Shown here: positions 1 to 44,699 of the stretch, one piece after another | Numbering within the stretch: the first letter of the stretch is position 1 | Layout of the letters: each line of letters opens with the position of its first letter | IMG/VR virus record: IMGVR_UViG_2684622541_000016 | Source: a virus | Lineage: Duplodnaviria > Heunggongvirae > Uroviricota > Caudoviricetes | Direction: 5' to 3' (one strand) | Length of the DNA: 44,699 nucleotides | Made by a program: the position numbers and the translations under genes | Notes under the pieces: generated by a model | What the model saw: only the letters and a program-made list of their open reading frames with translations | Databases searched by the model: none | Told to the model about the DNA's origin: nothing

Positions 1-600
1 TCAGAATTTATAACCGACACCCACGATGAAACCGTCAGTGCGCCAGTCGCCACTGCCGGAGCCTTCATAAGCAATATCAATGGCCACGGATTCGGTCGGG
101 TTAAACTGCACGCCAGCTCCCCACGCCAGAGACGTGTTGCTGTGGCGACCGTCATCACTTCCGGTCAGCACGTCGTGCGTTTTCCCCTTGTTGTCAGTTA
201 CGCGGAGATAATCCCCGGAGAAAGTCGACACACGGCTGTAAGCCACACCCGCCATCGCATACGCGCTGAACCATTCATTCACGCGCACAGACGGCCCCGC
301 CATTACGCTGAACCAGCGGTTACGAACGGAATCTTCATGCCAGCGGGTATCGCTGTAACGGGTCAGCTGGCGATTCTTGTCTCCTGCATAGCTGAATGAC
401 GTCACCAGCCCCAGTGTGTCCGTAAACTCATAACGGTATTTCACGTTAATCCCGTTCAGATCATCACTGCCGGGGACGTTCGTCGAGGCATGAAGATACC
501 CCGCGCTCAGCGTGGACTGATGTTCAGACGCCCATGCAGGCGCACCGGATACGGCCAGACAAATGGCTGCGGACAAAATTGCTGCACAAACTTTACGCAT
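1..600 (-). CDS. lom: Lom-like outer membrane protein (Ail/OmpX/Lom beta-barrel family)
   Basis: 199 aa ORF MRKVCAAILSAAICLAVSGAPAWA... with signal peptide and C-terminal ...VGYKF; near-identical to lambda Lom as recalled; sits directly downstream of J as in lambda. Confidence 0.9.
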   Translation of the reverse strand: MRKVCAAILSAAICLAVSGAPAWASEHQSTLSAGYLHASTNVPGSDDLNGINVKYRYEFTDTLGLVTSFSYAGDKNRQLTRYSDTRWHEDSVRNRWFSVMAGPSVRVNEWFSAYAMAGVAYSRVSTFSGDYLRVTDNKGKTHDVLTGSDDGRHSNTSLAWGAGVQFNPTESVAIDIAYEGSGSGDWRTDGFIVGVGYKF

Positions 601-623
601 AATTACCTCTCGCTTTTCTGCAA

Positions 624-650
624 TAAAAAAGGCGTCATTCCTGACGCCCT
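624..650 (-). terminator. Intrinsic terminator between J and lom
   Basis: 7-bp stem ggcgtca / tgacgcc with 4-nt loop; the plus-strand A-run 625-630 gives a T-run on the minus strand after the stem. Confidence 0.5.
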
Positions 651-670
651 TTATTGGGGTTATAAATATT

Positions 671-3600
671 TCAACGAATACTGATGCCGGAAGCGGCTTT
701 TTTGGTCACAATCACCGTACAGTCGGTGATATTGCCTGCCCCCTGATTGCCTTTCTGGAAAATCTTAAACTCCAGAGTGACGCTACCACCACCACTAGGC
801 ATATCAATAACTGCACTGTAACTACCGGGAATGGCCCCTTTAGTTTCTCTGGATGCGATTAATACGCCGTTTTTGCGAACTTCAAAACCATAACCCGTGT
901 ATCGCGTGCCTCCTGGGTTATTTCCGCTCCCCGGATCGTCATACGCTATACCGTTAAAAATAATGGGCGGAATAATAATCTGGCGGTCAAAGTTATGATC
1001 ATCGCTGATGGTGACTGTAACCGTACCGTCTGGTGTTTCCGTGTTACCCCACGTACCGACTTTTTTCGGGAAGGCTTTTGATACAGCTTTAACGAAATCC
1101 CCTCTGACCTGGGTCGCCTCCAGCATGCCCTTAATCGTACAGTTCTGGTTAATCGTGACATTGTTGAGCGTTCCTGAGTTCGCATTCACACTACCACTGA
1201 TATCCGCATTTTTAGCGGTCAGCTTTCCGTCTGATGTCAGGGAAAATACCGGAGGACTGCCACCGCTGGTAATGGCGGGGGCTGTCAGGCGCTTCAGGAA
1301 CACGTCGTTCATGAATATCTGGTTGCCCTGCGCCACAAACATCGGCGTTTCATTCCCGTTTGCCGGGTCAATAAACGCGATACGATTGGCGGCAACCAGA
1401 AACTGGCTCAGCTTGCCTTCCTCCGTGTCCTCCATGCTGAGGCCAATACCCGCGACATAATGTTTGCCGTCTTTGGTCTGCTCAATTTTGACGCCCCACA
1501 TCGCATTCCATTTATCGTTAGCGTCCTTCCACTCTTTCGAAAACTCATCCAGTCTGCTGGCGTTATCCTCCGTCAGATCAACTTTTTCCAGCAGCTCTTT
1601 ACCGAGATGGGATTCGGTTATCTTGCCTTTGAAAAAATCCAGGTAACCTTCCGCATCATCGCTCGCCCGACCGACGGCCTCCACGAATGCCGATTTGCCA
1701 ACGGTGTTCACACTGCGGATATAAAAGTAATAATCATGGCCCGGTTTGATATTGATACTGGCGGCTATCCAGTACAGCCCCGCGCCAAGGTAGCGGGCTG
1801 TGGTTTCAACCTGCCTGATATCGGTAATCCGCGTTTCCGAGAACCAGAACTCAAACTGTACCGTCGGATCATAAACCGCAAGATGCGGCGTGGCAGTTAT
1901 CTGAAAATAGCCCGGCGTCAGCTCAATCCGCGACGGTGCTACCGGTGCGGCAATCCTGAACGATACCGACGCCGGATCGCCCTGCTGTCCCCAGGCATTT
2001 ACCGCCCGGACTGTCAGCGTGTACCGTCCCAGCGCCAGTTGCGTGAAGCGGTATGTGGTTTCCGTCGTCCGGGCCGTGCTGACCAGCCGCTCACTGCCGT
2101 CATCCGCTGCCACGGTCAGGCGAAGCAGGAAGCTCACGCCCTTCACCACCTTCGGCGTGTCCCAGCGCGCCAGCACCTGACTGCCGAAGTCACCGCAGAC
2201 AGCGGGGAATATCAGGTGCTGCACCGCTGGCGGCGTGACACCATTCACCGTGCCGCTCTGGTCGCCGTCAAAGTGCGCCCCGTTATCCACGATGGCTTCT
2301 TTTTCCGGTACATGCTGCACGGCAGTGATGGCATACGTGCCGTCATCGTTCTCACGGATACTCACACAGCGGAACAGGCGCTGGCGCAACGTCGGCAGCT
2401 TCNNNNNNNNNNNNNNNNNNNNNNNNNNNNNNNNNNNNNNNNNNNNNNNNNCACACGCTGTATTCAGCAACGCCGTCAGGAACACGGCTCACTTTCACCT
2501 TCACGCCGTCGGTGACGGACTGAACCTCCACGCTGACCGGATTGCCACTTCCGTCAACCAGGCTTATCAGCATGGTACCGGAGGATGGCAGCGTGATTTC
2601 ACGGTCGAGCGTCAGCGTCCGGGTCTGGCTGTTTACCGCCAGCACGCGCCCGCCGATGCTGATACCCGCATAGTCATCATCACAGATTTCAATGACATCG
2701 CCCGGCACATGGCGAAGCCCTTCTGCGCCCACGCTGAAGTCCACGGTCTGCGTTTCCAGCAGTTCTGTTTTAATCAGCCACAGCCCGGCGCGGTGTGCCT
2801 GCCCCCGGCTGGTACAGCCAAAAGCATCCATCTTCGTGACGTTACGACCGTAACGGGCAATGGCCTGCGTATCCTCCACAAGCTCTGTCGCCGTCTCCCA
2901 GCCGTTATCCGGGTCAATCCAGTTCACCTCAACGGCATTATGGCGGTCTTTCAGGGCGCTGAAGCTGTAGCGGAACGGCGCGCCATCATCCGGCATCACC
3001 ACATTACTGCGGTTATAGGTCCACACCTTATCCGACGGTCGGTCCTGCACGAACGTCAGCGTCTGCCCGTTCCATACCGGCATACAGCGCATCGCCGAGC
3101 AGAAATCACTGAGCACATCCCACGCCTTGCGCTGTGTGGTCAGGTACGCATTACAGGTGATGCGCGGCTCCGTGCCGCCAAAGCCGTCCGGCACTGACTG
3201 GTCGCAGTACTGGCCGATGACATACAGCGCCCATTTGTCCACATCCGCCGCACCAAGACGTTTCCCCATGCCGTAGCGCGGGTGGGTCAGCATATCCCAC
3301 AGACACCAGGCCATGTTGTTGCTGTATGCTGGTTTTAACGTTCCGTCCCAGATACCGCTGTATTGTCGCGTCTGCGGGTTATAGTTCGACGGCACCTGCA
3401 GAATGCGCCCGCGAAGATGATAATTACGACTCACCTGCTGGCTGCCGAACTGCTCCGAGTCCACCTGTACGCCGACCAGTGCAGTGTTCGGGTAGCACTG
3501 TTTCACATCGATGATTTCGGTGTATGACGACCAGAGCGTTTTGTTCTGCAGCTGGTCTGTGGTGCTGTCTGGTGTCATCCTGCGCATCCGGATACTGAAC

Positions 3601-4127
3601 GGGCGCGGAGGCAGGTTATCCACCACCACCGAGACCAGATACTGCGAGGTGGTTTTGCCCTTAATGGTGATGTCTTTTTCCGTCACCCAGCCACCGTTAC
3701 GCTGTATCTGAACCAGCAGGCGGACTTCCGACGGATTCCTGTCTCCCTTTGAGGTGGTTTCCACCAGTGCCTGTACACCGAAGGTAAAGCGCAGACGGTC
3801 GATGTTTGCCGACGTGATGGTCCGGGTGATCGGCGTGTCATATTTCACTTCCGTACCCAGCACCGTCTCGGAGCCGGAGGATTCAAACCCCTCCGGCGGT
3901 GACTGCTCCTGCTCACCTGCCCGGAACACCACCGTGACGCCGGAGATGTTGGTATTCCCCTCATTGTCCAGCACCGGCGTACTGTTCAGCAGCACGCTTT
4001 TTAATCCATCCACCGGACCTTCAACCGGCCCTTCACTGATGGCATCGATCACACTCAGCAGCTGCGTGGACTTCAGGTTGTCCTTCGCTTCGCGCGGGGT
4101 ATGCCCCTTACTGCTGCCTTTACCCAT
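671..4127 (-). CDS. J: Tail tip / host specificity protein J; interrupted by a 49-nt N run
   Basis: Two ORF fragments (2352-4127 and 671-2485) joined across N run 2403-2451; N-terminus [34 protein letters not shown]... matches lambda J as recalled; position after I/K/L/M. Confidence 0.9.
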
Positions 4128-4187
4128 TCCTCACGCTCCATAAACGACAAAACCGCCCGCAGGCGGTTTCTCATAAAACATTTTGCA

Positions 4188-4835
4188 TCAGCGACCAATC
4201 ACCACAACCTGACCACCATCCCCTTCGTCTGCCGTGCTGATCTCCTGAGAAACCACACGTGACCCCACGCGCATTTCCCCGTACAGAACAGGCAGAACAT
4301 TACCCTGGGCAACCATGTTATCCAGTGACGAGAAATACGTGTTCTGTTTGCCGTTATCTGTACTGGCTGCCGTGGGCGTCCTGGCTTTCGGTGCCAGCAT
4401 CTGCGCCACACCACCCAGGATCATACTGGCCCCTGCTGCATACATACCCGATACAGCCGCGGCCCCCAGCCAGCCCACAGGGTTCCACCATGCCACCGCA
4501 ATCAGCGCCGCACCCAGCACCGCCTGAAACACACCGCCACTTTTGGCACCCGCCAGACGCGGAACGATGTGGATCACGGCACCATTTGCCAGCGGTTCAT
4601 TAAGACGGGCAGATAATTCATTTTCGCCTGCATCACGCCCGGCAATGCGCACCTGATACCAGCCGTCGCTCAGTTTCTGACGAAATGCCGGGAGCTGTGT
4701 GGCCAGTGCCCGGATGGCTTCGGCCCCCGTTTTCACACGAAGGTCGATGCGGCGGCCAAATCGCTGCAAATCCCCGTAAAGGCAGATGCGTGCCATGCCC
4801 GGTGACGCCAGAGGGAGTGTGTGCGTCGCTGCCAT
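4188..4835 (-). CDS. I: Tail assembly protein I
   Basis: 215 aa ORF between K and J, overlapping K as in lambda. Confidence 0.8.
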   Translation of the reverse strand: MAATHTLPLASPGMARICLYGDLQRFGRRIDLRVKTGAEAIRALATQLPAFRQKLSDGWYQVRIAGRDAGENELSARLNEPLANGAVIHIVPRLAGAKSGGVFQAVLGAALIAVAWWNPVGWLGAAAVSGMYAAGASMILGGVAQMLAPKARTPTAASTDNGKQNTYFSSLDNMVAQGNVLPVLYGEMRVGSRVVSQEISTADEGDGGQVVVIGR

Positions 4836-5476
4836 TTGTCGGTATACCTCTCTCGTTTGCTCAGTTGTTCAGGAATATGGTGCAGCAGCTCGCCGTCACC
4901 GCAGTAAATAGCGGCATGATTCGGCACCGATGAACCAAAGCAGCACAGCAGCACATCGCCCGGCTGCGCCTCTGTCAGTGCGACACGGTAAAAACCAGTC
5001 GCCTCCATATTGTCAAGATAGAGATTCTGACCGTTACGCCACCAGTCATCCCCGCGATGAAAATCCGGCATCTCAATCCCAGCCAGATGATAAGCATCCC
5101 GGAACAGCGTGTAACAGTCCGTCGCCCCGTGCTCAAAGCGCCGCCCGGTGAGATGCGGCACACAGCGGAACTTGTGAATCGCCCCGCGGCAGACCAGCCA
5201 CCACGACAAATCACTCTGCACCTGCAGCCGCCGGTCGGCCTCACTCAGCCAGGGCAGACCACCGGGGTGGCTGTGGACCAGCGCCACAATCTCACCCTGC
5301 ATCTCTGCCTGCAGCCAGTCCTCCGGAGCCATCCGGAAATACTCCTCCGGCTCACCGGAAATATTCACGCAGGGAAAATATCTTTCCCCCTCCGGTGTTC
5401 TCACCACGAAGCCGCACGACTCCGCTGGCGCACATCGCCGGGCGTGCGCCAGAATCGCTGATTCTGTCTGTGTCAT
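4733..5476 (-). CDS. K: Tail assembly protein K (NlpC/P60 plus MPN-like)
   Basis: 247 aa ORF MTQTESAILAHARRCAPAESCGFVV... with HSHP motif; matches lambda K as recalled. Confidence 0.85.
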   Translation of the reverse strand: MTQTESAILAHARRCAPAESCGFVVRTPEGERYFPCVNISGEPEEYFRMAPEDWLQAEMQGEIVALVHSHPGGLPWLSEADRRLQVQSDLSWWLVCRGAIHKFRCVPHLTGRRFEHGATDCYTLFRDAYHLAGIEMPDFHRGDDWWRNGQNLYLDNMEATGFYRVALTEAQPGDVLLCCFGSSVPNHAAIYCGDGELLHHIPEQLSKRERYTDKWQRRTHSLWRHRAWHASAFTGICSDLAAASTFV

Positions 5477-5481
5477 GGGAT

Positions 5482-6180
5482 TTACTGCGAAAGTTTGTTA
5501 ATGGAAAGGAAGCCGCCAAAGTTGCCGACGTTATTGCGGAACTTACAACCGCTCAGGCATTTGCTGCATTTATCCTTCGTGATATCGGACGTTGGCTGGT
5601 CATATTCATCCGCGACAGCCGGACCGTGATAACCGCACTCATCACCGCGATAGGTCCAGGTGCAGGTATTAGCAAGCATGATGCGCCCCGGAAAAACAGC
5701 GCCGTCCGTTTCCGTCGGCGTGGACAGTACAAAGGAGGCACTGACCGCGCTCAGTTCGCTGCACTGCTCAATACGCCAGCGGCTGATCACCTCCTGCTCC
5801 GGATCGGCGTCACTGTTTCCGTTGACGAAGTTCACCGCATCCAGAAAACGGGCGTAAACCTTACGCCTGACCACCGTTCCGCCGACCAGACTCTGCAGGT
5901 CTTCCGCCATCCCGGTGACCATGCCGTGCAGATTAGAGACTTTCAGCGTTGGCCTTGCACTGGCACCTTTGCCGTTCATCTCAAATCCACTCCCCTGAAT
6001 GGGATAGGCCTGATACTGCCGACTCTGCCAGGTGACAGACTCTCCTTTCTCGTTCTGCTCATTGCAGAAAAAGTAGCGATCCCCGCCTACCTCGGTCAGG
6101 TCGATTTCCCAGAGCACCACGCTGGCCGACTGCTCCGCACGAATGCATTCATTCAGCGTTTCCTGTTGTATGTCCTGCAT
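5482..6180 (-). CDS. L: Minor tail protein L
   Basis: 232 aa [36 protein letters not shown]... near-identical to lambda L as recalled. Confidence 0.9.
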   Translation of the reverse strand: MQDIQQETLNECIRAEQSASVVLWEIDLTEVGGDRYFFCNEQNEKGESVTWQSRQYQAYPIQGSGFEMNGKGASARPTLKVSNLHGMVTGMAEDLQSLVGGTVVRRKVYARFLDAVNFVNGNSDADPEQEVISRWRIEQCSELSAVSASFVLSTPTETDGAVFPGRIMLANTCTWTYRGDECGYHGPAVADEYDQPTSDITKDKCSKCLSGCKFRNNVGNFGGFLSINKLSQ

Positions 6181-6518
6181 CAGATCACCACTTCGTCAAA
6201 CTGACACGAAAAATCGGTATAGGTGATATGTTCTGTCGCTGACCACGTTCGACACACCACTCTGATTTTTCTGTTAATACCCGGCGGGCGCCAAAAAAAA
6301 GATTTATAGCCTTCATGCCGGGCTAAAAATTTTTCAAATGAATCACGTTCATTCGCCTCAACTTTGAAATCACAGGTGAAAACGCGCAGAGAATGATTAA
6401 GTCCATTTGGACTTCGTTGCTCATAACCATCACCAAATCTTACAGTTTTTATCGATGGTTTATTTTCTGTTTTCATTCCATCCTCTGGTAACCAGTGAAA
6501 TTCTTCCGTATTAGCCAC
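6180..6518 (-). CDS. M: Minor tail protein M
   Basis: 112 aa ORF with [10 protein letters not shown] motif typical of lambda M family; position between the tape measure gene and L. Confidence 0.8.
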
Positions 6519-9500
6519 TTAACATTCCCCCATCACGTCGCATATTTAACAGATTGCCCTGCACCCGCTGATCAACCATCCCCATAAGTGCTTTTATTGC
6601 CTGAGGGCCAATCTCTCCATTCTGGCCGTCATTTTGAATAGTGATTTGGTATACAGGGGCATAGGTAATATCTCCGCCTCCATTACCACTTTTACTATTA
6701 ATAGCTCTGACACCAAGAGAACCATCGGAAGTTCGTGTTAATGGCATAATGGCTTCCGGTCCAGCCTCACCAAAAACACCAGCCCCTTTTGCAAAAGCAA
6801 AAAATTGCGGGGAATCATAAATACCGTTCGAATACGTGCTCAATGACGGAGACTCATAAACACCGCCCTTTGCATTCGGAATAAATTTACTAATAGCACT
6901 CCCGATAGTTCCTAAAATCCCCCCAGAAGAACTGTTACTAATGCTGTCGAAAATCCCAGTAATTGAAGCCTTTAATGCTATTCGACTAAGATCCGAAATC
7001 ACGGAAGTAGCGAAAGAACGAAAATTTGCCTTGCCTGTCGTGACAAAATCACCCAGCGCATCGGTCATCCCATCAAACATCTGAGTCGTGGTTGATTTTA
7101 TCTGCTCACTGATATCCTTAGTGTCATCCAGCCAGTTATTGAATCCCTGGGAGGCACCACTAACCCAGTCTCCTGCCTGAATATCGAGCTGCTCGTTTTT
7201 CTGTCTGACAATTTCTTTTTCCCGTTCCAGAGCATCATTCAGAGCCTGCATTTTCTCTTGAAAAACATGATCTGACATTCCACGGGATTTATCTGCATAG
7301 TCACGTTCAAGTTGCAGACGCTGATTGTTATATCCATGTTCAATCCGCAGTAATTCCTGCTGGCGTTGCTGATTTTTATCGCCAACCCCATAACCAGCAA
7401 TCTGAATATCATACCCCTGCTGACGATTATCAATCGAAGCCTGCAATGAATCACGCCATGCTGTTATTTCGGCGGATTCCTTGATTAGCCTGTTATTTTT
7501 TTCAATCGCAACATTTTTCTCCATCAACGTGGTTATTTCTTCCCGGTGTAAGAGAAGCGATTTCTGATCCTGGGTTAATTTCGATGATGGTCGTGACTCT
7601 AGGTCGGCAATCCGCTGACGCCACTTAACCAGTTCCTGTTCAGAGGAACTTAATTTAACGGTCAACTCAGCTTGTGAACTTAGTAACGCATTCTGTTGAT
7701 TCAGATGATCAATCATTCGTTGGGCTGCATCATCAGAATAACCTTTCGCCTTTGGTTGCTTTGGATCTTTATAACGCTCATTTATTTGAGCGATAAGATT
7801 ATTATATTCTTCCTTTGAATACTGATTCTTTAGCTTTTCCAGTTTTGCAAGTTCACTAGCTCTCTGCTGCTCCCGGGTCTGATATTGTTTTGAAAAGGCA
7901 TCTGCTCTCTGTCTGAGTTCAATTCCTTCCTGTTGTCGCTTGTTGTAATCGTTTATTGATGAATTTAGTACGTCCTGAGCAATTTTTTCTGCTTGAAGTA
8001 CGCCCAATTGCTGCTTTAATCGTGCCAGCCTTTTATTTTGAGCTCCGCCATCTCCAATGCCACCTAACCCGAAAACTCCGGGTCGGGTATTTTTTTCTAT
8101 TTCATCAATTTGACGGAGAACATCTGAGATTTTTTGATCAAGGGAGGCCTCACGGCCAATATCCAGCATGGAATCCCATGCCCATTTTGCGGAGTCTGCG
8201 ACAGCTTTCCATGCAGTCTCAAGATAACCAAGATTTTCTTTAATCTGGTTGGTGCGCTGGATCATTGAGGATGAGTATTCTTCTGTCGCAATGCGGGCGG
8301 CCTCCTGCTGGTTCCCTTCATCCTGTAGCGCCTTAATCTGGTTATAAGTCGCAAGTGTCAGAAAATGGTACTGATCATTAAGTTTTGATATGGCACTGAC
8401 AGGATCCTTTGCAATTTCATTGAAGTCATTAACCAGTTGTTCGGTTGATATTCCTGTTACTTCGCTCGTTTTTACTATCGCTGTCGTCACTTGCTCCAGC
8501 GAACTGCTCGCTACCTTTCCCGAACGCACAAGCTGATTTAATACTGCCGCCGCAGCACCAGTTGTCGAATCAGCCGCATTCCCGGCACGTTGAGCTATAT
8601 CGCCCAATTGCCCGCTGGTTGTCCCCAACTGATTTCCGGTAAGAATAAGAGATTTATTAAATTCGTCCTGCTCCTGAGAGCCTTTATAGTAAGCCAGTCC
8701 TAAGACCCCAACGGCTGCTGCGGCCAGGGTAAAAGGATTAATTAATCCCAGCACATAAGAACCTACACCTTTGATCGCCGGGCCAATCCCACCGAACATA
8801 TCTTTTAGCTGGCCGCCCTGCTGCATTAACACCATAAATGGCGACTGACCAGTGGACAACCCAACAACAATATCCGTCATTTGTACAGGCAACATGCGCA
8901 TAGCAAAAGCCGTTTGTTTTGCCGACATTCCGGTTTTGCTTAATTGTGATTGAGTAACCTCAAGCTCACTCCGCATAGCACGAAGTTTTCCAGAAAGCTC
9001 CTCATACATTTCAGGAGAAAGCATCCCCTTAGCTTTTGCTTCATTGAGCTGTTTCTGTTGTTCTACCAGACGATTAAAAGCAGTTCCGACAGGATCAAGT
9101 TGAGCAATCAGACGTTGCAAAGCAACAACCTGTTCATCATGCGCTTTTGCTGCTTCTCGCTCTGCCTGAGCCTCTCCGGTAAGCTCTCGCCGTGTTTCCT
9201 GTATTTTTCGGCTATAATTCTCAAACTGAGAACCATTTATTTTCCCGGATGCAAACGCAGCATTAAGTTCATCATGCTGTTGTTCAAGATTTCTTAGCGC
9301 CGCAGCCAGAGGGTCGATCTTGTCCAGCATTCTTTGAAAGGCCTGAGCCTGCGCTTCCTGCTGGGCGGCAGCAAGTTTTCCGGCCTTCTCGGCTTCTCTC
9401 TGCGCTTGCGCAACCCCGCTCAATTCCTCTGTGGTTTCATTAAGTTTACGGACAAGAAATTCATATTCTTCTTTATCAATAAGCCCTTTATCGAAAAATT

Positions 9501-9744
9501 TCTTTAATTCAGAATAGCGTCGACCGACAGTATCAATTGCGGCACCAACTGGATCAATAGCTGCTTTTAATTTTGCGAGCGCGTTCTTCTCATCTTCTGT
9601 TGCCTTAGTCACTTTCCCTGCGCTATTTGCAGCAGTTTCCCCAGCCTGCGTCATTTTGACTAATGAGGAGGTCAGATTGTCAGCATTATTTTTCGCTCCA
9701 GTGCTATCAATAATTATTGCGAGACGCGAGGTTTGCTCTGCCAT
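6511..9744 (-). CDS. Tail tape measure protein
   Basis: 1077 aa ORF, long coiled-coil-rich N-terminal part (repeated Q/E/A/K-rich heptads) and glycine-rich C-terminus; AGGAG ribosome binding site before ATG; canonical position between G/T and M. Confidence 0.85.
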
Positions 9745-9909
9745 TTATTAAAACTCCTGACAACAAAAAACCCACCGCGAAGTGGGTTTCAGGCGACATA
9801 ATAGTAGATATAGCGATTACGAGGCCACGCAATGCTTTTCTCCAGGAGCATCATCGATTTAATTAAAGACACCATCACATCTCTGTAACAGAGTGTACGT
9901 AATTAACAA

Positions 9910-10229
9910 CTACACACACTGCTCCTGAAAATACTGGTCATCCAGTGCAAAGATCACTGCTTCAAATTCATCGCGCTCAATCAATACCGGATGAGTGGCT
10001 AAATATTCATTTATCTCTGTCAGAGATAAAGGCAAAGGCACCCCAGCCATTCCAGCATAACGTCGGGCACGGGATATTACCGAATAGGCGTACAACAACT
10101 CCTTAAGCACCGGGTCTATTTCTGGTTCCGGTATCGGTGGCAACCTGAGTTTTTCTCGCTTCCATCTTGCCTTTTCCCCCCTTTCTCCCCCGAACTCCGA
10201 TAACCACCGCTGGGCAGCTATGGCTTTTT
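9910..10229 (-). CDS. Tail assembly chaperone T portion, expressed as G-T fusion by -1 frameshift
   Basis: The -1 frame is open from the slippery site at 10224-10230 into the 77 aa ORF 9910-10143 (traced codon by codon); the lambda G/GT paradigm. Confidence 0.55.
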
Positions 10230-10679
10230 TATCGTATCCTGCTTCTGCTGCTCTTTACCCTGGGCGATGCTGGCTGCTTCTGCAAGGATCTGCCAGTACA
10301 ACTCTGGATTCTGCTTAAGCAGCGCGATCCCTCGTTCTGCCGTATATTCCAGTGCAACCTCAACACCATTAACCAGTTCACCAACCCCTTTCCAGTCTTT
10401 CAGCAGATAACGAGCGGCATTATCAATGAGTAAATCATCAACAGAATCCACCTCGGAAACCTTTGAAATATCAAACTCCTTCGTTCCGACGTGCAAACTG
10501 GCATCCATTTTCTCAATGTGGCGACGGATTAATGCATTACGGGAGCGATACTGATCGTTATCGCTGCTTGCCACCAACAGTTTTAACCCGTCTACAGGTT
10601 TTAAGTCCTTCATTGGCGTAAACCAGCGTTCTCCACCAATGATAATTTTCTGATTAAGAATAAACATCCATAACCTCAT
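10218..10679 (-). CDS. Tail assembly chaperone G
   Basis: 153 aa ORF directly upstream of the tape measure gene; ends ...D T I K K P stop with the slippery heptamer A_AAA_AAG in its last codons. Confidence 0.6.
   Translation of the reverse strand: MRLWMFILNQKIIIGGERWFTPMKDLKPVDGLKLLVASSDNDQYRSRNALIRRHIEKMDASLHVGTKEFDISKVSEVDSVDDLLIDNAARYLLKDWKGVGELVNGVEVALEYTAERGIALLKQNPELYWQILAEAASIAQGKEQQKQDTIKKP
10224..10230 (-). other. Programmed -1 ribosomal frameshift slippery heptamer A_AAA_AAG
   Basis: Minus-strand sequence gat acg ata aaa aag cca tag; the heptamer is in X_XXY_YYZ register in the G frame. Confidence 0.5.
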
Positions 10680-10727
10680 TCAATGCGTCCCCCTGTAGGG
10701 CAGTACCACAGGAGGAATAACGGAAAA

Positions 10728-11690
10728 TCAACTAATCGCCTCAGCACTGGCTTTTGCGATCACGGCAGCCGGGGAATTTTTTTTTCTGGTTATCGTAGGT
10801 GCTTCATCTGCTGCGGTAATGCTCAATTGAACCTGGATAATGTCGCTATTACCCCCATCAGGCCATTCACCTGACACCTGAACCTTCGGGAAACTGAAAG
10901 TGTATGCCCCCTCTCCATTCGAAAGCGTGAAGCTGAACGGAACTGTTTCTCCAGTCAGTGTTTTACTCCAGATTTCCCACGCGGCTTTAGACCATGAAAG
11001 CGTCACCGTACCGGACGGTGTAAAAGTAGTCGGAATATTTGCTCCTGCATAAGGCGAGCCAGTCCCGATACAACGCTGTGTCTGGAGTTTGTTATCGAAC
11101 TGAATATCAAAACTGTCGATACAAAAACCGTTACCTCCGGCAACACCATTCAGGCTTACTGCTGAAACCTCCTTAAACGAATAACGTAGCTTTCCTGCAC
11201 TATCCACAGGTTCGCCTTTGATAAAATTCGTATCATCGGCCTTTGATTCCCAGTCCAGTCCGGCAAAGGTTACGGTCGCTGTAATATCGCCGTCGTTAGG
11301 GATCTGCATTTTCCATGAGCCAACCTGCGCTCCTCTGACGACAGAGGCAATTCCGACATCGGACGCATAGGTCGCCAGAGAAAATGTTATTCGCTCATTC
11401 CCCATTGTCAGAGAATCGCCTGACCATTCCGCGCCGAAACAGGATGCAAGAAAATCATCATGTTGACCCCAGCGAAATTTGGTACCAACATCACCGCCGA
11501 CATCCACAGTGCCAGGCGTCGCCCCCTGAGCCATCCGGGAGCCACCAATCTCATTATTTTCGCCTTTATTCTGGGTGGGTTTTACTCCCCAGCTTGTGCG
11601 TTTTAATAAACTCCAGTCACCACTTGCTGGCGTAGTGCCTGCAACCGTCTCCCGGATAAATGCCGAGATAACCTTTGCACCTGAACTCAC
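10728..11690 (-). CDS. Major tail protein (V-like)
   Basis: 320 aa ORF between the tail terminator-like gene and the G chaperone; T/S/G-rich beta-rich composition. Confidence 0.7.
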   Translation of the reverse strand: MSSGAKVISAFIRETVAGTTPASGDWSLLKRTSWGVKPTQNKGENNEIGGSRMAQGATPGTVDVGGDVGTKFRWGQHDDFLASCFGAEWSGDSLTMGNERITFSLATYASDVGIASVVRGAQVGSWKMQIPNDGDITATVTFAGLDWESKADDTNFIKGEPVDSAGKLRYSFKEVSAVSLNGVAGGNGFCIDSFDIQFDNKLQTQRCIGTGSPYAGANIPTTFTPSGTVTLSWSKAAWEIWSKTLTGETVPFSFTLSNGEGAYTFSFPKVQVSGEWPDGGNSDIIQVQLSITAADEAPTITRKKNSPAAVIAKASAEAIS

Positions 11691-11716
11691 AGGAGCCTCC
11701 TATGTCATTAATTGCG

Positions 11717-12109
11717 CTAGAGCGCGCGATATGGAATTTGAAGATTAAGCTGGAACCAGCCATTCTTTTCGCCAACGGCTATTGAGGAAACAGCCTGGTA
11801 ACTGAGACGATCGTCATCCTGAAACTCAAACAGTTCCCGCAATTTATCGGCTGTCTCAGTAATGAGTTTTGAACCAGAACCTGCGGGGACAAATAACTGA
11901 ATAATGATTATCCCCGTGCGATAAACAACCGGCCCCGCGCCAATTTCATTAACTCCAGCCTGCCCGGGAATATTACTTAACCGCGCCCAGATTAACTTAC
12001 CGGAAGGATCGAACGTTGGCCCGTTCGGATACAATACGTCTTTTCCATCAATAATCGTCTGTGCCGTCATTCTGGAAATAACCGTATTTCTGATTTCAGT
12101 AAACTTCAT
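11717..12109 (-). CDS. Tail terminator protein (U-like)
   Basis: 130 aa ORF immediately upstream of the major tail gene; assigned by synteny. Confidence 0.55.
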   Translation of the reverse strand: MKFTEIRNTVISRMTAQTIIDGKDVLYPNGPTFDPSGKLIWARLSNIPGQAGVNEIGAGPVVYRTGIIIIQLFVPAGSGSKLITETADKLRELFEFQDDDRLSYQAVSSIAVGEKNGWFQLNLQIPYRAL

Positions 12110-12486
12110 TTGTAAGCCTGTAAAACACCATGAAAAGCGTTGGCATACACGCCAGTTGGCGCTTGTTGTGAATGACCGTTTTCAAGAGCCTCTGCATAAG
12201 GAAGGTTATTCTGGATATAAATAACCCCGTAATTTGCAGCTTTCGAAATAACCCCGATCCCACGCTGAACAGCAATCGTACCGTTCGGATCCACGTTATC
12301 AGATATACCAAAATCGGGATGCTGTAACGACACCAGGTTGTTATTTCTGAAACGTCCGGTATCAACCGGAGCAGCAATATCAATAGCAGTAAGAATCTGC
12401 ATAGCGATGTAGCGAATCTTCAGCCCTACATCTTCCTCAATCATCCCGGCAAATATTGACGGTTCTATATCCCATGCCTTTGCCAT
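12106..12486 (-). CDS. Tail completion / head-tail joining protein (Z-like, HK97 gp10-like)
   Basis: 126 aa ORF with 4-nt overlap to the next gene; assigned by synteny. Confidence 0.55.
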   Translation of the reverse strand: MAKAWDIEPSIFAGMIEEDVGLKIRYIAMQILTAIDIAAPVDTGRFRNNNLVSLQHPDFGISDNVDPNGTIAVQRGIGVISKAANYGVIYIQNNLPYAEALENGHSQQAPTGVYANAFHGVLQAYK

Positions 12487-12870
12487 TTACGCTCTCCTTA
12501 ACTGGATAGAGTAAACTGATGCGGAAGGATCTACACTTGCTGTAATTACCTCGTATCGTTGTAACTGCCTTGATACAGGATCATAAATCTCAATAATATG
12601 GTCGACAGCTGGTTTATCCGTAACCTCGCATACCAGAGCGGTTAATTTAAGGTCACCATGCAAAATATTAATCCCATCAATTCTGCCCAGCTTATAACGT
12701 GTCAACACGCCTCGCCCGGTATAGATTGCGGTTGATTCGCCGCCAGTTTCCGTCACAGGATCCCAGTGCCGGTGCGTAACGTAAGAACCAGAAAAATCAC
12801 TCACGGCGTCCGCTAAATCCTCATCAAAAGCAGCGGCAACCTCTGACTGAATCTCTTCACGAAGCCCCAT
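12487..12870 (-). CDS. Head closure / head-tail adaptor protein
   Basis: 127 aa ORF in the head-tail joining cluster; translationally coupled to neighbours. Confidence 0.5.
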   Translation of the reverse strand: MGLREEIQSEVAAAFDEDLADAVSDFSGSYVTHRHWDPVTETGGESTAIYTGRGVLTRYKLGRIDGINILHGDLKLTALVCEVTDKPAVDHIIEIYDPVSRQLQRYEVITASVDPSASVYSIQLRRA

Positions 12871-13265
12871 TATCCCCCCCTCACAACCCTGACTTGTGAG
12901 CGACTAAGTCCGTACGGTTTCAGCAGTGCTATCGCAAGCTGTAAATCGGGTTCAAGCAATGCAGTGCTGTTTGCTGGCAACTCAGAAAATGATTTCGATA
13001 CACTGACCCCGTCAGCCGACACGGCTTTACTGATAACAACGCCAGAATCATTTTTCTGCTGAAACAACTTACCGAATGAGGCAATTCTGGCTGCATATGC
13101 TCCCGCAAGTTTTACCTCTTCCGGAATACGGGATGGGTTAATTTTCAGGTTGAAGCCATTAAGCCAGGCATTAGCCATTAAAACAGCTTTATTTTTAGCG
13201 TTCTCACTCGTCCAGGCGTTCCCAAACGCATTATCAACGTCATCACAGGTCACGTAAGTGATCAT
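12870..13265 (-). CDS. Head-tail connector protein (gp6-like)
   Basis: 131 aa ORF after the capsid gene; assigned by synteny. Confidence 0.5.
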   Translation of the reverse strand: MITYVTCDDVDNAFGNAWTSENAKNKAVLMANAWLNGFNLKINPSRIPEEVKLAGAYAARIASFGKLFQQKNDSGVVISKAVSADGVSVSKSFSELPANSTALLEPDLQLAIALLKPYGLSRSQVRVVRGG

Positions 13266-13268
13266 GTG

Positions 13269-13445
13269 TTACTCCTGAGTTTTCCAGCCCATAGCCTTCC
13301 AGTTGTCAACTTCATCAGGATGAACATTAGCGATAGTTGGTGCGCCGGGAAACATCTGATAATCGGTCACCATAACCACTAACTCAATTTGCGTTTTTTG
13401 TGCGGCTTCACGCTGTGCTCTTTGCTCTTTAGTTAATCCGGCCAT
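13269..13445 (-). CDS. Small hypothetical protein (58 aa) between capsid and connector genes
   Basis: ATG at 13445; MAGLTKEQRAQREAAQKTQIELVVMVTDYQMF...; stop overlaps the start region of the next gene; not in the ORF track because it is under 60 aa. Confidence 0.25.
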   Translation of the reverse strand: MAGLTKEQRAQREAAQKTQIELVVMVTDYQMFPGAPTIANVHPDEVDNWKAMGWKTQE

Positions 13446-13456
13446 ATGCCCCCCAT

Positions 13457-13477
13457 TAAAAATGGGGCCGAAGCCCC
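13457..13477 (-). terminator. Intrinsic terminator or mRNA-stabilising hairpin after the major capsid gene
   Basis: Stem ggggc / gcccc with loop cgaa, followed on the minus strand by a T-run (plus-strand A-run 13457-13462). Confidence 0.4.
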
Positions 13478-13487
13478 GTTTGAATGT

Positions 13488-14627
13488 TTAACCAAGAATC
13501 AGACAACCATGTGCCGGCTTCACTGATGAAACACCCCATGCCAGTCCAACTTCATAGCGCACCTGGCGATACTGACGATACAGTGCAATCTGGAACGTAA
13601 TCCCTGAAATCGGGTCCGTAACATTCATTACATCATCAGCATTATCGCCACCTTCCGGCATTGCCGGAGTACGGGATGCCAGCAGAAACGCGTTGCGATC
13701 AAACGCCATATTTGCAGTAAAGGCCCCAACAACTGTGATGGCAGTATCATCGGCCAGATCCTGACGCAGTCCGGGCGCTGCAAGAGTAATCAGATTGCTG
13801 GTCGCTGCTGCCACAACATACTGATTCGGATCACCAGCGAACGTAACAATCTGACCTGCAGAAATACTCCCCGAACCAGTATCAATGGAAATAAGAACAT
13901 CGCCTTCTTTTTTCTCTCCATTCACGAGATAACCAGTTGCAGCAACCTTTGGCGCTCGTTTCACACCTGCCGAACTGTGAATATTGAATCCCTCCAGACG
14001 CCCCAACACGCCCTCACGCAGTAGCTGTTCAGTGCCGGATTCATTCACTTTAAACAATACAGACTGTTTTCCGCGCAAATTAGCAATGGCAGTGGAGCCA
14101 AGCACCATCTGCAGATCGGTTGTCGGTGCGCCGTTATCCTCCAGAACCTGACGAGCCAGAGCAGCATCAGAAAGATCATCTTTAACACCAAACGGCGTTG
14201 TCCCTGCGGTTCCCACGGCGCGGGAAGCACCGAAATACAACGCACCAAGATCAGCCTCAACCTCGTTTGCAAGGGCGCGAAAAGCCTGCTTGAACTGATC
14301 AGCCAGAATGGTGTTGTAAGTCCCTGAAGGGCCAAGAGCCAGTTGTTCTTCACCATTCCATTTAACCGGTGCCATTTTGGATTTAGTAATTTTTACATCA
14401 ACAGTGCCAATATTTTGATCACCGGTATTCGGAGCTGACGGCCCCGGTACGATATCTTCGGTTTTCGCCTCAGGCGCAACTGGCGCGGTTACCGTCTGAT
14501 CTTTTGCTGCGGCGTCAGCTTTTGCGTTTTTTGCTACCGCAGGGATAAAACCTACCTGCTCACGGGATACAACATCCAGGGCGGTATAAATAGTCGGGAT
14601 CAACCCGGTCAGGGTATTTCCAGCCAT
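13488..14627 (-). CDS. Major capsid protein
   Basis: ORF 13488-14720; start placed at MAGNTLTGLIP (14627) after an AAGGAA ribosome binding site; 379 aa; position after the scaffold gene. Confidence 0.8.
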   Translation of the reverse strand: MAGNTLTGLIPTIYTALDVVSREQVGFIPAVAKNAKADAAAKDQTVTAPVAPEAKTEDIVPGPSAPNTGDQNIGTVDVKITKSKMAPVKWNGEEQLALGPSGTYNTILADQFKQAFRALANEVEADLGALYFGASRAVGTAGTTPFGVKDDLSDAALARQVLEDNGAPTTDLQMVLGSTAIANLRGKQSVLFKVNESGTEQLLREGVLGRLEGFNIHSSAGVKRAPKVAATGYLVNGEKKEGDVLISIDTGSGSISAGQIVTFAGDPNQYVVAAATSNLITLAAPGLRQDLADDTAITVVGAFTANMAFDRNAFLLASRTPAMPEGGDNADDVMNVTDPISGITFQIALYRQYRQVRYEVGLAWGVSSVKPAHGCLILG

Positions 14628-14725
14628 AATTAAATATTCCTTAAAAATTTGCGTAATTGTGAATAGATGGAGTAATGAGCTATCCAGCCCTGACACCAGC
14701 TCCCATCCGGAAGCTGACAAATGTG

Positions 14726-15490
14726 TTAATCAACGATTGTGATACCGTCTTTCAATGCGTTTTGCTTACCTGCAACATCCAGTGCATCAAAAGCAGAGCG
14801 TTTCATCGTTTTCTGACCAATATCATGCTGTGTCGGACGGGAGCCGCCGCCATTGTTGCCACTGGCTTTCAGGATGTAGTCTTTCTGAGGGTAATTTTCG
14901 ACAAGGAACTCCAGCGCCTCATCAAACTGCGCCAGTTCGCCAGGCTTCGCGCGGGAATAAATTTTGTTGCCGGAAGCGTCATAAGCAACGATCCTCCCTT
15001 CTTCCACTTTGAATGCCTGCCCGAAGCGGGCTTGTAATAAATCTGCCGGGATCGCAATTTTATCGGCAATATATTTTGAACCCGCAAAACTACCGCCAAT
15101 CATAGAATCGTAAAGCTGCTTCTCCAGCATCTGAGAGCGTTGCTTTTCTTCATCTAATTGCTGCTGAAAATTTTTCGTAATTTCTGCCTTAACCTGGTCA
15201 ACCTGTCCCGCATCGAGCAGCTTTTTCTGGTCGATTTTTGACAGCATTTCCAGTGCCTCGATCGCCTTCTTCGGGTCTTCGATAGCGGCAAACTTAGCCA
15301 GTTTTTCCTCTGCAGCTTCTTTAGCCAGGCGATGATTTTTTGCCTCGCCATTAAGCTCTGTAATTTTTTTTGTCGCCAGCGGTGCATCGAAGCCAATTTC
15401 TTTACCATCGTCGTGCACATAAACTGGCAGGCCAGCAGTATCAATTTCTGCGTATTGTTTTCCGTTAATCTCGACCGTTTTCAGTTTCAT
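14726..15490 (-). CDS. Capsid scaffolding protein
   Basis: Start placed at MKLKTVEINGKQY (15490); charged coiled-coil-like K/E/A-rich protein directly upstream of the capsid gene. The longer ORF start at 15562 would translate through a terminator hairpin. Confidence 0.6.
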   Translation of the reverse strand: MKLKTVEINGKQYAEIDTAGLPVYVHDDGKEIGFDAPLATKKITELNGEAKNHRLAKEAAEEKLAKFAAIEDPKKAIEALEMLSKIDQKKLLDAGQVDQVKAEITKNFQQQLDEEKQRSQMLEKQLYDSMIGGSFAGSKYIADKIAIPADLLQARFGQAFKVEEGRIVAYDASGNKIYSRAKPGELAQFDEALEFLVENYPQKDYILKASGNNGGGSRPTQHDIGQKTMKRSAFDALDVAGKQNALKDGITIVD

Positions 15491-15548
15491 ATTAGTACCT
15501 GGTTTAAGTCTTCCGACAGTTACGCTGCTCACCATCCGGATCGCAGCA

Positions 15549-15575
15549 ATAAAAAAGGCCACCCGAAGGTAGCCT
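15549..15575 (-). terminator. Intrinsic terminator-like hairpin after the head morphogenesis gene
   Basis: 8-bp stem aggccacc / ggtagcct (one mismatch) with loop cgaa; the plus-strand A-run 15550-15556 gives a minus-strand T-run. Confidence 0.4.
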
Positions 15576-15594
15576 GTTGTAATAAATGATTTAT

Positions 15595-16710
15595 TTAAAT
15601 CCCTGCTTTTCTGAATACCTGTGCATCACGCTCACGGAGCTGCTTCAGCGTCAGCCATTCGCCTTTATCGGTGTAAAATTCATCTGGCGACATACCACCA
15701 TCCCGAATCAGCTTTGCTCGGCTTTCCCCCACAATCTGTTTTTGTCTGGTGTAAGGCTGACGCAAAAACCATTCCCTGTAGGTTGTATCTCCGGCCACCA
15801 CGCCATCCATGCTGGCCCGCTCAGCCGGGGAAATATCGCGAACATCAATACCCAGTTCCTTCGCTGATTTCAGAATGAACGTTTCCGTTGAGCGGCAGCA
15901 GAAATGAATTTTTCCCGGCCCCTGCAAATAAGGCACGCTGTGACCTACAGGTTTATTATTCAGCGTATATTTGAGGCGATCCCTGATTCGACATTGTGGC
16001 GTAGTACGATTATCAAGCGTTGATAACCATTGCTTACCCTTAATCAAATCATTATTCGCGCTGGCAAAACTCTCACGGGCAGTAGCAGCAAGATGTCCAA
16101 CCGCTGTTTTTGCAATGCTGGCCGCATTAGCCCGGCTCATCTGCAATGCACCATCCTGAAATCCCTTACTGACATGTCCCCGAATTTTTCTTGCGATCTG
16201 CTCATTGGTATCCCCCAGCAAAAAACCCTGACGCACTGTATTTGTTATGCGTCTGAGCCGATCCGCCTCAAGATCTGAGGCCCACTCACTGAGCAGTCGT
16301 CCCTGGAATGGTCGCGCCATTGCAGCGGCATAAAGTGCATCAGGAGAGATACCAACCAGAGGGTGAACATCAGCAACAAAATCAGGTAGCATAGAATCAA
16401 ACAGACTTAACTGATAACCAGCCTCATAAATTGCCAGCTCGTTCAGCTCTCCGGAGAGACTGGTAAACATGCTGTTAATAGCAGTGCGGTTAACCTCTCT
16501 GACGCTCGCCAGAAGTGACTCCAGGCGCTTAACGGTAAAACTACCTGGATCGAGGCTGTCCAGTGCTATCAGCAGGCGAGCAGTAAGTTCCGCATCGCTG
16601 TCATTCAGTATTTTCACCATTCTGGCAGCCACGCCAGTGCTATAGCGGGATATCCAGACTGCATGAGCAATTGATTCATCACGCAGCCGTTCATTCACGG
16701 TTTGCATCAT
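15595..16710 (-). CDS. Head morphogenesis / minor capsid protein (Mu F-like, SPP1 gp7-like)
   Basis: 371 aa ORF directly after the portal gene with a 20-nt overlap; typical position. Confidence 0.6.
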   Translation of the reverse strand: MMQTVNERLRDESIAHAVWISRYSTGVAARMVKILNDSDAELTARLLIALDSLDPGSFTVKRLESLLASVREVNRTAINSMFTSLSGELNELAIYEAGYQLSLFDSMLPDFVADVHPLVGISPDALYAAAMARPFQGRLLSEWASDLEADRLRRITNTVRQGFLLGDTNEQIARKIRGHVSKGFQDGALQMSRANAASIAKTAVGHLAATARESFASANNDLIKGKQWLSTLDNRTTPQCRIRDRLKYTLNNKPVGHSVPYLQGPGKIHFCCRSTETFILKSAKELGIDVRDISPAERASMDGVVAGDTTYREWFLRQPYTRQKQIVGESRAKLIRDGGMSPDEFYTDKGEWLTLKQLRERDAQVFRKAGI

Positions 16711-18097
16711 TGATTTCCATCAGCATTACACTCTGATTTTTTAATTCATCGATCACTTCCTCTGGACGGGAATCCTGATCGATAAATTTCAACGCCTGCA
16801 ACACCCGAACCGCATCAATCTGACGTATATCACCGCCCTGACGCAATGACTGAACAGCCAGCGCGGAGGATGAGTCAAACACCTGGGCAGATACATCCAG
16901 TTCAGTGCGCACATCCACATTGCCACCGCAACTCTCTCCGATCCATTCCGCCATTATCTGGAGAATATTATCGAGGGCATCTTCGAGGGAGTTCGCCATT
17001 GTATAAAGCGGCGAGTTTTCCTGCATTCGCTCTTCATTAGTCTGATCAACAGATTTGGTGGATGTATTTTCAGCACGCAGAAGTTTAGCGCCGGCATGAC
17101 GCATCTGATTTTCCAGCTTCTCAAGTGATGTTTCGCCAGATTCTATCGCTGCGCCACTATGTTCAACATATTCGAGGCCATTTTTTGTTCTGTCCTCAAA
17201 AATCGTAGCGGTGGATGCACCAACCGTCAGTTCTTCATTCCTGTCCAGCCCGTAGGCCACCAGCAATGGAACGCGGGCAACATGAAGAATATTGTCCTGC
17301 TCGCTCTGGCTTTGCCAGTGCTTGATATTCAGCAAGCCAAGATTAAGCAATGGCGGTGTACCACGCATAAATCCTGTTTTCTTCGTGTACAGTGTTACCA
17401 GAGGAATATCATCACGGCTGGTATTCCATGACTCATGAAGCGTCCAGACAGATTCGCCATTAGTGCCTTCGCTACGTCGATAAATTTCAACTCGACGGGG
17501 CATAATATGGCGGATCTGCTCCACCTTCTTCTGCCCGAAATCATCACCATCAATAATGATGACCTCTTTTATACGCAAATCAGTGAGAACAACTTTCCCT
17601 TTTTCAACTTTCGATTTCCATCCAATAACCTGGCGTGGATTCAGCATCGTAACGTACGGACGACCACCGGTCGCGTTTTCATCGGCTTTTGTCCGAATCT
17701 CTTTCATATCCGTTCGTGGATAGTCCACCAGCGCATGTGCCACACCATACTGAAATGCGAGGCTGAAAAATTGCTGCGCCCACACATCCAGTCGGCTCCC
17801 CTCCATGTCGATATTTTCTGCATATTCCCTGATTTTTGCCGGCGTTTCCTCACTCAATACTGTCGGCTCTGCAAATATGCGCCCAATATTTTGCTTGATG
17901 CTTTCTTCATACACAGGAAGTAGCGTAGCCACAGACAGGCGTTTTTTATAAGCGTCTTCATCTTCGTTAGGCCATTTTGGGAGATAATTTTCCCCCTGCC
18001 TGCGCATTTCAAGCGTACCGCCCATCAGTGCGTCGTTAATATCCCACGCCTCCAGCATATCGTTATAGTCGAGGTTGGGTGTTGATATATCAGCCAT
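16691..18097 (-). CDS. Portal protein
   Basis: 468 aa ORF immediately downstream of the large terminase gene. Confidence 0.8.
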   Translation of the reverse strand: MADISTPNLDYNDMLEAWDINDALMGGTLEMRRQGENYLPKWPNEDEDAYKKRLSVATLLPVYEESIKQNIGRIFAEPTVLSEETPAKIREYAENIDMEGSRLDVWAQQFFSLAFQYGVAHALVDYPRTDMKEIRTKADENATGGRPYVTMLNPRQVIGWKSKVEKGKVVLTDLRIKEVIIIDGDDFGQKKVEQIRHIMPRRVEIYRRSEGTNGESVWTLHESWNTSRDDIPLVTLYTKKTGFMRGTPPLLNLGLLNIKHWQSQSEQDNILHVARVPLLVAYGLDRNEELTVGASTATIFEDRTKNGLEYVEHSGAAIESGETSLEKLENQMRHAGAKLLRAENTSTKSVDQTNEERMQENSPLYTMANSLEDALDNILQIMAEWIGESCGGNVDVRTELDVSAQVFDSSSALAVQSLRQGGDIRQIDAVRVLQALKFIDQDSRPEEVIDELKNQSVMLMEINDANRE

Positions 18098-18099
18098 AA

Positions 18100-19410
18100 T
18101 TAAATCCGAAGTGATGTGACTCTTCCGGTCGGTTTGACAATAGGGAATTGCTTAACGATGAAATAACCTCCGGCATCATTCGGGTGATCATTGCCAGATT
18201 TTTTATCAGGCTCCCCCTTCTCATCCCAGACCTGTTGCTCCAGAGATTCGGCATATAACGGGCAACGCTTCACATTAACTTTATAGCGACGCTCACCATT
18301 GGCATTGCAGAACATTGCATTCATTGAGTTAACGCGATCTTTTACTGGCGGGTTCGAGCTGTTCACCACAACGTTAAAACCAGCCTGCTTAAGCTGGGCT
18401 ATATCCGTCGTACTTGCGTTACTTGATTTTCTGGAATCCCCGGAAGCATCTGGATAAATATAAATTTCCCTCACTTTCCGGTAATCATTCCCATCATACA
18501 GCCAGAAGCGTTCTTTAATGATGCGGATCATATCCGGCGTATCGTAGGCATTGATGATTTCAGTTACCGCACATGGAAGCCCCAAACGCAGCACATGGAC
18601 GATTCCCGCCATCTTTCCAACGTTAAAATCCATCCCAATATAAATCGGCTCCCCTGGCTGCTCCACTTCTTCGCAATTATTCAGTTTCCGGTCAAACTGA
18701 TGGTAAACAGTACCACTTGTCAGGTTAGTAAACTGTCCTCGAAGATAGGCTTTAATCAGCTCTGGAGGGTATGATTCAAGAAGCGAAGGAATGTAATCTG
18801 CTGGCAGGTTCTTTTCATTATCGAAAGTAGATGCCTGCACCAGACCATACAGTGAGGCCAGCTCTGTTTTTTCACGCACGGCTTTAACAAACTGCTCGTA
18901 GACAAATTTGAATCCTTCCGGCGTGGTTGTAACGTCAATACCGTTGCGAAGTCCATCAATCTTATAACGCATACGTGCAATTATCTTGCGCCACGCCGTT
19001 CTGGCTTTTTCCTTCGGCAAAATGTCCAGTTCATCCACCAACGCATTACCAATTTTGAAACCGACGATCGTTTGTGGCTTCTCCATCGATCTGCAGATAG
19101 TGGTTCCCCGATACTGGCGTCCGTAATAAAAGTGAACCTCTTTATTTCCCTCATTAATTTTTACGTTCAATCCCCAGTCAGCAGCAACTTCTTCCACTGT
19201 AGGGTAAAAAATATCGCGAATTTGGGGATACGTTGGCGCAAAATATCCCTGATTTATACCTGGATGCTCCCAAATCCCCTTGCATATGCCGCCACACCCA
19301 ACCCATGTTTTGCCCGAGCCAAAACCAGCAATATAGGCTTTAAATTTATGGGGCATTGAAAGAAATCGCGCCTGAGGCACATTAAGCGTCGGAGAGATCA
19401 TCTTCATCAC
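18100..19410 (-). CDS. Terminase large subunit
   Basis: 436 aa ORF with Walker A-like AGFGSGKT near the N-terminus and a C-terminal nuclease-like region; followed by the portal gene. Confidence 0.85.
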   Translation of the reverse strand: MMKMISPTLNVPQARFLSMPHKFKAYIAGFGSGKTWVGCGGICKGIWEHPGINQGYFAPTYPQIRDIFYPTVEEVAADWGLNVKINEGNKEVHFYYGRQYRGTTICRSMEKPQTIVGFKIGNALVDELDILPKEKARTAWRKIIARMRYKIDGLRNGIDVTTTPEGFKFVYEQFVKAVREKTELASLYGLVQASTFDNEKNLPADYIPSLLESYPPELIKAYLRGQFTNLTSGTVYHQFDRKLNNCEEVEQPGEPIYIGMDFNVGKMAGIVHVLRLGLPCAVTEIINAYDTPDMIRIIKERFWLYDGNDYRKVREIYIYPDASGDSRKSSNASTTDIAQLKQAGFNVVVNSSNPPVKDRVNSMNAMFCNANGERRYKVNVKRCPLYAESLEQQVWDEKGEPDKKSGNDHPNDAGGYFIVKQFPIVKPTGRVTSLRI

Positions 19411-20476
19411 TCCTTACTCTGGCATCAACCACATTAATATTGATCGCCACAGGCTGGGGATGTTCATTATCTTCCACCGTTTCGATCTCTTTGCGCAGCT
19501 TCTGGTTTTCCATTCTGCGCCGTTCAATTTCCAGTTCCCGTAGCCGCTTATCTGCACATAAAGCCCCGCCAGCAGAAAACAAACGCAACAATTCACGCCG
19601 GGCGGCAGCCTTATCCTCCAGCAGGATCTCAACGCCGAATTTTCCGAATTTTGCCCCTGCATATAATTGCCGCGCATCCCCATCAAGCAGAGTGGTATCA
19701 GCCATATAAAGCTGTCCCGTTCCCTCACCGCAGCACTTCGGGCAGTCCGGATTGGGTATGGCGTTATCAACAAAGCCGAGGCCTCCATATTCCGGTTCGG
19801 GTTTGCCATCTCTGGAAGCCTGCGCCGCTGCCTTGTCGAATTCTGCTATATCGCGCCACTGGTAGAGATGATTCTCGCCCCAGCAATAACGGCAGTTAAC
19901 ACGGCGAAATTGTGCAAGCTGATTGGGGTCGGCCAGGACAATAGCCATCAACTGACTCACTAGTAAATCCAGGTCTGCGGTATAGCGTTTCTGGTACTGA
20001 TTGCGGAAGTAGCTGATAGCGCGAAAAACCCTGGCATTTCTAAGCATACGACTGGCGTTGCTGTTAGCTGTCGCACCTTGCCCCTCATAACCGGCTAGTC
20101 GGTACGCCTCTGTCGGCTTTTTACCCTGAGCAACAAGCATCGCAAACTTAGCCTGCTGGTCAGAAATGCCGAATTCATCGGGACAGAACGAAAATTCCTC
20201 CGCGTCGCCCTCATTCAGGCCCGCATCGAATACTGGCTTTTTTTCCTGAGATTTTTCGTTCCGCTTTTGTGCAGTCTGCGCAGATTTTTTCTGCGCACTT
20301 TTTTGCGCAGTTTTGCACATTTCTGTCTGCGCATTTTTCGGAGTTTTTTTGATGTAACGACGGGCTGTTGCGTAATTCAGTCCCCTTGCTTCACACCATG
20401 CCACCGGAGATATACCGGAGCGGGTGTATTCAGCAATATACTCCTGCTGCAACGCCCCCCAGTCCGGTCTGCTCAT
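19382..20476 (-). CDS. Terminase small subunit (Terminase_2-like core with N-terminal HTH and Cys4 ribbon)
   Basis: 364 aa ORF; segment AYRLAGYEG...ASRMLRNARV resembles the small-terminase signature; CxxC...CxxC motif; immediately upstream of the large terminase gene. Confidence 0.7.
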   Translation of the reverse strand: MSRPDWGALQQEYIAEYTRSGISPVAWCEARGLNYATARRYIKKTPKNAQTEMCKTAQKSAQKKSAQTAQKRNEKSQEKKPVFDAGLNEGDAEEFSFCPDEFGISDQQAKFAMLVAQGKKPTEAYRLAGYEGQGATANSNASRMLRNARVFRAISYFRNQYQKRYTADLDLLVSQLMAIVLADPNQLAQFRRVNCRYCWGENHLYQWRDIAEFDKAAAQASRDGKPEPEYGGLGFVDNAIPNPDCPKCCGEGTGQLYMADTTLLDGDARQLYAGAKFGKFGVEILLEDKAAARRELLRLFSAGGALCADKRLRELEIERRRMENQKLRKEIETVEDNEHPQPVAININVVDARVRSDEDDLSDA

Positions 20477-20479
20477 CAG

Positions 20480-20731
20480 TTAGTCCTGATTTTTATCCAC
20501 CCTGAGTAGTTCGCGCAGAGCAAAGGCATCCCCTTTTCTGGCAAGCTTAAACAATGCCGCTCGTAACTCGGCTTCACCTTTCGCTCTGCCCTTACGGATG
20601 GCCGCATAAAAATCTGTCATTGCTTCCCGATTTTCTTTCAGTCGGTTCAGATCAACATCCAGAACGTCAGCGATTTGTTGTGCAGTCATCCGGCACGCTG
20701 CCAGAGACTCGACTTTCGAATACGGAATCAT
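20480..20731 (-). CDS. Small HTH-like hypothetical protein
   Basis: 83 aa ORF MIPYSKVESLAACRMTAQQIADVLDVDLNRL...; the start may be the internal Met (MTAQQ). Confidence 0.4.
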   Translation of the reverse strand: MIPYSKVESLAACRMTAQQIADVLDVDLNRLKENREAMTDFYAAIRKGRAKGEAELRAALFKLARKGDAFALRELLRVDKNQD

Positions 20732-21617
20732 TTGTCACCCCCATTGATATGCAGGGTGTCTTCTTCCTGTATTTTTCGTGAAGGATTTTTACTGCAGCGT
20801 TGTTCCAGGTGACCTGATGGTGAATGCGTTTATGACTGGCACCCATAAGTGAGATTTTTACGCACGACGGCGCATACATGACGGAGTAAAAACTTTTAAC
20901 GTAGGTTCCGGAATCCAGATACAGCTCGGTCATTCCGCCGCTGTTTTTCTGCGTCTGTTTCTGCCCTAACTGGACAGCACCGATCGTCATAAACAATTCA
21001 CCACAGCGACCGAGATTCGTGTACGTATTCACATCCTCGTTAATGCGCCCCATGAATGAGAACGGTCGATCAACCGAACAGATAAAGCTGTTCATTGCCT
21101 TGCGTTTCACCCACGAAGCATGGCCGCCATTGTCACCAAGAAAATCCCCGCCCTGCGACATAGCGATGGAAAGAGCAGGTATTGATTCGTAGTACGCAAG
21201 CATTTCAGAAAGGATCTCATCCAGTTTCCTTATCGGGAAATAGGCCTGGTCATAGTTGCGATCCACCCGAAACTGGAACTCGTGATAATCATCATCGAGC
21301 TGAATGAAGTATTTACACCCGACCAGTTTTGCCTGGTCGAAACAGGCATTACGGGCGTAAAAAATTGAGCGGCGGTCACTAAAATTATCGGCTTCGTCAA
21401 AACGACTAGCAATATCGGCTTTGGAAAATACCAGCACCTGTTCACCAAATTCAGCCATGTACTGATGCCGTGTCTTATCTTCATCATCAACAACGATAAA
21501 AATTTTCCCGGTATAGCCAGCACGACGCAACGTCCGGTAAGTCAGAACTTTGTCCGGTCGCCCGTGAGTCAGAATAAAGGCGCAAAAATCATCACGCATA
21601 TTCCTCCTCCCCGCCAT
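20667..21617 (-). CDS. Hypothetical protein with DxD-type acidic motif (possible GT-A-like transferase)
   Basis: 316 aa ORF; ...KIFIVVDDEDK... and ...YFIQLDDDYHEF...; overlaps the stop of the ParB-like gene. Function is not assignable from sequence alone. Confidence 0.5.
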   Translation of the reverse strand: MAGRRNMRDDFCAFILTHGRPDKVLTYRTLRRAGYTGKIFIVVDDEDKTRHQYMAEFGEQVLVFSKADIASRFDEADNFSDRRSIFYARNACFDQAKLVGCKYFIQLDDDYHEFQFRVDRNYDQAYFPIRKLDEILSEMLAYYESIPALSIAMSQGGDFLGDNGGHASWVKRKAMNSFICSVDRPFSFMGRINEDVNTYTNLGRCGELFMTIGAVQLGQKQTQKNSGGMTELYLDSGTYVKSFYSVMYAPSCVKISLMGASHKRIHHQVTWNNAAVKILHEKYRKKTPCISMGVTNDSVFESRVSGSVPDDCTTNR

Positions 21618-22380
21618 GCATGATCTCCACCATGCGCTGCGTCATTCGGACAAATCCATTTTCAATAGCCTGCTGATAATCAATGATCACCAGCGCCGAC
21701 TCCTCGAAAAGGCACTGAATTTCAGCGGGGGCATGAGCGTAATAGTCCGCAATTCTGCTGAAATTAAACACCGTGTGACGTTCTGCTGCACACAGGAGGA
21801 ATTTCTCAATATCAGGATCAAGGGACGCCGAACGTATCCGGCTGATCAGCTCCTGAGTTTTCGTATCGTCGTACAGTTCACTGATATCCGGTTTACCGCC
21901 TGACGGCTCATAAACAGGCGTATCAATTTTCGTCGTATACGGCTCCTCCTCATTTCCTGTACCGGGCAAAACATCCGTCAACAGTTCATCAATTTCTGCC
22001 GGGATGAAGCCTGTCAGGGAGACATCAAAATCAGCATTGATTAGGTCCGACAGCTCCATCCGCAACAGATCTTCATCCCAGCCAGCATTCATCGGCAGGC
22101 GATTATCTGCCAGGCGGTACGCCTTTTTCTGCTCATCCGTCAGGCCAGACAGAACAATGACCGGAACAGAATCCATTTTGAGCATTTCAGCCGCCATAAC
22201 ACGACCGTGACCCGCAATAATTTCGCCCTTTTCGTCAATCAGCACCGGATTAGTCCAGCCGAATTGCTTAATACTTTCTACCAGTTGTGCCACCTGCTCA
22301 GTACTGTGCGTCCTGGCGTTGTGCGCATACGGTGACAATTCTTGTAATGGGCGATAGACTATCTTTAATTTCTCGCTCAT
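21592..22380 (-). CDS. ParB-like nuclease domain (ParB/Srx fold) protein
   Basis: 262 aa ORF; N-terminus ...YRPLQELSPYAHNARTHSTEQVAQLVESIKQFGWTNPVLIDEKGEIIAGHGRVMAA... fits the ParB N-terminal domain pattern (GHGR motif). Confidence 0.75.
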   Translation of the reverse strand: MSEKLKIVYRPLQELSPYAHNARTHSTEQVAQLVESIKQFGWTNPVLIDEKGEIIAGHGRVMAAEMLKMDSVPVIVLSGLTDEQKKAYRLADNRLPMNAGWDEDLLRMELSDLINADFDVSLTGFIPAEIDELLTDVLPGTGNEEEPYTTKIDTPVYEPSGGKPDISELYDDTKTQELISRIRSASLDPDIEKFLLCAAERHTVFNFSRIADYYAHAPAEIQCLFEESALVIIDYQQAIENGFVRMTQRMVEIMHGGEEEYA

Positions 22381-22394
22381 ACAGCCTTGCTTTA

Positions 22395-22431
22395 TGAATA
22401 AAACGCACCCCAGCAGCCAGTGCTACTGGGG
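22395..22431 (-). terminator. Intrinsic terminator downstream of trkG
   Basis: Stem ccccag / ctgggg (22408-22413 and 22426-22431); the minus-strand T-rich tract corresponds to plus 22395-22403. Confidence 0.4.
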
Positions 22432-22517
22432 GCGGAGGTGTTGCTGGTAAAGTTAGGTATTGGATCAATGAGTGAGTCAACATAATATTAAACTCACAAT
22501 TATAAATCAGCCATATA

Positions 22518-23975
22518 TTAGGAGCGCCAAAAAAAACCTGAAAACAATATAATAACAGGATAAATTTCAAGGCGACCAAGAATCATAGCTATGCACATTA
22601 AATATTTTGCAATGTCATTAAGCACTCCGAATGACGATGCAGTAGCCCCAAAACCTAATCCCATATTATTAATACATGCAGCCACTGTTGCAAATGATGT
22701 AAGAAAATCATATCCCATACCATTTAACACCAGTATAAAAAACACCGTGAAGAGAGTATAAAGAAAAAAGAAACTCCATACAGACCTCATTACACGATCT
22801 GTAACTATCTTCCCTCCTACATTTACACTCAACAACGCTCTGGGATGAGAAAGCTGATTTATCTCGTGTTTGCTTTGTTTGAAAAGTATAAGAAATCGAA
22901 GTGACTTAATTCCACCACAGGTTGAACCTATACATCCCCCAAAGAAACTTGACAACAGCAAAAACACTATCGTGTGCGTGGGCCAGTTTGCATAATCCTG
23001 CGTAGCTAAACCATTATCAGTGAGCATGGAGCTGGCAAGAAAAAACGAATGAATAAAACTTCCATGCAAGTCATACATACCTATATGCCAGACCTGGAAA
23101 GAGGTAACAATGATCACCCCTAAGGCTATTAACAGAAAGAAACGAAGTTCAATATCTCTGATTAAAGGTTTTATCGTTTTTCTGCTAATAACAATATACC
23201 AAAGAGTGAAGTTGAAAGCCGATAGCAGGGAAAAAGAACCAGCCACCAGCTCAACCAAATAGTTATTAAAATATCCGATACTCTCGCTATGAGTTGAGAA
23301 ACCACCAAGCGAAACTGTGGAAATCCCGTGACAAATAGCATCAAACAAAGGCATTCCTGCAAGTCTATAACAGACAATACAAGCAATACCTAATAAAGAA
23401 TAAGTTATCCACAGTGTCCGTGACGTATCGGCCAGGCGGGGAGTGAGTTTGTCATCCTTAAATGGCCCCGGCATTTCTGACTGATAAAGCTTTGCACCAC
23501 CAATACCCAATAATGGCAATACTGCAACCGCCAGAACAATAACTCCTAAACCACCTATAAAATTTAACTGTGACCGATAGTACAAATATGCCCGAGGTAA
23601 TGAACTAACATCATCAATTACAGTTGCTCCTGTTGTTGTTATTCCAGAAACCCCTTCAAACAGAGCATCAATGAACGTTAAATTAAGTTCTGAGTCAATC
23701 CATAAAGGGAATGCACTAATAACAGAAAACAAAATCCAAAACATTACAATTATAATAAACCCATCACGGGTACGTAATTGAATGCCAGATTTCTTAGTTG
23801 TATACCACGCTCCGCCACCAATGCAAAAAAATATAACGAAAGTTATAAAGAAAACGAACAGGCTTTTTTCTTTATAAAACAATGCTACAACCATTGGTGG
23901 CAACATTGAAAGACTATAGAGCCAAACCAGGAACCCACACATATGAGTAACAACTCTTACATGAGATGTATTCAT
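22518..23975 (-). CDS. trkG: Trk-system potassium uptake protein TrkG (TrkH/KtrB family)
   Basis: Polytopic membrane protein with repeated glycine-containing selectivity-filter-like motifs (GITTTG, GGLG, GGFS, GLGF); 485 aa from MNTSHV; AT-rich; the Rac prophage of K-12 carries trkG at this position. Confidence 0.9.
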   Translation of the reverse strand: MNTSHVRVVTHMCGFLVWLYSLSMLPPMVVALFYKEKSLFVFFITFVIFFCIGGGAWYTTKKSGIQLRTRDGFIIIVMFWILFSVISAFPLWIDSELNLTFIDALFEGVSGITTTGATVIDDVSSLPRAYLYYRSQLNFIGGLGVIVLAVAVLPLLGIGGAKLYQSEMPGPFKDDKLTPRLADTSRTLWITYSLLGIACIVCYRLAGMPLFDAICHGISTVSLGGFSTHSESIGYFNNYLVELVAGSFSLLSAFNFTLWYIVISRKTIKPLIRDIELRFFLLIALGVIIVTSFQVWHIGMYDLHGSFIHSFFLASSMLTDNGLATQDYANWPTHTIVFLLLSSFFGGCIGSTCGGIKSLRFLILFKQSKHEINQLSHPRALLSVNVGGKIVTDRVMRSVWSFFFLYTLFTVFFILVLNGMGYDFLTSFATVAACINNMGLGFGATASSFGVLNDIAKYLMCIAMILGRLEIYPVIILFSGFFWRS

Positions 23976-24112
23976 ATCTAAATATTCTTTCAATTATAAC
24001 CACCTTGCTGCAATATTATGATTATACTGTATAAAATTTAACTCCTCTTAGATCTTACTTCACTGTTCCTTATGAAACAATCATCAAAATGAATCATATT
24101 GTAGTTAAGATT

Positions 24113-24589
24113 TTACTTTAAACACTGCTCGGTTATGTATTGCTGAGCACCTTCAAGTTGGGCCTGCATCATTACCAGTCGTTCCCGGAGGGTGAAATAA
24201 TCCCGTTCAGCGGTGTCTGCCAGTCGGGGGGAGGCTGCATTATCCACGCCGGAGGCGGTGGTGGCTTCACGCACTGACTGACAGACTGCTTTGATGTGCA
24301 ACCGACGACGACCAGCGGCAACATCATCACGCAGAGCATCATTTTCAGCTTTCGCATCAGCTAACTCCTTCGTGTATTTTGCATCGAGCGCAGCAACATC
24401 ACGCTGACGCATCTGCATGTCAGTAATTGCCGCGTTCGCCAGCTTCAGTTCTCTGGCATTTTTGTCGCGCTGGGCTTTGTAGGTAATGGCGTTATCACGG
24501 TAATGATTAACAGCCCATGACAGGCAGACGATGATGCAGATAACCAGAGCGGAGATAATCGCGGTTACTCTGTTCATTGCTGACCCCAC
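24113..24589 (-). CDS. i-spanin Rz
   Basis: 158 aa ORF with N-terminal transmembrane segment and coiled-coil periplasmic domain; follows the endolysin gene with overlap. Confidence 0.85.
24172..24357 (-). CDS. o-spanin Rz1 lipoprotein, embedded in Rz in the +1 frame
   Basis: 61 aa [26 protein letters not shown]... with lipobox VVGC and proline-rich mature region (PPPPPAW...PPPDW). Confidence 0.8.
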
Positions 24590-25077
24590 AAACAGATTTC
24601 ACGCTCAATCTCACGACGAGTCATGAGACCTTTCCATTGCTTACCGCCAGCATATGTCCAGCGACGTAGCTGATCACATGCGCCTTTGATATCGCCCTGG
24701 TTTATTTTGCGAAGAAGCGTCGATNNNNNNNNNNNNNNNNNNNNNNNNNNNNNNNNNNNNNNNNNNNNNNNNNNNNNNNNNNNNNNNNNNNNNNNNNNNN
24801 NNNNNNNNNNNNNNNNNNNNNNNNNNNNNNNNNNNNNNNNNNNNNNNNNNNNNNNNNNNNNNNNNNNNNNNNNNNNNNNNNNNNNNNNNNNNNNNNNNNN
24901 NNNNNNNNNNNNNNNNNNNNNNNNNNNNNNNNNNNNNNNNNNNNNNNNNNNNNNNNNNNNNNNNNNNNNNNNNTCCAGACCATCGTTACCACTTGGGCCA
25001 GTGATTAACACTGATGCTATAGCAATTGCTCCGCCACCAATAGCAGCAGCAACGACTTTTCGTAATGATGGAGGCAT
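24574..25077 (-). CDS. SAR endolysin (lysozyme, phage 21 R type); interrupted by a 249-nt N run
   Basis: N-terminus [34 protein letters not shown] is a signal-anchor-release-like segment; the C-terminus resembles the lysozyme family; start overlaps the holin stop (ATGA). Confidence 0.75.
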
Positions 25078-25292
25078 TATTCACCTCTCGCAGCCTTGCG
25101 CTTATCTTCTTTAATCTTGAAATAAAGGTTTGTCAGGTACGTCAGCAGGCCAAATACCAGACTACCCAGCACACCGATTGCAGCCCACTGTGACGGAGTT
25201 ACTCTATCGAGCAACTGTAAAAACCAGTAGCCAGCACTGCCTGCGGAGGTGCCGTAGGCAATGCCTGTTGAAATTTTGTCCATGGATTTCAT
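25077..25292 (-). CDS. Pinholin S (phage 21 S21 type), dual-start holin/antiholin
   Basis: [31 protein letters not shown]...[13 protein letters not shown], 71 aa, matches S21 as recalled; GGAGG ribosome binding site before the start; dual-start motif M-K-S-M. Confidence 0.85.
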
Positions 25293-25543
25293 AGCCTCAC
25301 CTCCGCACGGAACGGATGGCATAGTTATTATGTGTAGGCTTTCAGACACATCAATCAGAGCCTTAATTGATATATATGCTGGAGACGATGCAATATAAAA
25401 AGCTCGCCGTAGCGAGCTAATAAAATGTATTTCTCTGATATTATGTTTATTTGTATTAGCTCAGACTTGACATCACAGGTTTCGTATATAGAACATCATC
25501 AAATCTGTCAGTTTGCTATGAATGAGATATAGTAATTGAAGAG

Positions 25544-25939
25544 CTAACCTCGCATGTCAAAGCCAGATTTCTGAAAATCTCTGTAGACTTCCGGATTGTT
25601 GAAGGCCGGAAATTTGGCTTTATGAGCTGCGGACTTTATCGCTTCGCAATAGGCTTTATCACCGTTACTGGTAGATATTTTTAACGCCGTGCCATCCTGA
25701 GAGAATTCCATATGCAACCTGCATTTTTTCCCTTTCCAGTTATGCGGCTCATCAAGTTTGGCATTAATTGCAGCTCTGATTCCCCGCGCTTGCGCCCCCC
25801 ATTCATCCTGATCATCCCAGCGTCCTGAACTGCAACTACCTGTAGCAGTAGTTTTGTGGCAATCTGAAGGGTGTAAAGGTGTGCATCCCGCAACAAAACC
25901 GACCCAAAAAGTCAACATAACGATTTTCTTTAATCCCAC
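25544..25939 (-). CDS. Lipoprotein with TolA C-terminal domain (domain III)-like fold
   Basis: GTG start with GAGGAG ribosome binding site; signal peptide plus lipobox VAGC; C-terminal ...KGKKCRLHMEFSQDGTALKISTSNGDKAYCEAIKSAAHKAKFPAFNNPEVYRDFQKSGF... parallels the TolA domain III pattern and is a paralogue of the next gene. Confidence 0.6.
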   Translation of the reverse strand: MGLKKIVMLTFWVGFVAGCTPLHPSDCHKTTATGSCSSGRWDDQDEWGAQARGIRAAINAKLDEPHNWKGKKCRLHMEFSQDGTALKISTSNGDKAYCEAIKSAAHKAKFPAFNNPEVYRDFQKSGFDMRG

Positions 25940-26089
25940 TTCTTGCTCCTCAATCCATTAAAATCTCAGCAATAGTAGTTGTTACGTCCGCCACTGGCTC
26001 AGAGCTGACTATCCGCTAAATTTAGCTCAGTGCCGTAGCTGTGTCAGAACAAACCTAAGCCGAAACCGTTTATTACAAAACAATAAATA

Positions 26090-26518
26090 TCAGGGTTTAA
26101 AATCCAGCACCCCATTTTGAAATACTTTATATACTTCCGGCGAAGGGGGGGCAGGTATATCAGCATTCTTTATCGCATTCATCGCTTCACGACATAAATC
26201 GAGGTCTCCACTTTCTCTTTTAACCTCCAGTAGAAGGCCATTCGGGGCCATATGCATTCTCAGTGTACACTCTTTTCCTGAATACTTACTCGCATCCCCG
26301 AACTGTTTTTCGATGGCGCTCTTGATTTGATGGGCATACAGACGGATATCCTCACTAACATCAGAAGTACGTTCAGATGAACTCACATACTGTGTCTCTA
26401 TTGCTTTATCGGAGTAATATGATGTACGGTCATGATAATTTGTCGATACAGCATCAGTGCACCCGATAATAATCCCACTAATAATCAACGTAAGAATTGA
26501 TGCGCTACGAAAACCCAT
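26090..26518 (-). CDS. Lipoprotein with TolA C-terminal domain (domain III)-like domain
   Basis: Signal peptide plus lipobox IIGC; C-terminal ...YAHQIKSAIEKQFGDASKYSGKECTLRMHMAPNGLLLEVKRESGDLDLCREAMNAIKNADIPAPPSPEVYKVFQNGVLDFKP closely parallels E. coli TolA domain III as recalled. Confidence 0.7.
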   Translation of the reverse strand: MGFRSASILTLIISGIIIGCTDAVSTNYHDRTSYYSDKAIETQYVSSSERTSDVSEDIRLYAHQIKSAIEKQFGDASKYSGKECTLRMHMAPNGLLLEVKRESGDLDLCREAMNAIKNADIPAPPSPEVYKVFQNGVLDFKP

Positions 26519-27107
26519 TTTTCCTCACATATGTCATATAGTAAAGGATTATATATACCGTTGTTTTGGACGCTCAAACAGCGAATCAGATCAAATAAAA
26601 CGCACATTTGTTAACATTTACACAAAGTCTGCGTGGGATATTCTGAAAGAATATCCATAATGTGGAGAGAATCTATTGAAGTGCATGGTGCCGGGTGCCT
26701 CCCGGTGAACAAAATGTTCGTGATACCTGTCGGCGACAGAAAAGGTTAATGGTATCACCCCACCGCACAGGGGGATTCACCATGCAGGAGTTTTCTTAGC
26801 AAACTCACTGCGCGCCCGGCAACTCCCAACCACATAAAATGCGGAGTTTGTGGCATTTATGCATATAACTCGCAGGAATTATCTTAAAAAACTGATGTCG
26901 ATCCGGATTAAAAAGAAGCAGGTCATCATCAGATGACTGGAAAAAAGGAAAACAAAAAATACTCATCATACAGTTTTGATTGCAGGGATGAGCCTGCTAT
27001 GCACAATATGCAGAATATAAGCAAGATAAAAATATGCAGGCATATTATTTCGGATCTTGTTATTAACACAACCTTTTTAATAATCATTTGGCATACAATA
27101 AACCAGC

Positions 27108-27135
27108 CCAAAAAGAACCGCCTAAACAGGCGGTT
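27108..27135 (-). terminator. Intrinsic terminator in the Q-to-lysis intergenic region
   Basis: 8-bp stem aaccgcct / aggcggtt with loop aaac, followed on the minus strand by CTTTTT. Confidence 0.35.
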
Positions 27136-27455
27136 GGTCAATACAAAGGATGCTTCGTCTTTATTATAGTAATCTGAGGCGTCGGGTGTCTTGTATCAGA
27201 CAACATATTGTCCCGCTAAACAGCGAATTACAAACCACCCTGCAATGATCTCTCATCTCATTTTATATGAGTTGACGACATCAGGATAACGCATCATCAG
27301 CCCCTGCCAAGAAATATCAAAACTCCCGCCAGCAATGTGTTATCACAATATTGTAAAAAAAACACAGCACCGAAACTATAACTGGTCTCTGTTATAATTT
27401 GGAGCAGAAAGACCAGTTGCCCAACTAGCAGCATTCTCCCCTGCTTTCCTGACGT

Positions 27456-27482
27456 AAAAAAACCGCATTAAGCGGTTTTTTT
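27456..27482 (-). terminator. Bidirectional intrinsic terminator about 80 nt downstream of the Q-like gene (tR-prime candidate)
   Basis: aaaaaaaccgcattaagcggttttttt: GC stem accgc / gcggt flanked by an A-run and a T-run. Confidence 0.5.
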
Positions 27483-27562
27483 ACGATGTCCATGTCTGCA
27501 ATCCGCCTCGCGATACAGCTTTGCGAAGCATAGCAAAATTGAAGCAGTTTATACGTAAGAAA

Positions 27563-28105
27563 TCAAGCCATTTTCTCAGCAAATGATTCACGCATGGGAA
27601 TATATAGGGCATACTCAGCAACAGCTAACCAATTAGCAATCCGTTTTTCGCATGTGCTAAAACACCACTCTGGGTGTGCATCATTTAGCAATTCAGCCAT
27701 TTTGCGCTTAGTCATCCCCCGCCCTTCATAGCGTTGCCGGAGAATGCAAATCAATCCTGGATGCTCTGCCAGCACCTCACTTATGACTCGATCAATACAT
27801 AACGCCTCTGCATCAGTACAATGCGCCAGCCAGCTCTTTTGCTTGCCGTTGATCATCTCTCGCAAAAACGCTTCCAGCTCAGCTTTCTCTATTCCCGCTT
27901 TTTTCATTCTGCGCAGGGCTTCATTAATGGCTGTTTTCGTCAGTTTTTTGGATGCCAACAACTGATTGAACATATTCCCTGACCTGCCACCGCCAATATA
28001 CGACCAGCGCCCCCACATACGTAGTTTTCCCTGAATCCAGACACTTTCCAGCGTGGTGAGGCGAAGGTGTTCTCCGCTTTTTCCTGTATTCGTTGGGTAA
28101 ATCAT
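27563..28105 (-). CDS. Putative late-gene antiterminator (Q-like), assigned mainly by position
   Basis: 180 aa ORF immediately upstream of the terminator hairpins and lysis cassette, downstream of nin-like genes; overlaps the previous gene by 4 nt. Family not recognised with certainty. Confidence 0.45.
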   Translation of the reverse strand: MIYPTNTGKSGEHLRLTTLESVWIQGKLRMWGRWSYIGGGRSGNMFNQLLASKKLTKTAINEALRRMKKAGIEKAELEAFLREMINGKQKSWLAHCTDAEALCIDRVISEVLAEHPGLICILRQRYEGRGMTKRKMAELLNDAHPEWCFSTCEKRIANWLAVAEYALYIPMRESFAEKMA

Positions 28106-28392
28106 AAATGACCTTTCTTTCTCCAGATTTCTTGTGTGCGAAAAACCCCTTCAGCATGCATCAGGCGCAATTCTTCTTTGGTGTAATCGCTGGTTTTTAC
28201 CCGCCCGTCGATTAGATCGTGGCATGAGCTACAGGCTATCGCCGCCTGCATATCATGTGGTTTTGTCGCTGTTCCGCACGTCCCCGCCAGCCTGTAATGC
28301 GCCAGCACAGAGGTTTCGGGATTGTGATTGCAGTAGCCAGGGATTCTGATCTGGCACATCTGGCCTTTAGCCGCTTTACGTAAATTCACCAT
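28102..28392 (-). CDS. YbcO-like nin-region protein (DUF1364-like, Cys-rich putative nuclease)
   Basis: 96 aa ORF with several Cys (C-x6-C...C-x2-C); same size and position as ybcO of prophage DLP12 (from memory). Confidence 0.55.
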   Translation of the reverse strand: MVNLRKAAKGQMCQIRIPGYCNHNPETSVLAHYRLAGTCGTATKPHDMQAAIACSSCHDLIDGRVKTSDYTKEELRLMHAEGVFRTQEIWRKKGHL

Positions 28393-28991
28393 TACGCAAA
28401 CTCCAGTAGTTGTGCGGCCACATTTTCAACTTCCTCCTGAGAGGAGAATTTACGGAACAGAATCCAGTTCCACAGCACATTCAGTACAGATTTATAAACC
28501 TGCTGAAACTCGACTTCGTCCATATTCGCAAAAGCGATGGATTTTGCCCGACGCCCACGGCTACCGTCCGGATAAATATGCTCGGTGTAAAATCCGGCCT
28601 GAATGGTTACCCACTCGCGGAAAGCCTCAAACGACTTTAGCAACGCCGTATCCCGGGTTCTACGAGTCGCAACGGTGTTAAGGTATTGCTCTGCGGCATC
28701 ACTCAGGGCTGGCGTGTGTTCCCGACCAACTGATTCGCACAGGTAATCAACGAAACCAGACAGCAGTTCTCGTTCGCGAGGCGTGATCGCCCCACCGACC
28801 GGAGTCCAGTAATCGAATCCCAGTTGCAGGAGTTTGAAAAAACGCTTGTGGAATGCGTAGTTACGCACACGCTTAAAGTCTGCGTGTATCCACTCACCTA
28901 TTTTGATTTGATGCAGAAAATCGCAACTCTCCGGCGTCGCCGGGAGAAGTAAACCAGAAGAGGTTTGTTTGACCAGTTGTATATGCGCCAT
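28392..28991 (-). CDS. YbcN-like nin-region protein (DUF1367-like)
   Basis: 199 aa ORF translationally coupled to the ybcO-like gene (ATGA overlap); assignment from recollection only. Confidence 0.5.
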   Translation of the reverse strand: MAHIQLVKQTSSGLLLPATPESCDFLHQIKIGEWIHADFKRVRNYAFHKRFFKLLQLGFDYWTPVGGAITPRERELLSGFVDYLCESVGREHTPALSDAAEQYLNTVATRRTRDTALLKSFEAFREWVTIQAGFYTEHIYPDGSRGRRAKSIAFANMDEVEFQQVYKSVLNVLWNWILFRKFSSQEEVENVAAQLLEFA

Positions 28992-29271
28992 TTCTCAATC
29001 TCTCGATGGCGCAGCGCAGCAGATGCCAGTTGTTCAGGCTGACGAATAAAGTATAAATAAACTGGCTATGGTGTAAAGCCCCACATAGCATGAACAAACA
29101 CTACATATCAAATAGCTGGTACAAGGATAGAAATACGACACTTATTATTAAAAACGATTAGATAAATTACATTTTAATGTTATGCAAAAGTTCTTTTTTA
29201 TCATAACATTTCAATAAAAGCATTACAGATGCAATCATCCCGTCATCATCAATTATTTAAGGTGGTTAAAC

Positions 29272-29358
29272 ATGGAAAATAACAAGTTCGCACATCTCGC
29301 TCCTTTTTTATCCGTAATCCTTTTCGCTTGTTGTTTTATATGGGCATTATTTTTATAA
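29272..29358 (+). CDS. Small hydrophobic peptide (28 aa), type I toxin-like
   Basis: AAGGTGG ribosome binding site 6 nt before ATG; MENNKFAHLAPFLSVILFACCFIWALFL has a polar N-terminus and one transmembrane-like helix; lies in AT-rich DNA; not in the ORF track (under 60 aa). Confidence 0.3.
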   Translation: MENNKFAHLAPFLSVILFACCFIWALFL

Positions 29359-29766
29359 AGTAGCCACATGATAAGTTGCTGGAATCATATTTCCCACTCA
29401 AGTCATTAACATTTGATAAGATATATCTAAAAGGACGCCTTTACATTATTTATGCGTATATAATTTATTTATATACACAGTAAAGGTATCCTGGGAAAAT
29501 ATTTATCGTTAAAAAATACATCATAAATAATTAAGCTGAAATTTCAGAACACAACTAATACACACAATAAGGTTCAGTAACAGTAATCTATGTGGACTAC
29601 ATCGAGATTTTTTGATTAAACTTTAATAACTTATTCCTAACACACAGAATGCATAAACTAAAAGTAAAACAAATAGTTATACGAAAAACAACCATATTTA
29701 TTCTATCTTCTCCTCTAATCAACATATCAATTATGTGTTTCATAACAGCTTGACATAACCCTCCAA

Positions 29767-29789
29767 AAGATGCATTTTTAATGCATGTT
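29767..29789 (+). promoter_or_regulatory. NsrR-type operator (11-1-11 inverted repeat) upstream of the yeaR-like gene
   Basis: AAGATGCATTT t TAATGCATGTT: the left half equals the NsrR half-site as recalled (AAGATGCATTT) and the right half matches its complement at 9 of 11 positions; 16 nt upstream of the start codon. Confidence 0.5.
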
Positions 29790-29804
29790 TTGGAGGAGGT
29801 GGTT

Positions 29805-30143
29805 ATGACACACAAGAGAATTCCTAAAGATTGGGTAATCAAACGCTCAACTCCGTTCTTCACAAAAGAGAACGTACCTTCAGCGTTATTAACACATCAT
29901 AATACAGCAGCAGGTGTTTTTGGGCAGTTGTGCGTAATGGAAGGCACTGTAACATATTATGGTTTTACTGATGAGAATGCTACTGAACCGGAGATAAAAG
30001 TAGTCATTAATGCTGGCGCTTTTGCAACAAGCCCACCACAATACTGGCACCGTGTTGAACTAAGCGATGATGCTCAGTTTAATATTAACTTTTGGGTCGC
30101 TCCAGACTTTTCGGGCGAAAAAGTCTATAGCACCAAAAAATAG
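29805..30143 (+). CDS. YeaR-like DUF1971 protein
   Basis: GGAGGAGG ribosome binding site before ATG at 29805; product MTHKRIPKDWVIKRSTPFFTKENVPSALLTHHNTAAGVFGQL...FNINFWVAPD resembles E. coli YeaR (about 119 aa) as recalled. Confidence 0.65.
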   Translation: MTHKRIPKDWVIKRSTPFFTKENVPSALLTHHNTAAGVFGQLCVMEGTVTYYGFTDENATEPEIKVVINAGAFATSPPQYWHRVELSDDAQFNINFWVAPDFSGEKVYSTKK

Positions 30144-30172
30144 ATGATCATATTAAAAATGCTTTAACAGTC

Positions 30173-30209
30173 AGACCCGGCAGGGCTATCCCCGACGGGT
30201 CTCATTTTT
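30173..30209 (+). terminator. Intrinsic terminator after the yeaR-like gene
   Basis: Stem agacccg / cgggtct followed by caTTTTTg. Confidence 0.5.
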
Positions 30210-30361
30210 GTAAATATATTGGTTCTACATTGACAGGAGACTTCAACCATAAGAAGTAATCTGAATACTTGAGCAATAAATTTACTTAAGATTAATGAGC
30301 GCACCTTGCCGGACAAAGATAAACCAAGGTAACACCTTTTTTCTAGCCAGTATGTAATCAA

Positions 30362-30580
30362 TCAGAAAGCCGCTCCATAAGAACAACAGCAAGACAATAA
30401 ATTGCCATTACAGCCGCAATAGCCAGCGCACATTTGAGAACCAGCACGACAACCCCCTGTATTAGACGCACACCAGTCCTGATAAATATGAGGCTGTCTC
30501 GTCAGTGATTCAATACAACTATTGGGTATAGTTTCTGTGATTTTATTCTGTAGAAATGGAACACAACAACCAGTCACCAC
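30362..30580 (-). CDS. Cys-rich small hypothetical protein (about 72 aa)
   Basis: GTG start 6 nt after AAGGAA; 14 Cys including CC and CCC clusters (...CAGYCGCNGNLLSCCCSYGAAF); could be spurious. Confidence 0.25.
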   Translation of the reverse strand: MVTGCCVPFLQNKITETIPNSCIESLTRQPHIYQDWCASNTGGCRAGSQMCAGYCGCNGNLLSCCCSYGAAF

Positions 30581-30763
30581 CAGCACTTCCTTAAATGCTC
30601 TAAGTCAGAAACAAGCCAACATTTTAGTCCGCTTTGAGCGATCTGCAGACATTGCTAGCAGCCTTCTGTGTGAATTCTCAGGGAGCAGGTCGGCATAGCA
30701 TCACGTTGAGGCTCTTACCCTACTTGTTCACACCAACCCTAACTCCACAGACTGATTCATAAA

Positions 30764-31765
30764 TTAGTAATCTGCGTGTTTCGCACTTTTCAGAAATGCT
30801 TTCATATTTTCATTAGGTCGCTCAATTTCGAAGTTACTTCCATATAACTCTTGTAATTTTGGCCATAACTTACTTAATAACCCTCTCCTGCGATAAAATG
30901 GATGTATCCAAACGGTAGATAGGTACGGAGAATTTGCATTTGAATTGTTTATTGTGACCAGCCCAACTAAACATTGTCGATAACCACTATTATCCATTGA
31001 TTGTATTTCTTCGACGAATGGATACGCGATTACATCAGTCCAACCATGATCGGTTGTATCCCATTGCATTCCGTCATGACATTCCTTCGACTGATAGCGG
31101 CGTAAAGCTACACACGCGAGCTTTTGCCAATCTGGAGAATTAATTGTGATCTCTTCATCGTATGACGCGCCTATTGGAGCGGGTATTGGTCTGATTAATC
31201 CAGCATGGCATTCATCATAGAACTTCATGTTTCCCTCAGAAACGTTGTGTACGTTGGGTTGCTCCATGTGTGCGCCATTCAAAAATAGCTCTGATAGTAG
31301 TGTATCTACACTGTAATCTTTATTGATTATTGTCGGCTTAGAGTTTTTCTTATTAAGGCCGCGAGTAACGATTTTTTGATCAATGTTAACAACATGGAAT
31401 AATCCGTCGGGGAGGCTAGCGAACCACGATGGGGCATCGGACCAGAATAGCATGCCTTTTGTACTTCTTAAGAGTTTAATTAAGTTAATACAAGCTTCTT
31501 CACTAGTCTTGCCGTTGATGCGAAGTATGTTAGGACTAAAGTAATATTCATCCATATCAGGGAATGCAGCTTCGCAAAACTCCTGTACATAATTTAGCAC
31601 CTGGATTCTACAGAGATCATCATAGCTGGTAATAACTAAGGGGGTATCTTCATTACTATTATGATTATCAATAATGCAATCTATAGCGAGACTTACTGCT
31701 TTGCGTATCACTTCAGTTGAATCTAACGACTCTAAAAATTTTGTCTTTCGTGTGCGAATATCCAT
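30764..31765 (-). CDS. Hypothetical protein with GNAT acetyltransferase-like C-terminal motif
   Basis: 333 aa ORF in AT-rich DNA, 15 nt downstream of the HEPN-like gene; C-terminus ...CLVGLVTINNSNANSPYLSTVWIHPFYRRRGLLSKLWPKL fits GNAT motif A ([VI]-x-P-x-x-R-x-x-G). Confidence 0.55.
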   Translation of the reverse strand: MDIRTRKTKFLESLDSTEVIRKAVSLAIDCIIDNHNSNEDTPLVITSYDDLCRIQVLNYVQEFCEAAFPDMDEYYFSPNILRINGKTSEEACINLIKLLRSTKGMLFWSDAPSWFASLPDGLFHVVNIDQKIVTRGLNKKNSKPTIINKDYSVDTLLSELFLNGAHMEQPNVHNVSEGNMKFYDECHAGLIRPIPAPIGASYDEEITINSPDWQKLACVALRRYQSKECHDGMQWDTTDHGWTDVIAYPFVEEIQSMDNSGYRQCLVGLVTINNSNANSPYLSTVWIHPFYRRRGLLSKLWPKLQELYGSNFEIERPNENMKAFLKSAKHADY

Positions 31766-31780
31766 GTATGACCTGCGCTA

Positions 31781-32803
31781 TTAAAATTCATGAATGAACG
31801 GTTTGTCATCTGGTTGCAAAATGGTGGTTTTATTCGTTGCTACATTTAAACTGTTGTAGAGCATAATTGCCAGGTTCGATGCATTTTCAATCAGCGTTTC
31901 AAGATCCTGGTCTGTAATCACTACGAGGTTCCCTTCTTTATCCTTTCCACCACGATGCACTAAGTGATTTCGATTGAGGGTTGCCAATTCAATAGCTTCT
32001 ATCGGACAGTCTTTTTGTACTTTTATATCGAATGTAGCTTCATAGCGGTCGATTACCTTTTTAGTGCTATGCCAGCTTGCACTGATCAAGTGTTCCTTGA
32101 TTGACCTGATTAGCTCTCCCCTAATTTTCTCGATGGGTTCACCCTTGAAAGGCAACGCAGCAATATCTTTGCTTACTTTAAATTCAGTCTTACCTTTTTC
32201 TATACAATTGGCTATGTAGACATCATCTTTCTCTATAGAATTAATGAATAGCTCAACATAAAGCGTTTCCAAAGCTGTAATAACATTCGTGTAGAGCAAA
32301 CTAAGCAAGTGGTTTTTTTGCTGTTGTTCAGTTTTATCTTTTGCAAGTTTTTTTATTTTATCGATATTATCAATGAATTTTAAATACGGATTACCGGAAG
32401 ACGTTACAGCGTCGTAGATATCATCATCGTACCAATCATCTATATTATTTGAGTTTCCAGACCAGTCAAAACATTGTGTTTGTAATTCATCTACTAATTC
32501 CTCAATATACTCAGATTTAACATATTGACCGAAGATGGATTGTAGTTCTTCGCTCGCATCATACGGCCCGCCATATATGTAAGCATAGCCACCTTCTCTA
32601 CTTTCATACGGACAAGCATTTGCCGGATCTTCAAAGTTTTCAAAGAACCAGTTTTTCATTACTTCGAGTTGATCTTTTTTGCTTATGTATTTTAAAGATT
32701 TTAGTGGAACTTTCTTTCCATTAACCTCGAAAACAATTTTCACGATGTAACGCTCCCTTGTATCAATTGCGCAACTATTATACCACAGCGAAATACAGGG
32801 CAT
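31781..32803 (-). CDS. Hypothetical protein with C-terminal HEPN-like R-x4-H motif
   Basis: ORF 31781-32872; start placed at ATG 32803 (GGAGG 6 nt upstream), alternative GTG at 32743 (AGGGAG upstream, extended -10 TGGTATAAT at 32777-32787); ...ATLNRNHLVHRGG... carries R-x4-H near the C-terminus; AT-rich codon usage. Confidence 0.55.
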   Translation of the reverse strand: MPCISLWYNSCAIDTRERYIVKIVFEVNGKKVPLKSLKYISKKDQLEVMKNWFFENFEDPANACPYESREGGYAYIYGGPYDASEELQSIFGQYVKSEYIEELVDELQTQCFDWSGNSNNIDDWYDDDIYDAVTSSGNPYLKFIDNIDKIKKLAKDKTEQQQKNHLLSLLYTNVITALETLYVELFINSIEKDDVYIANCIEKGKTEFKVSKDIAALPFKGEPIEKIRGELIRSIKEHLISASWHSTKKVIDRYEATFDIKVQKDCPIEAIELATLNRNHLVHRGGKDKEGNLVVITDQDLETLIENASNLAIMLYNSLNVATNKTTILQPDDKPFIHEF

Positions 32804-32941
32804 AACCTGCCTCCTTAAACTAACATACCATGAGCCAGCAATGTCCGCTATTGGCACAAAGCGGACAACCACGCTAGCTCTCCCCTGTGCCAGAAAAATG
32901 TCAATTTACATATGAACTAATGCTCTTTGATCTAGTAACGT

Positions 32942-33358
32942 CTATAAATACCGAAGATTTCCTTGATAAAATGCCAGTACACGTTTCATAACTTCACTCT
33001 TCCGGCACTCGCGACAGATTATGTTCTGACGCCTGTCATAGCGGCGTATTTCTCCGTCTGGTAATGACCAGATAAGGTCAGGATCAACCACAACCGTTTT
33101 TTTCACCTTTGCCCTGGATAGTTTTTTGCGGGCGTTTTTCCAATCCTTACGAGCCTGTTCAGACGGGAATAACCCATAGCCAGAGTTGTATACATCGCCA
33201 CTGGCAACCAACTCTCTGGCAAGAATGCTCATCAGATATCTTGTCGCACCTGTCTTGGCCTCCAGTTGCCTTAACGTCTCGCGCCCACTCTGGCGTACCA
33301 ACTCAACAACCTGCTCCTTAATTTTTTCACGCTCTTCCTGTGTAAAAACTTTTGCCAT
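32942..33358 (-). CDS. Hypothetical phage protein
   Basis: Start MAKVFTQEE at 33358 with GGAGG ribosome binding site; basic, helical-looking 138 aa protein; follows the gene ending at 33374. Confidence 0.5.
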   Translation of the reverse strand: MAKVFTQEEREKIKEQVVELVRQSGRETLRQLEAKTGATRYLMSILARELVASGDVYNSGYGLFPSEQARKDWKNARKKLSRAKVKKTVVVDPDLIWSLPDGEIRRYDRRQNIICRECRKSEVMKRVLAFYQGNLRYL

Positions 33359-33373
33359 AAGCGCCTCCGGCAA

Positions 33374-34135
33374 TCACTTTTCCGACACAATACGACTGGA
33401 GGAATCGACAATCTGTCGGACAATATCCCGGTGCTTGTTCAGCTCCCGCAGCGCGGCGCAGACTCGCTCCCACTTCTGGACATGATTTTTCGCCCGACGC
33501 AGTTCGCGGTTTGCCATATGCAGCGATGGTAAAACTAGGTCATCCGCTTGCGTTTCAGTAAACGATGGCAGCGACTGCACAATGTCCGCCACAGTTTCTG
33601 TTTTAATATCTTCCTGTGTTGCCGCTTCCTGTACTGGTAACGCAACACCGGCTGGCTGAGGAAAGGCTTTACCATCAGTTTCCGCTACCGATGCAGCTTT
33701 CGGCTCTGCTGGTAAATTATCGCCCGGCATGCAGTAACGAAATTTACTGTTCTGGTTTACGCGAATCAGGCGTCCTTTGCTGATTGCCATTGCCAGCGTT
33801 GAAGCAACTTTGCGGGATGTTGTACCGAACAGCGTAGCCAGTTCATCCGCCGTTTGTGGTCCGCGTTGTTCAATCGTCGCGGTTAAATCGCACTCTGAGA
33901 TTTTCACTACAGTTGCCGTGGTGGTTTCTTCCGGCAGTTCTGCCTGCATTGGCTGTTCCTGCTGAACGTTGTTATCAGCCACACGCCAGGTGTACGCGCT
34001 TTTATCAACGAAACCAGCTTTTTTCAGTTCCCATAGTTCGTTCAGCACTTCTTCACGACTGATATCAAGTCGCGCAGCAAGTTCTATGGATGTGGCTTTT
34101 CCCATTGCTTTCAGTGCGTCAAAAACAGTCTCCAT
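33374..34135 (-). CDS. Hypothetical protein with N-terminal winged-helix-like domain
   Basis: Start [43 protein letters not shown] at 34135 with GGGAGG ribosome binding site; HTH-like N-terminus and acidic low-complexity centre; just downstream of ydaV. Confidence 0.5.
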
Positions 34136-34157
34136 AAAAATTTCCTCCCGGTAAAAA

Positions 34158-34904
34158 TTACTTCTCAATTCCTGGCTGGACGACATTCGGACGCCAGCTC
34201 TCCCAGTTAAAATTCACCCATCGCCCGCCGTTCATGGTCATGCGATCCATAATCCGCTCGCCGAGCAATGTTTTCATGGCCTCATAGTTCAGGTTTGTCA
34301 GCATCCCCACGCTGCGCATCGACGCTGTCCGGCGATCAACAATCTGGTGCAGCACCACCTGCTCGTTTTTCGTCTCGCGCTGAATGCCAATTTCATCAAG
34401 AACCAGCAGATCCACTTCGCATAGTTCCCGCAAAAATTTTTCGCCTGACTGCCCATCGTCATAGCTGGCGTGCAGGGCACTCATAACATCAGCCACGGTA
34501 ACCACAATCACTGTCTGACCGTCTTTCAGCAGGCGATTCCCGATAGCTGCCGCTAAGTGGTTCTTCCCGGTACCAGGTTTTCCGCTGAACGCAAAATTTG
34601 TACACCCGGTCATCAGTTCATCAGCGATGGATTTCGCCTGACTCAACGCGTATCGCTGCGCTTCGTTCTGCACCTGGTAATTCGAAAACGAGCATTTGCG
34701 GTGCAATGGCTGGATGCCAGAGCGATTCAGAATTTTTTCCACCCGCAACTGACGATTCTGACGGTTGATCTCCTCACAACGTTTCTGGCCTTCGGAAAGT
34801 TGCCACTCGCGCCACTCCGCTACCGTCTTGAATGGCGCGGTTACATGTGACGGGGCCAGTCTGCGGATACGTTCAAGAACGTCGCCTGTCGCAATATTTT
34901 TCAT
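34158..34904 (-). CDS. ydaV: DnaC-like replication protein (IstB-like AAA+ ATPase)
   Basis: 248 aa; Walker [16 protein letters not shown] and Walker [10 protein letters not shown]; same length as K-12 Rac YdaV. Confidence 0.85.
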
Positions 34905-34910
34905 GGTCAG

Positions 34911-35768
34911 TTACCCCCTGAAGCCTGGCGGGATCGCACTATCCGGTAACGAGACGGTGTTAACCTGTCGGAGTAACGTCTCAGGTCGAACACCTTTCGG
35001 CGCGAACAAGCCCTGGTATTCATTGGCGATGCTGTGTCGAATCACCTGCTCAGGTGAAAAACCCTGCTGGCGGAATTTTTCCAGCTCCCGTATCGCCCCG
35101 TTAGCGCCCTGCTCCGTTCGAATCGGTTTTCGCAATGCCTGGCGAAATTCAACCCACTCACGCCAAAGCGAGACAGAAATCCAGTTCGGCAAAGCAATAT
35201 CCAGAGGGTCAAACTTTTTGACACCTCGATTCCCCCGGGGGGGATTTAGGGGGGGATCTGTTTTTAGATCTTTATCTGTATCTTTATTAGTTGCCTTTGT
35301 GTTGACATCATGTTCAAACACCACTTCAACATCTGTTTGAACACCTGTTAAATTTCTCTCTTGTTTTGTTTGAACATCTGCTTCCTTTCTGCTTCTTCTG
35401 GCCTGAACAGATGCTTTTCCTGCGGCTGATTTTTTGGTTAATTTTTCCCTGACTGATGCCAGATCTTCCTCAATCCGAAGATGCACCCATTCCTCGCCGT
35501 TATCGCAAAAAAACTCCTGCAAGGATGGTTCAACATCAGCCCATCGCTCGTTAGTCAGACGGGCAATTTTTGCCAGCCTGTTTTTAGGTATTGGCTTTCC
35601 TGTTTGCCAGTAATTGAACATCAGCAACAAATACGCACCATGCTCCTCTGCTGACAAATGCATGGTGTCAGCCAGGTAATCAGCTATGTACAGTTGCATG
35701 TATGGTAATGCGGCCATAATTGCCCCGTATGATGCTGCCCGGTGGCTTAGAATAAGCACAAACAGCAT
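34911..35768 (-). CDS. ydaU: Replication initiation (O-like) protein YdaU
   Basis: 285 aa ORF, the length of K-12 Rac YdaU; upstream of the dnaC-like gene; contains iteron-like repeats internally. Confidence 0.75.
   Translation of the reverse strand: MLFVLILSHRAASYGAIMAALPYMQLYIADYLADTMHLSAEEHGAYLLLMFNYWQTGKPIPKNRLAKIARLTNERWADVEPSLQEFFCDNGEEWVHLRIEEDLASVREKLTKKSAAGKASVQARRSRKEADVQTKQERNLTGVQTDVEVVFEHDVNTKATNKDTDKDLKTDPPLNPPRGNRGVKKFDPLDIALPNWISVSLWREWVEFRQALRKPIRTEQGANGAIRELEKFRQQGFSPEQVIRHSIANEYQGLFAPKGVRPETLLRQVNTVSLPDSAIPPGFRG
35312..35377. repeat. Iteron-like 10-bp repeats (TGTTCAAACA and its complement TGTTTGAACA), candidate replication origin
   Basis: tgttcaaaca at 35312-35321; tgtttgaaca at 35335-35344 and 35368-35377; adjacent G7 tracts and agatct...agatct at 35236-35275. 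Confidence 0.4.
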
Positions 35769-35780
35769 GGAAACTTTTGC

Positions 35781-36203
35781 TTAATGAACAATGACAGAAT
35801 CGTCGGAAGACCCGCCGCCGCTGAAATGCGCTTTCCGGTAAACGGCTTGGACTGCATCATCATGCGCATCAATTGCCGTACTTAACGCTTCCTGCGCCGC
35901 CAGTAATGCACGGCGTTCCAGGGTATCGAAGATGCAGAGTCGGTGACGCAGCTCGCGCGGAAGGATTGCCAGAATTGCTGGGATCAGCTTCTGAATTTTT
36001 TCTCTTTGCGTTTTCGTTTCACCTTTCAACCAACGGTGATAGATATTCTGCTGATTATTCCAGTCCTTGCCTGGTACCAGGGGCAATTCGCCGCCCCCCT
36101 GGCGCAGATATTCTTCAGTAATGGCATTGGCTACCCATGCCTGCCCTTTTTCGGCTGCCAGGGCTAACAACACTGACTCGATGTGCTCATGCTTGATTTT
36201 CAT
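35781..36203 (-). CDS. ydaT: YdaT (CII-like / toxic Rac protein)
   Basis: 140 aa ORF, identical in length to K-12 YdaT; start overlaps the ydaS stop (ATGA). Confidence 0.7.
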   Translation of the reverse strand: MKIKHEHIESVLLALAAEKGQAWVANAITEEYLRQGGGELPLVPGKDWNNQQNIYHRWLKGETKTQREKIQKLIPAILAILPRELRHRLCIFDTLERRALLAAQEALSTAIDAHDDAVQAVYRKAHFSGGGSSDDSVIVH

Positions 36204-36454
36204 GAATCAACTCCCATCAGCTTTTTCGTAGTAGTTTTATTTCTGCCAATAGTTAAAATTACATCAGCAGAAAATAATCCGTTTGATGCATGAGCGATTT
36301 TTTCAGCGTAATTTGTTTCGCCGGTATATTCTGTGCGAGGCAATTTTCCGTTATCCATCCATTTGTAGATTGCTCTTTGGCTGACACCACAAACGTCGGC
36401 CACAACAGAAACGCGAACAGTTTTGATTACATCTTCAAGTGTTTTCTGGTTCAT
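36200..36454 (-). CDS. ydaS: YdaS (Cro-like HTH protein)
   Basis: Start MNQKTLEDVIKTV... after GAGGGTG ribosome binding site; HTH-like VADVCGVSQRAIYKWM; divergent from racR. Confidence 0.7.
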   Translation of the reverse strand: MNQKTLEDVIKTVRVSVVADVCGVSQRAIYKWMDNGKLPRTEYTGETNYAEKIAHASNGLFSADVILTIGRNKTTTKKLMGVDS

Positions 36455-36540
36455 ATCACCCTCACAATGTGAACTTTGAGTACATGCTATAACAGAACTG
36501 ACAGTACATTCAAGAGTGAATATCATTGAACTTATGGTTC
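36455..36540. promoter_or_regulatory. racR-ydaS divergent promoter/operator region (OR analogue)
   Basis: Two AGTACAT copies (36479-36485, 36503-36509) and inverted repeats attcaagagtgaat and tgaacttatggttca between the divergent genes. Confidence 0.4.
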
Positions 36541-36953
36541 ATGAAGATAAAGCGCGTAAAGAGTTCGCCAGTAGGCTTGCGCTAGCCTGTGAAAACGCTG
36601 GTTATGAACAACATGGAAGGCAGGCAGAAATTGCCCGTCGAATGAAATTAACACCAAAAGCGGTTAGCAAATGGTTTAATGGCGAAACAATTCCTCGCCG
36701 AGAGAAATTAAGGGAATTAGCAACACTCATTGGAACAACACCAACCTATCTTTTGGGAGAGGATACAGAAGAAAGTGGACAGGTACGTTTCTATCAGGAG
36801 TTAAATCCAAGACAAAAAATCATCATTGACCTTCTGGACGAGCTCCCTGACAGTGAGACAGATGAACTTTTAAAAACTCTTGAGGAGAAAAAACAGAAGT
36901 ACAATGCAATTTACGAAGAGCTAGCACGAAAGAAAAAACAAAAAGCCTCTTAA
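36516..36953 (+). CDS. racR: Prophage repressor RacR (CI-like)
   Basis: 145 aa ORF; HTH-like QAEIARRMKLTPKAVSKWFNGE; divergent from ydaS/ydaT as in Rac. Confidence 0.8.
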   Translation: MNIIELMVHEDKARKEFASRLALACENAGYEQHGRQAEIARRMKLTPKAVSKWFNGETIPRREKLRELATLIGTTPTYLLGEDTEESGQVRFYQELNPRQKIIIDLLDELPDSETDELLKTLEEKKQKYNAIYEELARKKKQKAS

Positions 36954-37024
36954 ACCAGCATAAATCCGGTAGCGTCCCCCTCCGGGTTTGTGCTTCACTT
37001 TATCCCATCTCATTTTTTTACACA

Positions 37025-37075
37025 CAAAATGTACTTATAGTACTTTACATCAATGAACACAAAGTACATTATATA
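37025..37075 (+). promoter_or_regulatory. Putative early-left promoter/operator region (OL analogue)
   Basis: Palindrome gtacttatagtac (37031-37043), atgtact (37028-37034), agtacat (37063-37069); -35-like tttaca and -10-like cattat about 17 bp apart. Confidence 0.35.
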
Positions 37076-37243
37076 CCTACCAACCCACCCCGCCCCACAG
37101 AACGCAGGGCAATACTTCGAGTTACCAGGCAGTGGTCAGGGGTTAAGTAGCCAGCCCGAGGCGTATGAACATGACGGCAGGGTTCAGATTTTGCAGTGCA
37201 GCAGGTTTCAGTTCCGCCACCCGGCGTTAAGGGGAGAGATAAG

Positions 37244-37378
37244 ATGGTGCATTACGAAGTAGTTCAGTATTTGATGGATTGTTGCGGTATCACTTACAAC
37301 CAGGCTGTGCAGGCTTTACGCAGCAACGACTGGGATCTCTGGCAGGCAGAAGTCGCTATACACAGCAACAAGATGTGA
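37244..37378 (+). CDS. Small Rac early protein (44 aa, YdaG-like by size and position)
   Basis: AAGGGGAGAG ribosome binding site before ATG; MVHYEVVQYLMDCCGITYNQAVQALRSNDWDLWQAEVAIHSNKM. Confidence 0.5.
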   Translation: MVHYEVVQYLMDCCGITYNQAVQALRSNDWDLWQAEVAIHSNKM

Positions 37379-37388
37379 GATTCGCAAA

Positions 37389-37538
37389 ATGCAAAAAATC
37401 GACCTCGGCAACAACGAATCCCTGGTGTGCGGCGTGTTCCCCAACCAGGATGGAACGTTCACTGCCATGACGTATACCAAAAGCAAAACATTTAAAACCG
37501 AAACTGGTGCGCGCCGATGGTTGGAGAAGCACACAGTA
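37389..37538 (+). CDS. Small hypothetical protein (49 aa, YdaF-like by position)
   Basis: ATG at 37389, 10 nt after the previous stop; MQKIDLGNNESLVCGVFPNQDGTFTAMTYTKSKTFKTELVRADGWRSTQ. Confidence 0.3.
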
Positions 37539-37540
37539 AG

Positions 37541-38029
37541 CTAACGATTAAAACGTCTACTCCTGCTGTTCCAGAATAACTTCATAAAATGGGAGTATTT
37601 TTCGGTGACGAGATAATAAGAACAGTTTGCGCTATCACTCTGATGTTGAATGATGCCCTTCCGTTCTAATTTTTTCATAACCGGGTTACGGCAAGGAGAA
37701 GTGATAATAAGATTTCCTGTTTTAAGGAAATCTTTAAATACAGCGATTTCTTTCTCAGATAAACGAAGCAATACTCGTTGCTCTGGTAGTAATGAATAAT
37801 GCTTTTGAATATGTGCTCGCAATCTTGAGAAGGAAATGGCGACCACGAAAGAAAAGGCAAAAACGATAATCTGAAAGAGCCAAGGTATTTCAGTATAAGC
37901 ATTGAATGCGACAGTAAACTCTTTCGGTATCAGCCAGAGAGTGAGACCAAAAATGATAATCGTATACATAAGTATTTCGAGTGGCTCGTTAGCAAAAAGT
38001 TTCAACAATGGAGTAAATACATCCAACAT
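37541..38029 (-). CDS. sieB: Superinfection exclusion protein B
   Basis: Start at MLDVFTPLLKLFANEPLEILMYTIIIFGLTLWLIP (162 aa, as K-12 SieB); membrane segments; opposite orientation to the early-left operon. Confidence 0.8.
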   Translation of the reverse strand: MLDVFTPLLKLFANEPLEILMYTIIIFGLTLWLIPKEFTVAFNAYTEIPWLFQIIVFAFSFVVAISFSRLRAHIQKHYSLLPEQRVLLRLSEKEIAVFKDFLKTGNLIITSPCRNPVMKKLERKGIIQHQSDSANCSYYLVTEKYSHFMKLFWNSRSRRFNR

Positions 38030-38470
38030 ATCAATAACTCTCAACTGTAAGGGTATTGAAATGTTAACACAAGCTCTCGCTGTAGGGGTATAGCCGAGAC
38101 CACCGAAGCCCGGAGGTGGTGAAATAAAACCGGGCACAACACGAAGGCGCATTTCCGATATCCATAAAGAGTCGGTCTTGTCTGTTAAATTTAAATGGTG
38201 GGAGTGCGCCTCCGGTTGTAAATAACGACATTGCTGTGTGTAGTCCTGGCGGCATCAGTTTTTTTCTTGAAGTTCGGCTGATGTCCGCCCTTTTTAAAGT
38301 GAATTTTGTGATGCGGTGAATGCGGCTAAGCGCACGTGGCACAGTTAAAAGTCATGTTAGTCCTTATTGGTTTGGGTGGGAAAGCCGACTGTAATTGTTA
38401 ACTGGTTGCAGTCACCTGGAGGCACCAGGCACCGCATCAACAAAGTTCATTTGTAAAAATGGAGATAATT

Positions 38471-38692
38471 ATGATTGCACATCACTTCGGAACTGATGAA
38501 ATACCACGTCAGTGTGTGACTCCTGGCGATTATGTTCTTCATGAAGGCCGGACATATATTGCCTCGGCAAACAATATTAAAAAGCGAAAACTATATATTC
38601 GTAACCTGACCACAAAAACATGCATTACTGACCGCATGATTAAAGTCTTCCTCGGTCGTGATGGTTTACCTGTAAAGGCGGAGTCATGGTGA
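38471..38692 (+). CDS. kilR: Killing protein KilR (FtsZ inhibitor)
   Basis: GGAG ribosome binding site; [32 protein letters not shown]..., 73 aa, as K-12 KilR. Confidence 0.75.
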
Positions 38693-38862
38693 TGACTAAG
38701 AAAATAAAATGTGCTTACCACCTTTGCAAAAAAGACGTTGAAGAAAGCAAAGCTATTGAAAGAATGCTTCACTTCATGCACGGGATTTTATCAAAAGACG
38801 AACCGAGAAAATATTGCAGTGAAGCTTGTGCCGAAAAAGACCAGATGGCACATGAACTTTAA
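38692..38862 (+). CDS. ydaE: YdaE (small Cys-containing, probably zinc-binding protein)
   Basis: ATG overlaps the kilR stop (ATGA); [56 protein letters not shown], 56 aa, as K-12 YdaE. Confidence 0.6.
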   Translation: MTKKIKCAYHLCKKDVEESKAIERMLHFMHGILSKDEPRKYCSEACAEKDQMAHEL

Positions 38863-38936
38863 TTAATTGACTATTCGAAACTGAATTTATGCCAGAAATG
38901 GCAGGTATTCGCTCAACCTTAATTAAGGAGAAAAAC

Positions 38937-39212
38937 ATGATTACCAATTATGAAGCCACTGTTGTAACTACCGATGACATTGTTCACGAGGTGAATCTGG
39001 AAGGAAAGCGCATTGGCTACGTAATTAAAACAGAAAATAAAGAAACCCCATTCACTGTGGTTGATATCGATGGTCCATCAGGCAACGTAAAAACACTTGA
39101 TGAAGGTGTCAAAAAAATGTGCCTGGTGCATATCGGAAAGAATCTGCCCGCAGAAAAAAAAGCCGAATTTCTGGCAACTCTAATTGCAATGAAATTAAAA
39201 GGTGAAATCTGA
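38937..39212 (+). CDS. racC: RacC
   Basis: AAGGAGAAAAAC ribosome binding site then ATG; 91 aa, as K-12 RacC; directly upstream of recE. Confidence 0.7.
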   Translation: MITNYEATVVTTDDIVHEVNLEGKRIGYVIKTENKETPFTVVDIDGPSGNVKTLDEGVKKMCLVHIGKNLPAEKKAEFLATLIAMKLKGEI

Positions 39213-39313
39213 AAGAAATAGCCTGCGTATGGCGCAGGCTATGAACAGTGTGTATCCGGCAAGATCATTCACTGAACAAAACGAATTTTAATCTGAGTTG
39301 AGGTTAAAAAACA

Positions 39314-41914
39314 ATGAGCACAAAACCACTCTTCCTGTTACGGAAAGCGAAAAAATCATCCGGTGAACCTGACGTCGTCCTGTGGGCAAGCAACGATTTT
39401 GAATCGACCTGTGCCACTCTGGACTACCTGATCGTTAAGTCAGGTAAAAAACTGAGCAGCTATTTTAAAGCTGTTGCCACGAATTTTCCTGTCGTTAATG
39501 ACCTGCCCGCTGAAGGTGAGATCGATTTTACCTGGAGTGAACGCTATCAACTCAGCAAAGACTCCATGACATGGGAACTAAAACCGGGAGCAGCACCAGA
39601 CAACGCTCACTATCAAGGCAATACCAACGTCAACGGCGAAGACATGCCTGAGATTGAGGAGAATATGCTACTCCCAATTTCTGGCCAGGAACTGCCCATT
39701 CGTTGGCTTGCTCAACACGGCAGCGAAAAACCGGTAACGCACGTTTCACGCGACGGACTCCAGGCATTACACATTGCTCGGGCTGAAGAACTACCGGCTG
39801 TTACTGCCCTGGCTGTTTCCCACAAAACCAGCCTGCTCGACCCGCTGGAAATTCGCGAACTCCACAAACTGGTTCGTGACACTGACAAAGTTTTCCCTAA
39901 TCCTGGTAATTCAAACCTGGGACTGATAACTGCTTTTTTCGAAGCATACCTGAACGCTGACTACACCGATCGAGGACTGCTGACAAAAGAGTGGATGAAG
40001 GGTAATCGTGTTTCACACATCACTCGCACGGCTTCCGGTGCTAATGCTGGCGGCGGAAACCTCACCGATCGCGGCGAAGGTTTCGTACACGATCTGACGT
40101 CACTGGCGCGGGACGTAGCCACTGGCGTACTGGCCCGTTCAATGGATCTGGACATCTATAACCTTCATCCGGCACACGCTAAACGCATTGAGGAAATTAT
40201 CGCTGAAAATAAACCGCCCTTTTCTGTTTTCCGCGACAAATTCATCACCATGCCTGGCGGGCTGGATTATTCCCGCGCCATCGTGGTTGCGTCCGTAAAA
40301 GAAGCACCAATTGGGATCGAGGTCATCCCCGCGCACGTCACTGAATATCTGAACAAAGTACTGACTGAAACCGATCATGCCAACCCTGATCCGGAAATCG
40401 TGGATATTGCCTGCGGTCGCTCCTCTGCCCCGATGCCGCAGCGAGTAACAGAAGAAGGAAAACAGGATGATGAAGAAAAACCGCAACCATCTGGAACAAC
40501 GGCAGTTGAACAGGGAGAGGCTGAAACAATGGAACCGGACGCAACTGAACATCATCAGGACACGCAGCCGCTGGATGCTCAGTCACAGGTAAATTCTGTT
40601 GATGCGAAATATCAGGAACTGCGGGCAGAACTCCATGAAGCCCGGAAAAACATTCCATCAAAAAATCCTGTCGATGCCGATAAATTGCTTGCTGCATCAC
40701 GTGGTGAATTTGTTGACGGAATTAGCGACCCGAACGATCCGAAATGGGTAAAGGGGATCCAGACTCGCGATTGTGTGTACCAGAACCAGCCAGAAACGGA
40801 AAAAACCAGCCCGGATATGAATCAACCTGAGCCAGTAGTGCAACAGGAACCGGAAATAGCCTGCAATGCCTGCGGCCAGACTGGCGGGGATAACTGCCCT
40901 GACTGTGGTGCGGTGATGGGCGACGCAACATACCAGGAAACATTCGATGAAGAGAGTCAGGTTGAAGCTAAGGAAAATGATCCGGAGGAAATGGAAGGCG
41001 CTGAACATCCGCACAATGAGAATGCTGGCAGCGATCCGCATCGCGATTGCAGTGATGAAACTGGCGAAGTCGCAGATCCCGTAATCGTAGAAGACATAGA
41101 GCCAGGTATTTATTACGGAATTTCGAATGAGAATTACCACGCGGGTCCCGGTGTCAGTAAGTCTCAGCTCGATGACATTGCTGATACTCCGGCACTGTAT
41201 TTGTGGCGTAAAAATGCCCCCGTGGACACCACAAAGACAAAAACGCTCGATTTAGGAACCGCTTTCCACTGCCGGGTACTTGAGCCGGAAGAATTCAGTA
41301 ACCGCTTTATCGTAGCACCTGAATTTAACCGCCGGACAAACTCCGGAAAAGAAGAAGAGAAAGCGTTTCTGAGGGAATGCGCAAGCACAGGAAAAACGGT
41401 TATCACTGCCGAAGAAGGCCGGAAAATTGAACTCATGTATCAGAGCGTTATGGCTTTGCCGCTGGGGCAATGGCTTGTTGAAAGCGCCGGACACGCTGAA
41501 TCATCAATTTACTGGGAAGATCCTGAAACAGCAATTTTGTGTCGGTGCCGTCCGGACAAAATTATCCCTGAATTTCACTGGATCATGGACGTGAAAACTA
41601 CGGCGGATATTCAACGATTCAAAACCGCTTATTACGACTACCGCTATCACGTTCAGGATGCATTCTACAGTGACGGTTATGAAGCACAGTTTGGAGTGCA
41701 GCCAACTTTCGTTTTTCTGGTTGCCAGCACAACTATTGAATGCGGACGTTATCCGGTTGAAATTTTCATGATGGGCGAAGAAGCAAAACTGGCAGGTCAG
41801 CTGGAATATCACCGCAATCTGCGAACCCTGGCTGACTGCCTCAATACCGATGAATGGCCAGCTATTAAGACGTTATCACTGCCCCGCTGGGCTAAGGAAT
41901 ATGCAAATGACTAA
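39314..41914 (+). CDS. recE: Exodeoxyribonuclease VIII (RecE)
   Basis: 866 aa ORF, the length of K-12 RecE; acidic central region; overlaps the recT start. Confidence 0.9.
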
Positions 41915-42716
41915 GCAACCACCAATCGCAAAAGCCGATCTGCAAAAAACTCAGGGAAACCGTGCACCAGCAGCAATTAAAAATAACGACGTGATTAGTT
42001 TTATTAACCAGCCATCAATGAAAGAGCAACTGGCAGCAGCTCTTCCACGCCATATGACGGCTGAACGTATGATCCGTATCGCCACCACAGAAATTCGTAA
42101 AGTTCCGGCGTTAGGAAACTGTGACACTATGAGTTTTGTCAGTGCAATCGTACAGTGTTCACAGCTCGGACTTGAGCCCGGTAGCGCCCTCGGTCATGCA
42201 TATTTACTGCCTTTTGGTAATAAAAACGAAAAGAGCGGTAAAAAAAACGTTCAGCTAATCATTGGCTATCGCGGCATGATTGATCTGGCTCGCCGTTCAG
42301 GTCAAATCGCCAGCCTGTCAGCCCGTGTTGTCCGTGAAGGTGACGAGTTTAATTTCGAATTTGGCCTTGATGAAAAGTTAATACACCGCCCAGGAGAAAA
42401 CGAAGATGCCCCTGTTACCCACGTCTATGCTGTCGCAAGACTGAAAGACGGAGGTACTCAGTTTGAAGTTATGACGCGCAAACAGATTGAGCTGGTGCGC
42501 AGCCAGAGTAAAGCTGGTAATAACGGGCCGTGGGTAACTCACTGGGAAGAAATGGCAAAGAAAACGGCTATTCGTCGCCTGTTCAAATATCTGCCCGTAT
42601 CAATTGAGATCCAGCGTGCAGTATCAATGGATGAAAAGGAACCACTGACAATCGATCCTGCAGATTCCTCTGTATTAACCGGGGAATACAGTGTAATCGA
42701 TAATTCAGAGGAATAA
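41907..42716 (+). CDS. recT: Recombinase RecT (single-strand annealing protein)
   Basis: Start [12 protein letters not shown] overlapping the recE end; 269 aa, as K-12 RecT. Confidence 0.9.
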
Positions 42717-42771
42717 TTCAGCCTGGCGGTGTAATGCACCGCCAACTTGAAATATTTTTATGAGAAAAATT

Positions 42772-42921
42772 ATGAGATATGACAATGTTAAACCATGTCC
42801 ATTTTGTGGTTGTCCATCAGTAACGGTGAAAGCCATTTCAGGATATTACCGAGCGAAGTGTAACGGATGCGAATCCCGAACCGGTTATGGTGGAAGTGAA
42901 AAAGAAGCACTCGAACGATGA
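42772..42921 (+). CDS. ralR: RalR (Lar) restriction-alleviation / type I toxin homologue, ends at an in-frame TGA after 49 codons
   Basis: MRYDNVKPCPFCGCPSVTVKAISGYYRAKCNGCESRTGYGGSEKEALER then TGA; the frame stays open for 14 more codons (NKRTTGNNNGGVHV) to TAA at 42964-42966, which would give the 64 aa I recall for K-12 RalR. Confidence 0.5.
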   Translation: MRYDNVKPCPFCGCPSVTVKAISGYYRAKCNGCESRTGYGGSEKEALER

Positions 42922-42958
42922 AATAAACGAACCACTGGAAATAATAATGGAGGTGTTC

Positions 42959-43147
42959 ATGTATAAAATTACCGCCACTATTGAAAAGGAAGGTGGCACT
43001 CCTACTAACTGGACAAGATATTCAAAATCTAAACTAACGAAATCAGAATGCGAAAAAATGCTCTCAGGTAAAAAAGAAGCAGGCGTTTCCAGAGAGCAGA
43101 AAGTAAAACTGATAAATTTTAATTGCGAGAAACTTCAGTCCTCGTGA
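42959..43147 (+). CDS. Small hypothetical protein (YdaC-like by position)
   Basis: GGAGG ribosome binding site; MYKITATIEKEGGTPTNWTRYSKSKLTKSECEKMLSGKK..., 62 aa. Confidence 0.45.
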   Translation: MYKITATIEKEGGTPTNWTRYSKSKLTKSECEKMLSGKKEAGVSREQKVKLINFNCEKLQSS

Positions 43148-43246
43148 ATTGCATTGTATTCAAATTAAAACTTCATAGCTGATTATTAATAATCAACATC
43201 GGGCGTCAATTTAAGTCTAACATTGGCGCCTGCCAGAGGTGATGCG

Positions 43247-43462
43247 ATGGCACAAGTAATCTTTAATGAAGAGTGGATGGTTGAATACGGCCTGATGCTT
43301 CGCACTGGTCTGGGGGCCAGACAAATTGAAGCATACCGCCAGAACTGTTGGGTGGAAGGCTTCCACTTCAAACGAGTATCTCCTTTAGGGAAGCCAGACA
43401 GTAAGCGAGGGATTATCTGGTATAACTATCCAAAGATAAATCAGTTTATCAAAGACTCATGA
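43247..43462 (+). CDS. xisR: Excisionase
   Basis: [43 protein letters not shown]..., 71 aa; immediately upstream of int. Confidence 0.7.
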
Positions 43463-43463
43463 T

Positions 43464-44699
43464 ATGTCTAAATTACCAACAGGTGTCGAGATTCGAGGTA
43501 AATACATTCGCATCTGGTTCATGTTTCGAGGAAAACGATGTCGGGAAACATTGAAAGGCTGGGAGGTTACTAACAGTAACATTAAAAAAGCCGGGAATTT
43601 AAGAGCGTTGATAGTTCATGAAATCAATTCCGGTGAGTTTGAGTATTTAAGACGTTTTCCCCAGTCCAGCACTGGGGCAAAAATGGTGACAACGAGGGTC
43701 ATAAAAACGTTCGGGGAGCTTTGTGATATCTGGACAAAAATTAAAGAAACAGAGTTAACAACAAACACAATGAAGAAAACGAAATCACAATTAAAAACAC
43801 TCAGGATAATAATTTGTGAGAGTACTCCGATATCGCATATTCGTTATAGCGATATCTTAAACTACCGGAATGAACTGCTGCATGGAGAAACGCTTTACCT
43901 GGATAATCCAAGATCCAACAAAAAAGGAAGAACCGTGCGCACAGTTGATAACTATATCGCCCTGCTCTGTTCGTTGTTACGTTTTGCGTATCAGTCGGGA
44001 TTTATATCAACCAAACCATTTGAAGGAGTAAAGAAATTACAGAGAAACAGAATAAAGCCTGACCCGTTATCTAAAACAGAATTCAATGCATTAATGGAAA
44101 GTGAAAAAGGACAGAGCCAGAACTTGTGGAAATTTGCCGTATACTCCGGGCTTCGTCACGGGGAACTGGCTGCTCTGGCGTGGGAGGATGTGGATTTCGA
44201 GAAGGGAGTTGTGAATGTCAGAAGAAACCTGACGATACTGGATATGTTCGGTCCCCCAAAAACAAATGCGGGGATCCGGACGGTAACACTACTGCAGCCT
44301 GCTCTTGAAGCACTGAAGGAGCAATACAAACTGACCGGGCATCATCGCAAAAGCGAAATCACTTTTTATCATCGGGAGTACGGCAGAACCGAAAAGCAAA
44401 AACTGCATTTTGTTTTCATGCCCAGAGTGTGTAACGGAAAACAGAAACCTTATTACTCGGTAAGCAGTTTGGGTGCGAGATGGAATGCAGCAGTAAAACG
44501 TGCTGGTATTCGCCGCCGTAATCCGTACCATACGCGGCATACTTTTGCCTGCTGGCTGTTGACGGCAGGAGCGAACCCGGCGTTTATAGCCAGCCAGATG
44601 GGGCATGAAACTGCGCAGATGGTGTATGAAATTTACGGTATGTGGATTGATGACATGAACGACGAACAGGTAGCCATGTTGAATGCGCGGTTATCGTAG
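43464..44699 (+). CDS. intR: Tyrosine integrase
   Basis: 411 aa ORF ending with TAG at the window edge; C-terminal catalytic region ...HTRHTFACWLLTAGANPAFIASQMGHETAQMVYEIYGMW with R/H/Y signature residues. Confidence 0.9.
   Translation: MSKLPTGVEIRGKYIRIWFMFRGKRCRETLKGWEVTNSNIKKAGNLRALIVHEINSGEFEYLRRFPQSSTGAKMVTTRVIKTFGELCDIWTKIKETELTTNTMKKTKSQLKTLRIIICESTPISHIRYSDILNYRNELLHGETLYLDNPRSNKKGRTVRTVDNYIALLCSLLRFAYQSGFISTKPFEGVKKLQRNRIKPDPLSKTEFNALMESEKGQSQNLWKFAVYSGLRHGELAALAWEDVDFEKGVVNVRRNLTILDMFGPPKTNAGIRTVTLLQPALEALKEQYKLTGHHRKSEITFYHREYGRTEKQKLHFVFMPRVCNGKQKPYYSVSSLGARWNAAVKRAGIRRRNPYHTRHTFACWLLTAGANPAFIASQMGHETAQMVYEIYGMWIDDMNDEQVAMLNARLS

Follow-up and report, generated by a model that had tools for sequence, protein, structure and literature searches.

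Why does a ParB-like gene lie between the lysis and terminase genes of an Escherichia coli prophage, overlapping a second gene, and on what might the two encoded proteins act? The window, by which we mean the whole 44,699-nt stretch of DNA analysed here, carries a Rac-type lambdoid prophage of E. coli in its entirety. All features discussed below are on its minus strand. A terminator-like hairpin (22408..22431; 10 pairs, 7 of them G-C, then a T run) separates the trkG moron from the ParB gene. Then follow the full-length “ynaK” gene for the ParB-like adaptor, hereafter the partner (21592..22380, 262 aa; recognized by Pfam, PHROG, PDB, AF2, and Foldseek searches), the gene for a putative glycosyltransferase (GT; 20667..21599, 310 aa from Met7, in an ORF that runs to 21617 and counts 316 aa), a small basic protein, p83 (20480..20731; 83 aa, or 69 aa per PGAP), the terminase small subunit TerS (19382..20476, 364 aa; Pfam and PHROG), and the terminase large subunit TerL (18100..19410; Pfam, PHROG, and PGAP). 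The initial annotation had noted a 262-aa and a 316-aa protein within 20667-22380, and both ORFs are indeed found there on this strand, at 21592-22380 and 20667-21617, respectively. The cassette is part of the late operon, downstream of the Q antiterminator. The order ParB-GT-p83-TerS recurs in enterobacterial phages, so that p83, which resembles part of a terminase small-subunit family (phrog_309, E 8e-23), accompanies the cassette, and TerS is co-inherited with it even in loci whose large subunit differs. Current database labels for these proteins include “partition protein”, “GREB1-related”, and “beta-glucosyl-HMC-alpha-glucosyltransferase”, and a literature search on “ynaK” found no functional work.

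First, the second protein of the pair, which the initial annotation could not place in any family, has a clear one. It matches the Pfam TAGT family (PF20691; 118.8 bits, curated gathering threshold 27.5, E 4e-34), its residues 14-228 aligning to positions 4-205 of the 205-position profile, and PHROG 842 with E 8e-104; PF20691 is present in all 120 of the GT homologues listed. The family is said to have been defined by Iyer and co-workers in 2013. The AF2 model has a GT-A core of alternating strands and helices, where pLDDT exceeds 90 for most of aa 11-110, and Foldseek aligns it with GT-A enzymes in the PDB, including ColGalT1, SpsA, GnT-I, and glycogenin, as well as with viral TAGT proteins, while a PDB sequence search gave no match at E up to 1. 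The models of GT and partner, built on alignments of only 15-17 sequences, are only partly confident, and no structural conclusions are drawn from the low-confidence GT aa 222-316 or the partner's C-terminal domain. Both acidic motifs noted earlier are present and conserved. D108-D109-D110 of QLDDDY (aa 106-111; the triad at 21288..21296), a DxD motif invariant in 15 homologues and across phyla, is presumably the site for the metal and the UDP-sugar diphosphate, and VVDDEDK (aa 42-48; 21474..21494), which follows strand 2 and whose D44 and D47 are invariant in the same 15 homologues, presumably contacts the nucleotide-sugar, to judge from other GT-A enzymes. Outside the Pfam model lie a conserved C-terminal region (aa 222-290, ORF numbering) and an acidic 25-aa tail found in the E. 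coli version only. Taken together, family membership and modeled fold identify the 310-aa protein as a predicted metal-dependent GT-A glycosyltransferase of the TAGT family, and the profile and structure searches returned no structural or packaging protein. TAGT-type GT-A enzymes glycosylate 5hmC in DNA (bioRxiv 10.1101/2023.12.21.572611; Burke et al., 2021, PMC8256090). The T2/T6 beta-glucosyl-HMC-alpha-glucosyltransferase, whose name reached the cassette GT through PHROG 842 and RefSeq, belongs to the same broad family, and T6-like phages encode a TAGT that adds a second glucose. However, the T2/T6 enzyme operates within an hmC pathway, whereas none was found with the cassette, and a tblastn search of 50,697 phage records (E no higher than 1e-5) gave 36 matches, none of them in a T-even phage; the label looks over-propagated.

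Second, the two genes behave as one unit. They had been described as translationally coupled, with a second product of 316 aa, and the first half of this description fits the junction (21592..21611): GGGAGGAGG (21603-21611), with a GGAGG site, precedes the GT ATG (21597-21599) by 3-6 nt, and with a start at Met7 the GT overlaps the ParB stop (TGA, 21592-21594) by 8 nt (ATGCGTGA). The second half needs correction, since all homologues and PGAP begin at Met7; the functional start is almost certainly the ATG at 21599, giving 310 aa. A homologue of the whole partner lies directly upstream of the GT in 80 of 80 close viral loci and the partner does so in 77 of 78 diverse viral loci (GT identity 41-47%), usually with an overlap of 1-14 nt, and it adjoins the GT in 74 of the 77 usable genome loci, which come from more than 12 phyla including archaea; in the remaining three the partner is frameshifted or a second GT intervenes. 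The same arrangement is seen in Lactobacillus phages phi jlb1 and c5, Nocardia phage NTR1, a Porphyromonas phage, the haloarchaeal virus HHTV-2, and a Vibrio jumbo phage, so that relatives range from Lactobacillus and Bacteroides to haloarchaeal viruses, and partner and GT have been duplicated as units in three loci (L121, L221, and L242). A Rosetta-stone ParB-GT fusion was sought among the long homologues and none was found. The two genes form an obligate cassette in which the partner is dedicated to the GT, and the earlier view of the pair as a functional module beside the terminase genes is upheld in the loci examined; TerL or TerS follows in most loci, with Terminase_3 (21) and Terminase_6N (21) among the downstream ORFs (n = 82).

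Could such a module instead protect the lysogen, the GT hyper-glycosylating the hydroxymethylated DNA of superinfecting (e.g., T-even) phages or otherwise acting in the lysogen? A defensive role has been suggested for prophage GTs (bioRxiv 10.1101/2023.12.21.572611), and the cassette is common: out of 5,426 complete E. coli genomes, 867 (16%) carry at least 80% of the region. But its late-operon position in the lysis/terminase interval, downstream of Q, its presence in the small cos phage c5 (a 31.8-kb annotation with no integrase), a jumbo phage, and an archaeal virus, and a PADLOC search in which the GT matched no defence system make this explanation most improbable.

Third, what kind of ParB is the partner? 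It consists of a ParB/Srx nucleotide-binding domain (aa 1-100; 22081..22380), a helical hairpin (aa 101-135; 21976..22080), a disordered acidic linker (aa 136-175; pLDDT below 50), and a helical C-terminal domain (aa 176-262; 21595..21855). The ParB N-terminal domain with its GHGR motif, recognized in the initial annotation, is found alike by Pfam ParB_N (PF02195; E 8.7e-7, 29.3 bits, cut-off 26.3), by phrog_620 (E 1.7e-90), by alignment to Spo0J (PDB 1vz0; E 1.8e-5), in which GHGR (aa 57-60) falls on the canonical GERR, and by Foldseek, which returns PadC, Noc, ParB-CDP, KorB, and sulfiredoxin (the ParB-CTPase fold). In the Spo0J alignment, N21-x-R23, S36, G41, G57-H-G-R60, and D92-N93 lie on the ParB NPxQPR, S, G, GERR, and EN, respectively; R23, S36, G41, R60, and N93 are retained, of which R23 and R60 vary between phyla. 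Given the roles of the ParB phosphate- and cytosine-binding and hydrolysis positions (PMC13229309), the partner appears to keep those described for phosphate and cytosine binding, the hydrolysis positions being substituted (Q to N at N21; E to H in GHGR). As separate observations, the substitution of residues aligned with those for CTP hydrolysis, the strongly acidic character of the protein (pI 4.5), and the lack of a DNA-binding domain (no HTH; Pfam detects ParB_N only) each speak against the DNA-directed reading preferred below.

An ordinary ParB role, either in partition or as a ParB-like nuclease that helps the terminase cleave, with an unrelated GT next to it, would agree with database labels such as “chromosome (plasmid) partitioning protein” and “ParB-like partition nuclease”. 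HNH proteins needed for cos cleavage sit beside the terminase, and the location of the ParB gene resembles theirs. However, the prophage annotation contains no ParA, Pfam finds neither an HTH nor a canonical ParB C-terminal dimerization domain in the partner, and the gene is strictly coupled to one GT clade across domains of life through overlapping reading frames, a coupling that persists in partners with no ParB domain. On this architecture and strict coupling, both the partition and the terminase-helper readings were rejected as very unlikely.

The remainder of the partner is what ties it to the GT. Inside the disordered linker lies a linear motif, Y148-T-T-K-I-D-T-P155-V-Y157-E158-P-S160 (21901..21939), whose Y148, P155, Y157, and E158 are invariant in a six-sequence cross-phylum alignment; in a wider alignment of 23 sequences, the motif proline is invariant and the second tyrosine nearly so. 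This conserved peptide (consensus Y-T-x-K-x3-P-x-Y-E-P) and the C-terminal domain (FLxxAAxRHxVFxF...IADYYAH...LxExSALVIIDxxxAIxxG) make up the GT-specific part of the protein. A profile of the two together found no Pfam family or PDB relative for the domain; matches to Adhesin A in the PDB (E 0.005, on coiled-coil-like sequence) and to Pfam Phage_Gene47 (E 0.01 or worse) are at chance level and were discarded. The C-terminal domain always accompanies the GT, including in the roughly one tenth of partners that have no ParB domain. The partner is modular, its peptide and helical C-terminal domain being specific to the GT clade and its N-terminal ParB/Srx module optional.

Several known systems suggest what such a module could do for an enzyme. 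One is ParB176, which is needed for the activity of the thymine dioxygenase 5mYOX176 on dsDNA (O'Toole et al., 2026, PMC13229309). ParB176 and the partner both have a nucleotide-binding domain, a short helical segment, a disordered linker of about 40-50 aa, and a C-terminal domain, both are without a DNA-binding domain, and both are encoded beside a candidate or proven DNA-modifying enzyme; the ParB176 residues that were mutated (N14, R16, S29, and R56) are spaced almost exactly as N21, R23, S36, and R60 are in the partner. The client there is a dioxygenase, whereas here it would be, by analogy, a glycosyltransferase, as the neighbour in the prophage is the GT and no cognate neighbouring 5mYOX was found. 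A second precedent is the ParB-methyltransferase fusions (PHROG 498), in which a ParB-CTPase fold is joined to N6_N4_Mtase or Methyltransf_23 (Kaljevic et al., 2025, PMC12704722). Phage DNA methyltransferases of both the adenine and the C5 type share, at their N-termini, 30-55% identity with residues 1-140 of the partner, which span the nucleotide-binding domain and hairpin (phrog_498, E 6e-51 for aa 3-141; PADLOC MTase_II, E 1.5e-38), and tblastn matches of this module fall inside annotated methyltransferase genes, which provides a link to DNA. Such fusions are enriched in prophages, and the cassette is likewise prophage-borne here. In the fusions, however, the ParB module is covalently joined to the DNA-modifying enzyme, while in the cassette the enzyme is separate and translationally coupled, Pfam finds no methyltransferase domain in the 262-aa partner, and the ParB module is joined instead to the candidate docking peptide and C-terminal domain. 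Third, phage TAGTs share with the cassette GT strong HMM membership, the GT-A fold, the DxD motif, a phage origin, and frequent ParB and terminase neighbours, although the cassette GT differs in having no TET/5mYOX, C5-methyltransferase, or ThyA-like gene alongside and in its obligate partner; it is also unlike the GT-associated, ParB-independent 5mYOX clade of the literature, which is without ParB.

With moderate preference, we read the cassette as a two-component nucleic-acid glycosylation system of the phage late operon, adaptor-dependent and acting before or during packaging. The C-terminal domain and conserved peptide would bind the cognate GT, a putative physical interaction whose one basis is synteny, and the ParB module may serve as a nucleotide-gated clamp or loader that holds the GT on duplex phage DNA, by analogy with the phage ParB needed by a thymine dioxygenase on dsDNA and with KorB/KorA. 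A sugar would then pass from a UDP-sugar onto phage DNA while the adjacent terminase packages it or shortly beforehand, with shielding from host nucleases as the likely benefit; phage ParB has been proposed to direct modification machinery at packaging (PMC8256090). Not every cassette can depend on ParB for loading onto DNA, since about one tenth of partners have no ParB module. The company kept by the GT suggests glycan tailoring and is counted for DNA glycosylation: its fusions or neighbours include a SAM-methyltransferase, a sulfotransferase, a P-loop kinase, a second GT, UDP-galactopyranose mutase, and a nucleotidyl transferase, the 548-551-aa homologues being GT-GT and methyltransferase-GT fusions and further long ones kinase-GT, GT-methyltransferase, and GT-sulfotransferase fusions. 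That the pair belongs to DNA-modification biology, one of the possibilities raised from the start, agrees by homology with the TAGT family, the methyltransferase-type ParB module, and the precedent of a 5mYOX-activating ParB.

What, then, would accept the sugar? In the prophage, PGAP names and Pfam searches of the unnamed ORFs revealed no TET/JBP (5mYOX), ThyA-like hydroxymethylase, or C5-methyltransferase, and the PGAP annotation of the window contains no dCMP hydroxymethylase or alpha-GT. Nor does the 31.8-kb phage c5 encode a TET/JBP, ThyA-like hydroxymethylase, or C5-methyltransferase, no such enzyme recurs among 231 (81 + 150) upstream ORFs of diverse loci, and the literature searched makes no mention of DNA modification in Rac-type phages or in others that bear the cassette. 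With no recognizable 5-hydroxymethyl-pyrimidine enzyme, the acceptor either is not 5hmC or 5hmU or is made by an unrecognized enzyme. The latter would mean conventional 5hmU/5hmC glycosylation, the precursor enzyme being too divergent to recognize, encoded elsewhere, or supplied by the host. The family name and the use of hydroxymethyl (or sugar) acceptors by all known phage TAGTs argue for it, as do the thousands of 5mYOX-like sequences that carry no Pfam TET/JBP annotation (O'Toole et al., PMC13229309), a Thy1 gene upstream in 1 of 41 loci, and the few ORFs of no assigned family, such as c5 ORF25 (208 aa), which has no Pfam match. But the window holds the complete prophage, in which only two large ORFs are unnamed; these, of 333 and 363 aa, have weak matches to GNAT and HEPN/RES and none to 2OG-oxygenases, and no candidate co-varies with the cassette across the 231 upstream ORFs. 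Bacteria and archaea are both among the hosts, which makes a host enzyme common to them all unlikely, and such a hidden precursor is on the whole improbable. The former possibility, that the cassette is self-sufficient and its two proteins put a sugar on an acceptor other than 5-hydroxymethylpyrimidine, can be entertained tentatively, as a less probable form of the model. A canonical base or the backbone of phage DNA might be glycosylated directly during packaging, or the partner's own conserved Tyr/Thr peptide might undergo a priming glycosylation.

This second option touches on the main rival to nucleic-acid glycosylation, namely that the GT O-glycosylates protein and DNA is not the acceptor. 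The target could be the Tyr/Thr/Ser-rich linker peptide of the partner or the product of a neighbouring packaging or virion gene, with the ParB-like protein as substrate, carrier, or targeting subunit. GREB1, an animal protein of 1,949 aa with a helicase-like module, has a catalytic domain of the same family (PGAP names the cassette GT “GREB1-related protein”) and O-GlcNAcylates ER-alpha on Thr/Ser (PMC7968844), which matters here solely for the precedent it sets of an acceptor other than DNA. That a TAGT-family domain glycosylates protein, and that no acceptor-supplying enzyme was found, are observations against DNA in their own right. The sequence Y-T-x-K-x3-P-x-Y-E-P-[ST] in a disordered linker, conserved from E. 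coli phages to an archaeal virus, would suit a glycosylated peptide; it is kept with the C-terminal domain where the ParB domain is lost, and the cassette adjoins structural and packaging genes. A docking motif would, however, account for the linker peptide equally well, phages fuse this same ParB module to DNA methyltransferases, a ParB of like architecture activates a DNA dioxygenase (PMC13229309), and the closest characterized phage relatives of the TAGT family act on DNA. Protein glycosylation is, in our view, a rather doubtful account of the cassette.

Finally, the nucleic-acid glycosylation reading would have consequences well beyond one prophage. Sugar-modified phage DNA has so far been tied to prior hydroxymethylation by thymidylate-synthase-like enzymes or TET-like dioxygenases; if the cassette modifies DNA, either the chemistry of its acceptor is new or a precursor pathway lies hidden, and the role of ParB as an activator would extend from dioxygenases to glycosyltransferases. 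The cassette also bears on how common prophage DNA behaves in sequencing and under restriction. If DNA is glycosylated directly, prophages in about one sixth of sequenced E. coli, and viruses of more than 12 bacterial and archaeal phyla, would make glycosylated DNA of a kind that has not been described, and the partner, with its conserved peptide and C-terminal domain, would represent a new class of glycosyltransferase activator.

First, both proteins can be assigned to families. The two open reading frames of the initial annotation both exist and lie on the minus strand, and the 316-aa product of the downstream one (20667-21617), which it could not place, proved on HMM and structure searching to belong to a known family: Pfam PF20691 (TAGT, TET-associated glycosyltransferase; E 4e-34) and PHROG 842 (E 8e-104) both match it, and the GT-A core of its AF2 model, modelled with confidence, matches PDB structures of GT-A enzymes as well as viral TAGT proteins from BFVD. 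The two acidic motifs remarked on at the outset are real, with D44, D47 and the DxD at D108-D110 invariant in homologue alignments. PGAP names the protein "GREB1-related protein". Since homologues and PGAP share a start at Met7, the glycosyltransferase (GT) gene encodes 310 aa; the corrected start lies at 21599, with GGGAGGAGG just upstream and an 8-nt overlap with the ParB stop (ATGCGTGA). RefSeq phage records, among them NC_024206, NC_021340 and NC_019449 (homologous loci L082-L084), carry the product name "beta-glucosyl-HMC-alpha-glucosyltransferase", which has been propagated onto GTs of phages without an hmC pathway; a tblastn search with the E. coli GT protein returned no T-even phage among its matches.

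Second, the upstream gene (21592-22380, minus strand) encodes a 262-aa partner whose N-terminus is, as first read from its GHGR motif, a ParB/Srx domain, as judged by Pfam ParB_N (29.3 bits against a cut-off of 26.3), phrog_620 (E 1.7e-90), alignment with Spo0J (1vz0; E 1.8e-5), in which GHGR pairs with GERR, and Foldseek matches to PadC, Noc, ParB-CDP, KorB and sulfiredoxin. Alignments broad enough to include both E. coli phages and an archaeal virus, combined with an AF2 model, divide the partner into four parts: aa 1-100 form the nucleotide-binding ParB/Srx domain and aa 101-135 a helical hairpin, aa 136-175 are an acidic, disordered linker containing the near-invariant peptide Y-T-x-K-x3-P-x-Y-E-P-[ST], and aa 176-255 form a helical C-terminal domain with the motifs FL..AA.RH.VF.F, IADYYAH and SALVIID, for which neither a Pfam family nor a PDB relative was found. 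In roughly a tenth of loci, including L110, L121 and L158 of the compared set, Vibrio phage pv27, several bacterial MAGs and one Methanosphaera MAG, a short partner of ~130 aa without the ParB domain keeps only the peptide and the C-terminal domain, and these are thus the GT-specific element, the ParB module being a frequent add-on. That module shares 30-55% identity with the N-terminal module found in many DNA methyltransferases of phages, adenine and C5 enzymes alike. In the Spo0J alignment it keeps R23, S36, G41, R60 and N93 at the phosphate- and cytosine-binding positions of ParB, and the positions of the hydrolysis residues are altered (Q to N, E to H; residue roles as described in PMC13229309). 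GenBank phage records label the gene "chromosome (plasmid) partitioning protein"; an ordinary ParB function fits the data poorly, and a partition role was rejected for the module, which has no HTH and is acidic (pI 4.7). In RefSeq NZ_CP058571, 100% identical over this region (21193-21981 of locus L001), PGAP's annotation covers just 258 nt at the start of the intact 262-aa frame, as "ynaK, incomplete, missing C-terminus", which looks like an artefact of naming after the truncated ynaK of K-12.

Third, the window is an E. coli prophage of the Rac-type lambdoid group and shares 98-99.9% identity with one in strain EC2, whose record runs recET, kilR, sieB, ydaSTUV, a Q-like antiterminator, the lysis genes essD/rrrD/rzpD, the trkG moron and the cassette, followed by TerS, TerL, portal, a P22-type capsid gene and tail genes; an integrase lies at the right end of the window. 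The K+ transporter moron trkG (22518-23993, minus) separates the lysis genes from the ParB gene and is followed by a strong terminator-like hairpin (22408-22431, minus; 10 pairs, 7 G-C); in many otherwise similar viral loci it is missing and other genes directly precede the cassette. Downstream lie p83 (20480-20731, minus), a basic 83-aa protein resembling part of another TerS family (phrog_309), and an unusually long TerS (19382-20476, minus; 364 aa) with a Cys-rich insert, CRYCW...CPKCCGEG. In enterobacterial phages both are co-inherited with the cassette, and TerL varies. Elsewhere, two adjacent unnamed frames of 333 and 363 aa (30764-32872, minus), in a low-GC stretch (~29000-33000, 33-41% GC), show weak matches to GNAT (E 9e-4) and to a HEPN/RES N-terminal domain (E 2e-4), respectively, and none in PADLOC; one carries a frameshift in EC2, and the pair may have an accessory or defence role. 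Two small frames (25544-25939 and 26090-26518, minus), which separate the lysis genes from the region of the Q-like antiterminator, have lipoprotein-like N-termini and are annotated as TolA C-terminal-domain proteins; they could serve superinfection exclusion by disturbing Tol-dependent uptake. Masked N runs occupy 2403-2451 and 24725-24973, the latter breaking rrrD, and the tape-measure gene (6511-9744), split by IS1 in EC2, is intact here.

Fourth, partner and GT form an obligate cassette. The 80 close IMG/VR relatives keep the order ParB-GT-p83-TerS as far as their contigs extend, including those with a TerL of another family. A second viral search, queried with an alignment of distant GTs, gave 78 environmental viral loci (41-47% GT identity), 77 of which have a full-partner homologue directly upstream, whose frame usually runs 1-14 nt into that of the GT; in the sole exception the GT sits at a contig edge. 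In GTDB, surveyed at one genome per species (80 loci, 77 usable), the partner adjoins the GT in 74, the other three having a frameshifted partner or a second GT between, and the 80 loci come from Firmicutes, Bacteroidota, Proteobacteria, Chlorobi, Ignavibacteria, Verrucomicrobia, Kiritimatiellae, Planctomycetota, Cloacimonadota, CPR bacteria, Melainabacteria and archaea. Among cultured viruses the arrangement recurs in Nocardia phage NTR1, a phage of Porphyromonas gingivalis, a Vibrio phage of 191 kb, the haloarchaeal virus HHTV-2 and the Lactobacillus phages phi jlb1 and c5; in c5 the pair comes first after cos. Of 5,426 complete E. coli genomes, 867 carry at least 80% of the 2.1-kb cassette region. 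What follows the cassette is mostly a terminase gene: 82 downstream ORFs gave 21 matches to Terminase_3 and 21 to Terminase_6N, besides TerS-type HTH proteins. The most frequent upstream-neighbour family is Pfam DUF6171 (5 of 41 diverse viral loci). The entire partner-GT unit is repeated in tandem in three of five two-GT loci (L121 4448-6843, L221 3478-5846, L242 221-3264), and the first GT of L242 carries a fused P-loop kinase; in other homologues the fusion is to a SAM-methyltransferase, a sulfotransferase or a second GT. Duplications and fusions suggest multi-step glycan building. The enzymes fused to the GT, and those occasionally encoded beside it, tailor glycans, and UDP-galactopyranose mutase is one of them.

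Finally, there is the question of what is glycosylated. The known acceptors of TAGT-family enzymes are 5-hydroxymethyl-pyrimidines, or a sugar that such a base already carries (bioRxiv 10.1101/2023.12.21.572611). No TET/JBP, ThyA-like or C5-methyltransferase gene was found in the prophage (by PGAP names and by Pfam on every unnamed larger ORF) or in phage c5 (31.8 kb), and at diverse loci the 81 immediate upstream neighbours and 150 further upstream ORFs held no recurrent hydroxymethyl-base-making family, only single cases of a Thy1, an N6/N4 methyltransferase and a sugar nucleotidyltransferase. The main rival is that the GT glycosylates protein rather than DNA, for which GREB1 is a precedent (PMC7968844) and the near-invariant Tyr/Thr peptide of the partner a candidate acceptor. 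Further rivals are a hidden precursor enzyme that would supply the acceptor base and a defence role in lysogens, the latter fitting the data poorly. Iyer et al. (2013), as cited later, noted ParB genes in phage DNA-hypermodification clusters and proposed that ParB directs the modification machinery during packaging. A thymine dioxygenase is now known to need a phage ParB, acting cognate-specifically, for its activation on dsDNA (O'Toole et al., 2026; PMC13229309), and this ParB shares the partner's architecture, a nucleotide-binding domain, a short helical segment, ~50 disordered residues and a C-terminal domain, and likewise lacks a DNA-binding domain. In the same study GT, ParB and terminase are the commonest neighbours of phage 5mYOX (TET/JBP-type dioxygenase) genes, and GTs go mainly with ParB-independent dioxygenases. 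A survey of the ParB-CTPase fold reports ParB-methyltransferase fusions in prophages and does not mention glycosyltransferases (Kaljevic et al., 2025; PMC12704722), and our literature search found no paper that treats a dioxygenase-free ParB-GT cassette. Of the readings considered, the one with most support is an adaptor-dependent glycosyltransferase that would act on phage DNA late in infection: the partner's C-terminal domain and peptide would hold the cognate GT, its ParB module, the same as that fused to phage DNA methyltransferases, would keep the GT on duplex DNA, and the terminase encoded next door would then package the glycosylated product. The initial suggestion of a DNA-modification module survives in the type of machinery, and not in its view of the enzyme as unknown. 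The cassette is widespread and joins a TAGT glycosyltransferase to a ParB-like adaptor of its own, without a hydroxymethylation partner, and its real point of interest is the acceptor.

Follow-up and report, generated by a model that had tools for sequence, protein, structure and literature searches.

Why should a prophage carry, among its late genes, two small genes whose products end like a host import protein? Group A colicins and filamentous phages use TolA as their gateway, and the locus raises the question of whether its products resemble the part of TolA that these invaders use, and what a mobile element might gain from them. The window analysed here is the whole 44,699 nt stretch of viral DNA recorded as IMGVR_UViG_2684622541_000016. 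Positions 25544–26518 contain exactly two minus-strand open reading frames in the ORF list, which we call genes A and B.

The call of a TolA C-terminal domain is present in databases already, and the associated biology appears to be uncharacterised. A full-text search of the literature available without subscription found no functional study of TolA-like prophage or plasmid lipoproteins. One comparison of UPEC genomes lists an accessory segment of 1,355 bp as “TolA protein, hypothetical protein”. PADLOC gave no match to A or B at E ≤ 1, and neither protein has a match among the annotated exclusion families of PHROGs or PADLOC. Both belong to PHROG 5772, which is labelled “unknown function”.

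Two lipoproteins with a tethered C-terminal domain

Each gene has a Shine-Dalgarno motif 5–6 nt 5′ of its start codon (GAGGAG for A, GAGGAA for B), and the pO157 copy of A has an ATG where gene A has its GTG start. The two products have a common architecture, i.e. a lipoprotein signal peptide, followed by a disordered tether of 25–35 residues and TolA domain III (Table 1).

The lipoprotein signals were assessed by a rule-based check. Both N-termini, that of A (MGLKKIVMLTFWVGFVAGC) and that of B (MGFRSASILTLIISGIIIGC), have a positively charged n-region followed by a hydrophobic h-region and, within ~35 residues, a lipobox of the form [LVI][ASTVI][GAS]C. The earlier note on this DNA had described two lipoproteins with the lipoboxes VAGC and IIGC, and both reading frames and both lipoboxes were confirmed at the coordinates in Table 1. 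The lipobox is present in all of the 120 A relatives listed and in 26 of the 30 full-length B relatives. The residue at position +2 is Thr in A and B and Ala, Ser, Thr, Gly, or Val in the relatives, never Asp. Because it is Thr and not Asp, the +2 rule predicts that A and B are sorted by Lol to the outer membrane.

The tethers of both proteins are disordered in the AF2 models, with pLDDT values <50 for the B N-terminus. The A tether contains the motif CHKTTATGSC...GRWDDQDEW, which is conserved in all of the 120 relatives listed. The A tether (GSCSSGRWDDQDEWG) loosely resembles the TolB-binding epitope of colicin E9 (GASDGSGWSSENNPWG). The two differ in the spacing of their Trp residues, and the AF2 model places the second Trp of A in the folded domain; the resemblance is probably coincidental.

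Table 1. Features of the A/B locus and its surroundings (positions in the window)
Feature	Position	Strand	Basis and remarks
Holin gene	25077..25349	-	PHROG 9876 and PHROG 20; downstream slot boundary, start of the holin-endolysin-spanin cassette
Intrinsic-terminator-like hairpin (AGCTCGC-TACG-GCGAGCT then TTTTT)	25401..25418	-	Consensus scan and direct reading; between A and the holin gene
Gene A	25544..25939	-	ORF, 131 aa, GTG start
Gene A, TolA domain III, residues 44-131	25547-25810	-	Pfam, alignment, and AF2
Gene A, lipobox VAGC, codon of Cys19	25883-25885	-	Sequence reading
Gene B	26090..26518	-	ORF, 142 aa, ATG start
Gene B, TolA domain III, residues 55-142	26093-26356	-	Pfam, alignment, and AF2
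Gene B, tether, residues 21-54		-	Disordered in AF2 model
Gene B, lipobox IIGC, codon of Cys20	26459-26461	-	Sequence reading
Sigma-70 promoter-like site (TTGAGC, 18-nt spacer, TATAAT)	26548..26577	-	Consensus scan; ~30 nt 5′ of B
STnc100 (RF02076) structured RNA	26629..26815	-	Rfam, 86.6 bits versus gathering cut-off 47; directly 5′ of B
Terminator hairpin after the pR′-like site	27116-27135	-	Consensus scan alone
Candidate late promoter, pR′-like	27163-27192	-	Consensus scan alone; downstream of Q
Late-gene antiterminator Q	27563..28105	-	PHROG 753, anti-termination protein Q-like, E 2e-79; upstream slot boundary

The C-terminal domains have the sequence and fold of TolA domain III

The Pfam family PF06519 (TolA C-terminal, gathering cut-off 25 bits) matched A with 54.6 bits (E 1.3e-14) and B with 82.6 bits (E 2.4e-23). 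In a PDB sequence search, B aligned with residues 334–421 of E. coli TolA without gaps and with 59% identity (E 5e-28). A aligned with residues 341–419 (E 5e-9), and its identity over TolA 334–421 is 31%. The AF2 model of the B domain (pLDDT ~90) superposes on the TolAIII chain 2X9A_B with 0.6 Å over 86 columns (TM 0.93), and the A domain superposes on 3QDP with 1.1 Å, likewise over 86 columns (TM 0.92). Alignment and superposition were the checks that the earlier note had suggested for its proposed resemblance to TolA domain III; together with PF06519 they all agree with it, and the motif that it had quoted is literally present in B.

A and B share the fold and the disulfide cysteine pair with domain III of E. 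coli TolA (1TOL, 1S62, 3QDP/3QDR, 2X9A), and this pair is invariant in both families. The NCBIfam TolA models are matched by A and B only at positions of about 265–387. Both scores for the TolA equivalog NF007065 (53.7 for A and 107.8 for B) are below its cut-off of 213, and B passes TIGR02794 (75.6 versus a cut-off of 59.45) through domain III alone. Neither protein is TolA proper: the three-domain architecture is absent, and the locus is not the ybgC-tolQRA-tolB-pal-cpoB operon. In contrast to E. coli TolA, A and B lack the transmembrane domain I and the long helical domain II, and they are therefore uncoupled from TolQR and from the proton-motive force. They also differ in being prophage-encoded and in their predicted lipid anchor in the opposite, outer membrane.

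The ligand sites of TolAIII were compared using the positions given in PMC4339652. The β3 strand is the site used by TolB, g3p-N1, and colicin N, and a proline at D418 or K420 of TolA abolishes the binding of TolB, ColN, and g3p (PMC4339652). The same paper gives affinities of TolAIII of about 1 µM for ColN and about 40 µM for TolB. B has FQNGVLDFKP as β3, versus FKNAPLDFKP in TolA, including the equivalents of D418 and K420; its helix α2 reads YAHQIKSAIE (YAGQIKSAIE in TolA), and its colicin A box is a conservative version (LLEVKR versus LLDIKP). We also considered whether these sites are enriched in identity in B, and the values (7 of 10 residues for β3, 11 of 16 for α2, and 3 of 6 for the colicin A box) are too weak as evidence against 59% for the whole domain. 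In A, both β3 (FQKSGFDMRG) and the colicin A box (ALKIST) have diverged, so that the ligands of A may differ.

This divergence is compatible with a different job for the same fold. The TolA/TonB-type head would then serve as a β-strand-addition module for another envelope partner, e.g. an outer-membrane protein, a conjugation or entry-exclusion target, or a tailed-phage receptor, and A and B would have distinct ligands. The low identity of A to TolA, with both mapped ligand sites changed, fits this explanation. The conserved Cys-loop and acidic Trp motif of the A tether suggest a second functional element, and the retention of two different copies in one phage suggests non-redundant targets. 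B, like a Klebsiella plasmid copy described below, resembles a faithful TolA mimic rather than a repurposed scaffold, and the present data point to no alternative partner. We regard this explanation as improbable.

A and B are homologues under purifying selection

The earlier note had called the two proteins paralogous. They are indeed homologous (29% identity, E 2e-18), which upholds one part of the description. Sequence comparison indicates that they are not the products of a recent tandem duplication, because B is far closer to host TolA than to A and each of the two occurs solo elsewhere.

RefSeq/PGAP tags B as “incomplete; missing N-terminus” and often labels it a tolA pseudogene fragment, and a G7 tract in B (26145–26151) carries a frameshift in some alleles. 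Both observations would be in line with the genes being debris, i.e. tolA fragments that arose by illegitimate recombination and are passively carried. The dN/dS values argue against this. B has a value of 0.36 versus a 66%-identical allele, A has values of 0.08–0.12 versus the pO157, Citrobacter, and Serratia copies, and the values of all comparisons range from 0.06 to 0.36, with those of the N-terminal parts likewise <1, indicating that both genes are under purifying selection. The lipobox cysteine and both domain cysteines are unchanged across alleles that have diverged down to 65% identity, A and B each have a proper Shine-Dalgarno motif and start codon, and the 81 nt around the G7 tract are identical in 727 of 791 complete genomes. 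In addition, the architecture is found again and again: among 130 clusters at 50% identity, at least 54 consist of proteins of 100–170 aa with a lipobox. Passive carriage is thus largely refuted and very hard to maintain, and the data say that B is an intact lipoprotein gene under selection, despite its frequent RefSeq label as a tolA pseudogene.

Phase variation at the G7 tract was considered as well, and the identity of this region in most complete genomes gives no support for frequent switching. About 4% of the B sequences in the protein collection have a frameshift that deletes β3; this loss, like the diverged binding sites of A, is a counter-point to the decoy role discussed below.

The genes lie between antiterminator and lysis cassette

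A and B occupy the slot between the antiterminator Q gene and the holin gene of a lambdoid prophage at the Rac site of E. coli, and the late-operon position that had been proposed for them is therefore correct. The lysis cassette is annotated in RefSeq as essD, rrrD, and lysis protein. The placement of the pR′-like site and the following hairpin relative to Q would fit the architecture of a lambdoid late operon. The region has 11 promoter-like sites versus 7.6 ± 2.2 expected, which is not an enrichment over shuffled sequence, and the consensus match upstream of B is a weak pointer to a promoter for this gene. The “TolA-type” gene EDL933_2012, which is induced 32-fold by ciprofloxacin, was rejected as evidence for expression, because the supplement of the respective paper describes it as a tail fibre protein.

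The A/B block is poorer in G+C than its surroundings, and ~14% of complete E. coli genomes carry it. The block 25076–26806 is shared with phage mEp460_ev081, which has a different backbone, and the STnc100 element, which is also found 5′ of B in that phage (114 bits), marks its upstream edge. TolA-C genes do not generally come with STnc100, which is missing 5′ of the B variant as well as 5′ of the A-family and plasmid copies. Like lambdoid morons such as bor and stx, the genes sit within the late operon or next to it. The block has promoter-like and terminator-like sites of its own, which are consensus matches without enrichment over shuffled sequence, and it is exchanged between phages as a unit. 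A and B differ from bor and stx in their product and presumed function.

The location would also suit a role in sabotaging Tol-Pal. The tethered heads would titrate the TolB N-terminus, block the force-dependent release of Pal, and weaken the outer membrane, and the benefit could be leakiness, vesicles, or an easier outer-membrane rupture and release of progeny, or, on plasmids, bacteriocin release. A and B lie directly upstream of holin, endolysin, and spanin in a Q-dependent late operon, a B-type gene takes, in our own comparison of slots, the position that stx has in 933W-like prophages, and B retains the TolB-binding strand. TolA β3 mutants without TolB binding have a full tol phenotype (PMC4339652), and periplasmic TolAIII is used for releasing periplasmic proteins into the medium (PMC6195910). 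On the other side, the phage already has spanins, and the affinity between TolB and TolA, about 40 µM, is weak. We regard sabotage as an unlikely function.

Relatives on plasmids and islands

The A family is present on the IncF plasmid pO157, and solo A-family copies are found in variable chromosomal islands, where they adjoin GmrSD and HEPN genes. The copies on pO157 and in the islands are solo genes without a lysis or release context, which speaks against sabotage. Relatives are also found on Klebsiella IncF plasmids, and one such copy has a periplasmic thioredoxin-fold protein as its partner, which would be in line with another job for the fold. The neighbour-joining tree of the domain was too crude for counting independent origins.

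On at least 246 small plasmids, mostly of Klebsiella, a lipoprotein TolA-C gene (lipobox LTAC, C-terminus FKNAPLDFRP) and a gene for a Sec-secreted TonB_C protein adjoin the operon of a Tol-dependent E-type bacteriocin, which combines a Cloacin T-domain with a colicin E2-type R-domain and an E3-like rRNase. Both import hubs are thus carried as loose heads. The proximity to a bacteriocin that needs release would favour sabotage, but TolA-C is transcribed divergently from the bacteriocin operon, a dedicated release lipoprotein is present already, and it is not obvious what the co-encoded TonB_C would contribute to leakiness. The bacteriocin gene of a related plasmid adjoins a gene for an Exc2-family exclusion lipoprotein, which again is compatible with a different envelope partner.

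TolA heads as candidate decoys

The explanation that we prefer, tentatively and short of calling it probable, is that A and B are non-energised decoys of the TolA head that make their carrier tolerant to group A colicins and to Ff-type phages. Flexible tethers of ~25–35 residues would suspend the free heads from the periplasmic side of the outer membrane. There they would meet TolA-seeking ligands that cross the outer membrane, among them the translocation domains of group A (Tol-dependent) colicins and related bacteriocins and the g3p-N1 tip of Ff-type phages, and would capture them via the same β-strand-addition surfaces as real TolA. A ligand held by a decoy would not be pulled in, because the decoy is uncoupled from the TolQR motor and the proton-motive force, and the lysogen or plasmid host would be tolerant. 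The affinities of TolAIII for ColN and TolB suggest that a decoy could trap invaders and disturb Tol-Pal only modestly. For A and B, we infer the outer-membrane location from the +2 rule, as well as ligand binding, expression in the lysogen, and the tolerance phenotype; the promoter-like match does not stand out from shuffled sequence.

Several observations make the functions proposed in the earlier note, a decoy role or a perturbation of Tol-Pal, more plausible, and the data fit either of them. B has kept β3 nearly unchanged together with a conservative colicin A box, and the lipoprotein-TolAIII design recurs on plasmids, including those with a Tol-dependent bacteriocin operon and TonB_C next to it. 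The solo A-family copies lie beside GmrSD and HEPN in variable islands, and periplasmic TolAIII experimentally makes the outer membrane of E. coli leaky (PMC6195910). Two further considerations weigh against decoys. Expression restricted to the late phase would not suit a protective role, and a faithful mimic of TolAIII should also compete for TolB, with a leaky envelope as the cost.

Comparison with known systems

The proteins Cor (phi80/N15/HK022), Llp (T5), and TraT (F) are small exclusion lipoproteins of mobile elements that are thought to be protective at envelope entry; Cor and Llp block the outer-membrane receptor FhuA. A and B are also small lipoproteins of mobile elements, but they would mimic a periplasmic host hub, and their PHROG and PADLOC comparisons show no sequence relationship to Cor, Llp, or TraT. 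The periplasmic C-terminal domain of TonB is reportedly dominant-negative in experiments. The TonB_C partner on the small plasmids would be the counterpart, a free head taken from the second import system; it is soluble and not lipid-anchored, and it is absent from this window.

Periplasmic TolAIII reportedly confers colicin tolerance as well. In PMC6195910, studies of engineered periplasmic TolAIII, a signal peptide fused to domain III (Levengood-Freyermuth et al. 1993; Wan & Baneyx 1998), are cited for a leaky outer membrane. Like A and B, the engineered protein is an exported free TolA head without connection to the motor. That protein, however, is an artefact, soluble and overproduced. A and B occur naturally on mobile elements, are tethered and under purifying selection, and are predicted to have a lipid anchor.

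Implications

It is conceivable, and we put this forward with greater reserve than the decoy role of A and B themselves, that prophages, F-type plasmids, bacteriocin plasmids, and islands of Enterobacterales broadly deploy detached TolA and TonB heads as decoys of import hubs, with TolA domain III on a lipid tether at the outer membrane and, in some cases, a secreted TonB C-terminal domain. If so, such decoys would be an unrecognised class of defence against whole groups of bacteriocins and against filamentous, possibly also TonB-dependent, phages, and not against a single attacker. If A and B act as decoys, mimicry of a host import hub would join the known exclusion strategies, and the proteins would be natural dominant-negative probes of Tol-Pal. 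They could also help to explain differences between strains in their sensitivity to colicins and other bacteriocins. For therapeutics that use bacteriocins or phages and are directed at E. coli and Klebsiella, decoys would be relevant: ~14% of complete E. coli genomes, pO157, and hundreds of Klebsiella plasmids carry genes of this kind.

Domain III of TolA in two short lipoproteins

For the products of genes A and B, two neighbouring minus-strand genes of the prophage, the resemblance to TolA domain III (TolAIII) proposed in the earlier note proved to be real and strong. The PF06519 (TolA C-terminal) model matches A with 54.6 bits and B with 82.6 bits, both above the 25-bit gathering threshold of Pfam. 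Searches of PDB sequences gave significant alignments to the C-terminal residues of E. coli TolA, i.e. a gapless one for B (residues 334-421, E 5e-28) and one to residues 341-419 for A (E 5e-9). Over TolA 334-421 the identities are 59% and 31%, respectively. The AlphaFold models have a domain pLDDT of about 90 in both proteins, and the low-confidence N-terminal ~45-50 residues correspond to the predicted signal peptide and tether. Foldseek returned E. coli TolAIII structures as top matches for both, and the models superimposed with 0.6 Å over 86 columns (B on 2X9A_B, TM 0.93) and 1.1 Å over 86 columns (A on 3QDP, TM 0.92). Unlike TolA proper, A and B lack the transmembrane domain I and the helical domain II, and the NCBIfam TolA models match them over the last ~80-100 positions only; judged from sequence, neither is TolA in the architectural sense.

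The N-termini of A (MGLKKIVMLTFWVGFVAGC) and B (MGFRSASILTLIISGIIIGC) are textbook lipoprotein signal peptides, in which the lipoboxes named earlier, VAGC and IIGC, can be read directly. A lipobox is present in 120 of the 120 relatives of A among the matches listed and in 26 of the 30 full-length relatives of B. Neither subfamily varies at the lipobox cysteine or at the two domain cysteines that form the disulfide in TolA. E. coli lipoproteins with Asp at position +2 stay in the inner membrane; A and B both have Thr there and are thus predicted to be transferred to the outer membrane.

Features of the window and of comparison loci, with the minus-strand features of the window in their order
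Feature	Position	Strand	Details
Q antiterminator	27563-28105	-	first in order
promoter-like site and hairpin	27116-27192	-	consensus match; after Q
RNA element matching Rfam STnc100 (RF02076)	26629-26815	-	86.6 bits, cut-off 47
sigma-70-like site	26548-26577	-	consensus match; between STnc100-like RNA and gene B
gene B	26090..26518	-	ORF, 142 aa, ATG start
homopolymer in B	26145-26151		G7 on + strand, C7 in B coding strand; codons Pro123-Pro124
gene A	25544..25939	-	ORF, 131 aa, GTG start
tether of A	25801-25885		residues 19-47; motif C-x7-CHKTTATGSC-SSGRWDDQDEW, two extra cysteines
terminator-like hairpin	25401-25418	-	consensus match; after gene A
holin, endolysin, spanin	after terminator-like hairpin	-	last in order
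TolA-C/TonB_C pair	L002 5908-6641		K. pneumoniae plasmid p1_020030, NZ_CP028788.2
66%-identical B-type gene	L006-L008 6001-6429		E. coli lambdoid prophages; after Q, TfpB-like gene, AraC-type regulator, two tRNA genes
B equivalent	L005 20691-20951 (RefSeq NZ_CP033250.1)		PGAP pseudogene call

Reading frames and selection

Both genes have a Shine-Dalgarno motif 5-6 nt upstream of the start codon. The GTG start of A is preferred over the RefSeq start at Met8, because the equivalent codon in the pO157 copy is ATG. The RefSeq/PGAP Met8 start drops the charged n-region of the signal peptide. The RefSeq name for A is [quoted passage not shown], and B is often marked as a tolA pseudogene, "incomplete; missing N-terminus". 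The pseudogene label and the Met8 start look like annotation artefacts arising from naming after full-length TolA.

By the Nei-Gojobori method, B and a 66%-identical allele give a dN/dS of 0.36 (0.24 inside the domain), and comparisons of A with its copies in pO157, Citrobacter, and Serratia give 0.08-0.12; the ratio is also <1 in the N-terminal parts. These values, the invariant cysteines and the lipobox kept in relatives argue that A and B are genes, not debris. The view that they are inert gene fragments is contradicted by this selection and conservation and is highly improbable. About 27 B member sequences in the protein collection have a frameshift at the G7 tract, by which the C-terminal 17-18 residues, and with them the beta3 binding strand, are replaced. 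Frequent phase variation at the tract is unsupported, 727 of 791 complete genomes being identical over the 81 nt around it.

Ligand sites and the tether of A

TolAIII is a periplasmic hub, to which the TolB N-terminus, filamentous-phage g3p N1, and colicin N bind by beta-strand addition at beta3, and colicin A at beta2, the LLDIKP box (PMC4339652; PMC7391070). A proline at TolA D418 or K420 abolishes all three beta3 interactions (PMC4339652). B retains both residues in its beta3 (FQNGVLDFKP, FKNAPLDFKP in TolA), helix alpha2 is mostly kept, and its colicin A box is conservative (LLEVKR). A is more diverged (beta3 FQKSGFDMRG, colicin A box ALKIST), and its tether motif (CHKTTATGSC..GRWDDQDEW) is strictly conserved, in 120 of 120 relatives from several genera among the matches listed. 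Both features of A would favour a repurposed binding module for other ligands, an explanation that we consider unlikely. AlphaFold confidence is low over this tether. Its loose likeness to the TolB-binding epitope of E colicins is probably a coincidence.

Prophage setting

The whole window represents a lambdoid prophage located at the Rac site; E. coli chromosomes contain an identical 1.3-kb segment, with intR, xisR, recET, kilR, sieB, and trkG as flanking genes. B and A lie between Q and the lysis genes (Table). The promoter and terminator calls are pointers only, because such consensus matches are not enriched compared with shuffled sequence. The segment 25076-26806, comprising holin, terminator, A, B, and the STnc100-like RNA, has 97% identity with phage mEp460_ev081, where it adjoins a different Q and endolysin region and thus travels as a block. 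The 1.3 kb around A and B (25400-26700) are present at a coverage of at least 80% in 773 of 5,426 complete E. coli genomes.

The STnc100-like RNA, directly upstream of B, forms the upstream edge of this block. Since the U-run of the family consensus is missing from its 3′ hairpin, transcription may continue into B, with the RNA as a leader. None of the other TolA-C (TolA C-terminal domain) genes examined has STnc100 upstream.

Runs of N occupy 2403-2451 (49 bases) and 24725-24973 (249 bases); the latter hides a central part of the endolysin gene (24574-25077), the protein of which is not fully readable. Just downstream of the lysis genes, a 491-aa ORF (22518-23993, minus strand) occupies the place where the matching RefSeq prophage has the potassium transporter gene trkG. 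The RalA antitoxin sRNA (42965-43143, minus strand, 225 bits) is also found in Rac of E. coli K-12.

The adjoining lysis cassette and the retained TolB-binding strand would favour a role as saboteurs of Tol-Pal, serving leakiness, vesicle formation, or lysis and release; free periplasmic TolAIII perturbs the envelope and is used for releasing periplasmic proteins (PMC6195910). We regard this as unlikely, because dedicated spanins and release proteins are already present, and because relatives include solo copies on plasmids and islands and copies with a TonB partner.

Relatives on mobile elements

Of the earlier description of A and B as paralogues, the homology stands (29% identity, both PHROG 5772, "unknown function"), and the two move independently of each other. 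Among named sequences, B-type genes occur in E. coli and Shigella only. In other lambdoid prophages, the Q-to-holin slot contains the 66%-identical B allele on its own, and in one locus (L008) the allele lies directly upstream of a nanS-p-like esterase gene. We take this slot to be that of stx in 933W-type phages. A-type genes (78-99% identity) are found in Citrobacter, Enterobacter, Klebsiella, Raoultella, and Serratia. The pO157 copy lies downstream of psiB, psiA, and hok, and chromosomal islands have further copies as bare ORFs. One of these, at L013 6957-8736 (carrying P0049; Serratia marcescens in the database), is a solo gene with nrdDG on one side and a GmrSD_N (DUF262) and HEPN pair on the other, surroundings that are defence-island-like.

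In a tblastn search of plasmids, 1,300 records matched. With A as query, exhaustive HMMER searching yielded 130 clusters at 50% identity, with all named members from Enterobacterales. Fifty-four clusters are 100-170 aa with a lipobox and only 21 are long TolA-like proteins; the combination of lipid anchor, short tether, and TolAIII is therefore a design that recurs widely.

Most informative is a family of small plasmids found mainly in Klebsiella (the examples examined have about 10-12 kb), in which TolA-C and TonB_C genes adjoin a bacteriocin operon. The TolA-C protein is a 123-aa lipoprotein (lipobox LTAC, C-terminus FKNAPLDFRP), and the TonB_C protein has 121 aa and a Sec signal peptide. 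In p1_020030 the two genes overlap and are divergent from an operon for an E-type rRNase bacteriocin, immunity, and lysis. The entire block is present in at least 246 plasmids; in some, a group II intron is inserted within it. The bacteriocin, with Cloacin translocation, colicin E2-type receptor, and E3-like rRNase domains, is a relative of the E-type nuclease colicins and, being E-type, Tol-dependent. A loose TonB head paired with TolA-C beside such an operon would fit best with a decoy or tolerance role.

Proposed function

We tentatively favour the possibility that A and B are TolAIII decoys conferring tolerance to TolA-using invaders. An outer-membrane-tethered head, uncoupled from TolQR, would bind ligands at their point of emergence without energising their import. 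Because colicin N binds TolAIII ~40x tighter than TolB does (1 µM and 40 µM; PMC4339652), such a decoy could catch invaders while burdening Tol-Pal only tolerably. TolAIII free in the periplasm reportedly also confers colicin tolerance (Levengood-Freyermuth et al., 1993).

The TolA C-terminal domain call is already in Pfam and RefSeq annotation. No functional work on A/B-type proteins was found in the openly available full-text literature. A 2025 evolutionary survey of TolA/TonB says nothing of plasmid copies or of stand-alone/truncated forms, and "phage" occurs twice in it, at least once for ZorAB phage defence. From sequence, we infer that A and B would resemble entry-step envelope lipoproteins of mobile elements in protecting their carrier, but, in contrast to those that mask a receptor, would mimic the import hub of the host instead.

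What the first reader, a model, noticed from the sequence alone, without database searches (positions are those of the whole stretch)
29000..32900. Compositionally distinct AT-rich accessory island between nin-like genes and replication genes
About 3.9 kb is visibly more AT-rich than the flanking phage genes, has long non-coding tracts (29000-29270, 29360-29760, 30590-30760) and mixed gene orientation with individual promoters and terminators. It carries at least four independent cargo units, consistent with a moron or defence hotspot.
Basis: seen in the sequence. Interest (0 to 1): 0.4.

Follow-up and report, generated by a model that had tools for sequence, protein, structure and literature searches.

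The report
Hairpin-bounded defence cassette in prophage hotspot
The AT-rich stretch is a real variable cargo slot of a Rac-type E. coli prophage, and its main cargo (a predicted RNA-cutting defence gene plus an acetyltransferase-like gene) sits in a 2.2-kb cassette bounded by conserved 27-base hairpin repeats, which elsewhere mark the exact points where defence genes are swapped between unrelated phages.

Summary
Window 28992-32941 has GC 0.376 against 0.49-0.50 in the flanks, the lowest 3.9-kb value in the window. It lies between lygF/DUF977 and irsA/DUF1367 of a Rac-type prophage.

It is a mosaic of four units with different frequencies in 5426 E. coli genomes:
- an unannotated 28-codon membrane-peptide gene;
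- an AT-rich DUF1971/YeaR-like moron (346 genomes);
- an unannotated 299-bp element with a 29-codon ORF (1718 genomes);
- a two-gene cargo (205 genomes).

All four occur together in 13 genomes. In other strains the same slot holds ietAS, NACHT, AIPR, FRG, SMEK, DUF5677 or relBE, so it is a defence hotspot.

The two-gene cargo encodes a HEPN protein (aRES-type N-terminal domain, invariant Rx4H) and a GNAT-fold protein. Neither matches PADLOC. Each occurs alone elsewhere.

The cargo is a discrete 2240-bp cassette (30627-32866) bounded by 27-nt hairpin arms of two classes, A and B. The same arms bracket at least 42 different cassettes, including DarTG, PD-T7-1, PD-T7-5 and P2 fun(Z). These lie in lambdoid, P2-like and P4-like slots, and identical cassettes end within 1 nt of the arm tips.

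The exchange mechanism and the defence activity are inferred, not shown.

The parts
28992..32941 (.). Whole AT-rich accessory island between the irsA/DUF1367 start and the lygF/DUF977 stop
   Evidence: GC 0.376 against 0.49-0.50 in the flanks. Flanking genes were identified by Pfam and by RefSeq annotation of the identical locus.
29272..29358 (+). Unannotated 28-codon ORF (MENNKFAHLAPFLSVILFACCFIWALFL) with SD TAAGGTG; single hydrophobic helix; travels with irsA
   Evidence: Start, stop, length and SD are intact in 6 copies whose flanks differ by about 20%. Changes are mostly synonymous or conservative, and homology ends just after the stop. No CDS is annotated at this position in the six RefSeq loci examined.
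29361..29780 (.). Extremely AT-rich ORF-poor tract (GC 0.28) upstream of the DUF1971 gene; presumed promoter/regulatory region of that moron
   Evidence: It moves as one unit with the DUF1971 gene (29361-30342 is present in 346 genomes).
29805..30143 (+). DUF1971 / YeaR / TehB-N-terminal-like protein (112 aa), opposite orientation to the phage early operon
   Evidence: PF09313 E 2.6e-26. PDB 3dl3 'tellurite resistance protein B' E 3.5e-59 and YeaR 3bb6 E 1.6e-24.
30173..30209 (+). Intrinsic terminator after the DUF1971 gene (AGACCCG...CGGGTCT followed by CATTTTT)
   Evidence: Read directly from the sequence. The consensus scan did not report it.
30343..30641 (-). Conserved unannotated 299-bp element that in other prophages lies immediately upstream of the hokD locus; left anchor of the variable slot
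   Evidence: Present in 1718 of 5426 genomes, with no feature annotated under the match in any listed hit. Aligned across four loci with different cargo.
30358..30447 (-). 29-codon ORF (VLVLKCALAIAAVMAIYCLAVVLMERLSD, GTG start, SD CAGGGGG/CAGGAGG) inside the anchor
   Evidence: Among the four aligned copies there are 5 synonymous and 4 conservative changes. The overlapping 74-codon frame is broken by a 2-nt indel in two loci, and the upstream GTG of the 37-codon version is GTA in two loci.
30627..32866 (-). 2240-bp cassette: A arm, own promoter, HEPN gene, GNAT-like gene, B arm
   Evidence: The same end points occur with different flanks in Serratia grimesii (L004), viral contig L111, and L118-L121. 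The cargo is complete in 205 E. coli genomes.
30627..30653 (+). Class B hairpin arm GTCCGCTTTGAGCGATCTGCAGACATT (imperfect inverted repeat extends to 30659)
   Evidence: Inverted repeat I1. Exact motif hit, with 0 hits in 100 shuffles.
30764..31765 (-). 333-aa protein: unknown N-terminal alpha/beta domain (about 190 aa) plus C-terminal GNAT fold; phrog_16994
31781..32743 (-). 320-aa HEPN protein: HEPN/RES N-terminal domain 1 plus RiboL-PSP-type HEPN domain (alternative starts 32803 ATG, 32872 GTG); phrog_17908
32777..32785 (-). Extended -10 promoter element TGgTATAAT inside the cassette, about 35 nt upstream of the GTG start at 32743
   Evidence: Read from the sequence. Largely conserved in the Serratia and Aeromonas copies as TGGTACAAT / TGATACAAT. 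Not experimentally verified.
32840..32866 (-). Class A hairpin arm GTCCGCTTTGTGCCAATAGCGGACATT (imperfect inverted repeat extends to 32834)
   Evidence: Folds as a DNA hairpin of -9.3 kcal/mol, z -3.5.

Best explanation
The island is the variable accessory slot of a Rac-type lambdoid prophage. It lies in the early-right operon between the replication-module gene lygF and the irsA-ybcO-Q block. It holds four separately inherited units.

The largest is a 2240-bp cassette (30627-32866). It carries its own promoter and two genes that I interpret as stand-alone anti-phage (abortive-infection type) genes expressed from the prophage.

(1) The first is a 320-aa protein. Its N-terminal domain is the one found in the aRES defence proteins, and its C-terminal domain is a HEPN RNase in place of RES. 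Inferred mechanism: the N-terminal domain holds the nuclease inactive until an infection cue is sensed. The Rx4H site then cleaves RNA (tRNA or mRNA) and stops growth of the infected cell.

(2) The second is a 333-aa protein with an unknown N-terminal domain and a GNAT fold. Inferred mechanism: acetyl transfer to a translation component or a phage component.

The cassette is delimited by a class A and a class B copy of a 27-nt hairpin repeat. The same A/B arms delimit many other defence cassettes in lambdoid, P2-like and P4-like elements. Identical cassettes in different elements end at the arm tips.

I therefore infer that the arms are the crossover sites at which cassettes are replaced. The crossover could be made by an unidentified site-specific activity, or by phage single-strand-annealing recombinases (RecET/Red) using the arms as short homologies.

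Shown here: composition, mosaic structure, slot variability, domain folds and motifs, arm distribution and precise end points. Inferred: defence activity, RNA target, role of the GNAT protein, recombination mechanism.
For: Composition and slot:
- GC values.
- Rac identity: RalA and the identical locus next to trkG with kilR/sieB/recE.
- Unit frequencies 346, 1718 and 205 genomes, and 13 for all four together.
- The same slot holds ietAS, NACHT, FRG, AIPR, SMEK+MTase, DUF5677, KilA-N and relBE in other strains.

HEPN protein:
- Invariant R258 and H263 in 27 sequences down to 27% identity.
- PF18870 in 22 of 27 and PF18735 in 7 of 27 homologues.
- 77 of 80 genomic loci have no GNAT partner. Their neighbours vary: integrases, AbiJ, SIR2, methylase, ArdA.
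- aRES (selected in that study by an hhsearch hit to PF18870 together with a second Pfam domain, printed there as PF00808) is a stand-alone abortive anti-phage protein with a RES effector (bioRxiv 10.64898/2026.01.28.702374).
- HepS is a stand-alone prophage HEPN anticodon nuclease (PMC13043305).

GNAT protein:
- Fold.
- It stands alone next to Abi_2, in a metagenomic defence island, in an ICE and in a P4-like satellite.

Arms:
- Inverted repeat exactly at both mosaic boundaries.
- 0 motif hits in shuffles of the window.
- At least 120 viral-contig stretches, against my own estimate of about 0.4 expected by chance.
- 241 arms against 0 in shuffles; 72 inward-facing pairs, none A+A or B+B (66 are one A with one B; in 6 one arm could not be classed); 20 B-(15-18 nt)-A junctions.
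- 42 cargo clusters, including DarTG, PD-T7-1, PD-T7-5, PD-T4-3 and PDC candidates.
- Every flank family with two or more classed members carries only A or only B arms. Slots identified: lygF|hokD, P2 G|FI, lambda-P, umuDC, P4 alpha.
- P2 fun(Z) is itself flanked by arms.
- A 1032-bp cassette is 99.7% identical between a lambdoid slot and a P2 slot, with homology ending within 1 nt of the arm tips.
- The HEPN+GNAT cassette has identical ends in four or more different flank contexts.
Against: - No experiment shows defence by either gene. Neither matches any PADLOC 2023 model.
- The window protein's own PF18870 score (22.2 bits) is below Pfam's cut-off (27.4), and it has no PF18735 hit of its own.
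- The GNAT acetyl-CoA loop (RRxGxL) is not strictly conserved; the glycine varies.
- In E. coli the two genes are always found together, 15 nt apart. That fits a two-gene system as well as two linked single genes.
- Arms: no recombinase is associated, there is no target-site duplication, and no empty site was found.
- Covariation in the inner stem is weak. The B arm folds poorly (z -1.2). The B-spacer-A junction forms a long hairpin in only one of three cases tested.
- One FRG copy (L149) shares 57 nt with the lambdoid copy beyond the A arm.
- The arm motif was defined from a few copies and then searched for, so the apparent conservation of the specified positions is partly circular.
- The viral collection is dominated by enterobacterial prophages, and many loci are near-duplicates.
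Confidence: 0.65

Rival explanations
1. The HEPN and GNAT-like proteins form one obligate two-gene system. Either it is a toxin-antitoxin pair in which the GNAT protein neutralises the HEPN RNase by modification (as MNT AMPylates HEPN toxins), or it is a sensor-effector pair.
For: - The genes are 15 nt apart, co-oriented and under one promoter.
- In E. coli, matches cover either the whole two-gene cargo (205 genomes) or only about 90 nt next to lygF.
- The same pair with the same spacing occurs in Serratia grimesii and in an Aeromonas caviae mobilisable element.
Against: - 77 of 80 HEPN-family loci lack any GNAT-like homologue, including relatives at 75-76% identity.
- The GNAT-like gene stands alone in Shewanella, Marinomonas, a Serratia ICE and a metagenomic island.
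- In L120 and L121 the same cassette keeps both arms and the GNAT gene but lacks exactly the HEPN ORF.
- aRES and HepS, the closest characterised relatives, work alone.
Confidence: 0.2
2. The hairpin arms have no dedicated recombination function. They are transcription or RNA-stability hairpins, or old flank remnants. Cassettes are exchanged by general or 'relaxed' homologous recombination (RecA, RecET, Red), which simply uses any conserved flank.
For: - Every flank family with two or more classed members carries only one arm class, and no empty site exists. This looks like double-crossover replacement rather than insertion or excision.
- Rac itself encodes RecE.
- Rad52-like phage recombinases are reported to drive relaxed homologous recombination between temperate phages and defective prophages (PMC3945230, title and abstract seen).
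- One FRG copy shares 57 nt with the lambdoid copy beyond the A arm.
- Structural covariation is weak.
Against: - The arms are only 27-33 nt and imperfect, yet break points fall within 1 nt of their outer tips in cassettes shared by a lambdoid phage and a P2-like phage.
- A and B classes are kept distinct in 66 of 72 pairs; in the other 6 one arm could not be classed.
- Tandem cassettes are separated by a spacer of fixed length, 15-18 nt.
- The arms accompany the cassette into a Serratia chromosome and P4-like satellites whose flanks are unrelated.
Confidence: 0.3
3. The cassette is a non-autonomous transposon (MITE-like, with cargo). Its terminal inverted repeats are recognised by a transposase encoded elsewhere.
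For: - 33-nt imperfect terminal inverted repeats with 10 perfect terminal bases.
- The same element occurs in several unrelated flanks.
- A TGATC(A) motif lies just outside the A arm in three contexts.
Against: - No target-site duplication.
- No transposase inside the cassette.
- The arms stay at a given slot while the cargo changes, and the A arm is always on the same flank.
- No empty site was found. A 264-nt remnant still keeps both arms.
- Tandem cassettes have a fixed spacing.
Confidence: 0.07
4. The island is a set of host-fitness morons (stress tolerance or membrane peptides) rather than a defence locus. The DUF1971/YeaR-TehB-like gene and the small peptides are the selected functions, and the HEPN and GNAT genes are selfish addiction modules.
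For: - The DUF1971 protein is close to a 'tellurite resistance protein B' structure and to YeaR.
- hok and relBE addiction modules occupy the same slot in other strains.
- The cargo of arm-bounded cassettes also includes non-defence items: TerC, LysR, CdiI, FlxA.
Against: - Most identifiable cargo in this slot and in arm-bounded cassettes is known or candidate anti-phage systems.
- The HEPN family's N-terminal domain is the one used by the experimentally validated aRES.
Confidence: 0.12

Closest known systems
aRES (antiphage RES-domain proteins; Osterman et al., bioRxiv 10.64898/2026.01.28.702374)
   Same: Stand-alone, roughly 300-aa two-domain protein found in defence islands and mobile elements. 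Its N-terminal domain is Pfam PF18870 (HEPN/RES N-terminal domain 1). It has no operon partner and gives an abortive phenotype.
   Different: The effector here is a HEPN RNase domain (Rx4H) instead of the NAD+-degrading RES domain, so the predicted chemistry is RNA cleavage rather than NAD+ depletion. No experiment exists for the HEPN version in the literature I could search.
HepS of Salmonella prophage Gifsy-1 (PMC13043305) and Tha of S. aureus prophages (PMC11087260)
   Different: There is no detectable sequence relationship beyond the HEPN fold. HepS has no PF18870 N-terminal domain. The trigger and RNA target of the present protein are unknown.
[quoted passage not shown]
   Same: A fixed position in a temperate phage where low-GC defence genes are rapidly swapped. 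The P2 G-FI (fun/Z) hotspot uses the same A/B arms as this lambdoid slot.
   Different: This slot is in a Rac/Qin-type lambdoid prophage (lygF to hokD/irsA), which I did not find described. Those papers give no mechanism and, in the text searches I ran, do not mention flanking palindromes. PMC13586616 lists the mechanism as unresolved between transposable elements, homologous recombination and illegitimate recombination.
[quoted passage not shown]
   Same: It deals with foreign low-GC genes at the P2 variable region, and its title proposes site-specific recombination. It may already describe these repeats. I know this only from the title in reference lists and from memory.
   Different: I could not read it, so the overlap is untested. 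The lambdoid, P4-like and chromosomal occurrences, the A/B classes and the defence cargo shown here are, to my knowledge, not part of that work.
Integron gene cassettes and attC sites
   Same: Promoter-poor, one-to-few-gene cassettes in tandem arrays, separated by an imperfect palindrome (here B arm, 15-18 nt, A arm, about 70 nt) that can fold as a long hairpin with mismatches (L224, -24.3 kcal/mol, z -5.9).
   Different: There are no GTTRRRY/RYYYAAC core sites. No integron integrase was seen next to the arrays. Each arm is also a hairpin by itself, cassettes carry their own promoters and lie in either orientation, and two of three junctions do not fold well.
REP/BIME elements of E. coli and PeSL 'mobile regulatory cassettes' of T4-type phages (from my own knowledge, not tested here)
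   Same: Short palindromic units of two types in alternating orientation with linkers of fixed length (BIME). Stem-loop elements that flank variable ORFs and mediate gene shuffling in phage genomes (PeSL).
   Different: The sequences differ. The arms here are tied to temperate-phage cargo slots. No RAYT-type transposase or early promoter is associated.

Membership tests
HEPN superfamily RNase | Conserved Rx4-6H catalytic motif | tested here: met
   R258-N-H-L-V-H263. Both residues are invariant in 27 homologues down to 27% identity.
HEPN superfamily RNase | All-alpha HEPN fold | tested here: met
HEPN superfamily RNase | RNA cleavage activity | not testable with these tools
   Needs biochemistry or tRNA/mRNA sequencing.
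Pfam PF18870 HEPN/RES N-terminal domain 1 | Score above the Pfam gathering threshold | tested here: inconclusive
   The window protein scores 22.2 bits against a cut-off of 27.4, E 1.9e-4. 22 of 27 family members match at E <= 1e-3. The motif WFxxNFEDP...PYxSxEGGY...GGPY is invariant.
Pfam PF18735 RiboL-PSP-HEPN | Match to the family model | tested here: inconclusive
   No hit for the window protein itself. 7 of 27 homologues match, best E 8.2e-9, and the database's precomputed hits list it for many homologues.
aRES defence system | C-terminal RES domain that degrades NAD+ | tested here: not met
   The C-terminal domain is HEPN, not RES. It works like aRES in architecture but is not a member.
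aRES defence system | Stand-alone gene without a conserved operon partner | tested here: met
   77 of 80 loci have no GNAT partner, and the neighbours are heterogeneous.
HEPN-MNT toxin-antitoxin | Adjacent minimal nucleotidyltransferase antitoxin | tested here: not met
   The neighbour is a GNAT-fold protein. No nucleotidyltransferase (MNT) domain is among the most frequent Pfam families of the neighbouring ORFs (only the 25 most frequent of 95 families were listed).
GNAT acetyltransferases | GNAT fold | tested here: met
GNAT acetyltransferases | Pfam score above threshold and a conserved acetyl-CoA loop (Q/R-x-x-G-x-G/A) | tested here: inconclusive
   PF00583 scores 19.9 bits against a cut-off of 20.7. 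The loop reads RRRGLL; R292 is invariant but the glycine varies among homologues.
Known anti-phage systems (PADLOC-DB 2.0.0) | Significant match to any model | tested here: not met
   No hit for the GNAT-like or DUF1971 proteins. The HEPN protein has only E >= 0.01 noise.
Phage moron | Own promoter and terminator, different composition, dispensable | tested here: inconclusive
   Composition and dispensability are met. The promoter (extended -10) and the DUF1971 terminator are seen by eye only, and the scan is not above chance.
Prophage defence hotspot | The same position between conserved genes holds different, mostly defence-related cargo in related elements | tested here: met
   ietAS, NACHT, AIPR, FRG, SMEK, DUF5677 and relBE/hok occur between lygF and irsA/hokD.
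Integron cassette / attC | attC core sites (RYYYAAC ... GTTRRRY) and an adjacent IntI integrase | tested here: not met
   The arm consensus GTCYGCT..G[T/A]GC[C/G]A...GCRGACATT lacks these cores. No integron integrase (IntI) was identified next to arrays: two cargo proteins match PF00589, and the flank ORFs I scanned gave tail, replication and umuDC genes.
Transposon with terminal inverted repeats | Target-site duplication and a cognate transposase | tested here: not met
   No duplication at five junction pairs. No transposase in the cassette.
DUF1971 (YeaR / TehB N-terminal domain) | Match above the Pfam threshold | tested here: met
   91.9 bits against a cut-off of 23.1. PDB 3dl3 and 3bb6.

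The most novel reading that the evidence does not exclude
The 27-nt class A and class B hairpin arms are the recognition or crossover sites of a cassette-exchange system not mentioned in the recent defence-hotspot papers I could search. This system would move ready-to-express defence genes between otherwise unrelated temperate elements (Rac/Qin- and lambda-type lambdoid phages, P2-like phages, P4-like satellites, chromosomal islands). It would be an integron-like 'plug-and-play' mechanism specific to phage cargo slots. Under this reading, the HEPN protein is the RNase counterpart of aRES, a new stand-alone abortive-infection family.
Probability: 0.35. Interest if true: 0.85.

Novelty: new variant of a known kind. 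Interest (0 to 1): 0.66.

Why it matters
Prophage defence hotspots are well known, but how defence genes get in and out of them is an open question. The 2026 survey of P2/P4 hotspots discusses transposable elements (which it found almost absent from these elements), homologous recombination and illegitimate recombination, and leaves the mechanism unresolved (PMC13586616).

Here the swap points are visible at single-base resolution. A conserved pair of hairpin arms brackets at least 42 different cassettes, and the same cassette (99.7% identical) sits between the same arms in a lambdoid phage and in a P2-like phage.

This gives three things:
- a sequence handle for finding cargo slots and new defence candidates, including the two genes in this window;
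- a direct experimental test, by mutating the arms, deleting recET/red and looking for exchange;
- a prediction that the aRES sensor domain can drive a HEPN RNase as well as a RES NADase.

It also points to two conserved, unannotated micro-protein genes, one of them present in about a third of the E. coli genomes.

Tried and rejected
- Rfam: no family in 28900-33000 at gathering threshold. Only a chance-level STnc150 match at E 0.19.
- tRNA scan: none.
- PADLOC and NCBIfam gave no name for the two large proteins.
- The promoter/terminator consensus scan was not above the shuffled expectation.
- The third word-indexed homology search, with the N-terminal 100 aa alone, returned only gene fragments and showed no alternative effectors. 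The exhaustive HMMER search found 1406 representatives, mostly about 280-320 aa. I did not have the budget to domain-scan them.
- I looked for a conserved partner of the HEPN family among 136 neighbouring ORFs and found none.
- I looked for a hok remnant in the window and found none. The anchor is the element that normally precedes hokD.
- I looked for target-site duplications at five cassette junctions and found none.
- I looked for an empty slot with a chimeric flank query in 5426 genomes and found none. The closest is a 264-nt remnant that still has both arms.
- I tested covariation in the inner stem of the arms. It is weak: pair 9-16 reached 48/2000 and 99/2000 shuffles, and the other pairs were not significant.
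- Full-text search for arm sequences found only unrelated primer hits.
- I could not obtain Nilsson 2004 or Odegrip 2006. Two further literature searches were unproductive.
- The 74-codon Cys-rich ORF (30362-30586) is rejected because a 2-nt indel breaks it in two loci.
- The 363- and 340-codon versions of the HEPN gene are not preferred. Homologues from other genera start at MK(I/V)VF, and the 363-codon start (32872) lies just outside the cassette's A-arm tip at 32866.

Full report
**1. Identity of the window.**
The window is a Rac-type lambdoid prophage of E. coli. Rfam finds the RalA antitoxin RNA at 42965-43143. A 100% identical copy of 28400-33400 in strain JP538 lies next to trkG, with kilR, sieB, racC, recE and ydaS-T-U-V-W annotated around it.

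The early-right operon runs on the - strand:
- ydaU 34911-35768
- ydaV 34158-34904
- DUF1627/ydaW 33374-34186
- DUF977/lygF 32942-33373
- the island
- DUF1367/irsA 28392-28991
- ybcO 28102-28392
- DUF1133/Q 27563-28105

**2. The observation.**
GC of 28992-32941 is 0.376. The three genes to the left have 0.491 and the four genes to the right have 0.498. No other 3.9-kb window is lower.

Orientation is mixed.

The 'non-coding tracts' are only partly non-coding. One is followed by a conserved 28-codon ORF. One holds the leader of a 29-codon ORF and is not AT-rich (0.468). Only 29360-29760 (GC 0.279) is truly empty.

The consensus promoter/terminator scan is at the chance level. By eye there is a clean terminator after the DUF1971 gene (30173-30209) and an extended -10 (TGgTATAAT, 32777-32785) ahead of the HEPN gene.

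**3. Mosaic structure.**
Searches of 5426 complete E. coli genomes show four units.

U1 (28992-29360)
- It is conserved together with irsA at 88-92% identity.
- It carries the 28-codon ORF at 29272-29358. Start, stop, length and Shine-Dalgarno sequence are intact in six divergent copies, with mostly synonymous or conservative changes.

U2 (29361-30342)
- It consists of the AT-rich tract, a DUF1971 gene and its terminator. It is present in 346 genomes.
- The protein matches the PDB entry 3dl3 'tellurite resistance protein B' (E 3.5e-59) and YeaR.

U3 (30343-30641)
- It is present in 1718 genomes, with no feature annotated under the match in any listed hit.
- In other prophages it lies just upstream of hokD.
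- It contains a 29-codon hydrophobic ORF with a conserved SD. The substitutions fit coding constraint, and the overlapping 74-codon frame is broken in two loci.

U4 (the two large genes)
- It is complete in 205 genomes. Otherwise only about 90 nt next to lygF match.

All four units together occur in 13 genomes.

**4. The slot is a hotspot.**
Between lygF and irsA/hokD, other strains carry:
- iteA/iteS, i.e. the ietAS defence system as named by RefSeq;
- a NACHT protein;
- an FRG protein;
- an AIPR protein;
- SMEK plus a methyltransferase;
- DUF5677;
- KilA-N plus a hypothetical gene;
- five small ORFs plus hok and rem in phage Rac MN652886;
- relBE in K-12 Qin.

**5. The HEPN protein.**
Homologues from other genera start at MK(I/V)VF, which gives 320 aa.

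The N-terminal 100 residues carry the invariant motif WFxxNFEDP...PYxSxEGGY...GGPY. This is Pfam PF18870 (HEPN/RES N-terminal domain 1). The window protein scores below the cut-off, but 22 of 27 homologues match.

In 80 genomic loci from many phyla, only the three closest carry the GNAT-like neighbour. The other neighbours are heterogeneous and rich in mobile-element and defence genes.

Two experimentally characterised analogues exist.
- aRES is a stand-alone protein that the authors selected by an hhsearch hit to PF18870 together with a second Pfam domain (printed there as PF00808). It arrests growth by NAD+ depletion through its RES domain.
- HepS is a stand-alone prophage HEPN anticodon nuclease triggered by a tail-tip protein.

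The present protein has the aRES architecture with the effector swapped for HEPN. It is not an aRES member, because it has no RES domain, but it most likely works the same way with RNA as substrate.

**6. The GNAT-like protein.**

It stands alone in several contexts:
- in Shewanella;
- in Marinomonas, next to Abi_2;
- in a metagenomic island between a BrxC/D-like ATPase with a helicase and Mrr and HEPN_Toprim genes;
- in a Serratia ICE next to ParE/PaaA2;
- in a P4-like satellite, after the alpha primase.

It is paired with the HEPN gene, always 15 nt apart, in E. coli, Serratia grimesii and an Aeromonas caviae mobilisable element next to SIR2.

I read the pair as two linked single-gene modules. 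A true two-gene system remains possible (confidence 0.2).

**7. The cassette and its arms.**
An imperfect 46-nt inverted repeat lies exactly at the two mosaic boundaries of U4.

Read on the transcribed strand, the cassette starts GTCCGCTTTGTGCCAATAGCGGACATTGCTGGC (32866 downwards). It ends GCTAGCAATGTCTGCAGATCGCTCAAAGCGGAC (down to 30627). The terminal 10 nt are perfect.

The same end points, with unrelated flanks, are found in:
- Serratia grimesii (window 30627-32866, 97%);
- viral contig L111 (30627-32867, 99.9%);
- L118/L119;
- L120/L121, where exactly the HEPN ORF is missing but both arms remain.

The FRG and DUF5677 cargos in the same slot are bounded by the same arms.

**8. The arms are a widespread family.**
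- The motif GYCYGCTNNGWGCSANNNRCRGACATT has 2 hits in the window and none in 100 shuffles.
My own estimate of the chance expectation is about 0.4.
- In the 137 loci scanned (1.38 Mb) there are 241 arms with at most 3 mismatches, and none in shuffles.
- The arms fall into class A (GTGCCA core, 118) and class B (GAGCGA core, 112).
- Of the 72 inward-facing pairs, 66 combine one A with one B and none is A+A or B+B; in the other 6 one arm could not be assigned to a class. Twenty neighbouring cassettes are joined B-(15-18 nt)-A.
- The 72 cassettes form 42 clusters of 0.55-4.3 kb, with GC 0.33-0.48 and one to five ORFs of at least 70 codons, in either orientation.
- Their proteins include DarT/DarG (two cassettes), PD-T7-1, PD-T7-5, PD-T4-3, several PADLOC candidate systems, a Pycsar-type TIR, ApeA_NTD1, DUF4238, FRG, SMEK and DUF5677. 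There are also some non-defence items: TerC, LysR, CdiI, FlxA.

**9. Slots and exchange.**
Every family of outer flank with two or more classed members carries only A arms or only B arms. The slots identified are:
- lygF | 29-codon-ORF/hokD (lambdoid);
- tail-fibre-assembly G | sheath FI of P2-like phages, i.e. the fun(Z) hotspot;
- a lambda-P side;
- a PerC/DnaT side;
- a umuDC side;
- the P4 alpha side.

In P2 itself, fun(Z) lies between an A arm (15335-15361) and a degenerate B arm (17429-17455). In K-12 Qin, flxA lies between an A arm and a degenerate B-type arm (three mismatches).

The same cassette occurs in different slots. A 1032-bp cassette is 99.7% identical between a lambdoid slot and a P2 slot, with homology ending within 1 nt of the arm tips. 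The FRG cassette is likewise in both slot types.

No empty slot exists among 5426 genomes. The smallest content is a 264-nt remnant that still has both arms. This pattern fits replacement by double crossover at the arms rather than insertion and excision.

**10. Mechanism: what is shown and what is not.**
The precise, arm-delimited end points and the A/B polarity are shown. The agent is not.

For a dedicated site-specific activity:
- 1-nt precision with arms of only 27 nt;
- strict A/B pairing;
- fixed spacer length;
- spread to unrelated elements.

For recombineering-like exchange by phage annealing proteins (Rac carries recE):
- the arms stay fixed at the slot;
- there are no empty sites;
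- one FRG copy shares 57 extra nt with the lambdoid copy;
- structural covariation is weak.

The folding evidence is mixed. The A arm is a good hairpin (z -3.5) and the B arm is not (z -1.2). The B-spacer-A junction folds into a long attC-like hairpin in one of three cases.

The recent hotspot literature leaves the mechanism open and, in my text searches, does not mention such repeats. A 2004 paper on the P2 variable region, whose title invokes site-specific recombination, could not be read and may overlap.

**11. Verdict.**
The finding is real and its interpretation is right. As a prophage defence hotspot it is a known kind of thing.

Three things lift it above the ordinary:
- an untested HEPN counterpart of aRES, plus a stand-alone GNAT-fold candidate, neither in PADLOC;
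- two conserved unannotated micro-ORFs;
- above all, the hairpin arms, which define the cassette and link lambdoid, P2-like and P4-like cargo slots.

Caveats:
- The arm motif was derived from a few copies and then searched for.
- The collections are biased towards enterobacterial prophages and contain near-duplicates.
- No function was tested.

Noticed in passing
window 42965-43143 (-): Full-length RalA antitoxin sRNA of the RalR/RalA type I toxin-antitoxin system (225 bits). It identifies the prophage as Rac-type.
   Followed up: partly
window 26629-26815 (-): Rfam STnc100 sRNA match (86.6 bits, above the gathering score), downstream of the Q antiterminator gene in the Q-to-lysis interval.
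   Followed up: no
window 25983-26009 (-): A third, degenerate arm-like sequence (GTCAGCTCTGAGCCAGTGGCGGACGTA, 3 mismatches). By comparison with L001 it lies between the Q gene and the TolA-like genes. It recurs in L098, L001 and L244. It may mark another cargo slot in the Q-to-lysis interval.
   Followed up: partly
window about 22000-25600: A second low-GC block (0.394; 1-kb windows down to 0.34). By comparison with L001 it includes TolA C-terminal-domain genes between Q and the lysis genes. It is probably another moron region.
   Followed up: no
L097 (E. coli K-12 MG1655 Qin) 4982-5996: The K-12 gene flxA lies in a cassette bounded by a class A arm (inside the annotated ydfV ORF) and a degenerate B-type arm (three mismatches). 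Relative to hokD, the cassette is inverted compared with the other loci.
   Followed up: partly
L251 (phage P2 AF063097) record 15335-15361 and 17429-17455: The classical lysogenic-conversion gene fun(Z) of P2 is bracketed by a class A arm just after gene G and a degenerate class B arm just before the pF promoter. No arms flank tin/old.
   Followed up: partly
L250 (phage lambda J02459) 27319-27345 (-): A single class B-like arm (3 mismatches) at the end of the b region, about 400 nt from attP. No partner arm was found.
   Followed up: no
L120 7757-7828; L004 8138-8209; L224 8894-8963 and others: Tandem cassettes are joined by B arm, 15-18 nt, A arm. The spacer often begins CTTNAGC and often ends near GTGAT(C/A). 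The motif TGATC(A) also lies just outside the A arm at three single-cassette junctions.
   Followed up: partly
L003 (JAIHTM010000277.1, 'MAG: Collinsella sp.'): A 3.3-kb contig labelled as an actinobacterial MAG is about 97% identical in DNA to window 30343-33368, the stretch shared with many E. coli genomes, and encodes an identical HEPN protein. This is most likely mis-binning or contamination.
   Followed up: no
NZ_CP084096, NZ_CP073936, NZ_CP182331 (hits H20, H25, H32): In some strains the same island is interrupted by IS2, ISSen4 or IS1B insertions.
   Followed up: no
L108 3518-3982; L125: Some viral contigs carry truncated copies: only the 3' part of the HEPN gene in L108, and the GNAT gene from residue 133 in L125. 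This shows decay of the cassette in some prophages.
   Followed up: no
L092-L094 (Aeromonas caviae): The HEPN+GNAT pair sits in a relaxase-bearing element next to a SIR2 gene and a cREC_REC gene, a probable small defence cluster. Homology to the window stops inside the cassette (30722-32802), and no arms were detected there.
   Followed up: partly

Follow-up and report, generated by a model that had tools for sequence, protein, structure and literature searches.

The yeaR-yoaG operon of E. coli K-12, whose first gene encodes a DUF1971 protein, is repressed by NsrR, activated by NarL and induced under nitric oxide (NO)-generating conditions. A second DUF1971 protein, STM1808 of Salmonella enterica serovar Typhimurium, reportedly belongs to the NsrR regulon as well. 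PMC7527575, with reference to Karlinsey et al. 2012, places the gene in the NsrR regulon and ascribes to it a role in virulence. Here we analysed a DUF1971 gene at 29805-30143 on the plus strand of a 44,699-nt viral DNA, the whole of which is referred to as the window and which is a complete Rac-family lambdoid prophage. Sequence comparison leads us to put a probability of roughly 78% on the reading that this gene, which is of the STM1808 type, forms a self-contained moron of the prophage that is repressed by NsrR and induced by NO.

The closest of these systems is STM1808, with which the phage copy shares 79% protein identity, the DUF1971 domain, a short leader, a single-gene unit and an NsrR-type palindrome over a putative -10 with a -35-like element 17-18 bp upstream. 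The two differ in that STM1808 is chromosomal and directly follows the dsbB terminator, whereas the phage copy is part of the cargo of a prophage and is encoded on the other strand from the phage genes; the site lies 27 nt from the ATG in STM1808 and 15 nt in the phage copy, and the outer arms of the palindrome differ in sequence and reach the Shine-Dalgarno sequence in the phage copy. The yeaR-yoaG promoter also has an 11-1-11 NsrR site (AAATGGTATTTAAAATGCAAATT, 23.7 bits), but YeaR is a paralog with 43% protein identity, the phage gene has no yoaG partner, and the yeaR site is 66 nt rather than 15 nt from its ATG. The E. coli ytfE promoter carries a nearly identical operator (21 of 23 positions) 26 nt from the start codon, with an A/T-rich centre that could act as a -10, although it controls an unrelated di-iron repair protein and its palindrome ends at 11 nt per arm. 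Lastly, PDB entry 3DL3, named 'tellurite resistance protein B' from Aliivibrio fischeri, is about 80% identical to the phage protein over its full length, but upstream of the Aliivibrio gene there is no NsrR-type site (L069, 7.4 bits); its TehB name is misleading, as the methyltransferase domain is absent.

Direct reading of 29400-30600 revealed the repeat halves AAGATGCATTT-T-TAATGCATGTT at 29767-29789 (AAGATGCATTTTTAATGCATGTT; no strand assigned), separated by 15 nt from the ATG at 29805. The first-pass annotation had correctly recognized an 11-1-11 inverted repeat in front of the gene; it had placed the gap at 16 nt, one more than is present, and its description was incomplete in that the repeat is the core of a longer 17-3-17 repeat at 29760-29796. 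Mehta et al. 2015 tabulated 27 NsrR sites with an 11-1-11 motif in E. coli CFT073 (PMC5320621, Table 4), from which we built a symmetric weight matrix. With this matrix, under which the 27 sites themselves score 11.7-31.3 bits, the window site scores 27.8 bits and would rank second, below ytfE only (ytfE 31.3, hcp 25.8, yeaR 23.7, ygbA 22.2 and hmp 20.3 bits); with a matrix restricted to ChIP-positive sites it scores 26.1 bits. The runner-up position anywhere in the 44.7-kb window reaches 13.7 bits with the 27-site matrix. A scan with an NsrR matrix, which had been proposed as a check, therefore puts the site near the top of the known-site range. The repeat conforms to the half-site consensus (AAGATGCATTT-type, 11-1-11). 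Compared with the ytfE operator, 21 of its 23 positions are identical when the minus strand is read and 20 when the plus strand is read, while 100 shuffles of the window yielded no match to the ytfE operator with three or fewer mismatches. Since Table 4 of PMC5320621 contains no such site, CFT073, the strain used for ChIP-seq, lacks the phage gene.

We considered whether the palindrome could be the operator of another regulator, such as a phage repressor, an Rrf2 protein like IscR, or Fur, with a coincidental likeness to NsrR sites. The agreement at 21 of 23 positions with the strongest known NsrR operator speaks against this, as does the result of the matrix scan of the window, which found no second copy of the palindrome in the prophage, although one would be expected for a phage repressor. 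The same core also lies beside non-phage chromosomal orthologs in many genera. On these grounds we regard control by a different regulator as very improbable, and the distribution of Fur-box-like elements described below does not favour it for the phage copy.

The ortholog set comprised 80 loci from one scan of a species-representative genome collection. All 50 enterobacterial orthologs from species other than Escherichia/Shigella have an NsrR-type site at a distance of 15-27 nt from the start codon, upstream of it; among them are members of Kluyvera, Leclercia, Citrobacter, Salmonella, Klebsiella, Raoultella and other genera. In 49 of the 50 the site scores 20.7-30.4 bits, and it is by far the top site in each 4.5-8-kb locus; in the exception, a Leclercia locus (L010), the loss of 1 nt from the middle of the site lowers the score to 12.2 bits. 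The Shigella locus in the set (L003) carries the phage cassette itself. The matrix scan found no NsrR-type site upstream of the gene in most of the Vibrio, Aliivibrio, Shewanella and Agarivorans loci, and two Photobacterium loci have one. Since most Vibrio and Shewanella orthologs are without the site, the link between the gene and NsrR is a property of the lineage and not of the gene family. In Neptunomonas and Parendozoicomonas (L067, L070, L077) the DUF1971 gene likewise has no NsrR-type site of its own; strong sites of 18-24 bits, some of them paired about 25-35 nt apart, occur 1-2 kb away, where they may be assumed to serve NO-response genes in the neighbourhood. Between the phage gene and its enterobacterial orthologs, pS is 0.7-0.97 (about 0.9) and pN is 0.11-0.16. 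As synonymous sites are saturated at this distance, the retained 23-bp core is a genuine footprint.

A 19-mer resembling a Fur box lies immediately upstream of the -35 in chromosomal orthologs of Kluyvera, Leclercia, Buttiauxella, a Pantoea sp. and two Photobacterium species. It shares 13-17 of its 19 positions with GATAATGATAATCATTATC and is present in L004-L025, where its distance to the ATG is about 64-66 nt, and in L056 and L076. This arrangement suggests dual control by Fur and NsrR at the orthologs that bear the box, and its presence in the Kluyvera group indicates that regulation of the family is not by NsrR alone, which is the one point in favour of a different regulator. The phage copy has no Fur box, its best match of 11 of 19 positions being background for the window, and none is present in the Citrobacter, Salmonella and Klebsiella copies. 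The stretch of homology between the cassette and the chromosomal loci of the Kluyvera group begins at about the -35 and ends with the stop codon; the terminators are different. As regards a donor of the cassette, the phage protein is roughly equidistant (75-82%) from enterobacterial and Vibrionaceae orthologs, and the GC content of its gene, 41%, fits neither Kluyvera (53%) nor a recent transfer.

A -35-like hexamer, a perfect TTGACA, was read directly at 29750-29755 on the plus strand, and a hexamer of this kind holds the same position in all the enterobacterial orthologs. The hexamer 17 bp from it, CATTTT at 29773-29778 on the same strand, falls within the operator at site positions 7-12, a position comparable to that in the orthologs, and would serve as a weak -10. 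The corresponding pairs of -35-like hexamer and site positions 7-12 are TTTACA and TATTTT in the Kluyvera group, TTGCCT and TATATT in Citrobacter/Salmonella, and TTGACG or TTGACC and CATATT in Klebsiella/Raoultella, with a spacing of 17-18 bp in all four lineages. This conserved geometry implies an overlap of the operator with the putative -10, but that element is weak in the window allele. In Salmonella the gene order is fadR-nhaB-dsbB-gene, and we take the dsbB-adjacent gene to be STM1808 from the gene numbering and order of LT2; in Citrobacter and Salmonella about 75 nt lie between the dsbB terminator and the ATG, so there is no room for another promoter.

A scan for consensus promoters and terminators returned neither a plus-strand promoter nor a plus-strand terminator for the cassette, the promoter going uncalled because its -10 is weak (CATTTT, 3 of 6 positions). 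The putative sigma-70 promoter (TTGACA, 17 bp, CATTTT) is thus drawn from comparative geometry, and the terminator from folding. Transcription is predicted to start near 29785, in which case the operator would span about -19 to +4, and the leader from this start is unstructured according to RNA folding (z = +0.9). The Shine-Dalgarno sequence, GGAGGAGG, was read directly at 29792-29799 on the plus strand, 5 nt before the ATG, and its GGAG is kept at this place in the orthologs. In the canonical targets ytfE, hcp, hmp and ygbA the distance from site to ATG is 14-27 nt. Downstream, RNA folding and the repeat finder point to a probable intrinsic terminator at 30173-30209 on the plus strand, in which a UUUUU run comes after a G+C-rich imperfect hairpin at 30173-30202 (hairpin and U-run together, -19.4 kcal/mol, z = -2.2). 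Of the operator and terminator with which the gene had been credited at first, the operator has held up as an NsrR-type sequence; the terminator is real as a fold and was missed by a simple terminator scan.

The ATG at 29805 is also the RefSeq start of an identical gene, and the stop codon occupies 30141-30143. An alternative upstream ATG at 29781, proposed by an ORF tool, falls inside the repeat, and all ortholog N-termini begin with MSH or MTH. The 112-residue product matches Pfam DUF1971 (PF09313) over profile positions 1-80 of 80 with E = 2.3e-26 and 92 bits against a cut-off of 23.1, so that the alignment to this family anticipated by the first-pass annotation is clear. Among structures, 3DL3, a structural-genomics entry, is matched with E = 3.5e-59 and 200.9 bits (its identity figure was taken from the printed alignment), E. 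coli YeaR (3BB6) with E = 1.6e-24, 89.3 bits and 43% identity, and the N-domain of Haemophilus influenzae TehB (3M70) with E = 5e-11 and 45.7 bits. The Salmonella gene adjoining dsbB (P0014) encodes a protein 79% identical to that of the window. By the Pfam and structure matches and by pairwise identity, the protein belongs to an STM1808/3DL3 subfamily and is closer to STM1808-type proteins than to YeaR or the TehB N-domain. The gene had initially been called a prophage copy of yeaR; with 43% identity to YeaR against 79-80% to the Salmonella dsbB-adjacent gene and 3DL3, it is an STM1808-type paralog, and a duplicated yeaR is ruled out.

An identity as TehB, the SAM-dependent tellurite methyltransferase, was also rejected, since the methyltransferase domain is absent: the NCBIfam TehB equivalog gives 49 bits against a cut-off of 303, with a match restricted to profile positions 11-106 of 289. 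WP_000149055.1 is annotated as 'DUF1971 domain-containing protein' in some RefSeq genomes and as 'TehB family protein' in others, and the latter label wrongly implies a methyltransferase. Across 17 diverse members, including the window protein, H31, H32, C43, H82 and E85 are invariant. In STM1808, H32 and H82 are reportedly needed for zinc binding and NO resistance. The phage product is probably a small metal-binding protein of the cupin type, in which His31, His32, His82 and Glu85 are invariant, and from its full-length identity of about 80% to 3DL3 its fold may be regarded as effectively known. A protein search returned a tight E. coli/Shigella cluster at 95% identity or above and an outer shell at 72-82% comprising Kluyvera, Leclercia, Citrobacter, Salmonella, Klebsiella, Raoultella, Vibrio, Aliivibrio, Photobacterium and Shewanella. 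Judging from these matches, E. coli appears to have no other STM1808-type gene, YeaR being the 43% paralog. Among the phage alleles dN/dS is 0.08-0.16, and the ORF is thus under purifying selection.

The plus strand of the prophage carries the integrase, RecE and RecT, and the minus strand the RalA sRNA, SieB, a DnaC-like gene, DUF977, DUF1367/YbcO/Q-like genes, the lysis genes, TrkG, the terminase and the tape measure gene. The DUF1971 gene is on the strand opposite to the neighbouring phage genes, and the cassette lies in a low-GC island (GC 25-43%, compared with about 50% on either side). A query of 801 nt covering the gene and its surroundings was found in 466 of 5426 complete E. coli genomes and in three induced phages (vB_EcoS-666R9 and relatives), and a promoter-plus-gene query in 457 of the 5426, which corresponds to a prevalence of about 8.4-8.6%. 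Every copy whose context was examined is located in a Rac-type prophage or phage. The features of a moron are present, namely the opposite strand, low GC, a terminator fold and occurrence in a subset of genomes (about 8%), together with an inferred promoter. The initial claim of a prophage moron is thereby confirmed by the Rac-type context, the strand and the low-GC island.

Four annotated examples share one arrangement: DUF1367 is followed by about 800 nt of AT-rich DNA without ORFs, and the DUF1971 gene is the first element to come next. What lies to the right of this gene varies: two genes of unknown function in the window, three other hypothetical genes in L001, hok/gef and KilA-N in L122, and in L123 a five-gene block encoding an MFS transporter, a gamma-glutamylcyclotransferase, a LysR protein, a DUF2254 protein and a BCCT transporter. 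The slot between DUF1367 and DUF977 (window 28992-33373) is a cargo hot spot of Rac-type prophages, with the DUF1971 gene as its constant left element. The two adjacent genes of unknown function in the low-GC cargo slot of the window, at 30764-32872 on the minus strand, encode a 333-residue protein with a weak GNAT acetyltransferase match (E = 9e-4) and a 363-residue protein with a weak HEPN/RES N-terminal domain match (E = 2e-4), both below cut-off. PADLOC returned zero matches for the DUF1971 protein and these two neighbours; the pair could be a toxin-antitoxin or defence pair. Upstream of the moron, about 760 nt without an ORF (28992-29750, 25-30% GC) have been conserved in Rac-like phages, with a 64-nt insertion/deletion at 29493 and no Rfam match. 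This stretch may be bound by H-NS or may hold promoters of the nin genes on the minus strand.

Rfam matches above the gathering score elsewhere in the window were the RalA antitoxin sRNA of RalR/RalA (225 bits, 42965-43143, minus strand) and STnc100 (86.6 bits, 26629-26815, minus strand), the latter upstream of the lysis region. A TrkG/TrkH potassium transporter gene (22518-23993, minus strand, E = 1e-144), which is likewise known as cargo of Rac, is situated between the genes for lysis and those for packaging.

In the proposed mechanism, the host iron-sulfur repressor NsrR would bind the 29767-29789 palindrome over the -10 and the predicted start and so block RNA polymerase. Nitric oxide would nitrosylate the NsrR cluster, the repressor would leave and the gene would be transcribed with a short (about 20 nt), unstructured leader, and the product would add to the nitrosative-stress response of the lysogen, as reported for the Salmonella ortholog. 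NsrR binding, induction by NO, the transcription start and a benefit to the host are steps that we infer. The operator of the commonest phage allele is weaker than that of the window (20.7 bits), yet the hmp operator scores 20.3. Overall, the site score, the DUF1971 match, the ortholog footprint and the prophage context support the original reading of the cassette as an NsrR-controlled moron.

The NsrR core is embedded in an extended 17-3-17 palindrome, CCTCCAAAAGATGCATT/AATGCATGTTTTGGAGG, at 29760-29796 (no strand assigned), which the repeat finder reports with one mismatch and 94% complementarity. Its right arm takes in the Shine-Dalgarno sequence, and an additional outer arm pair, 29751-29760 and 29801-29810, was found by the same tool. 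As RNA the 17-3-17 palindrome folds with -21.4 kcal/mol (z = -7.2). Rfam searches at gathering and permissive thresholds identified no RNA family at the locus, a lone sub-threshold microRNA model reflecting the hairpin only.

A survey of 37 IMG/VR contigs and other phage copies distinguished three main operator types. Allele A, that of the window (27.8 bits), accounts for 8 of the 40 phage-type copies listed, and would be present in about 26 of 457 genomes if the band of at least 99% identity is equated with it. Allele B (CCCTCAAAAACACGCATTTATAATGCATGTTTTTGAGG, 20.7 bits) is the commonest phage allele and would correspond to the 98.0-98.5% identity band, and alleles C/D (AAGGTGCATTTATAATGCATGTT) score 25.7-26.6 bits. 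The strength of the alleles among phage cassettes ranges from 17.7 to 28.6 bits (window; L003, L086, L090, L098, L108 and L109). Of 1220 positions compared between the window and a type-B cassette, 11 differ, and five of these fall within the 29 nt of 29764-29792, which makes the operator region a hot spot of substitution among phage cassettes that are otherwise nearly identical. Two double changes outside the NsrR core compensate each other across the palindrome: 29764 C>A is paired with 29792 G>T, and 29761 C>A with 29795 G>T, and for the latter pair a single-change intermediate occurs in other contigs. Citrobacter, Salmonella and Yokenella have outer arms of their own, different in sequence and near-perfect to 19-21 nt from the centre, that covary (86% Watson-Crick pairing against 17-34% with a slid partner). 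The orthologs of the Kluyvera-like and Klebsiella/Raoultella groups have no outer arms, their 30-32% Watson-Crick pairing being background, and the ytfE, hcp, hmp, yeaR and ygbA operators show no arm extension. Extended arms as a general property of NsrR operators are therefore ruled out, as they are absent from five canonical operators and from two of the four ortholog lineages. For A3, an ungapped alignment of 65 sequences, covariation scores 0.236; shuffles give 0.144, with 0 of 500 attaining 0.236, and slid partners give 0.03-0.14. No enrichment of G.U pairs, a signature of RNA-level selection, was found. The slid controls for the phage alleles are high (32-55%) because of A and T runs.

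These observations bear on a possible role of the palindrome as an RNA hairpin, be it the main role or one besides that of an operator. In RNA entering from upstream, the Shine-Dalgarno sequence would be sequestered by the left arm (CCUCC...) and the AUG enclosed by pairing of the outer arms, and such read-through RNA would go untranslated. Transcripts starting inside the right arm, at the NsrR-controlled promoter, would then be the only ones with a free ribosome-binding site, and the sequence would have a dual function as operator and anti-Shine-Dalgarno hairpin. The repeat does reach 7 nt per side past the NsrR core, ending in CCTCC/GGAGG, and the RNA of 29745-29815, outer arms included, folds with -26.5 kcal/mol (z = -5.2) and buries the Shine-Dalgarno sequence and AUG, in contrast to the unstructured leader (z = +0.9). 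The two compensatory outer-arm double changes with the single-change intermediate, a covariation in excess of the shuffled and slid controls, and the absence of the extension from canonical NsrR targets agree with such a role. It fits less well that the Kluyvera-like and Klebsiella/Raoultella orthologs do without outer arms, that those of Citrobacter and Salmonella stop short of the Shine-Dalgarno sequence, that G.U pairs are not enriched, and that the high slid controls of the phage alleles stem from A and T runs. Moreover, the promoter scan found no upstream plus-strand promoter from which read-through could come, and the neighbouring phage genes are on the other strand. We consider a hairpin function rather unlikely.

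Alternatively, the extended palindrome and its clustered substitutions may be a mutational by-product without function, produced by intra-strand template switching during replication, in which one arm serves as template for the other; the repeat on either side of a selected NsrR core would thereby grow longer and more perfect. Template-switch mutagenesis at quasi-palindromes is established in E. coli. The concentration of 5 of the 11 differences between two 1220-nt cassettes in 29 nt of palindrome would be expected from such a process, as would multi-nucleotide changes that keep or restore complementarity, outer arms that are lineage-specific and differ in sequence, and the missing G.U signature of RNA selection. 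Against it, five other strong E. coli NsrR palindromes have no extension, the direction of the changes cannot be inferred without an outgroup, and selection on operator strength could equally cluster the changes. We hold this explanation to have somewhat less than an even chance of being correct, and for the extended palindrome we favour it over a hairpin that silences read-through. A combination, in which one hypermutable quasi-palindrome works on two levels, as NsrR operator on DNA and as anti-Shine-Dalgarno hairpin on read-through RNA, and in which alleles of 27.8, 26.6 and 20.7 bits set different basal and induced levels, strikes us as speculative and quite unlikely.

Repression by NsrR that is relieved by NO is an already known kind of control, and the gene family is known in the NsrR regulon from Salmonella. 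Our literature search found no paper linking DUF1971, NsrR and a prophage, or mentioning this phage copy; the spread of the cassette with its operator by Rac-family prophages through about 8% of sequenced E. coli thus appears to be undescribed. The analysis also corrects the misleading 'TehB family' label. If the main reading is true, the cassette would offer a compact natural NO-responsive promoter, as predicted, with allelic variants of graded predicted strength, and would clearly exemplify a temperate phage that connects one of its cargo genes to a stress regulon of the host through the operator of the host's own repressor. The gene would stay silent until the lysogen meets nitric oxide, for example in inflamed gut tissue, in macrophages or during nitrate respiration. 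About one in twelve E. coli genomes has gained, via Rac-type prophages, an STM1808-type protein that is chromosomally encoded in Salmonella, Citrobacter and Klebsiella and that has been tied to NO resistance and virulence in Salmonella.

Follow-up and report, generated by a model that had tools for sequence, protein, structure and literature searches.

What do two adjacent, uncharacterised genes do in an AT-rich island of a Rac-like E. coli prophage, and do they form a single system? The genes, here called A and B, lie on the minus strand of the window (the whole stretch of viral DNA analysed, 44,699 nt), separated by exactly 15 nt, with B at 30764..31765 and A ending at 31781. A first-pass annotation had proposed a two-gene defence or toxin module at this position, and its description of the setting holds: the GC content is 0.37-0.41 across 30000-33000 versus ~0.50 in the replication genes on the right, and the pair is flanked by DUF977/DUF1627/DnaC replication-module genes and DUF1367/DUF1364/DUF1133 nin-like genes. 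The position is also of the moron type, as had been suggested, the locus being cargo in a variable prophage slot whose content differs among prophages. Database annotations of both proteins all read 'hypothetical', and literature searches by protein accession, PHROG number and Pfam name returned no paper describing either of them. No tRNA genes were found in the window, its only Rfam matches (RalA and STnc100) lie outside the locus, and the INPHARED phage collection held no copy of the pair. As set out below, 30627-32866 is most likely a mobile cassette of 2.24 kb whose cargo is a pair of separable, defence-type genes.

The limits of gene A and its promoter had to be considered jointly. A had been drawn as 31781-32803, and the operon had been given its own extended -10 element at 32777-32787. 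By direct reading this element, TGGTATAAT, occupies 32777..32785 on the minus strand, and its TGnTAnAAT core is kept in E. coli, Serratia, Aeromonas and L097 despite differing flanks, which supports a promoter-like function, although a sigma-70 -35/-10 consensus scan did not include it among its listed promoters. Since it lies downstream of ATG 32803, this promoter and that start are mutually incompatible. The start is most likely GTG 32743, where PGAP places it: the resulting V/MKIVFEVNGKK is the N-terminus of all A homologues in the clade that carries the pair, a CAAGGAG Shine-Dalgarno is conserved among them, and in the window AAGGGAG (32753..32759, minus strand) precedes the GTG by 9 nt. 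Similarity to the Aeromonas and L097 sequences, moreover, ends just upstream of the -10. ATG 32803 was rejected on these grounds. Strong ribosome binding sites had been claimed for both genes, but that of B (GCAGG) is modest. A conserved leader peptide was also considered and discarded, as the small ORF found in loci lacking A is sometimes in frame and sometimes out of frame. In the lysogen this extended -10 promoter would drive both A and B.

The product of gene A (31781..32743, minus strand; 320 aa; WP_014639476.1; phrog_17908) combines a PF18870-type N-terminal domain with a C-terminal HEPN domain. Residues ~1-100 (32444..32743, minus strand) resemble the HEPN/RES NTD1 domain, with a match to Pfam PF18870 (E 1.9e-4) that at 22.2 bits falls below the gathering cut-off of 27.4. 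The same profile is matched at E<=0.01 by 62 of the 67 relatives of A (best 1e-6), and several proteins sharing only this N-terminal domain exceed the cut-off. The domain carries the conserved motif W32-F33..E38-D39-P40..P45-Y46..E50-G51-G52-Y53..G58-G59-P60-Y61..W94 and is also fused, in viral contigs, to PIN_8 and other C-terminal modules, the pattern that a sensor or adaptor domain with interchangeable effectors would show.

Residues ~119-308 (31820..32389, minus strand) form the helical HEPN domain, which contains the catalytic-type Rx4H motif R258-N-H-L-V-H263 (31955..31972, minus strand). This motif had been read as a HEPN signature from the string itself; a bare R-x4-H string, however, is not above chance in A, and RSIKEH is found in its 340-aa reading alongside RNHLVH. 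What sustains the assignment is the fold together with invariance across relatives: RNHLVH, unlike RSIKEH, occurs in every full-length homologue down to 26% identity, and no substitution of R258, H263 or R264 occurs in the alignment of 67 sequences. With both a helical-bundle fold and a conserved Rx4-6H, A is a genuine HEPN-fold protein. It is under purifying selection (omega 0.06-0.18), and A proteins of the pair clade share a C-terminal tail, ..LQPDxKxFIHxF, that is absent from solo A proteins. R-x4-H proteins are also encoded in neighbouring cassettes (L004, 250 aa; L086, 209 aa); neither has a Pfam or PADLOC match, and the 250-aa protein showed no similarity to A. That neither A nor B was recognised as a named defence family is supported within PADLOC-DB v2.0.0, whose profiles gave only chance-level matches for A (E>=0.011) and none for B. 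NCBIfam searches with the two proteins yielded nothing useful, and PDB sequence and profile searches nothing meaningful.

Gene B (30764..31765, minus strand; 333 aa; WP_000354966.1; phrog_16994) encodes an N-terminal alpha/beta domain confined to the B family and, at residues ~195-333 (30767..31183, minus strand), a divergent GNAT-fold domain. Foldseek comparison of the predicted model (pLDDT 90) retrieved HAT1, ESCO1, MYST, AAC and SSAT structures with a probability of ~1 and E values from 2e-4. B scores 19.9 bits against Pfam PF00583, short of its gathering cut-off of 20.7, while the relatives P0164, P0166 and P0198 carry PF00583, and stand-alone GNAT-like relatives of 150-170 aa span profile positions 180-330. 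Judged from this model and these relatives, the GNAT fold is genuine, in agreement with the GNAT-like segment first noticed, IHPFYRRRG (30881..30907, minus strand), which falls in the beta4-alpha3 region and resembles motif A. Within it H288, P289 and R292 are invariant and G295 is not, being present in most relatives and shifted or missing in four. Compared with the canonical Q/R-x-x-G-x-G/A of the acetyl-CoA pyrophosphate loop, B reads R292-R-R-G295-L-L; the last position is L in the window, and no G or A occupies it among the B-family sequences listed. As the motif is partly degenerate, catalysis by B is not assured. The suggested analogy with tRNA-acetylating GNAT toxins has no specific support: B is longer, has the extra N-terminal domain, lacks a DUF1778/RHH-type partner and is best matched by other structures, with no GNAT toxin among its top 50 Foldseek matches. 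B too is under purifying selection (omega mostly 0.12-0.45), including in loci without A.

Both ends of the cassette are marked by a 33-bp inverted repeat. The right copy, IRR (GTCCGCTTTGTGCCAATAGCGGACATTGCTGGC; 32834..32866, minus strand), was found by repeat search and scored E 2.8e-8 in nhmmer, and the left copy, IRL (GTCCGCTTTGAGCGATCTGCAGACATTGCTAGC; 30627..30659, plus strand), is identical to it at 26 of 33 positions in inverted orientation. The outer GTCCGC of IRR is the end of the mobile unit, homology to unrelated contexts beginning exactly at IRR, and on the other side similarity to Serratia L003 stops at 30627. The repeat accompanies the cargo into non-phage contexts. An empty site joining both flanks of the window was not found among 5,426 complete E. 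coli genomes, and a literature search for the 33-bp repeat returned no description of it. Intrinsic terminators were considered as an explanation for the boundary hairpins and rejected as unconvincing, there being no T-runs after them and a folding z-score of only -1.4.

The pair itself, ~2.1 kb long, is found in E. coli prophages, in Serratia, on an IS26 resistance plasmid and in Aeromonas islands, and it has moved as a unit between these contexts. The Aeromonas copies are 86% identical at the nucleotide level over exactly 30722-32802, and both genes are preserved in E. coli, Serratia, Aeromonas and L097, where identity falls no lower than 78% for A and 74% for B. Among complete E. coli genomes ~4% have the pair, the type strain ATCC 11775, APEC O1 and S88 among them; across 209 E. 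coli genomes identity is 99-100%, and the two genes hardly ever occur apart. The Aeromonas pair is preceded by a gene for a 138-aa protein, which would make a three-gene module were it homologous to DUF977; no similarity to DUF977 could be detected (BLASTP E>=1), and their equal length is a coincidence.

The pair is conserved in other genera, but the association is not obligate. Solo relatives exist on both sides (A without B in L035-L047 and L102-L109, B without A in L005-L013), and four of the 209 E. coli genomes have a truncated A and an intact B. Two different A deletions were seen, each keeping the upstream leader and B, the commoner one also keeping the -10 element; a natural A-deleted arrangement is seen in Enterobacter or Rahnella. 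In strain SF-173 B is split by IS1 and A is identical and intact. Because of these solo relatives, A deletions and the IS1-split B, we conclude that neither gene depends on the other and that they are not a toxin-antitoxin pair.

The context suggests a defence role for both genes. Elsewhere the same 33-bp repeat frames DarT/DarG, PD-Lambda-1, PD-T7-1, Hp1-3 (Rst_3HP), PDC-S15 and PD-T4-3, and the Aeromonas copies adjoin genes for ThsA/ThsB (Thoeris), TIR_2 and SIR2+cREC. The slot after DUF977 is itself variable, holding QueH+hokD, an alpha/beta hydrolase+hokD, or SIR2 with an NTP-pyrophosphatase and an adenosine deaminase, and it also takes non-defence cargo, as in K-12 Qin, where flxA sits in the repeat-bounded slot. 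Since in other prophages this slot holds proven anti-phage systems, A and B are good candidates for new defence genes. The defence half of the original proposal is strengthened by these neighbours and cassettes, whereas an obligate two-gene module or toxin-antitoxin pair is not supported.

We favour a reading, to which we give about an even chance, in which A and B are cargo genes of defence type that share an operon but are separable, A being an abortive-infection RNase that is both sensor and effector and B a GNAT-fold transferase. The PF18870-type domain would keep the HEPN ribonuclease inactive until an infection cue arrives; the activated enzyme, probably a dimer with R258 and H263 as catalytic residues, would then cut host or phage RNA (tRNA or mRNA) and so abort the infection. 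We infer that B is an acetyl-CoA-dependent transferase with its own N-terminal domain, which would modify a protein or small-molecule target and work on its own or in support of A, but not as its antitoxin.

A closer partnership is rather doubtful, although several observations point that way. In an obligate or cooperative two-component system B would sense infection, or acetylate a target or A itself, and thereby license or tune the HEPN RNase, the functional unit in this clade being the two genes together; the 15-nt spacing, the single promoter, the co-transfer across genera with both genes intact despite their divergence, the near-constant co-occurrence in the 209 genomes and the tail peculiar to pair-clade A proteins are all consistent with this. 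Natural variation argues the other way, for at least two losses of A have left a B that is still under purifying selection, B is disrupted beside an intact A, and lower-identity homologues of both are solo with no replacement partner seen. The same variation has largely refuted a classical toxin-antitoxin pair (a HEPN toxin neutralised by a GNAT antitoxin, or a GNAT toxin neutralised by the HEPN protein), which we consider highly improbable: each gene is solo in many genomes, strains with a natural loss of either one are viable, no MNT, RHH or DUF1778 partner is present, and the architecture of B differs from that of GNAT toxins of 160-175 aa.

The genes could instead serve the prophage as lysogenic-conversion or counter-defence cargo, B for example acetylating and so disabling a host or rival-phage protein and A processing RNA for the prophage. 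The small GNAT anti-CRISPR AcrVA5 disables its target protein by acetylation, short relatives of the B GNAT domain occur in phage replication modules (for example L117, directly after a DUF3987 gene), and QueH and flxA show that the slot is open to other cargo. We nevertheless judge this unlikely, as the cassette is not confined to prophages, being present next to Thoeris and SIR2/TIR genes in Aeromonas islands and also on the IS26 resistance plasmid, and the domain architecture of A resembles validated defence proteins. That the two genes merely hitch-hike and at present serve neither host nor phage has very little probability; nothing positive speaks for it beyond the 'hypothetical' annotations, and purifying selection on both genes, near-identity in the 209 genomes and intact transfer across genera oppose it.

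Should the favoured reading of A and B as separable defence genes be correct, and A protect against phage, the design of aRES (discussed below) would extend from NAD+ depletion to RNA cleavage, and a shared infection sensor would best be sought in the PF18870 domain that the two have in common. With B, an acetyltransferase would join the few enzymatic activities employed in phage defence or against it. Given its frequency among complete E. coli genomes, the pair may also shape the phage susceptibility of clinically relevant lineages. Cargo slots in ~65% of E. coli genomes are marked by the boundary repeat, and several of its cassettes still lack annotation, so that the repeat may offer an inexpensive way of finding new defence genes. 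A bolder and distinctly speculative proposal is that the 33-bp inverted repeat (GTCYGCTTTG..GCGGACATTG..) is the recombination handle of a so far undescribed class of portable defence-gene cassettes, with A a new HEPN-effector branch of aRES-type sensors and B, equipped with a sensing domain of its own, the first effector or modulator to act against phage through an acetyltransferase; prophages, islands and plasmids of enterobacteria could then use the handle to swap immune cargo such as DarTG, PD-Lambda-1, PD-T7-1 and Rst_3HP.

How do the cassette and its proteins compare with known systems? Integron cassettes and mobile insertion cassettes are gene cassettes with boundary repeats; here, in contrast, we found no target-site duplications beside the repeats, no attC-like cores and no associated recombinase. 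The P2/P4 hotspots are defence hotspots of temperate phages and satellites (PMC9122126). The A and B slot resembles them as a fixed prophage slot with interchangeable AT-rich cargo enriched in defence systems, but it is framed by an inverted repeat that travels with the cargo.

The GNAT superfamily includes the toxins TacT and AtaT. With GNAT enzymes such as HAT1, ESCO1 and MYST, B shares the fold of its C-terminal 140 residues and a motif A-like R-x-x-G after beta4; it differs in its family-specific N-terminal domain and in lacking the second glycine/alanine of motif A. From the TacT/AtaT type II systems the locus is set apart by a two-domain B, by having no adjacent RHH/DUF1778 antitoxin and by viable single-gene losses, and from HEPN-MNT type II/VII systems by having no NTase domain in B or its neighbours.

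As to A, the Ribo L-PSP-HEPN family (PF18735) is distant kin of AbiD/AbiF with an active Rx4-6H (Anantharaman et al. 2013, PMC3710099), and a review assigns PF18735 to PD-T4-2, PD-T4-5, PD-T7-3 and ApeA. The profile is matched by 31 of the 67 relatives of A (best E 7e-11), but A of the window has no match to it at E<=1, no L-PSP fusion and no ParB neighbour, and the PADLOC scan listed none of these four families at E<=1. HepS is a solo HEPN abortive-infection protein of the Salmonella prophage Gifsy-1, triggered by the siphovirus tail tip J and directed at tRNA anticodon loops (PMC13043305); it is shorter than 250 aa, lacks the PF18870 domain, and A has no detectable sequence similarity to it (STM14_3211). 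A parallel in architecture is aRES, a validated standalone defence protein in which a PF18870 HEPN/RES N-terminal domain is joined to a toxic RES effector, and which is found in defence islands and arrests growth upon infection (Osterman et al., bioRxiv 10.64898/2026.01.28.702374). The A family shares the two-domain plan, matches to PF18870 in 62 of 67 members and, in its more distant members, a standalone arrangement, while the predicted effector is of the HEPN RNase type and not a RES NADase, and A of the window is in an operon with B. Since its C-terminal domain is HEPN, with no match to RES, A is an architectural analogue of aRES and not a member; it would follow the domain plan of aRES, RES being replaced by a HEPN effector, and share the biology of HepS.

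A Rac-like lambdoid prophage of E. coli makes up the window; its minus strand runs from the immunity genes and ydaT/ydaU through the replication module (DnaC, DUF1627 and DUF977) to the A/B pair, and on through an AT-rich stretch with an opposite-strand DUF1971 gene to the nin-like genes (DUF1367, DUF1364 and DUF1133) and the lysis genes. As the first-pass annotation had proposed, A and B are both real minus-strand ORFs, co-directional and 15 nt apart, in a cargo (moron) position between the replication and nin-like genes, and their locus is an AT-rich island with 37-41% G+C versus ~50% in the replication genes; B spans 30764-31765, and A most likely 31781-32743. The AT-richest part of this neighbourhood, 29000-30143 (0.33 G+C over 29001-30000), holds the DUF1971 gene (29781 or 29805 to 30143, strand opposite to A/B), its start overlapped by a near-perfect 17-bp hairpin (29760-29796), and may be a separate moron. 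A second AT-rich island (22500-25500, 0.34-0.39 G+C) lies further left near the lysis/tolA-like/trkG region, and Rfam places two minus-strand sRNAs in the window, STnc100 (26629-26815, 87 bits) and RalA, the antitoxin of the RalR/RalA type I system (42965-43143, 225 bits).

Imperfect inverted repeats of 33 bp flank the pair (30627-30659, plus strand, and 32834-32866, minus strand; 26/33 identical), and similarity of the window to unrelated contexts breaks exactly at the repeats' outer GTCCGC. This repeat family (consensus approximately GTCYGCTTTGWGCSA...GCGGACATTG) is found around AT-rich cargo cassettes on islands and plasmids as well as in prophages. Building an nhmmer model and scanning IMG/VR for the repeat pattern yielded 56 repeat loci, 31 of them devoid of A and B; 18 of these 31 had a second, convergent copy (E<0.01) 0.5-5.9 kb off, mostly 1.6-3.4 kb, and one more had a weak second copy. 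Most sampled cassettes were AT-rich (0.33-0.38 G+C versus 0.43-0.53 for the locus), with cargo that included DarT/DarG, PD-Lambda-1, PD-T7-1, Hp1-Hp3 (Rst_3HP), PDC-S15 and, in one cassette together with B, PD-T4-3, as well as several unannotated genes. Several cassettes abut DUF977, and neighbouring ones are divided by back-to-back repeats 18-24 nt apart. The repeat is present in 3,522 of 5,426 E. coli genomes, and in K-12 Qin a pair encloses flxA beside relBE-hokD. Further copies lie on the compared contigs L004 (7319-7350/7369-7401), L086 (9751-9783/9802-9828), L010 (5828-5857/5882-5906), L122-L177 and L178 (4001-4032/4987-5015). We found no target-site duplications, attC-like core or linked recombinase at the boundary repeats, nor did the literature we searched describe such a repeat; we infer short-homology exchange of cassettes.

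What occupies the slot behind DUF977 varies: it is QueH and hokD in one prophage, an alpha/beta hydrolase and hokD in an O157 prophage, and in E. coli strain 181.1 a single operon for a SIR2 protein of the ThsA type, a non-canonical purine NTP pyrophosphatase and an adenosine deaminase. This trio (contig L121, 4030-6355), a possible further defence system, has the same left flank as window 27504-30641, and at the junction the boundary motif takes the form of a perfect hairpin. Beyond the Serratia grimesii cassette and a back-to-back boundary repeat lies the gene for a 660-aa protein (L003, 7480-9462); judging by its sequence, which includes the Walker A motif GPPGTGKT, we take it to be a putative McrB-like/AAA+ restriction subunit.

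The strings reported earlier, RNHLVH, IHPFYRRRG and TGGTATAAT, are each present. A most likely starts at GTG 32743, not at the ATG 32803 assigned earlier, since this is the start used by PGAP, all homologues of the pair-clade (E. coli, Serratia, Aeromonas and contig L097) have a V/MKIVFEVNGKK N-terminus behind a conserved CAAGGAG, and the proposed -10 (32777-32785, minus strand) lies downstream of ATG 32803. Nor is that ATG conserved, because the similarity that the Aeromonas and L097 sequences show to the window reaches only a short way upstream of the -10 (to 32802 for Aeromonas). All four lineages preserve the -10 as TGnTAnAAT despite differing flanks, the best available evidence for a putative promoter of the cassette's own. 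Upstream of it lie a strong Shine-Dalgarno, TAAGGAGG (32801-32818 region), and ATG 32803, both kept in Enterobacteriaceae copies, not in Aeromonas; in loci lacking A (L087/L110, upstream of B) TAAGGAGG and its ATG open a remnant ORF of 13-34 aa that stops 15 nt before B and might serve translational coupling.

Two R-x4-H strings occur in the 340-aa reading of A, and a bare string of this kind would carry no significance. The second one, R258-H263, is invariant in all full-length homologues, down to 26% identity, alongside R264, E159 and W224-H225. The sole match of the window protein is PF18870 (HEPN/RES N-terminal domain 1), below threshold; the alignment of 67 relatives contains 62 with a PF18870 match and 31 with a match to PF18735 (RiboL-PSP HEPN; best E 7e-11). 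Taken together, these matches and the invariant motif argue that A consists of a PF18870-type N-terminal domain (~1-100) and a HEPN domain (~119-308) with an intact catalytic-type motif, so that the HEPN assignment of the first-pass annotation holds. Viral contigs (set L048-L066, P0116-P0120) show the PF18870 domain fused to other partners: PIN_8 nucleases (L064, P0117) and a C-terminal module that recurs, carries a GHNxPPE motif and closes with a hydrophobic tail (..LPF/WPF), a possible membrane effector.

B combines a divergent GNAT domain with an N-terminal domain of a novel kind. The Pfam GNAT match (residues 264-311) is near threshold, at 19.9 versus 20.7 bits, and the predicted model (pLDDT 90, pTM 0.81) matches HAT1, ESCO1, MYST, aminoglycoside and polyamine acetyltransferases with probability ~1. 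In a profile search of 1.84 billion representatives, the full-length architecture appeared in only ~10 50%-identity clusters and the N-terminal 175 residues in no other architecture, while residues 180-330 also exist on their own in many relatives 150-170 aa long (E 1e-37 to 1e-20). Of these short, phrog_36762-like relatives of the GNAT domain, one overlaps the stop codon of a DUF3987 gene in a phage replication module (L117, 4001-4483). Motif A is partly degenerate, and catalysis appears plausible. The GNAT domain had been identified correctly; the accompanying idea of tRNA acetylation finds no support, as nothing ties B specifically to the GNAT toxins that acetylate tRNA.

The two genes travel together. 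Among 5,426 complete E. coli genomes, 209 carry the pair at 99-100% identity (ATCC 11775, APEC O1 and S88 are examples); it is also in Serratia grimesii (97% nt identity), in a Logan contig (79% nt identity) and in Aeromonas islands, where an 86%-identical block coincides exactly with 30722-32802 and lies next to ThsA/ThsB, a TIR_2 protein, SIR2+cREC, a relaxase and integron remnants. An intact pair with both boundary repeats also lies on a 136-kb, IS26-rich multiresistance plasmid (NZ_CP069974.1, 34967-36946; L120), between IS26 and a ydfV-relB-relE remnant, with erm(B) and qnrS1 near. This plasmid copy shows that the cassette has left a prophage through IS26-mediated capture.

A toxin-antitoxin relationship, the logic implied earlier, is made very unlikely in either direction by solo homologues and natural losses of either gene. 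Homologues of A at ≤74% identity stand alone in P4-like or integrase islands, at prophage ends and between Mu-like baseplate genes, and those of B at ≤62% identity in marine gammaproteobacteria. Loci without A in Rahnella, Enterobacter and two viral contigs carry B (86% aa identity) behind the same upstream leader, the commoner type retaining the same -10; of A, just the final 40-65 nt with the clade-specific tail survive, and two different junctions point to at least two independent deletions. B in these loci is under purifying selection (omega ~0.26). In strain SF-173, B is split by IS1A beside an intact, identical A, and four E. coli genomes have a truncated A with an intact B. A and B form a unit as a piece of DNA, not as a dependency, and they may still cooperate.

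We consider it an evenly balanced proposition that A is a default-off HEPN RNase switched on by infection and B a separable cargo gene in its own right that codes for an acetyltransferase; the RNase activity, trigger and abortive outcome of A, like the chemistry of B, are what we infer. For A this reading draws on effector swapping around PF18870 and on the HepS precedent. Fused to the RES NADase, the PF18870 domain forms aRES, a validated standalone defence (bioRxiv 10.64898/2026.01.28.702374); this fusion and those to PIN_8 and other modules in viral contigs point to a putative sensing or regulatory domain whose toxic effectors can be exchanged. HepS, a solo HEPN protein from the corresponding part of a lambdoid prophage, senses infection and aborts it by tRNA anticodon-loop cleavage (PMC13043305). 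A lacks the RES domain and is not a member of aRES, nor does it belong to HepS, from which it differs in architecture and to which it has no sequence similarity. A scan of the 2023 PADLOC library returned no matching family. By family, A falls in the HEPN superfamily, with PF18735 as the nearest member, and we rate the A/B finding as lying within a known type of prophage cargo, defence genes whose single protein acts as both sensor and effector.
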